The translations under genes and the position numbers were made by a program. Under the pieces are notes generated by a model, which did not search any database, was not told where the DNA came from, and was given only the letters and a program-made list of their open reading frames with translations. A stretch of 54,555 bases of DNA, filler included, from Sphacelaria rigidula (lineage: Eukaryota), in the NCBI GenBank assembly GCA_964200075.2. It is 5 parts of 5 records of this genome, joined end to end, with 100 filler letters (N's around TTAATTAATTAA, not from the genome) between each part and the next. Parts side by side here need not be neighbours in the genome. Positions count along the whole stretch, not along the records: positions 32,795 to 43,625 come from CAXNAA020005838.1; 4 more parts are not named here. One strand, written 5' to 3'. This document shows positions 1 to 54,555 of the stretch, piece after piece (the stretch's first letter is position 1; each line of letters opens with the position of its first letter).

Positions 1-48
1 ATAGTCGCTCTCCACTGTTGGGCATGGTGTGAGAAAAGATTCCAGATC
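1..48 (-). mobile_element. Fragment of the tRNA-derived SINE family
   Basis: ctctccactgttgggcatggtgtgagaaaagattccagatcg matches the reverse complement of about 5532-5580 in the SINE copy at 5461. Confidence 0.65.
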
Positions 49-337
49 GCTCCGGGAATCAAATCCCCCTACTTTACCTTGGTAAAGGTGGGTATTCCTG
101 GAGTCGTGCTGGCACACCGCGAACATGATTTGATGCTACAGTGCCGGTCACGCTGTTTGACCTCTGTTTTTGTAATATACAAAGATAAGTTGTCTGCAGT
201 ACTGCTGTTGTTGGACCGCACCGTCCTGTACTATACTGTACTGCTTACTCGGCAGAAACAGCTGTACCGCACGCGTGCCGGCGTATGTCGGACAGGTCAT
301 GATCTACTTGAAATAGCTCATCTAAGACGACTCTCAG

Positions 338-2725
338 ATCCACTGTCTAAGAATACAAAATACGTGATAGTGAGGTCCGAGAAGTCAAAGCGCCAACTTT
401 GCGCTACTCCGCATGCTCGACGTCCAGCGCTGCAGGGAGCAAATACGGGAACAGAGGCCAAATAAGCTAGCTCAATGATACGAATCAGTATACGAATAAC
501 AAGTAATATTGAGGTAGCTCAAGAGCTGTCCGACGTGTGCATGCCTGTACGGACACAAGACAGACAGCACAGCACACAGCACACTTTGCATTTTATTTTC
601 CATCGTCGGTTGGCCGCAACATCCACACACAAGCAATCTGTGCGTCATCGGAATACGATACACTGCAGACAGCAGTGTACGTTGCGGCTGTCTGAATTTT
701 TAGGCCTTTACAGTACAGTACAGCAATTTGCCGCTGCTCCACGACATAAGACGAGAGGTCAGCGGAGACTGCTCAAACAGCGAAAAACCCTCTCCGTTTT
801 TTCGGTGTCCGTTCATACTTGAGCGCTCGGCATTCCAAAACGGTGGAACATGGCTAGGCTGCAAGGTAGGCGATCTACAGGGGAGTATAATCCGACCAAG
901 TCGACCGATAAAAATGATCACGATTGTGTTTTGTAGAATATACCCGGAATAAGAGGAACTTTGGTTGGCATACCGCACCATACCGGAATGTGCACCGAAC
1001 ACTCCGGTACGCTTCGGAAGGGTATTTGTATGCACCGATAAAATACCCCCCACACACACTATACTCGTGTAAATAGCATACTTTGAGCTCGCATACCGTA
1101 CAGAACACACCCTTAAAAATTACTCGGCAAAAATGGTCACTCTCCTCCCCTCGGGCTCCCCACTTTCGTTTTTCCTGGCAACACGTGCGCTTGATCTGGG
1201 GAGCTTTCGCCGATGACCCCCGGAACCCTCATAACACCGTAAACCCCTCCGCTGCGATACCTGAACTGTTCGCGGACGATATTTCACCGAGGCGGGAATC
1301 ATAGTCTGGGAGTTACTCGTTTCACCCCCCAGGGTATGCATATGTCGAATGTGTCATCATCTTTACTTGAAAAATGGCGAATAGGCTCAGGTGTCCATCT
1401 GCGGTTGCTCAAAGCCTTAGCTGACGTCCACATAGTACAATACTTGTGGCATCTGCGGCACAGGGCCGTCACCCCACTGGGTCGCCAGTCCCTGCCTCTA
1501 CAGACATACTTAGCCCTATGCGGTGTCGTACCCCTTCACGTATCACCATCACCTACCATACCGTACCGTGCTATGTGCCCGTGGACTGTTGTTCATGTAC
1601 AGCACTTAATGTTGCCGTCATCTACGGTATGTGGGGAGGTATCTAGTGGAAACTGCAGTCATCCTTCACTCAGGTTTACACCAGCATATGGTCATTCTCT
1701 GGTGGTTGTTTTGGTCACATTACCTACAGTCAGTCTTTCGCCAACGAGAAAACCGGAACAAACTCTGATCTCCTTTCTTGCGCCACAGTCGGCGACATGG
1801 GCTCATTGACTGTGCTTTACATGGCATGTGGCCGAAGTTTCAGCGCCTCGAAGCGCCGACAGCGCGCCTACGGCCATGCCCCTCGAACTGAGCGCCTCTG
1901 GAGGATATAAATATAATACTTTGTACAGATGGTCATCATCCACAGGGGTTCCCAGTACAGATCGATGCCGTTTGCCAGGGCAGCAACCGCGCAGCTGCCC
2001 ATGATGTGGAACTCAGTGCATCAGCGTGTCCACATATGCATTCACTGACGGTGCACCAAGTTTGGGCTAAAGGGAAAGCCGTCTTGAGGACGGCATTGCC
2101 CAAAATCCCTAATCGCTATGCTCGTTCTTGAGCACGGCCCGAACTTGCCCCCGATTGGTGAACATCCTGGCTGTTTTGTGCCCGATCAGTGCGTCAAGTC
2201 TCACAGCGGTTGGTCCAGCCACGGTGAAGAAATCCGCACGCAAAATTGCTGCTGAAAAGTGCTATGATTTTTGCACACGTCGGACAGCTCATGAGCTACC
2301 CACACCAAAATAAGTAATCGAAGGGGGACTCTCCGATCCCTTATTCAAATACACGAATTACGTGAAAGCAGGGGTCTGAGAAGCCAAAGCGCTACCTTCA
2401 CGCTAATCCCCGTGCTTCGTGTCCAGCGCTGTAGGAAGCAAATATGGAAAAAGCGGCCACATGAGCTAGCTCGTGATCCGTATCAGTACACTACTAAGAA
2501 GTAATATTCAGGTGACTACCTCGTGAGCGGTCCAACGTTTTGTTTTTTGTATGCGGGCCTTGTGCGGGCATCTATACCTATGTAAGCTTTTTTGTTTTGT
2601 GGCGTTGAGACTGCGGTATCTCGGGAGGTATAGAAGGGAATATGTTATACTACGTAGCAGTCATCTGTCACTTACGTTCACATGAGCATACGGTCATTCT
2701 CTGGCCAGTGTTTAGCTTACATTAC
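338..2725 (+). repeat. Two diverged copies of a bipartite repeat (338-536 plus 1622-1725 versus 2336-2538 plus 2611-2725)
   Basis: Shared blocks such as gtccagcgctg-agg-agcaaata, agctagctc, aagtaatatt and agcata-ggtcattctctgg; the first copy has about 1 kb more sequence between its two halves. Confidence 0.7.
2000..2310 (+). mobile_element. Decayed LINE ORF2 C-terminal remnant related to subfamily B
   Basis: gatgtgg...agtgcatca..gtgtccacatatgcat...acggt matches the reverse complement of 44040-44095. Confidence 0.4.
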
Positions 2726-2784
2726 ATCATCGTGAACCCCATGTCTTGGGCCACGTAAGCATTGATAGGTATAAACCTGTATTG

Positions 2785-2935
2785 ATTGATTAAGTATCGC
2801 ACTTCAACTGTTCCCCCCCAGAGATCCAGCCGTGATCACATGCTAGACGTACCCGAGACGAAAAAAAAACAAAAACTGAAACACTTGCTGAAGAAGAAAA
2901 AAGCGAAGAAAAAACAAGAAAAGGTAGAACAAACA
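2785..2935 (-). repeat. Retroelement-like 3' tail family C
   Basis: Pyrimidine-rich tract, core gtacgtcta..tgatcacggctggatc and (caat)n tail; homologous to 5180-5445 and 22500-22700. Confidence 0.55.
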
Positions 2936-3099
2936 TACAAGCATGCTTGTTCGTGACAGCTTTTTACTGTAGATCTATAAAAGACATCGGGACACCCAAG
3001 TCACGTCTTGTAACTGTTGGTAACATGGGGAACAAAAATGTATCGACAACATCGTCAACACTCCGAGTAAATCATTGAGCGTATCAGCGGCACCGTTTT

Positions 3100-3560
3100 C
3101 CGAGACCTCTGACCAGTGACACATCCTTGCTAACGAGCTAAGCCAGCCAAGAAACCCTTACACCTTCGGCACAGGTATGTCTGGACTCTCCCTACTCGGG
3201 TTCTGCGCATCCCTCTGCTCTCCTGGAGAGTAAACAAAAGATGTCCGAACCCATATCTTCCTGCGTACACGAGTATTTGTCAAATTCGGTTCTTTATTCA
3301 TGTATCAAGCACGTGATGGTTAACATGTTTAGGAGCCGTGCAGCAAGTATCACGAGGGGTCTCATCGAGGATGAGCATGCCAGGCATGTACAACGCTTTG
3401 GAACCTTGCTGTCGATGTCGTGCTTTGTCGCTGACCCCTCGGGATGAACTCGGAGAATGTTTTGCCAGTTCCTCGCACAATAACCTTTCGAGTTTCCGAA
3501 GTCAGCCCGATTTACGTATTTCGCTGTGAATTGCAGACCTACCTGCTGATGGTACGCTCT
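3100..3560 (-). pseudogene. Possible decayed LINE ORF1 (PHD remnant)
   Basis: Minus-strand peptides LCEELAKH and TYLCRRCKG resemble GESLAKL and EYLCRRCSK in the ORF1 at 41.2-41.8 kb; many stops. Confidence 0.3.
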
Positions 3561-3634
3561 GCCACTGAAAAATCAACAGAAACGTACCACATGAAGATCT
3601 AACCCAAACGACGGAACCAGATTCTGCAAAAACA

Positions 3635-3825
3635 AAAATGAAATATATCTCGGGATTCGAACTCGTGACATTACATACACCCTCATGGATGTCTCCTACG
3701 TGTACCAGTTAGACAACCAGGTGCACCGTGTCAAACAAGAAAAGGAATGCCCTGTCCAACTAGGAGTTTTGAGCCGAAAACTTACAAGAAATCTCTCCAC
3801 ACGAGTTGCAAATTCTTCACGGGAG
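3635..3825 (-). repeat. Dispersed repeat with Pol III A/B-box-like motifs
   Basis: Reverse complement reads gtaagttttcg...tgacacggtgcacctggttgtctaactgg...gtcacgagttcgaatccc followed by T-rich sequence; homologous to 24655-24826. Confidence 0.55.
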
Positions 3826-4196
3826 GCGAGCAGATTTTTCTTCTCTTGATATTTTTCATCGAGTTATGGCCTACTCTTTTCAAAGGGAATTTCAAACCAC
3901 TCTGGAGACAGTACAGTGCTCTTGTTTTTTTTCTTGGCTGCTTTTGCTACTGTCTCGTGCGTCAAGATGTTGAGCTCCTAACGTCTAAGATTAACCCTTA
4001 GACGGCTAGAGTAGGTCATCTGTTGATTCGGCATCAGCTTCATTTGAAAAATGAACTACCCTCGCGGCCGAAGGGTCAAGAAGGAAACAACTGTTCAAAC
4101 CTCCAATGGTAGCTTTTGGCTGGCCCAGCTCATAGCAAGAACCAGGGTCTCCTAGGAAGTGAGTGCACTGTTGAGTCATCCCCCGAGACTACATAT

Positions 4197-4380
4197 GGCG
4201 ATACCAGACAATAAGGCAACTCATCGTAGGCTGTTATCCTAATGTGAGATAATCAGCACCCTTTGGGCCTAACAATCTTCGCAGGATGCAGCTCACCCTT
4301 CATGCGACTCGCCGAACACATCATGGCGCTTTGCGCTTGGTGATTGAGTCCGAGCCTGGTCCGGCAAAACCTCGGCGTGG
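4197..4380 (+). mobile_element. LINE subfamily B 3'-region fragment
   Basis: Aligns with 8513-8695 and 29957-30110 (gcaactcat, aacaatct, ggatgcagctcaccc, cgccgaacaca, gcgcttggtga). Confidence 0.75.
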
Positions 4381-4818
4381 ACGAAACGGTAGACATCATG
4401 CCGTCCCCAGGGACATTGTCCTTCGTATGCTACTGGCCAAAGTCAGAAACACCATTCCTGAGCATCCTTGAGAACGGGATCAAACAATTTTATATTCCGA
4501 GTGTTAAGGTGAAGGGCTGCCAATAACAAACACGGTGGGGTGTAGGTGTTCTATGTGATGACTTTTGGGTCACCGACAGGCATCGTCGTTCGTACGATAG
4601 AGGTCAAAACGGTAAATAACAGTCTCCCCTAAGCCACTTCGGGCAGGGGGCGAGATCATGCCATTAATCGTTTCATTACCGGTGTCGGAGGGACATAATG
4701 CCATCATAAATCAGTAGAGAACAGCATACCAGTTGTAGCGATACCTTTCCCATTTCTAGGACCAGCGTTCTTCGTACGCTAATGGCCAAAACGTTAGATG
4801 AATCCCCAGAGTGTGCTT

Positions 4819-4890
4819 GGGGGGATACTCATTTATTGCTTGCCTTCGTCGTTTGACCGTTGACCACGCATCCCGTTCGAGACGGAGCAC
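4819..4890 (-). mobile_element. Severely 5'-truncated LINE subfamily A 3' end with C-tail
   Basis: Near identical to 37840-37915; flanked by an imperfect duplication cag..gtgct-G-run. Confidence 0.8.
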
Positions 4891-5179
4891 CGCAGCGTGC
4901 TGGCGGGGAGGGGGGGGGGGGCATTCTATTTCCTGTGTAGGAGGAGATGGACTCATAATTCTTCAGGGCAGGACGTGCGCGTTTTCATGATGCATTCGAG
5001 AGGCTGCTGCGTTGAGGGCTGCCCGGCGAAATTCCCTGTCTGCTCATATTGATTGTTGATTATGTCCTTAGTCGATGGCTCTGCGGTGCCCACTGGCGTG
5101 TATCTCTATCTACTCTGCTGCCCTGAATCCCTTGGCCTTTTCCCTTTTTTTCCATTATATAATTTAATTCTATTTTAAT

Positions 5180-5445
5180 TGCTCTTGTCTTTCCTCTTCG
5201 TTTCCTTTCTTTTTTGTTTTAGGTCGGCCATTTCTTTCTGTGGTTTGCTCTTGTCGACTTTTTTCATATTACTATTATTTTGTTCACGTCCTAGTCTACT
5301 TTGAACTTCTCTTCGAGTTTTTTTCTGTTCCTTCTCTTCTTCAGTGAATGTTTCAGTTTTGCTTTTCTTGCGTACGTCTATCTTGCGACCACGGCTGGAC
5401 CCCTGAGGGGTCAGTGAAAGTGCGGCAACAAATAAAAAACCAATA
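5180..5445 (+). repeat. Retroelement-like 3' tail family C
   Basis: Core gaccacggctggac..ctgagggg-tcagt..gcggcaacaa; homologous to 22500-22700. Confidence 0.55.
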
Positions 5446-5460
5446 GAAAAAATCCCCCCC

Positions 5461-5820
5461 CCCGGTGATTCAGTTGGTAACCTCCAAACCTTCTGATGGT
5501 CGGGCCACGGGTTCGAATCTTGGTGAAGCCACACGATCTGGAACCATTTCTCACATCATAGCAAACAGTGGAGAGAGACCATGTCGTGGGTATACATAAT
5601 TCGACCTCACGGTCGACGAGGAAAAGGGATCGCAGAACCCTTCTGGCGATAAAAATATAGGCAAGCACCGCAGAAGCGGGGTGGAATGCTGAAACAAAAA
5701 CAAGAACAAATTTGTGTTGATCTTGCTGCTGTGTGACCCCGGCTGATGCGCCCACGTATACCGAAAGGTGCAAACTGGCATGCACACTAGATGGGATGAC
5801 ACAGCGCGCAACACACATTG
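5461..5820 (+). mobile_element. tRNA-derived SINE
   Basis: Head ccggtgattcagttggta (A box) and gggttcgaatc (B box); about 360-bp body ending in a (ca)n-like tail; second copy on the minus strand at 36941-37265. Confidence 0.8.
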
Positions 5821-7422
5821 CCGATATATCGGGACTCCTGGCTGTATTTGCAGAGCCCCCTCCTGCTGCACACGCGCGCAAATCAAGCAAAGATACCAAC
5901 ACCGATAATTGCCGCCACTCACCACTTGCTCATTATACATCATCCCATGCACGGATGGAGAGTTGTGTAAACCCTCAGACGTGGAACTGATAGTTCCCGA
6001 TGGGCTTGAGTGAGGACATAAGTGTCGCGGTGCACGTGGTGGCCGCCGTCATGGCATTTGTGGCGGGGTGGAGGACGCTGACGATGACAATGAGAATCAC
6101 CACATCTGCCACTCGTACACCGACAAGCGCATCCTCTCGAATCCGGCTAAAGCGGAACTAGGGACAAGGCTTTCTTCAACCAGACGAGACAAAGAAGAAA
6201 AAAGCTGCTGTAGCCATGCCGCGGAAGCGGCTCATTTTGAGCAGGGACTTGACTTCGTCCATTTTTCGGATCAGAAGGTGACGTACGTTGAGATAGTGCG
6301 CCGATTCGAGTGCGGAACTATTGTGATAGGATCGATCAAGAGAGGTCGAGACAGAAGGAGGTCGGGGGCAACTAGCTCACGTAGTGCGTCATCCGGGAGC
6401 TCGCGGGCAGCGTATTTCTTCAAGTAGGAGTCCCTTTTCACATTTTTCTTTGCGTTGCTCCATGTTTTTAAATGTTTGCATTTCTTTTGTACGCCGACTA
6501 CTCTGTTATGTAGTGATTTCACGTGTGTGGGAGCCCTGCATGTTCCAACACTACTGCTGTAGCGTGCGGTACTATACTGTGGTGGTCATTTACTACAATA
6601 GATGCTGTGCTGGGTACTGTTTGGTACAGTACTGCTGTAGTACGATGTGTACAACACTTGTGAATCGGCCCCGCCGAGACGCACTGGTGAGTATTTCATG
6701 ACAGAACTCTACAGTAGTGCTCAAAGGTTTCGTGTACAGGTGCATTGCTGCTGTAGCAGTTCTATCCTACAGTATCCATCAACAATATCGGGGGGGGGCA
6801 CGGCGCCACCAACAGTACAGTAGTGTGTGTGTGTGTGAAGAACTACTCGATTTTCGCGACGCTTGTGGCGCTTTCATTATGAATAGCAGCATACATTCTC
6901 CATGTCACTAGATGACGCTATATCGGGAACCCTACTGTATTTAATTTTCCCGATGCTACCTCGGTATATTCAGGGCCATTGGCATCATAGGCCTACGATA
7001 GGGCAAACCACGAGATAACGACATAACCCCCTTTTTTGTGCGACTCCCCCCTGGACTGGTGGATATCACCCGTTAGGGATACAGCCGTTCCCCGTCCTCT
7101 GCTGAACTATGAATCAAATGTCATACATCAACATTTGGGGTCTTACGAGATCGTGCAATGTGTTAAATTCCCCCTCCCCCCTCCCCCAAAGTGGTCTATT
7201 TGATCGTGGATCTGCCCTTAGATGTTTTATCGAGTTCTGCTGATACCAGTGCTTGATTTTGGAGGGGTGATGGAAAACATGACACTACATCGGGCGTAAA
7301 ATTAATTGGAACAAAATCTCAGAACAGGAGGCAACACTGCATGAGTCATGGACTGGGAACCACGGAATACATAGTATGTCGCCACTGGGGGTGGTGGTTG
7401 CAAGTAGAGGGGATTTGCTCAG

Positions 7423-7912
7423 CTATAGCATCGGCCTTACACACTTTAAAGTGACCAGATGGAAATGTTCTGAAAGGAAGTATCGCGTCGACAGGGCTTC
7501 TAAAAGACCATCATTGTTACAACAGTACAGATACTTGAAATCAGTATCCAAACTATTGTTCCGAAAATGTGGCCAACAAGGGTCGAAGAAAACAGAATGC
7601 TGATGAGGACGGCTCACCGACTGCAGAGTGCAGTTCAGTACAGTTAATTTACGATGAACCACTACCTAACCAATAAGAAGCGCTGATTTGTACCATTCTG
7701 TACCTTTGTCGATGCCCCTTGGCCCTAGGCTTGGGCTTGGAAAACACGATGTCAACACTAGCATCCGAGGCTGCCGCGTTTCCTGCCATCGGCCTGGCGC
7801 CGCCAGGTGCCTGCCCGCTAACCCTGCCACCTGCTGCACCACCACCACGTCCTCCTCCTCGCCCCCTTCCCCCACCTCCACGTGGAGGTTCCGTTCTCTT
7901 TTTAGGCGGCAT
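7423..7912 (-). pseudogene. Gly/Arg-rich ORF starting MPPKK; first exon of an unknown gene or a decayed TE-encoded protein
   Basis: ATG start with coding-like sequence MPPKKRTEPPRGGGGRGRGGGRGG...DIVFSKPKPRAKG...SYW; possible frameshifted continuation at 7423-7660; family not recognised. Confidence 0.35.
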
Positions 7913-8203
7913 TGTAACTGGAGTGCTCTAGCTATTCCGCACCCTCTTCATGTGGTAAACCAGCGGCTGCAGATGCTGCACAAATATATCATTAGACTAT
8001 AGAATTGTCAGTTCCCGTTGATCATAAATAAGCGCGGCCCTTCCTCTAGGCCAGGCCCTCAATTGTGAGAGGAATTTTCATATTCGCATTATTTGTGCGT
8101 ATGATTTTACTCGAAGTAGCATGCACGTTGCTGTCTTACACAGTTTCTAGCAGCCGCACTGCACCGCACACTTTCTACGATATCCCCCCCCCCTGAAAAA
8201 AGT

Positions 8204-8850
8204 GCCTGGTTCGGCGAGAACCCGGCGTGCTCCGTCTCGGCTTTGTAGGGGCGGATCCCCGATGGGGTTGGCGTCGGTTGGCGATGACGCCATGAAACAC
8301 GCCACTCACTGCGTAAGCTAGGCAACCAGGTCACCCATCTGTTTGCGCGCGTGCGTTTTTTTGCGGTAACCATGATGGTAGTCGCGCTAGATCATGTTGT
8401 GCGGCGTTGAAGAACCTCAACTCCGTACCATGGGGATGATCGTACCACGTAGTGTTTGAATGGTGAGACACCCATGAGGCAGTGTATATAAGCCGTAGCT
8501 GTCTCTGGAAGTGGCGATACCACACAATAAAGCAACTCATTGGAGGCCGTCATCCAAATGCAAGATAATCAGGAGGCTTCGGGCCGAACAATCTTAGGAG
8601 GATGCAGCTCACCCTCCATGCGACTTGCCGAACACACCACGGCGCTTCGCGCTTGGTGATTGAGTGCGAGCCTAGTCCGGCGAAAACCCGGCGTGCTCCG
8701 TCCCGGCATTGTAGGGATGCGAGGTCAGTGGCTAGTGGTCTGATGACTATGGCATGCATGATCATGAATACACCGTCCAAGAGTGCACCCCTCACCTCTA
8801 GACTCTTGGGTTGGCGTCGAGTGGCAACGGCGCTGTAAAACAAGCCACCA
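8204..8850 (+). mobile_element. LINE subfamily B 3' region (8460-8778) plus a partial upstream duplicate (8204-8305)
   Basis: Ends gctccgtcccggcattgtagggatgcgaggtcagtgg...catgatcatgaatacacc; 8460-8545 matches the reverse complement of 43726-43810. Confidence 0.75.
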
Positions 8851-9039
8851 CAACCTAGACATGAACTGTACTGTCACAGTTCGAAGACGGGGGACCGTCA
8901 CTGGACAAAGAAGGTCCCGGACCGAGAGACACAACAGACATGCGAAAACTTGAGTAACCCGATTTGTTTCCCCCCAGAAACACACCAAATGGATGGATAA
9001 AGAAGTAATTTGCCATTTTTTTCTTCTTCCGAAACCGTA

Positions 9040-10345
9040 TCACAGCCCGGACATGGATATGAAAATAAAGAGGCTGATCCTCCTTTTCATTTCACCTAGC
9101 ATAACACAGCCCGGACACGGACATGAAAAATAGAGAAGCTAATCCTCCTTTTTATTTAAGCTACCGTAACGCAGCCCAGACATAAATATGAAAGAAAGAG
9201 GCTGATCCTTCTTTTTATTTAACCTACCATCATAAGACACCCCGGACATAGACATGCTATTACAGATTAAGAAGCTAACCCTCCTAACTATTTAACCTAC
9301 TGCATAACACAGCCCCGATATGGACACGAACTGAGGAAGCTAATCCTCCTTTTTTAATTAGCATTACCATTGCACAGCCTGGACATAGACATAAAATAAG
9401 GAAGCTAACATTCCTTTTTCTTCAACCTACCACAACACAGCCTGGGCATACATGGACATGAAATGAGGAAGCTAACCCTCAATTTTTATTTAACATGCCA
9501 TAACACAGCCCGGACATAGACACGGAGCAGAGAAGCGAACCCCCCTTTCTATTTGACCTACCATAATACAGCCCGGGCATAGATATGAAATAGAGAGCTT
9601 ATCCTCCTTTCTATTCGACCTACCATAACACAGCCCGGACGTAGACATTAAACAAAGAAACGCACCCCCCTTTTATCTTTATCCTACCATAATGCAGCCC
9701 GGACATGGGCATGAAATAGAGTAGCTAACCCTCCGTTTTTGTTTAAGCTACCGTAACACAGTCCGGATGTAGACACGAGATGGAGAAGCTAACCCTACTT
9801 TTTTATTTAATCTACCATAACACAGCCCAGATATAGACACGAAATAGAGAAGCTCACCCTCCTTTTCATTTGACCTGCCATAGAGTAATACCAGTCCAGA
9901 CATCGACATGGAAAAGAGAAGTTAACCCTTCTGTTTGTTTAACACACCACAAGACAGCCCAGACATGGAGATGGAACAGGGAAGATAACCATCCTTTTTT
10001 ATTTCACCTACCATAACGCAGCCCGGACATAAACATGGAGTAGAGAAGGTCACCCTCCTTTTTCTTACCATAACACAGCCCGGGCATAGACATGAAATAG
10101 AGAAGCTGCCCCCCCCCTTATTTAACCTACCGTAACACAGCCCGGACATAGACATGAAATAGAGAAGCTAACCCTCCTTTCTTCAACTTACCATAATACA
10201 GCCCGGATATAGACATGAGGTAGAGAAGCTAACCCTCCTTTTCGTCAACTAATCATAACACAACCCGGACGTAGACATCAAATAAATGAGGAAGCTGACC
10301 CTCCTTTTTATTTAACCTACTATAACACAGCCCGAGCATGAACGT
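9040..10345 (+). repeat. Tandem array of about 21 monomers of about 63 bp at a LINE 5' end
   Basis: Consensus cctaccataacacagcccggacatagacatgaaatagagaagctaaccctcctttttatttaa; 21 units counted by eye. Confidence 0.95.
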
Positions 10346-10832
10346 GGAATAGCGAAAAAATAACGCATTTACTTCCCCATATCACGTCCGAAAACGACCG
10401 AGATTCTCCCCCATTAAAAGCAAACGTAAAACAAGAATAAAAGCCAAAACCTAGACATATAAGTATTGGCGTGAAGGTTGACCACCTTACATGCAAATCG
10501 AAAGTAAAGAAGATATAACCAGTACGGATAGAGTAGGGTCATCACCCCCTCCATGTCAAATTCACATGGAGGTTGGGACCTCGTGGTGAGGTACCCGTAA
10601 AATCTTGCCGGTTTTCATTGGTCGGGGGAAATCTGGTCGGAATATTTCCTGAAATTTCCGACATTAGGTGCGAACGGCGTCTAATGAAGGCGAGGGGTGG
10701 AAAATACATGGCATAAACGTCAAGACCTACTGCACTCATGAAAGAAACACCTTACCGATGACCGACCACATGACCTGAGAGAAGGAGCACCAAGCGGTAC
10801 GTAGATCTCTTGAGAGTGTAAAGGATAGAAGC
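9040..10832 (+). mobile_element. 5' part of a LINE (array, 5' UTR and start of ORF1), cut by the contig end
   Basis: Collinear with the reverse complement of 41660-43450; translates INVKTYCTHERNTLPMTDHMT*EKEHQAVRR versus INVKTYSTHETNTLPMTYHMTYEKEHQAARR. Confidence 0.85.
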
Positions 10833-10932
10833 NNNNNNNNNNNNNNNNNNNNNNNNNNNNNNNNNNNNNNNNNNNNTTAATTAATTAANNNNNNNNNNNN
10901 NNNNNNNNNNNNNNNNNNNNNNNNNNNNNNNN
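10833..10932. other. Artificial contig-joining spacer (44N-TTAATTAATTAA-44N)
   Basis: 100-bp spacer with a six-frame stop linker; identical spacers at 21764-21863, 32695-32794 and 43626-43725. Confidence 0.98.
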
Positions 10933-10990
10933 AATGCTCACACGCCCAACGCAAACAACAAATGCGTACCCCCCCCCCCCCCCCCCCCCC
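10933..10990 (+). mobile_element. LINE 3' terminus (subfamily A-related) with poly(C) tail
   Basis: aatgctcacacgcccaacgcaaacaacaaatgcgtac plus C-run, versus aatggtcaaacgactaaggcaagcaacaaatgagtacg plus C-run. Confidence 0.65.
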
Positions 10991-11000
10991 TCCCAACTTC

Positions 11001-11104
11001 GGGCCTGGTCCAGCGAAAACCTGGCGTGCTCTGTCCCGGCTTTGTAGGGATGCGAGGTCAATGGCCATATGCCCACAGCATGCAAGATCATGAGTACATC
11101 CCCC
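11001..11104 (+). mobile_element. 5'-truncated LINE subfamily B insertion with target-site duplication
   Basis: About 100-bp 3' end flanked by cccaacttcgggc (10992-11004) and cccaacttcaggc (11102-11114). Confidence 0.8.
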
Positions 11105-11221
11105 AACTTCAGGCGGTCGCTCTCCTACGCCGCTGTCCCATGTAAAACAAACACACGTGATTCTGAAGTCACGTGAAACAAAACATCCGACATATACTCT
11201 GAAAAGATAAGTCGAAGATCC

Positions 11222-11338
11222 CTACTGGTCGCCCTCTTCTCTAACCGAACGACGCCTATCCGCCACGTTCCGCTGGGCTTGCAACTTTGCCCTCGCGGCG
11301 AAGTCTTTCACTAGCTCTTCCGCCAAATCTTCGGCTGC
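11222..11338 (-). CDS. Ala/Glu-rich helical orphan protein, terminal exon (AAEDLAEELVKDFAARAKLQAQRNVADRRRSVREEGDQ*)
   Basis: Pyrimidine-rich acceptor ...tactccacag|GCA, phase 0, ends in TAG; phase-compatible with the donor at 12026. Confidence 0.75.
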   Translation of the reverse strand, partial: AAEDLAEELVKDFAARAKLQAQRNVADRRRSVREEGDQ

Positions 11339-12025
11339 CTGTGGAGTATAAAACAAAGAAGTGCGTCATATCAGTAGACGGTGAACTAAATGCAGGGGTC
11401 GGCGCGAAATTGAAGGATATGAATCAGTCGACATATGAGCTCTCGAGGTTGTTTCGTATGATGGAAGGAGGGGGCAGGTTCCCGCCGGCAAAGGTCTCTT
11501 CACATGTTACCATCCCGACAGTGAGAATGGAACATCGCTCCCGCAAGAGCAACTCTTGTGAAAAACTGCTGTACTATAGCTACCCTGGTTTTTCTCGAAG
11601 AGTGCGTGTGGTTGTCGAGATATAGGGTACTCCCAAGCTGTAACAAGAGAGCATAGTACGGTACCGTCCAGCGTGATTCGAAACACGCTGCTAGCAGCAT
11701 ACTGAGCAACGATTTCGGCAAGAGTATATCGCAAGTGCACAGGCAGGAACATGACCCCACCAAAGCTCACACATCATCAGACTCGCTGGGGAGGACGCAT
11801 TTGTTCTTGGGCGACATGCCTCAAAATGCCTGTCCTGCACAAGCACACCGAGAAGAAGCAAAAAAGAAGCTTAGATTCGCGCGCACATGCCGTCTTGAAA
11901 TGCATGCGCGTACAACCCTGTCGATTTATATCCTGTACCACCCAGTGCCGCACATCAAAATGCGGCGCAGTCGTTCATCGATCGCCAAACTTGAGCCCAA
12001 CACGAGCCACACCACGCTTTCATAC

Positions 12026-12311
12026 CTTCTTGAAATTCCGGGGCTCGCTCCCACCCGCTCCTTCATCCTCAGATGTTCTCGTAGTCCCGCTGCCGCCGCC
12101 GCGGCTGGCTTGATGTCTTCTCCGGCCTCCGCCGCCACCAGAGTGGGCACCGCGAGCCTGCCTCAATTTGACAGCCTCCGCCCTTAATCGATCAACTTCA
12201 CCTCTCAATCGCTCCTCTTCTGCCCTGCGGCGACTCTCTTCATCCATGCCACTAAACGCTGACGCACTGGGACTATCAACCGGAATGGTAGCTTGCGAGG
12301 GTACCGCCAAC
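12026..12311 (-). CDS. Ala/Glu-rich helical orphan protein, exon
   Basis: caccag|G acceptor (phase 2) and AAG|gtatga donor (phase 0); coiled-coil-like EESRRRAEEERLRGEVDRLRAEAVKL. Confidence 0.8.
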
Positions 12312-12621
12312 CTGGTGCAATATGTTTCGTAGGTCATTAACGGGGTGACACGGGGGAGAAACGAAGAATACTTCAGTTAGCGATGTGAAAAGTCACCCCG
12401 TTATCTTGCAAGTACAGGAACAAGCAGATGTATACCTGCTCTTGTATAAAAGGCGAAAATTCTGACGGGGGCCCAGAGAGGTTTCTCTTTCACTCGCATT
12501 GGAGTGAACAGAAATGTAATGCAAGCATGCAGCATTCTGTTCTAAATTAATCAATAGACTTGATACCCGACAGCACACTCTGGGGCAGTGCTTGTTCATT
12601 GGCAGTCACTCCTCGTCTCAC

Positions 12622-13504
12622 CCGACATCACCCCCGGAGTTTGCCCTGGACCCGGCCTCCCCCGATTTCCCGTCACTATCGGAATCGGGGATGACCGGAG
12701 CCCCGAGTTCCCATGCCTTCTTTTGCAGTCGCATCCACAATGGCATATAGGTTGGCGCTCCCTCCCTGCCATCACTAAACCCTATCTTCGCCCGTCGTTC
12801 GCCCGCCCGCTTTGCGGGCTGGGCATGTCTTGGAGACGACTCCAAATCGCGTACACCATCAGCACTTGACAACTGTGCCACCGACTTGACGCCATGATCA
12901 CGCTTGTCCGCATCTAGCCAAGCCGTAGCCCTTGCCTCCGCTTCCGCCACTGCTGTTGTGCTGGCGTCGTCGCTACCACCACCGCCTCCGCGGCCCGGCG
13001 CATCTTCGCTGCCCGCAGTATTTGTGGTCGATCGGACAACCGCAGGACCGTCCGCTGCGCGCTCCGCCCGCCGCACAAGATCCCCTGCCGTCGCTACAGC
13101 CTCCGCTATGGCGGCGGCCCCGGATAACCATGCCCCAGCGTCCCCCTGCGCCGCCGCCCGAGCCTGGCCAAGCGCCGCTTGCGCGTCCGAGATTGCCATC
13201 GCCGCCTCTCGCGACGACATGAGGCTCCGGTTCGCCGACGATGACGCGAGGCGGTCGCCGGCAGCGCTGAGCGCTTCCGCAAGTCCCACCAAGGTCTCAA
13301 GTACCCGTACTCGCTCTGCCGACACCTGAAACGTCCGTTCACGCGCCCGCGTCACTGTAGCTTCCGCTTGTGCCACCGCCACCGCCGCCTCTTGCACGCT
13401 GTCAGCCAACGCACGGGGCCCAGAAGACCCGGTCAGGGGCGGCGAAGGACGGCGCGAATGGACAAAGGCGGAGGCAGCCGTGGCGAGATCCTGACGTGGT
13501 GCAC
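12622..13504 (-). CDS. Ala/Glu-rich helical orphan protein, exon
   Basis: ttttttcaacag|GT acceptor (phase 1) and GG|gtgaga donor (phase 2); in frame with ORF 12618-13409. Confidence 0.85.
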
Positions 13505-14179
13505 CTGTTGAAAAAAATCCACGTGAACGGGGATTGGTTGATGCCGTTCATCGTCTACAGTGTACGGCACAGCTGATGAATGCAGTAGGTAGACGAAAGT
13601 ACACTACAGGAACTGAAACAATGCGCACAAGTAATTGCTAGTTTAGTGAGTATGTTGCTCGTAAATCTTCGAGTGGATCTGGATGGGAAACGTATTGGTC
13701 AAGGACGGGGTGTCTCCCGATGGCACCAATGCGGGAATATGCGTACCGATTGGAGGACTGCTGCTGGGTGCTGCCGTGCTCTGCTATGAAAAAGAGGTTG
13801 GCCACCGCATGGACGCAGAGTCAAGCGAAGAATGTGCGCCTTAGTCCTAGTGCTTGACCTCTGTTTCAAAGAGGGTTGATATCCCATGATTTAAAAATAA
13901 CTCCTGCTTGGACGCCGTACGTGATCTCCGCATGGATTCATTCCACTTTGTTTCCAGAGGTCACCCCGCAATATGCAGTAGGCGTATATATACAACCTCT
14001 TTCCTTATACAAACTGGTAGACTTTCGTCTCTCATCACATACGCAGCGGTGCCGAACGCCTCGCGAGCGCAACTTTATGCCAGTGTGCCCATGTGCATGA
14101 CTCAATACAGTGCTACTCGCCAACCTCTCAACCACGATTATGAGTGAGGTAGCAACTACTCACGTCTAGCAAGTTTCAC

Positions 14180-15512
14180 CTGCATCAAGAACTACCGAAG
14201 TTGCCACAGCAGCGGCACTGGTGAAATCTCTCGCCCGTTGCATTGCCTCAGCCGTCAAGGACACCAGCGGCTCTCCCGCTACTTGAACGTTTTCGTCGAG
14301 TCCAGCCAGGGTGGTCAAGAGTCTGTCGAGGCGCTTCGTGGCTGCCCCAAACCCGGCTTCGCGTGCCCTCTTCTCTTCCGCGGCCACCTCGACTACCTTC
14401 TCGAGTCGGCCCAGCTCTGTCGCGAGAGCCTCCAAAGCACCGCGCATCCGCACCCCTGAGCCCGTGTCTTGGACAGCGCTCATAGCCTGCTCTACTGTTT
14501 CCGTTGCCTCGGCTACGGAAGGGTCGCCCATAAGCTGGAGTTCGACCACCTGCTTTCTAAGCGCGTCGCCCCAATGCAAGGCCAGAGTTAGCGCCTCTTG
14601 TGCCGTCCGTTGCGAGCCGTCCAAACTGGCAGGCGTTTCCTGCACAGACGCTCTTGGCCCTTCTGTTGACCGCACGGTAGCACGGTCCCCTGCTATTGCT
14701 TCCAAGTTGTCCACAACCGCCACGTCTCCACGCTCCTTCAACGGAGGGTTTGCCAGCGCCGAATTCAGCAACGATTCGAGCACGGTCACGTATCCCGTCG
14801 CCTCAGAGACTGCCTCCTCGTCCCAAGCAAGTCCACCCCGGCCCGCACCGCCGCTCGCATCATCACCACATTCGTCACCACGACCACCGCCGCCAGGCAA
14901 GAGATAGCCGCTACTCAGAGGGCTTTGTAGCCTCTCACGAGCGCGCGCCAAAGCCGTGCTGGCTACCTGCACGGCATGCTCTACACCGATCGTGTTCGAC
15001 AGGGCGTCGGAGTCCGCGATAATAGAGCTGACGCGCCGGAACCGAGCCTCCGCGGCCGCTAGAAGCGACCTGAGCTTAGCGCGGAGTCCGCGCAGTTGAC
15101 CCAAACGCTCTGTGAGGTGCGCCACCGCCTCCTCCGCAGCTGTAGCCGCCTGTTGCGCTTCTTCAACCGCCCGCTCTTCCACATCCGCGTAAGTTAATCC
15201 TGCACTACCGGTGCCATCTACCGACATGTTCTGAAGCGAAGACGACGTCAACGGGTTGTCGAGCAACGCGCGCGCTTTGTCACAGGCTAGCTCTGCCTCG
15301 ATGCACGCCCGCACGGCCTGCGACATTACGTCCCCGGCGGCAATTGCTTCTTCTTCTCCCACTCCTGGTGCAATGTCTCCTGTTCGTCTACTCGAGCGAA
15401 CTTCTTCATCCGCATCGAGGCTTGCCTGGGCCTGGGCCAGCACATCGGTGCTTACGACGAGGGTGGAGTGAAGCATCTGACGTTTGGACACAGCGGCTTT
15501 TACTCGTGCTGC
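14180..15512 (-). CDS. Ala/Glu-rich helical orphan protein, exon
   Basis: ccgcgtag|GCA acceptor (phase 0) and GCAG|gtgaaa donor (phase 1); 444 open codons, GC-rich. Confidence 0.85.
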
Positions 15513-16690
15513 CTACGCGGAGATCCATGTCAGAACGGTGAAGAGGGATGGAGGGCAAACGCGATGGGTTCATTTGTGAGACTCGGGGGGCGCTCACTCC
15601 TCCTCGAGAACGTGGGGGGGGGATCTTGACTACCGAAAGCGCGCACCTTGGCGCCAAAAAGAGCCAACACTTTCCTCACGTGAACGACAACAATAACGAA
15701 GTCTGAACTACGCCGGTATAACGAAGTAGGACCCTTTCTCGTTCTAGAGCACATATCATCCGCTGTGGTTCCGCATTGCGCAATATTTCGAAACCACAAG
15801 CGATCCCTTTCAAGGCACTCTGAGAGATACACACGATGGCAATGAAAACACGAATGGTACAAAGGATTACAGATACCCGACGATGCGCGTCTTGCGCTAC
15901 GCTTGATACGTGCTGCACTCGTTGCAAAATATTCAAAACTCGCTCTCCCATACCAGCACGCACAGCCGGTTCTGCTAGGAAACCTGAAACTAGCGATCGT
16001 TTCCGAGGCATTCAAAGTTGACGAGTGCAGAATGTGACCGTTGCTGCAGCATTGTGAACTGTCGGGTGGTCGGGCTCTACTCGAGATCAGTTGCTTCTTT
16101 TGGACTTGCGGCATATCGGTATGATGCCCTTCTCCATAGAGTTTATACGCGTTATGAGTTACCGAGAAAAAAAGTAAACGTCGAAACATGGCCGTATTTT
16201 GGCCATCAACGGCTGGGAAAACTATTCAACAACCGCGCTACAACCTGCTAGGGAGTGAAGTGGTCGAGAAAAGGACTTGGCTCGACTTCAGAGCAACTTC
16301 TTTCACCGCAGATTCTTCCTTTAAATCTGGTTCAGTCCTAGCATCCGTATGCAACATATTTTGCTGCATTGGTATAATCGCGGGCAAGAAAAGTGTTCCG
16401 ATAAGGCTCCAATTCATAGCTTAACCGCCATTGCATCGGTTTTCATCGAAGATCTCCCGTACGCAACCAATGAACCATACTTTCACTCCCAGCAATTTTG
16501 TGGACAAGTCTTTTGATGGTCTCAATATTGGGCGGGATGTTAACAGGTTCTACTCATCATGAATCGACGGCGTACACAATCTGGCGCACAGTCGGTAAAC
16601 TAACCATGCCGCTTGTCCCTGGAAAGAGAAAAAGAAGAAGCGTTGCGGAGACGAATGTTCAAGAAAAACAAGAAAACGATGCATACTTGC

Positions 16691-17626
16691 CTGTTCGGTC
16701 GCGTCTCTCTGTGCCGCGGTGGCCTTCGCCGCGCTCGCCTCGACCAGCGCCTGCGGGTCGGCAACAAGTCTCTCGCCCGCTCCCAGAGCAAACAAAATCT
16801 CGTGAGCAGCCTTCAGGGCAATGTCGGCCTCTTTCACAGAAGCAGAACAGAGCTCGGAGACCAACTGGGCATCCGGCAGCGCTTTCAATTCCTCTACCAC
16901 TCTCGCAAGAGTAGCCTGCGGGCGCGCGAGCTCCTGCTGCCACTGTCTCACCTTCCGTGCGCGGCCACGCGCCTCGCGAAACACGCCCTCCGCGCCGACG
17001 GCCACTTGCACAGCACGTTCAACACGCCCCGCCAGCGCAGCTTCCGCTTCTTCGCCTTCGCCTTGACACCCCTCCGCCACCTCCAGACGCGCGGCGCGTA
17101 TCGCGGATAGTGCGTCCCTGACTGCGGCCACTGCCTTCGTGGCCGAACCCCCTCCAATCGCCGTGAGCTCCGAGAGATCGAGGGCTACGAGTGCCGCCGC
17201 GGGCCTATCGAGTCGGGCGAGCTCCCTTCGCCGCCGCTCGGTGCGCGCGCGTAACCGGCGGCGGGCCTTGGCCGCCGCGATTTCTACATCTCGCGCCGCG
17301 AAGAATGCGGCGTTGCAGGCTTCGAGAAACGCGTCCGCACCGCCATCCGAGGAAGCTGCGACCGTCAGCGACTCCTCGTAACGCTTGAGGGTCTGCTGAA
17401 AGGCAACGCGACCCATGCTCGACACGCTTCCCACAGCCATTGCCTCTTCTGCCTCCGACACCCTGGCCTCCGCTTGCTCGAGAAGGGACGCTGCGTTGTC
17501 GAAGCAACGGACCTTGCGCTGCGCCTCGCTCAAGCAGTCTTCCGCCGCGAACGTTTGTTTCAGGGCCGCCTGGGCCGCAGCTTGGTGGGCGGCCGGGTCC
17601 TCGGCTGCCTCCAGAGTGACAAGAAT
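16691..17626 (-). CDS. Ala/Glu-rich helical orphan protein, first visible exon (gene 5'-incomplete)
   Basis: ctctctgtacttcctgcgcgcag|ATT acceptor; 312 codons; probable CAG|gcaagt GC donor in phase 0. Confidence 0.85.
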
Positions 17627-18049
17627 CTGCGCGCAGGAAGTACAGAGAGAAGAGAAAAACGAAATGTGTCGGGATACTTTCCTGCAACGGGGGCCGTCAC
17701 CACTTGAAGACACGGGCTTTGATTTATATATATATATATATAATGCACAAATACGACATGACAAAATCGTAATGATTCTCGGGGGATTGAGCACCCACCC
17801 ATGGTCACAATTTGACACGCACTGTAGCGCAATCGTTTTGTTTTGTGTGATGAGTACTTGATGCGATGAGCCTGAGAGGGCTGCAGATCTCGCACTGTAT
17901 CACCCACGGCGAAACATAACGGTACATCGAAGAAAACAAGCGGAAAAAAAGAACTCGCTGGCACGGAATGCATATTAGGGAGGAGGGCACGACCAAAGAG
18001 GAGGATAGAGCGAAGGGCAAAGCGTTTGCGTAGGAGTTGGATTCACGTT

Positions 18050-21000
18050 GGGGAGCTTTCAGTAGCGATCTACCACGCTCGAACAGCGTCCCTCACGGGA
18101 CGGAGCGGGGCAGGTCATCCTGAGGTGTTTTTCCCCACAGGTGCAAAACGATGAAATGTGATGCTTTAGGCTTGAAGGCGACACCCAGTCCAGGCAGAAA
18201 TGAGTTTGTTCCTGCGGGACACCGTGCTTTCTGGTGTGGGCGGAAAAGGGCAAGTGAAGGGATGGGCAACGTGAGGTCGGGTTGGTGGTCAACGAGCCGA
18301 TCATCTGCGAGGTATCGTGGACACATACGTTCATCATGAAGCGCCTTAAATCGATTACTTGCAACTTGCCGGGCGAGTCGCACGTGGTCACGTTGATACT
18401 TGTTCATTCTCCAAGGAACACGCCGAGATCAAAACAGGAGGGATGTGATCTGGACGTGCCGCAGGAGTAGAAAGAAAGCACCATCAAAGTGCTACACAGG
18501 AAGGACGGGACAGAGGGTAGTCCAAGATATATGGGGGGCCTCCCTCTCGGGGTGCAAGACGGTCGAGTGCTTATACAAAGTCGTAGCCAACAGGTTTGGC
18601 AGCTGCGACGAGACGGGATTCTTTCGAAGAAACAGGGCGGATCCTGGCGCCAACGGTCATCTATCGACGCTATGTATGCCCTACGCTGACTCCCGGAGTT
18701 GGCACGGGAGAGCGGCACCTCATTAGACATGTGCCTCGTTCATCAGCACAAGGCGTATCAATCGGTCGACTGCATTCTGCTGTGGGAAGCGATTGCCCGC
18801 TTGGGAGTTCTACAGCGAATGATCAAGGTCATTTGTATATTCCACGAGAACATGCAAGCTCAGGTGTAGCTGAATGACGGGAAACTATCAGAAAGGTTCA
18901 CCGTCTGCTGCGCAGCTGTACAGACTGGGCCGCCTGAGAAGGGGGCTTTCCTATGACATATCGGGGTAATCTGCAGTTCAACGCGCGTCTTTCACTTCAC
19001 GTACTGCGATCTGACAAGTTCCCATCAAACGAAATACCAAATTGTAGTCAGCTGCGAAGTGTAGAGAGTCGAGGGTGACATATGCGGCGGAAGTAGGGGG
19101 GGGAAACGGCTGAAATCGCATTCGGTTAGTGTCGGTTGTGCCGCGGCCGCAAAGTGATGGTGCTGCACAAGTTGTGGTTGTACAGCAGTCGTACTGCAGG
19201 CGCTCAGTGTCTGAGATGGCACGCAGACGAAACCTCCTGCGCGCCAGGTCGTCTGGTAGTAGTGTGCAAACTGGTGAGTAGTGGATGAAAAAAGCTTTTG
19301 TTTTCCCCCGTAAGTTACTGGCGACTAAATATTTCAGAACAGTTTTTCGGAACTAAATCGTAGAAAACTCACGAAAAAAAGGGGGAAAGTAGGGGGAAGA
19401 TGATGGAGTCTTCGCACATACGTCCTGCACATCGTGTCAAAATTTCATAAAAACGACCCAAAATTGAGCTGCATAATCGCGTGTTCACATCCCTCTCCAC
19501 GTCTTGGGCAGTCCAGCCTGTAGTGACTGGCGTATTTTGGCACCTATTCGCGTGACAGTGTTGGCTCTTGGTCCTGTAGAAGGGGCGCCACTTGAGAGGA
19601 CGCGACGCGCGGTGCGGGGGATGCTGCACGCGGATGGCCAAGGGGTACGGCCGATGTCTCCGGCTGTGCTCGCTAGGATCAACGCTGTAGTAATTGTGGC
19701 CTACCACACGCTCGGGCCAAAATTATCAGAGAACAAGATAGACGCCACGACTCGACGGTCAGTACCGCATTCTCCGGAGACTGCACAGCAAATGGGGGGC
19801 GGCAGGCCAGTAGTACAGATGGTCAGGTCCGTCACGCATAGATCGTGCGAGTATTTGTAGCCTACTGTAGAGCTTTTCGGGGCGATGTCGGTATGTATTG
19901 AGGAATTATACATCCCCCGTAGTACAGGGTCGGGGAGCACTGGAAAATGATGTCAAGATAGCATTTCAGGAGAGGCGACAGCCCCGTGCTGTTCAGTCCG
20001 AAACACGCCCCAGGGACAATCCTTGCGCGGCTCATGAGTCGTGTAGTATCGGGTGTGCGAACATCATGAGAATAGTGGAAAAGAGCGAAAGTCAACTTGG
20101 TACATGGCATGAATGGTCAACCCAATCAACCTTGAAAGTGCGACACCAACTCTACCTGATCGTTGGTGCACTGCGTGCCCGGTGGGCTGTGACTGCAAAA
20201 AGGAGTTGCACAGAGGTAAACCGTGACTGGGCTCGCAGCACCTGCGCTTGCAGCATGTGCAGACCCCCGTGCTAGATGCCGCCCCATCCGAAACGTGGAA
20301 CCATTGGTGCTATAAACGAGGGCGCGAATGCTTCCATCGCAATCAAGCATCGCATCAAGGCTGCGGGGAAGCCCCGCAAACCGTATACTTCCTCTGTCCC
20401 ATAAGTCTGTGCCGTCATGTTCGTTTGATCGTTTGGGTATTTCAACGCTGACGATCACCCTACAGTTGGGTTCGTTGGAGAAAAAACGCGCAGACGAAGC
20501 TGACTCAAGAAAAGAAGAGAAGGGGGGAAAGTTGTTTTCAATACTAAAAATAGTTCAACATATACCCCACTCTGGCCCCTTTTGGTCCACTTACACCTCA
20601 ATGTTGACCGATTTTGGACGTTCTCACGTCGAGTACTAGCGATTACATGCTGAAAATTTGTTAGATGGGGCGTGCGTAGGTTAACGTTACGGAGATATCC
20701 GAATCAGTGGTGGTTTTGCGGTTTTCACATTTTTTCGCGACTTTTCGCGATTCCCGGGCCTGTTATGCTTTACTTGAAAAAATAGCGAAAAATGGCCATA
20801 TTTTGATCGACCCACTTTTTTTCAATCGCGAGGTTGCACGGGTCAAGCACCAACGTTGCAGAAAGGGTATTGTTTTAGCTAAAAAACGCCAACGAATGCA
20901 ACCAAAATATCGAAAATCAAATCGGACATCATTAAGGGCTCATACAAACATAACGGCACATAATTATGTGACAGAGGAAGTAGGTTCCAGCTCTGCGATC

Positions 21001-21680
21001 GGCCTCATGTTCAGCAACACATCAGCATCCGACAGATCACAGCGGAGGAGGTGGAAGTTGTGTTATAGGGGCATGTTAAATGGGTACTACGCCCACAGAA
21101 CTTCGAGAGCATGCCCTTGCGATGAAAGGGTCGCATTAGACACAAGACTCTTTCGTACAGAGCTGTGATTGAGATTGCCAAATGCAAACGTATCGAGACG
21201 ACCATCCGCACGCGTCAAGTCAGGTTCGCGGGGAGCCGCGTCTGGCATAGTAAACGAGTCCTCACGCGCATTATATTCGGAGCACTAACTCTGCAAGGAC
21301 CCAAGAAGGCTGGCCGGCCCCCGAAGCACAGGAGGGGCGCTTCAAGAAGAATCTGCGTGCCCAAGGAAGCATTCCACGTATGGAAGGGCGGAAGAGGCCA
21401 TTCGTTTACGGCGTCAAGGTCAATTCCATGCGGGATTGGGTCATTTCCGCTAAAACCGTGGACAAACGGTACCCAGGGTCGAGAAGAGACGCTAGAAGTT
21501 CACGGATGCGTGGCGACGATAAAACCTCCGCTCATCGGATTTACACCACAAGCAAGAGGCTACTGCACTGAGAGCTACGAAAGGACAGCCGCTAACATTG
21601 CCACAACAGCGGCAACAACAGCTCACGAGAAATCCAAGATACAAGTGGCCACCAGGGTGGTCTGCCTTGTCCCTGACTAG
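18050..21680 (+). mobile_element. Fragmented RTE-clade LINE: APE 18060-18420, RT 18440-18910 and 19500-19830, C-terminus 20930-21680, interrupted by other insertions
   Basis: Peptides CDALGLKATPSPGRNEF and VVNEPI (APE); DVPQE*KESTIKVLH, QRSSIDAMYALR, KAYQSVDCILLWEAIARLG and RRAVRGMLHADG (degenerate YADD); IETTIRTRQVRFAG and GPKKAGRP. Confidence 0.9.
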
Positions 21681-21692
21681 GGATGATGCCGA

Positions 21693-21763
21693 GGGGGGGG
21701 GGCGTACTCATTTGTTGCTTGCCTTAGTCATTTGACCATTGACCACGCATCCCTTTCGAGACG
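21693..21763 (-). mobile_element. LINE subfamily A 3' end with C-tail (cut by contig end)
   Basis: G10-cgtactcatttgttgcttgccttagtcatttgaccattgaccacgcatccctttcgagacg. Confidence 0.8.
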
Positions 21764-21863
21764 NNNNNNNNNNNNNNNNNNNNNNNNNNNNNNNNNNNNN
21801 NNNNNNNTTAATTAATTAANNNNNNNNNNNNNNNNNNNNNNNNNNNNNNNNNNNNNNNNNNNN
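21764..21863. other. Artificial contig-joining spacer
   Basis: Same 44N-TTAATTAATTAA-44N linker. Confidence 0.98.
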
Positions 21864-22499
21864 TCTCTCCAAACCTACGCTGAATACCGTCCACCGTACT
21901 TTTCGATTCTGGGGGCACATATAGATGTTCCCGACGAGGCGGGGGTCCCTGGCCTACAGCTGATGGAGTCCCTCGCTTGCAGGAAATGATCTGTGCTGAA
22001 AAAAAAGGCAAACTTGATCCGACATCGGCGAACATGATGACTCATACTTTTGCTTTTTCGGTATAACCTACACCATGTGTTCTAGGAAGCGATTGTTGGT
22101 ATGTAGCTCGGTGAATGAGAGTCCACCTGTGAGCTCGCCCCGATGGTTTATACATGAATATAGTTAAAACACAATGCGGCGGTTTCCATGCAACCGACCG
22201 GAACGGAATGGAGAAAAAGCGAAAATGAGCCAAGTACCAAGTCACCCCCACTATGCAACTGCTTGAAAAGTAATACTTCGAAGTAGTTCTGCACCCACTT
22301 AGCGCGCAGGCCATTCATGAGACGTCAATAGATGGGGGGTGAGTGGGGAGGTTTCTGGAATAGTTGGTTGCCGATCGTGTGGGGGGAAATTGAATGTCGT
22401 TGATGAAATACCTCCAGGCACCCACAGCCAGCTGGCATCCAACATATAAACCGGCGAAAATAATTTTTTCTCCGGTATCGATTTCCCCCCCTACTTTTC

Positions 22500-22700
22500 T
22501 TGTGTTATTTTCTTCGTCTACATTATTTTTTTCTATTTGTTCTACCCTTCTGTTTTCTCCACTTTTCTCAGGCGAGCGTTTCCATCTTATTTCCATCTCT
22601 GGTACATCCATCATGTGTGGATAATGACCGCGGCTGGATCGTGACTCCTGAGGGATCGGGTAACGCGCGACAACCAACCAACCGATCAATCAATCAATCG
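22500..22700 (+). repeat. Retroelement-like 3' tail family C with (caac/caat)n microsatellite end
   Basis: tgaccgcggctggatc..tgagggatcgggt..gcgacaaccaaccaaccgatcaatcaatcaat. Confidence 0.6.
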
Positions 22701-23000
22701 ACTACCTTCATGGGTGGACCAGTCAGCACTCCACACCTGGAATAACCAAAACGGTCGCTCAAAGGGTGGGACACTACAGCCGCGCGAGGTGAAGTTGCTG
22801 TACACGGAAAAGCGCTGAATTTAGATATTAAAAACGGCCCTTTTCATTCGCATTGCACCGCAGCATCGTTTTGCACTTTGTCAACTCCTTTTCTCGACTT
22901 TCGTATGACGTCTTTTCTCGTATATTTCGCTCGATTACGTCTATTTTCTGAACACGACTACATCGACCAATGTGAGATAATTGATCACCCGATTAATCCA

Positions 23001-23486
23001 GACCAACTCTAATGGGAGTCGTTCAAACTTCCGGTTGAAAACTGCCTTTCTCGCCCTTCTCCGGCGTTTTACGCCCGAAAAGAGGGCTAGGCGGATGTTG
23101 ACGCCTTGGGATGACTTGCTCTACTCGTTGAGACCGTTCCAGGGCAACTTTGCCTTTCCCACTGGCCGCAGTTCTATTTTTGACCAAACTTGCACATTTT
23201 CAATAAAGAAAACGGTCAAGTGATGAAAAAAAAAACAAGGGGAAAACTGGCAGTTTTTTTCATCACCTGAGTGTTATTTATTAAAAGTGCAAGTCTGGCC
23301 AGAAACAAAACTGCGGCCAGCGGGGAACGCAAAGTTACCCTTGAACGGTCTCAACGAGTGGAGCAAATCATTTCAAGGCGTCGATATCTGCCAATTATTG
23401 CTCTCTTTTCGGGCGTAAAACGACGGAGTAGGGCCCGAAAGGCAGTGTTCAACAGGGGTTTCGAGCGGCTCCCATTAGAGTTGGCC
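23001..23486. mobile_element. Foldback (palindromic) MITE
   Basis: Arms of about 230 bp are imperfect reverse complements; termini gaccaactctaatgggag and ctcccattagagttggcc. Confidence 0.88.
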
Positions 23487-24654
23487 TCATCGACGGAAAA
23501 AAATAGTGTAAATAGTGTCGAGCCAAAAATATGGCGTCATTGGCATGAATGAACGATCGTAGTTGTCAAGTGAAATAAAAGAATTTCAAACCGTGAGCTT
23601 CGGTCTTTCCCGTTGGACAGGCCGTCCAGAGTCATCAGCGCGCGCTATGCTTTTCATCACCTGCGGCAGGCGCTCCCTGCATACGTGCAGAAGGTTTATG
23701 CTGGTATCGCTGCCCAGCAAGCAGCCCCCGGCTTCATCGCATCCTAGGTATTTGCCTATCATGGTGACATCGCGCAAAGGACAAACAGGGTGAAACAATT
23801 AAAGAACGATCAAGACCTCTACTGTAGCGCAGGAACAACCTGGAAACACGGCAACCACCGGAATTCTTCAAATTTTACGGCCCATTTCATCAGTCAGAAG
23901 AGGTGTCCGGGTTATCTTCAGGGCATCCTTGTCTAATCAGTTTCAACATAGCGTGGTTTTCTATCTTCAGGCCGTATCTGTATTATCGAGCTTTAGGCTT
24001 AGGAGTGCTCAACCAACGCCTTGACCTTAGAGTAAACAATCTCGCGGCAACCTGAAAGTTATGTTTCACGGGACGGCATCTCCAGACTGGAACCAAGCGA
24101 TACTGTATACAGGTGTTGAACTAACGAAGAGGCTTGTTTGTTGAAGAAACTCCAGCTTCGAATCAAGTATTTTCTTCACAAGCATGTCTAAGCATGAAAA
24201 GTTTCACCTTGCCTCCTCGTACAGAAAGACAAGGTAGATGATGGCCGTGCGTGCACAAGAATCTCGTACAATAGTAGATTGAGGCGGCGAATAAAGCCAC
24301 AAAGTGCAATCTAACGTCTGTGTCCTACGGTGTACCGCACTCCGTGCTGGGCGCACAATACCGCATCCGCCTACACACACCGCTGCCATACTGTTGATGT
24401 GACCCATGCAAGTTGGGGTTACGAGCTGGGCCAGCGGATGTACTTTTTTTCGTAAGAAACGCGACGCCACGCTGAATTTGAAGAGGTGGGCGCTGAAATT
24501 TTGGCACGACATTTTCATCAAAAAGACGCCGAACATGTCGCGGGATACGAAGAAAAAAAAGGACACCACAACATTAGGACGACTCGAATTTCTGAGCAAA
24601 AACTAGGAAATGTCATAACTATGAAAAAAATAAAAAAACGCCGCATCTCGCAAT

Positions 24655-24826
24655 ACTTTGCTTTTACTTGCGCACGGAAGAATCCGGTAAGTTTTTCGTG
24701 AGAAATCGTAAATTTGAGCTGGGCGTGGGAGTTTTTTTGTGACACCGCTGCACCCGGGTGGTCCAACATATGGAGGAGCTTCCAATTACACAAGTCGCGA
24801 GTTCGACTCCCGACACGTTTTTTTTT
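24655..24826 (+). repeat. Dispersed repeat with Pol III A/B-box-like motifs
   Basis: gtaagtttttcg...tgacaccgctgcacccgggtggtccaac...gtcgcgagttcgactccc followed by a T-run; homolog of 3635-3825. Confidence 0.55.
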
Positions 24827-24974
24827 CGCCCTGTAATGTGGCAGTGCATAATCCGGCATTGTTTCCCCCCCGTATTACGTGGTTACCGTCGTGTAGTTCA
24901 TTATTTATACCGAATAACCTCTCAATTGAAAAAACTGACCGGGTCCCCAGCTAAAATTCCACTCATGAGCCTTT

Positions 24975-25200
24975 ACTTGTGCTTCCTGTCGAGATGGAAA
25001 GGATCTCGATATTTGGAGACGGTTTTGCCTTTGGGGCGGATATAGCGCAGTTTCAAGTAGTATGTGCCCCTGCCCTTGTCGTGTATGACAATCGGCGCGG
25101 AGGTCCTCTCCCATGATGAGCTGCTGGCGAGTCTGATGCCATCTCGCAGCATTATACCCGTGTGCTTTCGACTGTGCATATCGGGTTGTCACGTGCCCGT
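24975..25200 (-). pseudogene. Ty3/Gypsy reverse transcriptase N-terminal remnant
   Basis: MLRDGIRLASSSSW...SAPIVIHDKGRGTYYLKLRY resembles the Gypsy RT motif GIIRPSxSPWxSPIVIVxKxDGxxRxxVDY. Confidence 0.5.
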
Positions 25201-25577
25201 GCGGCGAAATTGTCTGCCGTGATTCCGCCGCGTTTCGTAATAAGAAACGTCTCTAAACACGTTATCGCGCCACGATGTGAGACGCACCCGGTACTAAATG
25301 CACTACAATCGCTTCATCGCCAAAACTGCGCCAATCGACCAGCGGCGGAGCTGTACGTTACCAGGTAGGTCTGCAGCTCACTGCAATGTGCTCAAGTCGG
25401 GCTGATTCGGGAAACGGACGACATCGTGGTGGGCCCACGGTTCCTAGGTTCTACGGCTGGCCCAGCTCGTGCTGGAATTATATCACACGGAGGAGAGCGC
25501 ACGTAACGGCGACCGCACGAAAGTGAAGGCCGATTCTGAGCCTTGTGCCGGAACTGTTACTGTAGCTCGGGACGGGC

Positions 25578-25652
25578 GGGGGGGGAGCGTCCTCATCTGT
25601 TGCTTGCCTCAGTCGTTTGACCATTGACCACGCATCCCTTTCGAGACGGAGC
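25578..25652 (-). mobile_element. Severely 5'-truncated LINE subfamily A 3' end with C-tail and imperfect TSD
   Basis: Flanks agctcggg(acg)ggcgggggggg on the left and agctcggggcggggggg on the right. Confidence 0.8.
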
Positions 25653-27284
25653 TCGGGGCGGGGGGGCGTGAGAAGATGTACAGGGCGGCGGCGCCCAAGA
25701 CGAAGGGAGATAGACTTCCGGGTTGAAGACGGCGCCCCTGCTGCACGTCGACCCTTTCTCGGCGGGACCTCTCAGTGGGCGGAGCTGTTAGAGCAGGCGG
25801 CAAGCAATCCTTCGCAGCTGCGAACATGAATCTCGGTCGAGGAAGCCGCTACGCGTATTGCTGTAAGAGGAGGTCGCGACTAGGAATAAGCTGCCGCATC
25901 CTCGCCGGACGACGAGCCGCGAGCATTTTTCCCCAACCGAAGGGAGCACCTAATCCTTCGGCAATTGCGCATGAAGGACCATGAGGGATACGTGGGCTGG
26001 TTGGTATAGAGCCGCGGGGTTGGGGGCACCTGAAACAACTGATGCCGCCATGTAGTCTATTTGAACGTTCTTGCCTGTTTTGTGTTCGGATACTGTTTTT
26101 AGTAATTCCATTATGCCATCCTCTGCCGTTGTGCAGGCAAGATGGCACCGTGGCGAGGTCAACGATATCGCGTAAAAAAGCAAGACGGTAAGATTTTGCA
26201 GTGATGAAATATGCGCACGTACGGCCATCGAAACGCGGTGCTTAAAAAAGGCAGGCCGTTGCCATGTACTGCTCTCAAGCGTTTGCTCTGGATGCATACC
26301 GGTGTAGAGCCAAGCGAAGCATTAGGCCGCCCGAAAGTAAATGAGTGCCGAGTGTAGTACATGCGTCTTTCCATTAGAGGCGCCTGTACACTACTGTGAG
26401 ATTACAACAACTGATGTAATGGTTTGCAGAGGGTCACTTTCACACGGGGTAATGACTTCCGGCATCTCACTAGAGATGTCAACTGTGCATCAGCGGAGGC
26501 ACGGTGTGTAACTCAACAGGATGCCGTTGGACATCGTCAGAAACTGAACTCAGATATGATGTACACGATATAAAATGAGCACATGCACCTCGCCTGATCG
26601 CCCGTGGCATGCACGTACGAGTCTCAACGCGATAGCAAACCCTATTATAGCATTCTTGCTGCCTTCGTTTGTTCTACCGTTTAAACAAACGTTGCTTCGG
26701 TGTGCTATTTCCTCCGCGGTGTTGTATTTTTCATGGAAGCTGGGCCTCTGTGGCGTGGATGTGGGCGGTGGCGGGCAAGGGTGGATGTACATTTACTTCA
26801 CCAAGACAGCAACGCTTGGTCACCGACTTTTGTATCTCACATCGCACAAGATGCCTCCTTGCTGCTTGCCGCAAGTGCACCAGGAGAAGGCCTACCGAGA
26901 GGAGGCAGGAGATATTGTGAGCTATGCGGTGGCCATGCCCTATCCGACATCCAGCACGAGACATCCGTGCAATGTAGAGTGAAGGCAGGAGGTATCTGGA
27001 GGAAGACTCGAAAGTGGAGGGCATTAACGCTGTGCTGGTTCAACAAGTAAAGCATGACAAGATACCGCCACCAGTGGCGAAATTTCTGCTCTCGTTCCGC
27101 CCGAAGTCTTGCTTCTGCAGCTTACTGTGAGGCACGATTGCCTTCGGAATTGGACGAAGGCCTTCTGCGGGGCGGCGCCGGGGGCAGGGAGGTTATCATC
27201 CTTCAGAGTACCCGATGGATCGTATTCACTTCTGCCCCCCCCCCCTCCTTGATGTTTTCTCGTTACAGTAGTGGGCGGACTAAG

Positions 27285-27745
27285 TATTTACGGGTGTTTT
27301 GGGGTTTTCCTCGCGTACTCCTCTTTGATAAAACTCAAAGTTGCTAGCGTCGGTAGATTTTGGTACGATAAACAGATCATCCACGAAACACAGTGCCAAG
27401 GTCAGTGTTGGTCCTGTTCATCAGGAGGGTGTTATTGACCGTGAAACACAGTTTTTCGGCTCTGAGGCAATGACTAGGCAGGATTTTAGAAAACTATAAC
27501 TTGACATTTCTTCACAAATATGATCGGGAAAGGGTCGATCGACCGAAAATACAGAAGAGTGAGAATCTGGGCTGGAACGTGACGGGACCACCGATGACCA
27601 GTCAGCCCGTACGTCACTCAATTTTTAGTACAGATGACTTCTTCTTCTTGGAATGTGGAGTGGATACAAATATCTTCAGATCTCCGATGTGATGAGCGAT
27701 GGCAAGCGGAAAGAGCCCAAGAAAATCGCCAATTACGGAAAAACC
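27285..27745 (+). repeat. About 460-bp dispersed repeat, copy 1
   Basis: Collinear with 30875-31355 (gcgtcggtagattttggta, attgaccgtgaaacacagtt, tcgatcgaccgaaaatac, cttcttggaatgtggag). Confidence 0.85.
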
Positions 27746-29339
27746 ACAAACTGCCACAAAATGAATGGTCAGACCGCCCACTACTGTAGATTCTAAACAT
27801 GTGCCTAGAGTTACAACGAGCGACAGGGCAGCGGCGTAAAGGCAAATACGGACAGCATGTATGATCTACTCGATACTCGTTCAGTATTTGCGGACATGCG
27901 AAACGATATTGATGAAATTGCGATTGGTGGCGGGGCCGGGGTATTGTATTTTGCGATGCCAATGCAGGTTCGGACGGACACATGTTGCGTGCTTGGAACA
28001 TATGCCCAATGCATGAAGACGTGAAATTGGCCCTTTTTGGCATCACTGAGCGTGTATCATAGTTTCAAGTACTGCAACACAACATAAAATACACCAATAA
28101 AATGGGCATTCCGACTTGGGTCTAGTGGATTGCTTGCTTCGTTACGGAACGAACCCCATGGCCGCGAGCAATCTTGCGGCATTGCGTTCCGGCTCAATCG
28201 CGGACTCCCCGAGTCCTGTTCCCATAATTTTCCTCGGTATTTTCATACCGCTGGCTGCCCCTTCCAGTGTAGCCGTGTCCTCGTCCACGCCGGTCGATAA
28301 ACGGGTCTTGTATGTGCGGCCTTCTGTGCCACCGTGAACGGGTCTCTCTTCCCACGCTGACAACCTTCACGCTGCCACTGCTACCTTGGAAGGAGCTTCG
28401 AAAAGCTGCCGTTTCACCCCCGAAATGTCTTGAAGACACGTCGTTCGCTATCGCTTTCATGGCCAGATTTTTCATCAGCGGAACTACTCCTGCAGTGTTC
28501 GCATTCGACCTTGCAAGGGAAATCACCGCCAAACGCCAGACGGTGGAGCAAAGTCCCTCCATCGGCGAGTACTAGGCACAGCAATTCACGTCACTCACGC
28601 AAGATGTACTCGACGATGAGTCGGTGCTAGGAGCGGATTACCCGCCGTAGATTCCGATCGGCTGCTCGGCTTGACACATACTACGCTTGTCGGCCACGAC
28701 GACGACAACATATGAGCAGTGCGGGTATATGGGACACATCGCTCACCAGAATAGAGAACGGGAATCAACAGCTTCGCCGAAAGGCGAAGACTCTGAAGTA
28801 GCGAGGAAGCCTTCGCCGAGGGGCATATGAGTCCGCTTACATCGGAACACCCTTAAGACTCTATATCCTTTCCAAAACGTGAAGAGCGCCTCAGGTGCTC
28901 GTGACTCCCCGCACTCCATGATACCCTGACCCTCGCTTGGTCGTCCATGTTGAAGACGTTGTGCGCGTGTTAGCGCTTGAGAGCAATAGAAGCACTGGGT
29001 CCGCCACCAAGCGATTTGTTTGCAGGTTTCCAAGTAGGTGGGGAAACAGGTGTCAGGTCGACGGCAGGGGGGGGATGGCGGAACAGGACGAAGCATCATG
29101 GATTCCGCAAGTGCAGAGAATGGGTAAGGACGTGTACATACAAAGGTTCCGACACATTTTGTGTGGACGTCCTGGGGGGGCTCAGATATCAACTACCCCT
29201 CGAAAAAAAGTGTGGGAGGGGGGAATGGCACCGCATCAGGGAGGCTATCAACGTTGTACGACGTATCTCCCAGGCTTCAGGTCCACACGGACGTTTCGTC
29301 AACGGGTACGAGTGCGGTGAGGGAACTCGTGACTGCTGC

Positions 29340-29421
29340 AAATGCGGTTGTGATGTTCTTATCGCAAAGACCTTGCATCTGGCAGGTTCCGTGTCACTAC
29401 TTTACGGTCGCCCGGGTATGA
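29340..29421 (+). pseudogene. Possible SWIM zinc-finger remnant (MULE transposase-like)
   Basis: VVMFLSQRPCIWQVPCHYFTVAR loosely resembles SWIM VDLxxxxCxCxxWQxxGxPCxH; weak. Confidence 0.2.
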
Positions 29422-29956
29422 CTAGGATGTGCATTCAAAGTTGGAAATCGAATCAGCGGGGTTCATGCAGTGCGATCGCCCGACAAATCGTTGTCCGCTA
29501 CACCGAGGGGCATCATGTTCGTGGAACGAGACGTTGAAATACGGCGAAGGTCGCACTGAAGAGCGGTAGGATGAGCCGGCAAATGATTGTACGCAGGTGC
29601 TTGTGCTGAGATCGGCAACTTTTCAACCACCCGCATGAACGAGAGACAAACCAGACCTAATACTTTCAAGTTGAAGGTTCAACCCTCACACAGAGCGTAA
29701 GCCAACACCCACCAGCGTACCTGTATGCGACAAGGACGCCTTGCTTCCGGCCGCGAAACATTCCCGCCTGAATCATCATCCTGAGGTCCCTCCCGCTCCT
29801 GCTCGTAGCACCTGTCACACTTGTCTTGTATTTGCTCCTGCCGTTGTCAGCCTCAACTTTTTGAGGTTCCGCTCTCCACTCACTGCCTCTACCCATCACC
29901 GCCCGATCTTCACGATGTCACCCGGGCCCTCTAAAGGTCGCCCCCGCTTTCCCCTC

Positions 29957-30190
29957 TGGCGATACCAGGAAATAAAGCAACTCATCGTAGGCTTTGGGCC
30001 GAACAATCTCAGCAGGGTGCAGCTCACCCGTTCAGGCGACTCGCCGAACACACCACGGCGCTTCGCGCTTGGTGACTGAGTACGAGCCTCGTCTGGCGAG
30101 ACCCCGGCGTGCTCCGTCCCGGCTTTGTAGGAATGCGAGGTCAATGGTCTTATGTTATGGCATGCATGATCATGACTGCATCCCCACCCT
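29957..30190 (+). mobile_element. LINE subfamily B 3' region with C-rich tail
   Basis: Ends gctccgtcccggctttgtaggaatgcgaggtcaatgg...catgatcatgactgcatccccaccctcccc. Confidence 0.75.
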
Positions 30191-30733
30191 CCCCTCTCCT
30201 GCGACGAACACCATCAAAACCTGCTCTCTCGCTTCCCAGGCGTCGAGTGTCACTGCGCACGTTCGCCGGGCTTAGCATCTTGGCCCACGTCCAAGCTTGG
30301 CATAAACAAACGCCACAGCCGCAACGCGTAACCCACGCACGTCTCCGAATTCCCGTGAGAAAAGAGCTCATCCATCCCCTACCGGTTGTCCTGTGAGAAG
30401 TTGCGCTATGCTGTTTGACGCGCGCCTTGTCGTCGTGACCCGCCGGGCTCCCTTGTTCGTATTTCCCGCAAGTTCTACAAGAAGAGGGACGAATAAAACA
30501 GTGTTGCCTGTTGTACAACCGGCTTCATACCTCACTTATCCTTCGTTCATGACGGTCACCACCAGAGGACAGTGACAAAAGCAAATGTCAGAAATTGCAC
30601 ACATGCCGCGAATATACCTGAAACGGTGCCCGTACAGATCACCCGTGCAGATGAGAGGATTTCAAGGGTATAGAGGGTATAGTGGGCAGGATAATTACCT
30701 GGGTATTTACTCTACAGAATTTTGTGCCGCGAT

Positions 30734-30855
30734 GGTACGATCTCCAACCTCTACCCATATTTTGGGTACAGTTAGGTACGATCGCAATAGCCTTCTCAAC
30801 ATCTAGGTATCGTTGAGTACGATCTCAATAGTCTCCCCGAGTTTAGTGTATTGTA
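30734..30855 (+). repeat. Three degenerate tandem units of about 41 bp
   Basis: gtacgatc recurs at about 41-bp spacing (gtacgatctcc, gtacgatcgcaatag, gtacgatctcaatag). Confidence 0.55.
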
Positions 30856-30874
30856 CTGGGCGCCTGAACTATTT

Positions 30875-31355
30875 ATTGTTCAGAAGGGTTTTTCTCGCGA
30901 CTACTCTTCGATAGACGTCGAAAGTGCTGGCGTCGGTAGATTTTGGTAAAAATCAACAGATCGTCTTCCCCCCTCCCTCCAGTGCCCCAGTTAGTGTCAC
31001 TTGGTCTTATCGGGTGATCCAAGCAGAAACTCCGTTATCAGGGGGGTGATATTGACCGTGAAACACAGTTATTCGGTTCTAGTGCAATGAGCAGGTAGAC
31101 CTTCGTGAAACCAATCCCGTACATTTCTTCACAACTACGATCGGGACAGGCTCGATCGACCGAAAATACCGAAGAGTCAGATTCTGGGTTGAAACGTGGC
31201 AAAACACTCGATGACCGATCAGCCCGTAAGTCACTCAATATCGAGTACAGAGTATTTTGCCTTCTTGGAATGTGGAGCCGATACAAGTATCTTCAGATCT
31301 TCGACGTGATGGAGCGGTGGCAAGCGAAAGAACCTTGCAATATCGCCAATCACGA
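30875..31355 (+). repeat. About 460-bp dispersed repeat, copy 2
   Basis: Diverged direct copy of 27285-27745. Confidence 0.85.
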
Positions 31356-32343
31356 AGAAATGACCAATATGAACAGTTTAGGCGTCCAGTCTTGTACTTG
31401 CAGTACGGATATTAAAAATACACACAAATGTAGGGAACACCCTACTCAGCACACCCTTGAAGAATTATGGGCGAAATGTGAAACCTTAAAACCCGCGTAC
31501 TATAAACTCAGGCGGGTGCGACCGTCCTGAAAACTGTACGTACTACAAGTTTCCGCGCGGTGTATCTAGTAATATAGGGTGATGAAGTCGCTTGATATTG
31601 ACGTTGAGTCAAGTCAGTTGGTGTTACAACTGATGCTTCGGTGGTGAAGCCATTTCCTTACTTCCTTGAACCTGGGATTTTTTCCAACACTGCTAGGTCT
31701 ATAAGAGGTTGGTGCCTGTGTTACAGGGTGGATAATGACCCTGTAAAGAAGGCTATGGGGTAATGCGGCAGCCGTAACGGCGTCGTGGTGTGCGTGTATA
31801 GGAATGCAGGTGTACCCTCCGATCGAAGGATTCTATCAACGCATATCGCTTGTCGATTGTTTCCTTAGTCGGCGGCTTTGTGGTGCTCCCTGATGTGTGT
31901 CTGTATATACTCTGCTGCCCTGATTTGTTTTCTTCTTCACTTCTGTAGTCTCCTTTCCTGTTCTCCCTTTTCCCCATGTTTCTCTCTCTCTATATATATA
32001 TATGTATTCTTTTCCTGCTGGTGTATGCAAAGTAATGTGATATCTCGCTTTATCGTGTTTCTTCGTAGATGAGAAGGCCCGTACTCTAAACGGAGCGCTT
32101 GTAGTAGATGAGCTGCAACCATTTCCTTTCCACGGTCTTTCGTTTTCTACGACTGGGAATGAGTGTGGTTTAGCGCCAAGAGCTTGTACACTGAAGCCAT
32201 GTGGCAGAGACCGGCCATATCTTCCTGTGCTTTCTATTCCTTTTGCTTTTTCTGTATTTCTTGTTTTTCACGTCTCAGGCCGCTCCTTATAATAGACAAA
32301 AATAAAAATCTGAAAAAGTGCTTTTTTGGAGCTTTTACGTCAT

Positions 32344-32690
32344 TTTACGCCCTAAAAGAGAGCTAGGCGGGGTTCAACACCTCGGGATGACTTGCTCTAC
32401 TAATTGAGGTGGTTGCAGGACATCTTCCCGTTTTCCGGTGGCCGCAGTTTTCATTTTGGCCAAACAAGAACATTTGTCCGAGAGCGGTAAAAAACAGTCA
32501 AATCTACAAAAACTGCCACTTTTCTCTGGACCTGACTGTTTTTCACCCTTCTTGGACAAGAATTCTTGTTTGGCCAAAATGAAAACTGCGGCCACCGGAA
32601 AACGGGAAGATGTCCCGGAACCGCCTCAACTAGTAGAGCAAGTCACTCCAAGGTGTCAAACTCCGCCTAACTCTCTTTTGGGGCGTAAAA
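32344..32690. mobile_element. Foldback MITE, same family as 23001-23486 (cut by contig end)
   Basis: ttttacgccctaaaagagagctaggcgg...gggatgacttgctctact...ggccgcagtt and its reverse complement; shared with the 23 kb copy. Confidence 0.88.
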
Positions 32691-32694
32691 CTAC

Positions 32695-32794
32695 NNNNNN
32701 NNNNNNNNNNNNNNNNNNNNNNNNNNNNNNNNNNNNNNTTAATTAATTAANNNNNNNNNNNNNNNNNNNNNNNNNNNNNNNNNNNNNNNNNNNN
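32695..32794. other. Artificial contig-joining spacer
   Basis: Same 44N-TTAATTAATTAA-44N linker. Confidence 0.98.
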
Positions 32795-33189
32795 TTTTTT
32801 CCTCCGATTTCGACGCGAAACGGTGCTTTCGCACATACGCTTTGGGGGCACAGAAGACGGGCAACCCCCGAAAATAGTTTCAAGGAGGCCGGGGAGCATG
32901 AGGTCGTCCATGTGAAGTTCATTGGTCATTACTTTAGGTCAGGGAAAGCACCGTTTTCGAGTTGAAACTCATCAAAATGTTGAACCTCAAAAACGGATCC
33001 AGGCTGTTCTATCCGGAAAGTAAGTGACATGGTAGGGGCACCAGGTGACAGTGCAGCACACATGTCATGATACAATCCCGACTTGGTGATTGGTCCATTT
33101 TCGGACTGTATCCCAAATCCAGTCTACATTCAATCTTACAGAGACTACGCGATCCAACACTAGTACACATGTGACCCACTACGGGCATA

Positions 33190-33365
33190 TTCGAATACCA
33201 CGCCACAGCCTCGTTCGGCTGGACATAGCAACCTCTGATCGTCAGCTCCAACAGCGACGCAGGCCACGCCATGCTTTCGACTAAATGGATGATGCATGGT
33301 CCGAATGTTAGCTGCTGAAGCGACCCACTACTCATCGCATTTTCGTTTTGCGGCTTGAAGTACCT
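33190..33365 (-). pseudogene. Out-of-frame decayed FNIP repeats after a frameshift
   Basis: Alternative frame reads RYFKPQNENAMSSGSLQQLTFGPCIIHLVESMAWPASLLELTIRGCYVQPNEAVAW. Confidence 0.8.
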
Positions 33366-35583
33366 GCGAACGTCAGCTCTCGCAGCGTCGCAGGCCATGT
33401 CACACCCTTGATCGACTGCTTGAATGCTTCTCCAAATGTGAGCTGTTGCAGTGACGCGGGCCACGTCACACCTTTGATCGATTGGTTGAAAAACAATCCG
33501 AACGTGAGTATCTGCAATGATGTGGGCCATGCCACACCCTCGATCGGTTGATTGAAAACAAGTCCAAACGTCAGCTGCTCCAGCGATGCAGGCCATGCCA
33601 CACCCCTAATCGGCTGGTTGAAGTACATTCCGAACTTAAGCTGCTGCAGTGATGCAGGCCATGTCACACCCTCGATCTGCTGGTCAAAGAATTCTCCGAA
33701 CGTCAGCTGCTGCAGTGATGTAGGCCATGTCACATCCTCGATGGACTGATTGAACGATTCTCTGAAAATGAGTTCCTGCAGCGTTGTGGGCCACGCCACA
33801 TCCTCGATGGGTTGGTTGAACTTCAACGAAAACGTGAGCTGCAGCAGTGACGCAGGCCATGCCACATCCTTGATCGGCTGGTTGAAGTACATTCCCAACG
33901 TGAGCTGCTGCAGTGACGGAGGCCATGCTCCACCCTCAATCGGCTGGTCAAAAAAGTCTCCGAACGTTAGCTGTTGCAGTGACGCCGGCCATGCCACACC
34001 CTCGACCGACTGGTTGAATTGGCTTCCGAAGGTGAGTTTCCTCAGCGATTTGGGCAACGTCGCACCCTCGATCGGCTTGTTGAACCTCGACGAAAATATC
34101 AGCTGCTGCAGTGACGCTGGCCATGCCACACCTTCGATCGGCTGGTCGAAAGTAAATCCGAATACCAACTGCTGCAGTGACGCAGGCCATGCTACACCCT
34201 CGATCGGTCGGTCAAAGGATTCTCCGAACGTCAGCTGCTGCAGTGACATCGGCCACGCCACACCCTCGATCGGTTGGTTGAAATCTTTCCCGAACGTCAG
34301 CTGCTGCAGCGATGTGGGCCACGTCACGCCCTCGATAGGTTGATTGAACTCCGAAGAAAATGTCAGCTTTTGCATTGAAAAGGGCCATGCCACACCCTCA
34401 ACCGGCTGGTCAAAGTATTCTCCGAACGTCAGCTGCTGCATTGACGACGGCCATGCCACGCGTTCAATCGGCTTTTGAAAGCCTTTCCCGAACGTCAGCT
34501 GCTGCAGTGACGCCGGCCATGCCACACCCTCGATCGGTTGGTCGAAGCGCATTCCGAATGTGAGTACCTGTAGCGAAGCTGGCCATACTACACCCTCGAT
34601 CGGCTGGTCAAAATTGAGTCCAAAAGTCAGCTGCCGCAGCGACGCAGGCCACGCCGTATCCTCAATCGGTTGGTTGAACGTTACTCCGAACGTCAGTTTC
34701 TGGAGAAACGCAGGCCACACGACATCCTCGACCGGTTGATCAAACAAATCACCGAACGTCAGCTGATGCAGTAACGCAGGCCACACAACCCCCTCAATCG
34801 GTTGGTCGAACATTCGGCCGAATTCCAGCTCCTTCAGTGATGCAGGCCACGCTACAAATGCGATGGGCTGGTTGAAGAGATCCCCGAACGTCAGCTGCTG
34901 CAGGAACTCGGGCCACTCTACCCCTTCGACGGCCTGGTTAAATGTCGCGCCGAATTTCAGCTCCTGCAGCGAAGCGGGCCACGAAACAACTGCAATCGAC
35001 TGGTTAAAGAGTCGCCCGAATTCCAGCTTCTGGAGCGACGCAGGCCACTCCACCCAACCGATGGCTTGGTTGAACCTTGGGCTGAATCGCACCTCCCGCA
35101 GCGAAGTAGGCCAGACCACTCGGGAAATTGGCTGGTTAAACCCTGCTGATGTGGACGTGCGATCACCCCGAAACACAATCTTCCTGAGCTGCTGGGGCCA
35201 CACAATAGAGTCGAGACTACGGTCAAAGAGGTGGTCGAAGTATATGTTTCGTACGTCGGACAGGAGGATAGTCGCGCGAGACATGACCTCCTCGACAGCA
35301 CTGGACATCCACACGATGCTATGTGCTCGTAATGGAGGTACTCGAGATCCATGAGTGCGCCCTGTACTTCCTGTTATCGAAGCAGGGTATTGCTCGACGA
35401 TATCGGTCCATAGCCCTCGCGGTGTAGATCCATCCATTTTCACACTCAGGGCGCTGATGCCGCGACAAGCTATGCAGAGCTGCAGGGACGCCAGCTGTAA
35501 GTGTTTCGTGGGCAAAGATGAGTATCCCTGGGAAGAAGCTTCGTTGAGGGCAATGGTGAAGGCCCTCAGACAGAGGTCCCTGC
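33332..35583 (-). CDS. FNIP-repeat protein, main exon (28 repeats of 22 aa)
   Basis: Repeats FNQPIEGVAWPASLQQLTFGxx match the FNIP (LRR-like) pattern; long open frame; probable acceptor ...gtgtcccag|GC. Confidence 0.93.
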
Positions 35584-35749
35584 CTGGGACACGAACGAAA
35601 GGCAAGCGCTTTATTCGTTTGATTCGCGTGCGCGTGGTTATCAACAAGTGAGCATGTACAACCAGTCATGATCGGACTATCTTACATGAAACCTTGTCTT
35701 CAGCGGCCGTGCCACGGAGTTAAAGATACTGCATTTGTGGATAACCTGC

Positions 35750-35912
35750 TGCCGAGATAGCCCCCCCCGAACAGCCCAAAAAAGTGCACGGAGGCGATGA
35801 TGATAAATGCCGTTAGAGCTGGTTTCATGCTGCACGACGCGACTCATTTGGGCGTTATAGCTGTTATAGAGATGGTCTCCTGTGCACGTTTGGTGGGGGG
35901 GCTATCTCGGCA
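35750..35912. mobile_element. 163-bp MITE in the putative FNIP intron
   Basis: Perfect 18-bp TIR tgccgagatagccccccc / gggggggctatctcggca. Confidence 0.8.
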
Positions 35913-36334
35913 TTAGTCGATACTCGTCTACCCATTCTCCCGACCATTTGAGTGGCGAAAGGGCTATGATGTGAAACCATCGTTTGATCTCGACGACTCG
36001 TCCACGGCGATAGAAGGCTACTCGTTTCATTTTAAATAAGATACAGCTTTTTCCGAATGCGGTAATGATTTTCAGTGCCCACCCCGTGGTATTGTGCAGC
36101 CGCGGTCTTTCGAACTTTGCACCTGATTCCCGCTGTATGTCTCTTGTCAGGCAAGTGGACGCTAGACATAATAAGGGGATGGCAGCTTGAGGTACAAAAA
36201 TAAGTGGGCGAGGAGTTTTTCTCCGGGTATTTTATATTGCGCTAAGCTACAGGCCTTGTATCACAGTGTCCACTGCATATGTTCTGCTCGTGATGGGGGT
36301 GATACACTCCACAGCTCGTCATGACACATCTCAC

Positions 36335-36425
36335 CAGCTGCCGTGTCCACGCCTCCGTCACTGATGCCACTCCATGCACCGTTGGATCTGTTGGTGGCTG
36401 ATGTTGCGCCGCAGGTATGCACCAT
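36335..36425 (-). CDS. Putative upstream coding exon of the FNIP gene (MVHTCGATSATNRSNGAWSGISDGGVDTAA)
   Basis: GCTG|gtgaga phase-1 donor is compatible with the phase-1 acceptor at 35583; preceded by a tttctag acceptor at 36441. Confidence 0.45.
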
Positions 36426-36730
36426 CTTGAGCACGTTACACCTAGAAATCAGCAATGCAGACGGCAGAGTATGGAGCACACGTGGAAAGCCTGTGTCATG
36501 TGTTTTGCACACCTGGGATTAGAGACGTGAAAACCGACGTGCGGTTGATTCTGGGTCGTCGTAACATCGAACACCCATCGGTTTGTATTCATTGCGTGAT
36601 CGTCAACAAATGGGGGATCGCCAACCCTTGTATCTCTGTCAACAAGGTAGATGAGCAACGTTTTACCCGCGACGCCTATGGGCAGGCGGTAACCTCCAGT
36701 ACATGATATTCTCAGCGGGTGTGTGGTGTA

Positions 36731-36933
36731 GTGCGTGAGAGGACCGTGTGCTTAGAGGACCGCGTCGGAATTTGAACACCCCTATGGTTAGCATTAGCGT
36801 AAGGGTTAGTGTTAGGGTTGGGGTCAGGGGCGTGGTCCCTGCAGGGACTGGCCCGATTGGTTTCGAAAAACGTCGATCCTAAGATGTTCTTGACTATGAT
36901 GCGGTCCTTTAAGTACACGGTCCTCTCACGCAC
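36731..36933. mobile_element. Stowaway/Tc1-like MITE with internal telomere-like repeats
   Basis: TIR gtgcgtgagaggaccgtgtgcttagaggaccgc / gcggtcctttaagtacacggtcctctcacgcac; TA on both flanks. Confidence 0.8.
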
Positions 36934-36940
36934 TACAGTA

Positions 36941-37265
36941 GTGTGTGTGTTGCCAACTCATCATGTATTCTGGACGCCATTCTACAATTTTCGGCGTGTG
37001 GGCGCATCAGCAGGGATTACACAGGAGGGAGGCCAACGCGGGGTTTTCTTTTTTTGTACTCCACCTTTTTCGGTGCTTGCCTTACTTTTATCGCGCGAGG
37101 GGCTTAGCAGGTCAACCGTGAAGTCGAGTTCTGTGTATCCATGACATAATCGCTCCTAAATGTTGGGCAATGTGTGAAAAAAATCCCAGATCGTGTGACC
37201 GCAACGAAATTCGGATCCACGACCCAGCCGTCCGAAGGCTTAGAGGTTACCAACTGAGCCACCGG
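36941..37265 (-). mobile_element. tRNA-derived SINE
   Basis: Reverse complement head ccggtggctcagttggtaacctc; body collinear with 5461-5820. Confidence 0.8.
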
Positions 37266-39959
37266 AGCAACCCGCCTTGGCGTGCACGTACAACATTAAG
37301 TCGATTCCAGTGGTCGTCGCTTTTCGGAGGAGTTGCGAAGCCTGTACCTGTGATTCCTCAGAACTTTACGATCACCGCCTCGCCACTCTAAAAGCGACGC
37401 TAATCATGTTGAAAACGCTGCCGCCCTTCTTCAGTTGGATATTTAGGCAACAGTCGCAGGGTGGAATATGTCTCGGGGTTGCTGGAGGTGTCACTTGATC
37501 CACCACCTAAGTCACAGCTGATCATCGCTATCGAACAACACTATTCGGATGCCTGTCTTGTTGCTTGCATGTTGCCAGAATTGATTTCGATATGTGAAGG
37601 TACCACTGGGCCGACATTGCAGAGGTCAAAAGCCTCGCTCCGCAGCAATTCTACCGTATCATCACGGAATCAATGACGCGCGACAATGTGCACCGCCAAG
37701 GGTGACGTCAGATGACACCAGCGGCTGCGTGTCCATCTCGTCTGTTCCTCCATTAATGTCTGTCTGCCCCGGCTTCGCGACAGACAACATGCCGAGCACT
37801 AACCTCAACAAAGGATCATCCTACGAAAGGGAAAGGGGAGGGGGGGGGGGGATCTCCTGTGTTGCTTGCCTTAGTCGTTTGACCATTGACCACGCATCCC
37901 TTCCGAGACGGAGCGCTGTTCCTATTCCCAATAAAGCCACCTTGGACATTCCGGCACTCATTTCGTTTCTTTCATACATTGCTCAAAACCCTCTCACGTA
38001 TCTTATCCCCGTCCTGTTTCACTGTCTGTGTCCACCGTTTATCTCCTAGTATAGCCATCGTTTTCTCTCTACTGTCTCATGCATCAAACGATTTCATACT
38101 ATTTCCGTTCACGCCCCCGATTTCCCCCTCTAGCACGTCCCGTTCCTCCTTCTATAGTTTACATTCTACCACTATATGGCTTCTGCTCTCTATTGCTTTG
38201 CCACAGGGGCAGTTTTGCGCATCCACTCCCTCCTCCTTGCGACGACTGGGAAACCTCTTTCTTCTTTCTGGTAGGTGCTGGTGCCCCACCCGAAATCGCA
38301 GTTTCAATTTTTTCTCCGTGTCCATGAGGCCATGAAAATATGTTTTCGTTCCTATCCCCTTTCTCAACCCTCGGGAAACATTCATGTGTTCTTCCTCGTG
38401 TACTTTGCGCTTGAGCGCTCCTGATCCCCTCATTTGTATCATGCCTCTTACTTTTGTCTTGTACCCCGCGCCTTTACCTATGGACAGTACTTCGTCTTGG
38501 TTTCCTCCTGTACCCTTCCGTACTCTGCCGAAATCTTTATCCCACGTTTTTCTAGCCGTCTCTTCCCTACTTTTCTTCCATACATCCTTATCAACTATAG
38601 CTGACAATCCCTTTCTCCGCATGTTCTTTGCGCTATCTCACCATCACAAATTCCTCATGTCTGTTTTTGTTTCAAGTGAGTACATTCCAACTCTGCTCTC
38701 AATGCTGTACTACTCGTCGTCCTCGAGCAGCATTCAAGTATTTTCTTCGCTACTGCCACGTGTACTGTTTCCAACTTCTTCACCAACTTCACGTTCTCCT
38801 CTCATACTTCTCCTGCATATTCCAGCTTTGGTACAGTCACGTTCATCATGATACATCTCGTAATCCTAGTGTCTAGGTGCGAGCCTCTAAGGATCACGTA
38901 CATCCTGCCCATCTGTGGCTTACCCTTTTCGCTTACTTTACTTCTGTGTGCATGCCAATAACAGTTTTTTTTTATATCTCTATGCCAAGGTATGCATATT
39001 GATGTACGATCGGCAATTCCTCTTCTTCCCACTTTCATTTGAACTCTACCATGTCGAACTCCGTAGTTCTTGTTGTTGTTCCTAGTCTACGGGAGTTCTC
39101 AACTAGCAATTCTCTCATCCCCCTCGGAATACTGACAATTTTACCCTTCTGTGCCCGGAGTGTGGCTATCCCCTTGTTCATTTTCCCTGCCTGGTTCCCG
39201 TTATCTCTTTTATCCCTACCCACTTCTGTTTTATCCCGCCATTGAAACTCTTCATTTGTTTTATTCACCACATCTTCCCATACTCCCTCCTTTTTCTTCT
39301 GTACCATATGTTATACTTGATTTCGAAATTTGGTATACTCCTCCCATCCTACCGTAGTTTTACTCGATATGCATCTTGCGTGGGCCGCTCTCCCCACTGC
39401 CACGGCCTCTTTTGCTTCCTCATCCCACCATGTTTCTACTCTATTGCACATGTTCAGCTTCTTCCCTACAACTTTGCTCACTATCTATCAGACCAACTGT
39501 TGCCATACTTCTATAATCTTCGCTCTTGTCCGATTCCTTTCCATTTCGGCATCAATTGTGCCTACGCGTCCCAACAGCTCAGGACATTTCACTGCATTCT
39601 TGGCCATCTCTTCTTGAAACTCTTGCTGCTTTTCTTTCATATCTAGTTTATCGGTTCCTCATTTGTACAACCTCCTATCCCGCTTATTTCTTTTAGTCGT
39701 AGCTCTCGTCTGTTGGCTTTCTGTCCATATTAGGCAATGATCTGTAGTTCTCACGTCCCCCGCGCATACATGTAATTCCATTTCTTTACTTTTTCCATAC
39801 TCTACCACTATATAGTCAAGAACGGAGCATTTTCTGTCGTCTTTACGTATCCTAGTCCATGTCCATTGCGCCTCTGACTTTTGTGCGCTATCGTTCAGTG
39901 CCTTCATCTCGTTATGCTCAAGGAACTTCAGCATTGCTACCCCGTTCGTGTTTTTCTCA

Positions 39960-40209
39960 GACACTTTCTACGATAGCCCCCTCAAAAACCAGCTCAAAAG
40001 TGTCACGATAAAATGGTCATACAGCGTCTGATGTTTCGGTTCAGGCTAGATGAGGCGCCTCATATGGGCGACATTTGCGTGAACGAACCCAGGCGTGGGA
40101 ACTCCCAGCTGCTTGTTGTGCTCGGCTTTGTGCGTTTCGATTCACGTGGAAACTTTGTCTCACCAAACCAGGCCCTTTGGGGGGGGGAGGGGTACCATAA
40201 AAAGTGTCC
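39960..40209. mobile_element. MITE inserted in the LINE APE domain (Tourist/Harbinger-like)
   Basis: TIR gacactttctacgatagcccc / ggggtaccataaaaagtgtc; flanks tca and tta; splits APE between GQHGK and EKNTNG; similar terminus at about 8167. Confidence 0.7.
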
Positions 40210-42139
40210 TTATTTTCCCGTGTTGCCCAATGATATCATCCGGTTGACCTGCTGTTCCTACCCTTGCATCAAAATCTTCCACTAACATTACCTCTCCCTG
40301 CCTATTATACTTAGATTCATCTGCTGCTATCTTTCCAAACCTCCGCTGCATATCGTTCACCCTACCCTTAGGTACCCTTATCCATACGCTCTCGTCGATC
40401 ACTTCTAAAATGTCACACAGGTATTCCTTGACGACGAATCCTACTTCCCCCGCACCCCTGCTCTTGGGATCCTGTCCCTTCCGCGTTTTCCCTATCCATA
40501 CGTCATCTCCAATTTTGCATCGTATTTCCGCCCCCCTCTTTCTCCCCTAACTCTCGAATTCCTACTTTATCCAGGTCGCGTTTACTTGCTTGCTGGGCTA
40601 TGTCTATTCTTTTGCGCTCATCTGTGACGAATCCACACACGCCCCACGATCCTACTCTCAAATTCCTTTCCGAATCATTATCTGCTCTCGTGTTATCTAC
40701 TGTTCTCTCCACGTCGCTTTTAATGCGACTTTCCCTAGCTTGAGTGTTCTACCCGTTTTGGGATGGTCTTTTTCTATTTGCTTCGAGCTACTATGTCTTC
40801 TCCCCTTCCCCTTCCGGGCACTCACCTGTTCCCGCCTCCCTTTCCGTCCGTTTACCGCGGACTACATCCTAGGTTTGTTGTTCAATTAGCTATGCATCCT
40901 CTCCGTCCTACTCTTCTAACCCATGCCAACACCTGACTTGTCTCCATCCTTTCCTACTCCTTGCTCGCGGTCTGTTTTCGCGTGATTCAGGAGTATTCTC
41001 CCTCCCCTTCTACTTGCCCTCTTGCCACACAATATATACCAACTCCATTGCATTTCCTTTTGAACTCTACTCCTGTCATATCGCTTCGAACTCCGAATAT
41101 CAGCACTGCTAGTACTTTACCCGTCCACCCTTTACTTTTCCATCCGCCCTTCCTTACCGTCTCTTTCTCAATCTCTTTCGAGCAAAAATCTAGCTTGTTT
41201 GTTGCAAATGTATTGGTGGGATGTAGTCAACGCACTGGGACATCTCAGTCCTAGTATTTGTTGGGGGTCTGATTCCTTTTAGTTCGTTTGCTGGCTCACC
41301 GACACCAAGCAATGCCTCCAACACGGGCTCGTAGCCTCCAGCCACTTTAGAACACCTTCGACACAAGTACTCCACGTCTTTGCCAGGCAAGCTTCATGGT
41401 AAACCATACAGGCGTCCCACGATCGTATCTTTTATCTTCTCGCTCCGCTGCTGTACTGGTCACTCTCCTCCAGGAAAGTCGTTTTCACCGTGTAAGGTTG
41501 AAGGACGGCTTGCATAACACAAGGTCTTACTCGCATCGGGATGTCCCGTGCATCACTTTTCCCACTCCGTGTACGGTTCACCATGGGTCGGTACTCCACC
41601 AATGCTTCCGAGTAGACCTTTGCTGCCGGAAGTTTGGCCAACGATTCCCCCATACTCTGTAATAGCTTTTATCCTTCAAGATCTCAAGAAGTCTACGTGC
41701 CGCTTGGTGCTCCTTCTCGTAGGTCATGTGGTACGTCATGGGTAAGGTGTTTGTTTCATGAGTGGAGTAGGTCTTGACGTTTATGTCATTCATTATCTAC
41801 CCCTTCCCTTCACTAGGCGCATTTTGCACCTAATGTCGAAAATTTCGGGAAAATGGCCAGTTGTCCACCGCCTACTACAAACCGGGAAGGCTTCGTGGGT
41901 ATCAAACCACGAAACGCCAACCTCCACGTGAATTTACCATGAAGGGGATGAGGACCCGACCCCATCGGTAATTGTTATGTATTTTGTATATTCGATTTGC
42001 ATGTAAGGTGGTCACCCTCCACGCTATTACTTTTCCAGGTTTTGGTTCAATTCTTATTTTCCCGTTGTTATGATATGGGGGGAAGAATCTCGGCTATTTC
42101 CCGTCTTGATATGGGAAAGTAGATCTGTTTTTTCTCGCT

Positions 42140-43450
42140 ATTTTACGTCTATATCCAGGCTGTATAATGGTCGCTTCAAGAAAAAGGATAGATACTTTGT
42201 CTATTCCATGTCTATGTCCGGGCCGTGTTATGGTAGGTTAGGGAAAAAACAGGGTTAGGTTTTTATTTCATGGCCATGTCCGGGCTGTGTTATGGTAGAT
42301 GAAATAAAAATATAGCTAGCTTCTGTATTCCATGTCTATATCCGGGGCTGTGTTATGGTAGATGAAAGAAAAATATAAGCCAGCTTCTGTATTTCATGTC
42401 TATATCCGGGGCTGTGTCAAGGTAGATGAGAGAATGAACAGGTTTAGCTCCATGTCCATTATCAGGCTGTGTTATTTATTGTAGGTTGAAAAAAAGCAGG
42501 GTTAGCTTCATTATTCCATGTCTATATCCGGGGCTGTGTTATGGTCGGTTGAAGAAAAAGGAGGACTAGCTCCGTTATTCCATGTCCATGTCCGGGCTGT
42601 GTTATGGTAGAGCTAATAGGTTCAAGAAAACACAGGGTCAGCTTCTTCTTTACATGTCTATGTTTGGGCTGTGTTATGGTAGGATAAAGAGGAAGGAGAA
42701 CTAGCTTCATTATTACATGTCTATGTCCGGGCTGTGTTATGGTAGGTGAGAGAAAAAGGAGGACTGGCTTCTTCATTACATGTCTATATTCGGGCTGTGT
42801 TATGGTGAGTGAAAGAAAAAGATAAAGTAGCTTCTGCATCTCATGTCTATGTCCGGGCTGTGTTATGGTGGGTCAAAGAAAAAGATAAGGTACCTTCTGC
42901 ATCTCATGTCTATGTCCGGGCTGTGTTATAATAGGTGAAAGAAAAAGATAGGTGAGCTTCTGTATTTCATGTCTATATCCGGGGCTGTGTTATGGTAGTA
43001 GGTTGATGAGAGAATGAGCAGGGTTAGCTCCTTTATTCCATGTCCATTATCAGGCTGTGTTATGGTAGGATGAAAAAAAGCAGGGTTAGCTTCTTTATTT
43101 CATGTCTATGCTCGGGGCTGTGTTATGGTAGGATAAAACAAAAGCAGGGCTAGCTTCGTTATTCGATGTTTATGTCCGGGCTGTGTTATGGTAGGTTAAA
43201 GAAAAAGGAGGACCAGCTTCGGTTTTCCATGTCCATGTCCGGGCAGAACTAGCTTCTGTATTCCATGTCTATATCCGGCGCGCTGTGATATGGTAGGTTA
43301 AAGAAAAAGGGGGACTAGCTAGTCTATTCCATGTCGATGTTCGGGCTGTGTCATGGTAAGTTAAAGAAAAAGCAGGGTAACCTTCTGTAATTCATGTCTG
43401 TGTCCGCACTGTGTTATGGTACGTAAAAGGAAAGGGGTGTTATGGTACGT
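42140..43450 (-). repeat. Tandem array of about 21 monomers of about 63 bp at a LINE 5' end
   Basis: Repeated catgtctatgtccgggctgtgttatggtagg, the reverse complement of the 9040-10345 unit. Confidence 0.95.
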
Positions 43451-43625
43451 GAAAGAAAAGAAAAAGAGGAAAGGAAAGAAGAAAAAGACAAAATAAAAAG
43501 AGAAAAAACAGAGAATAAGGAAAATGAGTTCAGAAAGAGGACATTGTTTTTTGGGCAATGGCCTAGAAAAGGTATACCTTCTCGTTTTTTGCCCAAGAAA
43601 GGTACGAAAAATGGCCAGAAACGTG

Positions 43626-43725
43626 NNNNNNNNNNNNNNNNNNNNNNNNNNNNNNNNNNNNNNNNNNNNTTAATTAATTAANNNNNNNNNNNNNNNNNNN
43701 NNNNNNNNNNNNNNNNNNNNNNNNN
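43626..43725. other. Artificial contig-joining spacer
   Basis: Same 44N-TTAATTAATTAA-44N linker. Confidence 0.98.
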
Positions 43726-44095
43726 CCTACAATGAGTTGCTTTGTTTTATGGTATCGCCACTTCCAGAGACAGCCACAGCTTTGACACTGCCTCGTGGGT
43801 GTCTAACCATAGGGCTCCGTGTCCGAGAATCTTCTCTCGACAGACCCTTGGTGCAGGCCCATTTTTTCGTGTAGATGTTTCGTTTCTTGCCCTTCTCTGC
43901 GGGCTGTTTGATTTATGGGTAAGGGTGGAATGCTCCTTGCACTCTGTGACCACGGGTTCGAGAGATCGAGCTAATGTGACGTCACATAAGTATATGACAA
44001 TAATAAGGCCTTCAAAATTGCTATCCCGCATCCCAGATTCCGTGTACCGTGAGTCGATGCATATGTGGACATGGTGATGCACTCACATCCACATC
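43726..44095 (-). mobile_element. LINE subfamily B ORF2 C-terminal fragment
   Basis: LCDVTLARSLEPVVTECKEH...ILGHGALW parallels CPCGKAIESRSHIVVECKL...AILGDKRW of subfamily A; DNA matches 8460-8545. Confidence 0.6.
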
Positions 44096-45004
44096 ATGAT
44101 CTCCTGGGAGGGTACAGTTATGGGTAGGAATGGAGGCCGATTTTGGGTACTATATTCATGGAAAGTGCAAGCTGAACGCTACATGCATCAGAAGTGGTCC
44201 GTAATCCAACGAATCATATCAATGGAAAATACACGCGTCACCTACAAATGACAATTTGACTAAAAAAAATAAACTATATTTCTAGTACATTTATTCAAGC
44301 CTGGGAGTGGTCGGTGTTGAGGCGATTTTGTTCCTCCGGAAAGCTCGCTCCACATCAGTAGATGGACAATCTTGTTGCACTAGCTAATAGTGTCCTTCCT
44401 CTGTCTGTACCAGTCGGGAAGCACACGCCCGCGAGGTGCCACCCCACGTTTGCCGTCATTGCGAGATGACAAAAAAGAGCACGAACAGCAGCTGTTGTGG
44501 CCGCTACACACCAACGTAACTGCAATGAAACGCGTGCCTGACATGCTGCTAGAACGAGAAAGTACGGAAATTTGGAGATCATGAGCAGCAGCGTCGCGCA
44601 TCAGAAAGCTACTGAGAACGATGCTGATGATGTTGGCGATCAAGAGGCTCATGCTGTGCGGATTGGCTACGCGCTGCATGTCCTACACACAGCTATGACT
44701 GCAGGATTCGAAAGTGAATTTCTCATGGGCCCCATGGGTTCAGGGTCATGGCATGAGTGGAAGCAATCCCATATTGTTAGTCGCTTGGGCACGGTGTGGT
44801 TCTCTCTATATCAACATCTTTAACGTCATTTTCTCGCTATTTTCAGTATGTGCGAGTATGTGTGCAGGCAGTCACTTGAAACATCGTGACCCTGCCGACC
44901 TAGGCATACATGGTGCGCAGTTTGAAACGATCATCACTCTGCGCCTTGGATTCTCCGCTGAAACCCTCAAACACAACAACCGAAGTTCATGTGTAACCTC
45001 ACTC

Positions 45005-45415
45005 TCTGCAACTCAATGCATGAAGGGTACTCGCTGTTGAAAGGCGAAGTTGCCCTTCGTGCACAGTCGTACAAAACAAAGCAGCAGCAGCAGCACCTGG
45101 TGGCATGCCACAAAGTGAAAAACGAAGCTTCTCGAACATTGCATAGTTTGCATCTCATTCTGATACTATTGATATAATAGTACATACAGACAGTTGCCAA
45201 ATACATGACCGCGGTCACCAGCAGATGTAACGCACATACTCGTACCAAAATCACCCTCGACGCCTTGGCTTCTGCACTGGAGCCCTGGCATGAAGCAGCC
45301 GCCAGCTTTGTCCTTCTTTTGTCAACTCTCCCTCTATAATCCGACTCTTGAAAGGATACTCGCCGTCGAAAGGCGAATTTGCCCTCTGTGCACAGCCGCT
45401 CAGAACAAAGCAACG
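45005..45415 (+). repeat. Diverged direct repeat of about 80 bp (45005-45085 and 45332-45415)
   Basis: tactcgc.gt.gaaaggcgaa.ttgccct..gtgcacag..g..ca.aacaaagca occurs twice. Confidence 0.6.
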
Positions 45416-46731
45416 CCTGGGGGCACGCAACCCAAGTGCATGTTGTCACAACTTGCTTGCAGGAGGAAAAGTAGTATGCGCACCGAGTTTTTCGGATTTG
45501 CCATCTTCGGCCTCGAAAGACGCTATTGATCCTCAACCCGAAAGTGCCGATCGCGCACCGCTTACAACTCGGCAACGAAGCGAGGGATTGGACTGCGGTT
45601 TCTTGCGTGCGCTTCCCACACACCCAAGCTATGTCGCAACGTTTAGTTGTTGCGTTGCGCGTGATGCTGACTCGTGAATGACCTAGATATACCAAAATAA
45701 GGTGTTTTCTGCTCTGGGAGGGGATTTTCGTGCCGCTGACGCGACGCCAGCAAAATATCAATTGTGAGCCCCTAGATCTTGTGTGTATGCGGGGGGCTGT
45801 CATGTGCCGTGGACCGGCTTGCTGTGTCGAGAACCCCGCGATCTCCAGTGCTACAGCTTTCCCATACTTTCCAACTTAATAAGCGATGAAGTGTGTATTC
45901 TGTTCGTGAGGGCCTCGGCACAGGTCCGACCACCTACTGACGTGTTCATTATTCCTCCGCGTTATTTCTGATTTTAAATCTTGTGCCGATTTTCGGTCGT
46001 TACGGCCCCCATTCCTACCCATAACAGTGCCGGCAAACATAGATCACCACTAGCACACCCTCTGGATAATGACAATATGTACAAAATTCCTTCCCGTATC
46101 AACTGTAGAAATACTCGGGGCAGGAGGCACGGTCGTGCGCGCGCTGTCATCGCTGATATGCGCTTGAGCTTCGGTAACATGTCATGTAGAACACAGTCAA
46201 CAAGCCCATGCGTCTGGATCTAGGGTTTGGTGCTGCAGCAGTGCGTGAGGGGATGAAAAGAGCTCCGTGTGTGTGGGAAGCTTTGGAGAAGTTGGCAGTG
46301 TGCCTCTACGGGCGTGGTCTGCGCCCACCACAGGTAGGGGTGAAGCCCAGCCTGACGGGTCATGTCATGGACTGCAGTACCTGCGTACCTGCGTGTACCA
46401 TCATCCAAAGATACCATTGACCGCCCGACAGCTTCACAAAAAATGTCTCAACTCTCCTCGTAGGAACGATTCTCCGCTCAAAAATCGCGAGTTTCTTCGC
46501 ATCGGCGCGGCGTAATCTTACCCAGGGCCAGAATACTATGCTCCCGCGTGATGCAGCACTCTACCTTGTGCTGAGGCATTTCACATCAATGAATCGTTTT
46601 GTAAGACGCATTCGTAGGTATCACTCACCAACACAAACGGATGTCTCTTGATGAGCATTTTCCTTGCCTGATACCCGCCCCCTTCCCTCCCCCTCCCCCT
46701 CCGCACCGGACTGCACCCCACCTTGGTTCAG

Positions 46732-46836
46732 TGGGTTGAATGTAATGGGCCCTCCTCCCGACGACGATGCCCGGGACGGCAGCGGTAGGGGTGGAGACCC
46801 ACACGTTCAGGAGATTTTCCGCCGCGCGGAGGCGGG
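46732..46836 (+). CDS. NSFL1C: p47/NSFL1C-like UBX-domain cofactor, exon (SGLNVMGPP...HVQEIFRRAEAG)
   Basis: ggttcag|T acceptor and GG|gtgagt donor, phase 2-2; matches the p47 SGxxVxGPP...IF motif. Confidence 0.75.
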
Positions 46837-47341
46837 GTGAGTGCAATTCAAGTGTTGACGTGATTACATTTCATAAAGTGCACTCGGCGGGTATGGTGAT
46901 GTGTTCCCGTTAGAATTGGCGTGCTTCAATGTCGAGGTCAGCCATTACAGACAGTACTTCACGTCGTTCTCGTCCTCAGAGTGAGGTGCCTCATAGCTAG
47001 TGATGCTGCCATGGGTGCCTACGGGCATCTGGTCAATTCGAGAAGTATGTATGTATATGTTTCATGGGTGTATTATTCAGTCATCTGCCAGCTAGTTTAT
47101 ATGGGTTCTCCAGTTTACTTCATTATGCGCACTGGACGGTTCCACGGTGACCACCAGTACATCACCTCCCCCGTGACTCCCACACTGCCTTGAGCCAAGT
47201 TTTTCGAACGCTCGAGGCGCCTACGCCACATGACCGCCGTGAGGCGGTCTAGCCGAGCTTCTAGGTAATCGGCACGCGAGCCCGATTGCGGTGTAAGTGT
47301 TGGCTGAGGTTTCCTCCTCCTTCCTTCAGGGGGGAGAAAAA

Positions 47342-49598
47342 CAGTCATGGGTGCGCCTGACCCCCCAAAATGGGCAAAAAAAGTGTCACCGACCAAAAGC
47401 ACGCAACAGACCGGAGATCTCGTTCATCCCCTGATTATGCACGCCATCAAACTCCCCATAGTACTTGTGATTTGAGTGGGGTTTTCATTTCACGATTTCC
47501 CATTTTCGTCGTCCCGGGCTACGAACCACGGCGTGCCCCGGCTACACGCCGGCGTGTATTTGACCAAGCTACAATCTGATACCATTGTGGAACCAAAGCA
47601 GTTATGATTACGGAGAAAATCGCAAAAAAAAAAACATGTTTTTTCCACACCACTTGTTATAAACTCGAATCCCGATGAGATGAAAAAAATCGGCCACGGG
47701 ATTTGTAGCTGTCGTCTTGGCGCAGATGATGCAAAAACGGCCAATCGATGGCCTTGGCGATGAGTGATCGGAGCAACCGTTTGAGCTATTAGCGCAAACA
47801 AGCGCCTCCAACACTCGCCGGTTTCCACGAGATGCGAAAACCTCACCCCTGTCCAAGGGCCTCAGAATAGATTACATCCATGAGTGACTCTTGATAGTGC
47901 AGATGGTTGATACATCGCATGTGTGGAATGTTTGGCAGGTTTAGAATTTGAACCTTCGACCGAACCCCTAGAAGCTATCGTGTCTGCGAGACATTTACCC
48001 CCATCTGTGCATCGCTTATGATAGTGGCAAGAGTAGCGCTCGTTCTCCTGCACCCGGTGCCATCACCACGCCACCATTGATAGCGTAGCTCTATATCTAA
48101 TTCCACCTGGCAGCAAGTATGGACAAACTCTGAACTGAAGGAGAAAAGAAAGCCACAGAGCAAGCTGGCGTTCAAGAAGAGAGATCAGTATCCGCAATGG
48201 CAACACACTCCAACAGCCGTTATAGACATGATCATGAGTCGCACGAACGAAAGCAAGAATTATTTTTGCGACCTTGCAGCAGCGAAGCGAACAAATTGTA
48301 CCACCAACCCTAACCCTAACCACAACAGGGGCATACCGAGAATCCTCGGGCAAGGCGGGTGCAACGTATTCCCTCGGCGAAGTGTGCGTTGCCAGATCTC
48401 AAATCGGTGCCCCAGGCACCGATTCAGACAAACACGCTTTGTGGGCACGCTACGAGCATGCTGGGAGTACAGCTTCGGTGTTCACACTAAAATCAAGATG
48501 GACCAACTTACCCTTCCGAATTGTGAAGTATACTGCGTCAAGACAACACAAAAGACAACATAAAGTCATCGGCCCACTTTTACTGAAGCCAAATGTCACC
48601 GAAGCCCCATTCATGTCTTTTAGTACACCCACCCGTCCTACGACACGCGTCTGTTGTATCAGCAGTGGTGGGTGACGGCCGACGGTTTGTTTTAATCCTC
48701 TCTTGAAACACGATACCTTTGGAGTCCGATGAATATCATGCATAGTCATGAAATGAAAAGGCATGCCCACGGAACAACAAATACACTTGCACATAACGAG
48801 TCATTCATCCGCTAAAATTGTGGAACGATGGGATCCGATAAATCAAACTCCTCAAAACATGACGAGGAGGTCGACCAACATCCGCTCAGCCTACATGACA
48901 CACCCGGCGACTGTACTCCACTCGTCTGTGTAAGGGCCGTCCTCATTGAAGTTCATCAGTACGTATGGTTCTGTCGCATATTGAGCATATGATTTTGCCC
49001 CCATTTCGATCCGCGTTCCCAAAAATAAATGGTTCAGCGTTTCGGTTTCAGTTACCGGCGTTGGGCTACAAATGTTCATGGTTGATATTACTTGACTTGA
49101 GTGTGTACAACGAGAATCGGAATTCAAGTAGGGCTGACAGTCCCGTGGGCTCCTTGTGTGAGCAGAACGTGTTTTCGTTGAAATCGGCGCCACAGGCGCA
49201 GATTTGGGGTCTACCAAGGCCTCACTTTGTGTAGGAAATGTATGTACCGCCCTTGCCCGAGTGTTCTCGGTACGCGTTGGGTTGGGTCAACCCAACTAGC
49301 CTCCTGGCATTCCAGCGTATCGCAAGCGCGGACGAAAAGCGACGCAGTGGCATGCAATATATGAGGAACAAGAACGGAAGTAACGGTAGGGTTCTGATTT
49401 TGGAAAGCAGTTATGCGTTTCTCTAGATATTTCTTTGAATAAATTTTGGATCCATGTCGCTCTCTTCCGATGACGTTAGCCACATTTTCCCGACGAGCCT
49501 GGATAAGCACCAAAAGTCGACCTGTTCGTGTCTCTTCGTGATTTTGGTCGGTGACACTTTTTTTGCCCATTTCGGGGGGTCAGGCGTACCCATAACAG
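47342..49598. mobile_element. Non-autonomous Tc1/pogo-like TIR element, copy 1 (in a p47 intron, with nested insertions)
   Basis: About 60-bp TIRs cagtcatgggtgcgcctgaccccccaaaatgggcaaaa..gtgtcaccgacc; internal sequence collinear with 52592-53880. Confidence 0.85.
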
Positions 49599-49644
49599 TT
49601 TCTCTCCCGTTTATTGCTCTCGCCGCCGTTGGGCTGTCCTATAG

Positions 49645-49785
49645 CGCGCCTGATGCGGGTGAAGGAGGGTCTACCACTGCGCGAACCATTACCATGTACA
49701 ACGGAGGATTTACTGTGGACGACGGACCGTTTCGGAGATTGGATGACCCCGCGAACAAGGACTTTCTCAAGGATCTCGCCGCGGG
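49645..49785 (+). CDS. NSFL1C: p47/NSFL1C-like, SEP-domain exon
   Basis: TITMYNGGFTVDDGPFRRLDDPANKDFLKDLAAG; cctatag| acceptor and |gtaaga donor, phase 2-2. Confidence 0.93.
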
Positions 49786-50757
49786 GTAAGATGGTGCTTT
49801 GCGCGTTGGTGACACACGATTATTTCCACCCCATCCCCTGACGTGTGTGGTGTATTTCGATGGAAGCTAACGTGCCTTGTCTTCACATGAAGGTACGGAA
49901 TGGTATGGGAGGTGCAAGGTGCTAAGCTGTGATATACCTTGGTCACCCGTGTTATTGATACAAATGATACGCGTGCCAAGCTGGAAGGATTGTGTGGAGG
50001 CAGGGGCGGTTCGGTTGTGATGACTTTGCCTCCGGTAGACTACCAAGTAGGTGCGCTCGCCAGGGGTCGGTACGCTATATACGCCGAGCCTCAACGGTTG
50101 CATGCCGGAACGGACGGTTGGGACGTGCTGGTGTTGTCTCGGGTGTAGTTGTATTCGCCAGCGTTTTGTTAATCACGGTGAGCATGTGCCGAACTGAAGT
50201 GGTCGCATGCAGACAATGACGGTTGGGATTTGATGGTTTTGCGGTGGACTAGTGGATACCGAGCTGGAGCGGTAGCGTGTAGGCAGTTTCGATTGGGTGT
50301 TGATGGTTTGTGCTCCTTGGGGCTAGTGGGCGCGTCCACTTGGTGTGGTGCCCACAGTAATTGCGTGCGGGGCTGGAATGGTCACATGCAGGTCGGGGGT
50401 TTTCGGTCGGGATGGTTTTGACACTGTTGTCCCGGCAAATACAGCTTCGAAACGTTCCTTGCATTCATTTGCATTTAGTCGTTTTCGAAGGCATGCGAGC
50501 AACGAAGCCAACGAAGGGGTCAATGTTTCTGTGTTTTTCTGGAACCCCACCGCGAAACTCACCAAGTCTCCTTATGATCCATCTTGTGGCAGCATGACTA
50601 CTTCACCGCTGTATCGCACGTGAAACAGGCGATCTGATGCAAGTGTTGTCCTGGACAATCTTGTGTAGATTCACTTCGTGTGTCTTGCATCTCCTTCGGA
50701 TGTCTCGAAGAAATCTTATCTGGTCGTTTATCACCTCTCTTGACGTGGCCGACATAG

Positions 50758-50889
50758 GTTGGTACCGAAAGAACTAGAGGCCACAGCCACACCCGGCAAG
50801 GGTGCAGAGGTGCGTCTCGTTGACAAGCAGCAGGAGGAGTACGTGGCGCCGGCTTACGTGGCGTACGGTGGAGAGGGACAAACCATGGG
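50758..50889 (+). CDS. NSFL1C: p47/NSFL1C-like, SEP C-terminus and SHP-box exon
   Basis: LVPKELE...VRLVDKQQEEYVAPAYVAYGGEGQTMG; gacatag| acceptor and |gtgagt donor, phase 2-2. Confidence 0.92.
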
Positions 50890-51415
50890 GTGAGTCTTGC
50901 TCCACTCTAGTTTTGTGTACGTTTCAGATTGGGCGATTCGTCCATCACGCTCGATCCTGCTGACAATGGTGTCGGCTCTTACGCCAGAGTTGAGGGTTTC
51001 TTACTTGGCGCTAAGACTTCGTGTGGTGCGTGAAGTCGATATGTGCATCCGGTGCTTCGATTATCGCCCTATATTTTTTGCGAAACACAGACTTGCGACG
51101 AGGCGGGGGAAGTGGTGCTCAATTCTGCCATCAACGAATGCTGTAGATCCCCGAGACATCATGGCCCTTGCACAGCATTTTGTCAACACCTCGTGGTCTT
51201 TGGAACTAGAAAAAACAGAAGCCGCGCACATTCTTCAAACCTCGCGTACTCCATATCTTATCCTCCTCCGCACTTGATCGCATATTGCGCGTGATCACAC
51301 ACCACGACGCTTCCATATATTCTCCCAAGCTGAATTTGGCTATCTCCACACACGCGGCGCTCTCAACCGCCCCCGCTGTGTTCTCTCTACATCGCCTGCT
51401 CTTCCTCTCGTACAG

Positions 51416-51601
51416 ATCATCGGCTGTAGCTGAGAGCGCCGTGACAACCGCAGACAGCGCGCCCACTGCCGCTGAAGCACCCGAAGTAGACACCGCGCAA
51501 CCATCCACAACGCTGCAGATAAGGCTACACGACGGTAGGCGGGTTAGAGCGCAGCTTAACATGCATCACACCGTGCGACACGTCCAGGCGATCATCGCGA
51601 G
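51416..51601 (+). CDS. NSFL1C: p47/NSFL1C-like, UBX-domain N-terminal exon (gene 3'-incomplete)
   Basis: VDTAQPSTTLQIRLHDGRRVRAQLNMHHTVRHVQAII; cgtacag| acceptor and |gtaatt donor, phase 2-2. Confidence 0.93.
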
Positions 51602-51890
51602 GTAATTCACTGTTGCGCCCCTACACGGGGATAGGGCAGGTGACAAGGGAGGGGGATTGAGGGCTTGCTTGGAGGTCGTTTCTTGTGTGCTTTGCCCACA
51701 TAGGTGCGTAGTTTTTGTTTTTCGAATGGTGAGGGCGGATCCGGGTGCGGCATGCAAGCTTCCAGAGTGTCTGGCGTGTTTTCAAGAGCGACGATTTAAT
51801 CTGCTGGTGTGTGTGCAGGGATGTCAACTTCGGCCCATCAAATAGATGCAAGCAATTCAGACCCAGAGCCAACCTTGGAATCTTCTGTGA

Positions 51891-51938
51891 GATGTGGGGC
51901 ATGCTAACGCCCGCCAACGTGAGCTTGAAGTGCGATGC

Positions 51939-51995
<57 letters not shown>

Positions 51996-52170
51996 ACCCC
52001 CCCACCCCACCACCACCGGCGCCTCTCCTGCCCCCCCCCCCACCCCCCCCCCGCACAGGAGGCGGCCCCCCCCCCGGCNNNNNNNNNNGGGATGTGGGGC
52101 ATGCTAACCCCCGCCAACGTGGGCTTGAAGTGCGATGCTTAACCCCCCCCCCCCCCCCCCCACACCCCTC
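51891..52170 (+). mobile_element. Third C-tailed retroelement 3' end, present twice around a small gap
   Basis: gatgtggggcatgctaac.cccgccaacgtg.gcttgaagtgcgatgcttaa plus poly(C) at 51891 and 52091; loosely similar to 10933-10990. Confidence 0.55.
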
Positions 52171-52591
52171 CTAAACTGAACACTCGAGTAGGGAAGCAAA
52201 TATCGCTAACGCAGAGGAACCGGCATTGAAATCACGGCAGCAGGTCCACTCCTCGCAAAAACCCTGCTGCCCGAGAGAACACTTGTGATTTTGAGAGCTT
52301 AGTAAGGGGGTGTGAGCTCGGTCGTGGCTTCTGCATTGGGAGGCGGTTCGATCGATGTACTGCACATCTGTCCCGTTGCAGATTTCTGTGAAGAACATGC
52401 GGATAGGAATTTGAAACATGCCAAATAGGGGTATTGTGGTATCGTCCACTTACCGCTGCTGGCATTTTTCAAGTATGGTCCACGCTCCCCACCCATCCTC
52501 TGAGAGCGTGCTTATTCTAACAAAAAATGCATTGCCGGTAGGTATTGCGGCGTGTCAAACGTCAACCGACGGTACATGAAGTCATCACGTA

Positions 52592-53880
52592 CTGTTATGG
52601 GCGCGCCTGACCCCCCAAAATGAGTCCAAAAAGTGTCACCGACCGAAAGCACGAACAGACTGGAGATGATGTCCATCCTCTATATATGCACGCCGCAAAA
52701 TCCCTCAGAGTACTTGTGATTTGAGTAGGGTTTCCATTGCACGCTTTTGAAGTTTTCTTGTTACCGAGGACGAACCACGGCGTGGCTCGGCTACTCACCG
52801 GCGTGTATTCGTCCTGGCTACAATTTTACCTGTTGGTTTCACCCAAGGCGTTACGGTGATCGAAAAAATAGCTAAAAACCTATGTTTTTTCACTTGATTC
52901 GTCATAAAACTCGCATCCTGACGGAAAAAAAATCAACGGGTATAGTTGTAGCTGTCGTCTTGGCGCAGATGATGCAAAAAGTCGCATCCCAATCGATGGC
53001 CGTGGCGATGAGTATTCTCTGGAACAGATTGGGCTGTGATCGCAAACACGCACCCCCAACCCTCGCCGGTCTCGACAAAACGCGAAAACCTCACCTTTGT
53101 GTAACGGCCTCGGAGTAGATGACACCTATGAATGATAGTGTAGATGGTTGATACATCGGATGTGTGGAATGTTGCAAAATTTGAACCTTCGACCGAGCCC
53201 CCAGAAGGAAGGATTATCTTCGCGACCTCGCAGCAGCGGAGAGAACAAATTATAACACTGGCCCTAACGAAGGCATACCGAGAACCATCGGACAAGGCGG
53301 GTGCACCGTAGTTCGTAGGCGAAGGGTGCGTTGCCAGACCTCGAATCGGCGCCCCACGCGCCGATTTAGACAAGAACGCGTTCAGGGACGCTGGTAGAAT
53401 GCTAGGAGCACAGCCCCCATGAAAGATCAAGATTGACCGACTCACGCTCCCGAATGGGAAAGTATACTGCGCCAAGACGACACAAAGTCGTCGGCCCACT
53501 TTCGCTGAATCCGCATGGCACCGAAGCCCCAATTATGTCTTTCAGTGGACCCACCCATCCTATGACACGCATCTGTTGTATCGGCAATGGTGGGTAAGGT
53601 ACGACCGTTTGTTTTCATTCCCTGTTGCAAAACAACATCTTTGGAGTCCGATAAACCCCTAGACCGCGAGGGCAGTCCATCTTGACCATGCATACTTTTT
53701 TCAAGTAGAAGATGATGCCGATTCAGTATGTGATCAAACCGTCGCGGTCAAAGAGCTAATCAATAATCAATATCACAGCCATTAAATGAAAAGCCATGGC
53801 CACGGAACAACAAACACACTTTGAAACGTCCGGTGACACTCGTTTTGCCCATTTTGGGGGGTCAGGCGCGCCCATAACTG
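52592..53880. mobile_element. Non-autonomous Tc1/pogo-like TIR element, copy 2
   Basis: TIR ctgttatgggcgcgcctgaccccccaaaatg / cattttggggggtcaggcgcgcccataactg; TA on the left flank; CAGT-type terminus. Confidence 0.85.
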
Positions 53881-54555
53881 TGCGATATGAATATGGACGT
53901 TTTGCGAGAACTTTGACCGAAAAAAACACCGTGTGCGAATTCACGCACGTGACTCACGATTCAGTCGAGAACCATTTGTTTTTATGCGGGATGCCGTCTT
54001 GTGCTGTCACGAATGCTCCACCCAAGTTCATGCCCAGGCCATCATCTATGCTGTGATGGTGCAAAACACTACGGTCACCGACACGCGTGAGTAGTGTCGG
54101 CGCACTGCCCTCTTCACATGAACATGGCAGCATCAGCGTATGTGCTCTGTGATACCTGCGTGCAGCGCTGGTGGACGTGAGCAGAATATAGGTGCCCTCG
54201 GTCAGTTTTTCCAAGCTCCACCAACCGGGTTTGGTCACGTCCGATGTCTGTGCACGATGTTGTTATTGTATGGATACAGCCCTATACTAATGATGGGTTT
54301 TCCTCAGTTTCTTTGTACACGACGCCTCACAGCAGCAGCAGGAAGCAAGACCATGGGGTCGCTAGACGGATTTCACCCCCCCTGCGCTATTCCAAACACT
54401 TTCCCCTACCACCATGCCACCCCCCGTCTCGCGGACCTGAAGTGGCATTTGTCGCTACATTTTGTGGACTTTAGGACAAAGCACAAATTAGACGGGAGAC
54501 CAACGAAACCCAAATAGCACGGCAATGACGACGATCCAGAGACGTGGGGGGTGGA

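Follow-up and report, generated by a model that had tools for sequence, protein, structure and literature searches.

Whether a C homopolymer can be the genuine 3′ end of a LINE is the question raised by the minus-strand element that stops at position 37840 of the window, the whole analysed stretch of 54,555 nucleotides from Sphacelaria rigidula. LINE tails made of a C homopolymer are rare, and polyadenylation cannot produce them. The first-pass annotation had described a near full-length LINE of a lineage ending in a conserved hairpin and a poly(C) tail. Very probably, an APE-type LINE belonging to the RTE-X elements of brown algae has its 3′ end here, with a templated (C)n. The RTE-X clade was reportedly defined by Kapitonov, Tempel and Jurka in 2009, and membership of the present element, here called LINE-A, is suggested by its homology to Ectocarpus proteins and by its match to the published description.

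The stretch consisted of five pieces of ~10.83 kb joined by spacers of N44, 12 nt and N44, with an extra 10-N gap at 52079. LINE-A was oriented along the minus strand (37916-37840), on which C12 came after ...GCTCCGTCTCGGAAGGGATGCGTGGTCAATGGTCAAACGACTAAGGCAAGCAAC... at 37840-37851. The parts of this copy and of a second one were as follows.

37840-37851, minus strand: C12 tail of the LINE-A copy (G12 on the plus strand), crossed by contigs from the unique flank
37852-37916, minus strand: conserved 3′ module with the boxes GCTCCGTCTC, GGGATGCGTGGTCAATGG and GCAAGCA and a terminal ATGAG-like box, encoding the last ~20 ORF residues (sequence comparison)
37861-41157, minus strand: decayed single EN-RT ORF of LINE-A (tblastn of P0002 residues 1-638 and 988-1360; three-frame reading)
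39953-40216, no strand assigned: 264-nt insertion within the APE region, absent from other genomic copies (contig joints)
41158-42134, minus strand: 5′UTR of LINE-A (~1 kb), in which the 3′ module recurs in antisense, decayed, at about 41740-41685
42135-43441, minus strand: 5′ end of LINE-A, formed by ~63-nt monomers in tandem; the piece itself extends to 43625
8997-10832, plus strand: second LINE-A copy, of which the 5′ part is present before the piece ends

The conformity of the copy at 37840 to a complete element was evaluated via P0002, a 1360-aa relative that starts with M and was mapped by tblastn to 41157-37861 in several frames. The APE region lay at about 40650-39720, and a C-terminal Cys/His motif was found at about 38215-38165. 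The RT core, ~350 codons corresponding to P0002 residues 639-987, was deleted near 39053/39040. The joint from 39952 to 40217, which skips the 264-nt insertion, was found in 3, 4 and 5 contigs of X1, X3 and X6, respectively. With this deletion, this insertion and many stops, the copy could not be upheld as near full-length. A Pfam search of 19 + 67 window ORFs gave no RT or APE match in the decayed copy, and only FNIP, SEP and UBX were matched. The SEP-domain exon at 49439-49786 had 97% identity with a protein from Ectocarpus sp. 8 and 89% with a Choristocarpus protein, which identifies the host as a brown alga. In the second copy, the monomer array at 9034-10356 was followed by the 5′UTR with an antisense module at about 10745-10800.

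The end of LINE-A was repeated in the window in two families that had the 3′ module in common, termed A and B, and a third family ended differently. These units are given below.

25578-25652, minus strand: 5′-truncated A copy with C8 and a C-rich stretch on both sides (candidate target-site duplication, TSD)
21693-21763, minus strand: A copy with C10, cut by the piece end, identical at 71/71 positions to the intact element L173
4819-4891, minus strand: A copy from GGTGCTCC to C6, with a further C12 with a tail-like end just upstream (4910-4921)
10933-10990, plus strand: diverged A end with C22, cut by the piece end
11003-11104, plus strand: 5′-truncated family-B copy right behind the C22 run, with the TSD candidate CCCAACTTC
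29958-30185, plus strand: family-B copy with a C-rich end
8462-8774, plus strand: family-B copy of at least 313 nt, the longest, without a remaining C-run
4197-4380, plus strand: family-B copy without the 3′ module
51887-52161, plus strand: third family, two tandem units ending in TTAA + C53 and TTAA + C19

With the 131-nt end as the query, BLAST matched 25574-25652 (88.6%), 21691-21763 (90.4%), 4819-4888 (88.6%) and 10933-10985 (77%), so that the near-identical module ends with C-runs claimed at 4819, 21693 and 25578 were recovered. The identities of the copies at 25578, 21693, 4819 and 10933 to the intact L173 were 92.6%, 100% (71/71), 90.5% and 82%, respectively. A 46-nt module pattern, allowing at most 3 mismatches, gave 2 matches in the window and 0 in 100 shuffles. 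The runs behind the module were C12 (37840), C8 (25578), C10 (21693), C6 (4819) and C22 (10933). The sequence past each run was unrelated between copies. Because the pieces are joined by N spacers, piece ends truncate the copies at 10933 and 21763. Of the two ends described as more diverged, that at 10933 belonged to family A, whereas that at 51891 had no BLAST similarity to it at E≤0.01. The latter belonged to the third family, whose repeats (51891-51971 and 52091-52171) were 93.8% identical, with further C-runs and the 10-N gap between the two units. The window had 20 runs of C or G of at least 8, whereas 200 shuffles gave 1.3 on average and never more than 5.

Family B, the proposed second subfamily at 8778, 11104 and 30190, had the boxes GCTCCGTC.C, GGGATGCG.GGTCA.TGG, GCA.GCA and ATGA.T.C in common with family A, the last of them beside the C's. 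Its C-rich end was found at 11104 (C5) and in the C-rich stretch at 30185, and was missing at 8774, where there was no C-run. Family B, at least 313 nt long and non-coding, had only the last ~65 nt in common with family A. Its TAG stop preceded the GGGATGCG box, its loop, longer by 4 nt, shifted the frame relative to APSR, and the upstream sequence was non-coding.

Copies beyond the window were sought in unrelated assemblies. A degenerate 18-mer scan of metagenome contigs gave 119 loci with 2 true matches (L041 and L071), and a 20-mer scan of genome contigs gave 53 matches with 1 true match (L157/L173); among the viral contigs scanned for the module there were 0 matches. The other 52 of the 53 matches to the 20-mer came from a bacterial gene with the motif VMGCVVNGPGE, which we take to be ispG/gcpE; the same six codons occur there by coincidence, not by homology. 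L173 is a eukaryotic contig that had been binned into a bacterial MAG. Its positions 116-4192 formed 1359 codons without a stop, with Exo_endo_phos at residues 170-392 and RVT_1 at residues 740-989. Hence an N-terminal APE endonuclease was followed by RT in a single ORF, with no separate ORF1. L041 contained 1014 open codons of the same ORF. The nearest named relatives of the ORF were proteins of an Ectocarpus strain, at 57% identity, and closer relatives in other assemblies were 76-96% identical.

The intact copies determined how the module should be read. The stop of L041 was the TGA inside AAATGAGTACG, 5 nt ahead of the C-run, and L173 ended in the same letters. In both, the ORF read through the whole supposed hairpin (...GAPSRKGCVVNGQMTKASNK). 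With 5 nt between the stop and the C-run, the hairpin belongs to the coding sequence and not to the 3′UTR, and the module encodes the last ~20 ORF residues. The likening of this end to LINEs of the L2/CR1 type, for which ORF1 and ORF2, a hairpin in the 3′UTR and a microsatellite tail are expected, was therefore not borne out, since the element has a single EN-RT ORF and the coding part of its module reaches to within 5 nt of the tail. The C-terminal motif [GR][CR][VE]V[NYD]G occurred in the last 25 residues of 26 of the 120 ORF relatives. In 24 of these 26, the distance from the motif to the end was 7 or 8 residues, even in relatives with identities as low as about 38%, and the ~40 residues preceding the motif were hypervariable among relatives. 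No proline run was found at the C-terminus of the 26 motif-carrying relatives among the 120 matches.

The predicted folds of the module were evaluated in the same copies. The stem CGTCTC/GGGATG with a GNRA loop could form in all seven A copies, as had been claimed. In family B, the stem was kept with CGTCCC, a change from U.G to C-G, and with a longer loop of 9 nt, but one copy broke a pair; hairpin 1 of one family-B copy started with U.G. Hairpin 2 (UGGUC-loop-GACUA) was intact in most A copies and in the B copy at 8778, and was broken in the A copy at 4819 and in the B copies at 11104 and 30190. The arms of hairpin 1 were invariant in the seven A copies, and the change in family B was one-sided (U to C). 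There were no compensatory changes in hairpin 1 among 10 copies, a sample too small to exclude a structure. The z-scores of minimum free energy for six folds were -2.2 (L041), +1.35, +0.46, +0.40, +0.26 and 0.0, and five of the six were no better than shuffles. When L173 was compared with the window copy in bins of 60 columns, the tail bin had 53/60 identities, against 35-47/60 in 18 of the 19 other full bins. The module was one of the two best-conserved bins. This conservation may come from coding constraint, RNA constraint or both; hence, the structural conservation asserted for hairpin 1 is not demonstrated by it.

Candidate TSDs starting in the C-run were found in all four copies with both junctions. 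They were 8-15 nt long. C-rich flanks are easily aligned, so each candidate was individually weak (p about 0.04-0.11). The scores of the copies at 25578, 4819, 11104 and 30190 were reached by 74, 116, 91 and 226 of 2000 shuffles, respectively. The candidates were as follows.

A copy at 25578: CCCCCCCGCCC
A copy at 4819: CCCC.C.AGCAC.CT
B copy at 11104: CCCAACTTC
B copy at 30190: TCCCCTCT

These weak candidates agree with the TSDs called 'C-rich' in the annotation table of the Ectocarpus library (PMC12477816). Units were also arranged tail to head. The B copy at 11104 stood behind the C22 of the A copy at 10933 (10990/11003), and the A copy at 4819 stood behind the C12 with a tail-like end (4910/4891). 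Contigs of the Logan collection likewise joined a unit, a C-run and the next unit. Some copies retained only C5-C6, or none (8774).

The C-runs themselves had two other possible origins. Runs of C or G may arise in sequencing or assembly, for example as poly-G calls of two-colour chemistry. The C53 run at 51943 adjoins further C-runs and the 10-N gap, so that its exact length is unreliable. The other runs lie between fixed conserved sequence and unique flanks. Logan contigs from four runs of three studies were mapped to 36900-41600 with a likeness of 80%. Contigs from the single-copy flank spanned C12, with 0 differences in record 2 of X1 (37236-37882) and 4 differences in record 24 of X6, and 37840-37851 was spanned unchanged by contigs of two studies. 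The same junction occurred in the four runs and in three unrelated assemblies (L041, L071 and L173), where C8, C11 and C13 at the module end were followed by unrelated flanks, and a (C)n end is also listed in a curated library from a near-gapless assembly (PMC12477816, annotation table). The probability of an artefact is thus close to negligible; for practical purposes, the C-run of the module end is not a sequencing artefact. Window copies, the three unrelated assemblies and the contigs of four runs all bear out that copies of a LINE lineage end in a C homopolymer. A different origin would be the target alone, in which case a site-specific element adds no C and all the C's are the downstream copy of the TSD. 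All four TSD candidates begin in the C-run, the C's past the module of the copy at 11104 are almost wholly explained by CCCAACTTC, and a long C-run stands directly upstream of the short unit in 569, 472, 80 and 561 contigs of the four runs. However, from 37860, the point where the window copy leaves the family consensus, the module ran into AATGAGTACG and at least 20 C's in 1007, 691, 109 and 1053 contigs. The summed word depth of the tail bin was ~10^5 times that of the flank, a depth ratio that is not a copy number. Moreover, run lengths ranged between 6 and 53, the copies at 25578 and 4819 lacked a correspondingly long run upstream, and the Ectocarpus annotation table calls the end '(C)n 3′' (PMC12477816). 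Target and tail readings overlap, as they do for L1 and A-rich targets, and a run derived from the target only is considered very unlikely.

The module, in turn, could be conserved solely because the C-terminal peptide that it encodes, G-C/R-V-V-N-G at 7-8 residues from the stop, is functional, and not for recognition of the RNA. The recurrence of the motif at a fixed distance from the end, behind hypervariable residues, is what such a peptide predicts, and the hairpin has no covariation support. However, family B keeps the nucleotide boxes past its TAG stop, in another frame relative to APSR and in otherwise non-coding sequence, and the non-autonomous RTEX-N families annotated in Ectocarpus share only the 3′ 60-100 bp (PMC12477816, annotation table). 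Peptide and RNA constraints may also act together. A role of the peptide alone is judged unlikely. Family B, which keeps the boxes without coding capacity, speaks for recognition of the module in trans. A conserved 3′ module common to an autonomous and a non-coding family is the signature of stringent 3′-end recognition, and in this respect the earlier proposal of an RT-recognition element was supported in part.

The intact element comprises an array of ~63-nt monomers, a 5′UTR of ~1 kb, one ORF of ~1360 aa encoding EN and then RT, and a C homopolymer that is taken to be templated. Under the reading of a templated (C)n end with a recognised module, the following course is proposed. By analogy with L1 and microsatellite-tailed LINEs, the endonuclease would nick the G-rich bottom strand of a C-rich target. 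The freed 3′ end of the G-run could anneal to the (C)n of the RNA, and RT, presumably bound to the conserved ~65-nt module, would begin cDNA synthesis there. Because polyadenylation cannot add (C)n, the donor copy would serve as template for the tail, and slippage would maintain it. The expected outcome would be a variable C tail, TSDs beginning with C and preferred insertion into older C tails, giving tail-to-head clusters. Non-coding carriers of the module, namely family B and probably also the TTAA(C)n family, would be mobilised in trans.

The 569, 472, 80 and 561 contigs of the four runs broke exactly at 37914 into a run of at least 22 C's followed by GGT. This sharp break indicates that very many copies are ~75-nt units starting from GGTGCTCC, with a C-run before them. 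The edge at GGTGCTCC is sharper than random 5′ truncation predicts. The 5′UTR of L173 contained an antisense copy of the whole module, with perfect blocks of 13/13 and 9/9. The duplex between the module and this copy was predicted at -65.5 kcal/mol, compared with -23.2 ± 6.1 kcal/mol for 1003 other windows of the element. In the three copies compared (L173 and two in the window), the antisense module occupied the homologous place of the 5′UTR, and it was decayed in both window copies. The tail of the decayed window copy had a better duplex partner than the homologous 5′UTR site of that copy. In L173, the complementarity ended exactly at GGT, the 5′ end of the ~75-nt tail-only units. On this basis the RNA may circularise, and a defined mini-retroposon could then arise by cleavage of the duplex or by a stop of RT at its edge. 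That the ~65-nt module would be at once a C-terminal peptide, a recognition RNA for RT and an arm of a long-range 5′-3′ duplex is a tentative and rather improbable proposal based on the modelled duplex. A duller alternative is that the antisense module is an old antisense insertion of one short unit that was inherited by the family.

The novelty of the tail was examined against the library of Ectocarpus. Its annotation table describes RTEX-1a_Ec32 (5867 bp) as 'single EN-RT ORF; (C)n 3′' with a 'C-rich' TSD, and RTEX-2_Ec32 as having '(C)n termini/TSD' (PMC12477816). RTEX-N1_Ec32 (607 bp) is annotated with a '60 bp 3′ end 83% RTEX-1_Ec32/RTEX-2_Ec32' and as one that 'can be present in tandem', and RTEX-N2_Ec32 measures 188 bp (PMC12477816, same table). 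All four carry C-rich TSDs, and the two non-autonomous families share the 3′ 60-100 bp. RTE-1_Ec32 is annotated as '(CAA)n 3′', and the RTE-X families with their non-autonomous partners are given as the most abundant TEs of Ectocarpus (PMC12477816, text and table). The first-pass annotation, which knew of no description, had itself named an existing annotation with this tail as grounds against its claim. Since RTEX-1 and RTEX-2 of Ectocarpus sp. 7 are already entered in the library as '(C)n 3′', together with C-rich TSDs (PMC12477816, annotation table), the family cannot be called undescribed in kind. A search of the literature for a poly-C LINE tail gave nothing relevant beyond this library (PMC12477816), and the spelling 'poly(C)' may escape such a search. 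Judged from its sequence, LINE-A is very probably a further (C)n-tailed RTE-X LINE of the kind annotated in Ectocarpus.

The discovery value is small, because the tail and the C-rich TSDs were already recorded in the Ectocarpus annotation table (PMC12477816). The main text of that paper is without discussion of the C tail, and the coding overlap, the tail-only units and the antisense module of the 5′UTR go beyond its text and annotation table (PMC12477816). Four points are added as leads for mechanism studies: 5 nt separate the stop and the tail, distant relatives have a peptide motif whose distance from the stop is fixed, the tail-only units start precisely, and the 5′UTR contains an antisense module. 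LINEs with (C)n tails are among the most abundant repeats of brown algal genomes, and short-read assemblies are broken by the thousands of C/G runs to which they give rise. Furthermore, a C tail does not come from polyadenylation and hence provides a natural test of whether target-primed reverse transcription (TPRT) is primed by a nicked target homopolymer annealing to the RNA tail.

LINE-A can finally be compared with three known systems. L1 has a poly(A) tail and TT/AAAA targets. LINE-A resembles L1 in its homopolymer tail, in candidate TSDs starting with the tail base, in frequent 5′ truncation and in insertion into older tails. The logic of priming is also the same, with a target homopolymer annealing to the RNA tail (background in part of PMC3747384). 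In contrast to L1, the tail of LINE-A would be templated or made by slippage, the 3′ module is common with partner families, as in stringent elements, and there is a single ORF. Stringent LINE/SINE pairs, such as UnaL2/UnaSINE1, the I factor with (TAA)n and RTE with (TTG)n/(CAA)n, are similar in their common 3′ end and in a simple-repeat tail that is probably kept by slippage (PMC3747384, in part). Unlike these pairs, LINE-A has a single C as its repeat unit and its module within the ORF instead of the 3′UTR, and its stem-loop is only predicted. The closest counterparts are RTEX-1_Ec32 and RTEX-2_Ec32, which, as described in the annotation table of PMC12477816, likewise have a brown-algal host, a single EN-RT ORF, a (C)n 3′ end and a length of about 5.5-5.9 kb. 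Together with the RTEX-N families, they also match LINE-A in very high copy number, in partners with the 3′ 60-100 bp and in possible tandems. C-rich TSDs are annotated for them, and LINE-A and family B have candidate TSDs beginning in the C-run. Compared by description, LINE-A differs from them in its species and family (57% protein identity) and in its long 5′ monomer array.

The 3' module of the C-tailed LINE was also found outside its usual terminal position. An antisense copy was carried in the 5'UTR of the LINE, both in the two window copies and in L173, the contig from another assembly with an intact ORF. The features of the LINE body are listed below. The window was a chain of five equal pieces of ~10.83 kb, joined by spacers of N44 + 12 nt + N44; features were cut at the piece ends, and distances across a spacer have no meaning.

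Features of the LINE body and the window spacers
L173 4735-4805, minus strand: antisense module in the 5'UTR
Window 41685-41740, minus strand: antisense module in the 5'UTR
Window 10745-10800, plus strand: antisense module in the 5'UTR
Window 42135-43441, minus strand: array of ~63-nt monomers
Window 9034-10356, plus strand: array of ~63-nt monomers
Window 39953-40216: 264-nt insertion within the LINE endonuclease region
Window 10833-10932, 21764-21863, 32695-32794 and 43626-43725: spacers

The predicted duplex between the 5'UTR antisense module and the 3' end of L173 had an energy of -65.5 kcal/mol, compared with -23.2 ± 6.1 kcal/mol for other windows of the element. The complementarity ended at GGT, where the short units, which are abundant, have their 5' edge. 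At window position 37914, the minus-strand 5' edge of the module, approximately half of the contigs reaching this point turned to GGT preceded by a run of 22 or more C. The switch indicated precise tail-only units of ~75 nt with flanking C-runs, some of which were arranged in tandem in the contigs.

A 20-mer of the module was also matched exactly outside the LINE. Of its 53 exact matches, 52 (L120-L172 except L157) lay in a bacterial gene, which we take to be ispG/gcpE, at the motif VMGCVVNGPGE; these were rejected as LINE relatives, the match being a codon-for-codon coincidence with GCVVNG of the LINE.

C-run ends also occurred elsewhere in the window. Two facing ends at 35750-35768 (plus strand) and 35895-35913 (minus strand), ~125 nt apart, consisted of GCCGAGATAG with C8 and C7, and could be either a pair of tails from a further C-tailed family or one short element with inverted repeats. 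Directly downstream of the exons of a p47-like gene with SEP and UBX domains (49439-51602, plus strand) lay the TTAA(C)n units. An open frame of 777 aa at 33332-35665 (minus strand) was built from 17 FNIP repeats (PF05725, E 3.6e-119) and may be either a gene of the host or one acquired from a giant virus. Two related palindromic stretches, 23000-23487 and 32343-32690, were 79% and 85% self-complementary, respectively, and 68% alike. Weak RT-like similarity at 18456-18923 (plus strand), with 21-23% identity to P0002, a protein relative of the LINE ORF, and to P0007, probably represents another, older retroelement.

The 264-nt insertion was absent from other genomic copies of the LINE. On the minus strand it started with a C-run and then GGCCTGGTTTGG, resembling the starts of the truncated family B copies at 8194 and 11003. 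In window 38001-42000, the LINE sense strand was strongly G+A-rich (plus-strand GC skew -0.36, AT skew -0.35), and the plus-strand changes C>T and T>C made up most of the differences between the contigs and the window copy. The LINE 5' end was formed by ~20 tandem monomers of ~63 nt, which are reminiscent of the promoter monomers of mouse L1.
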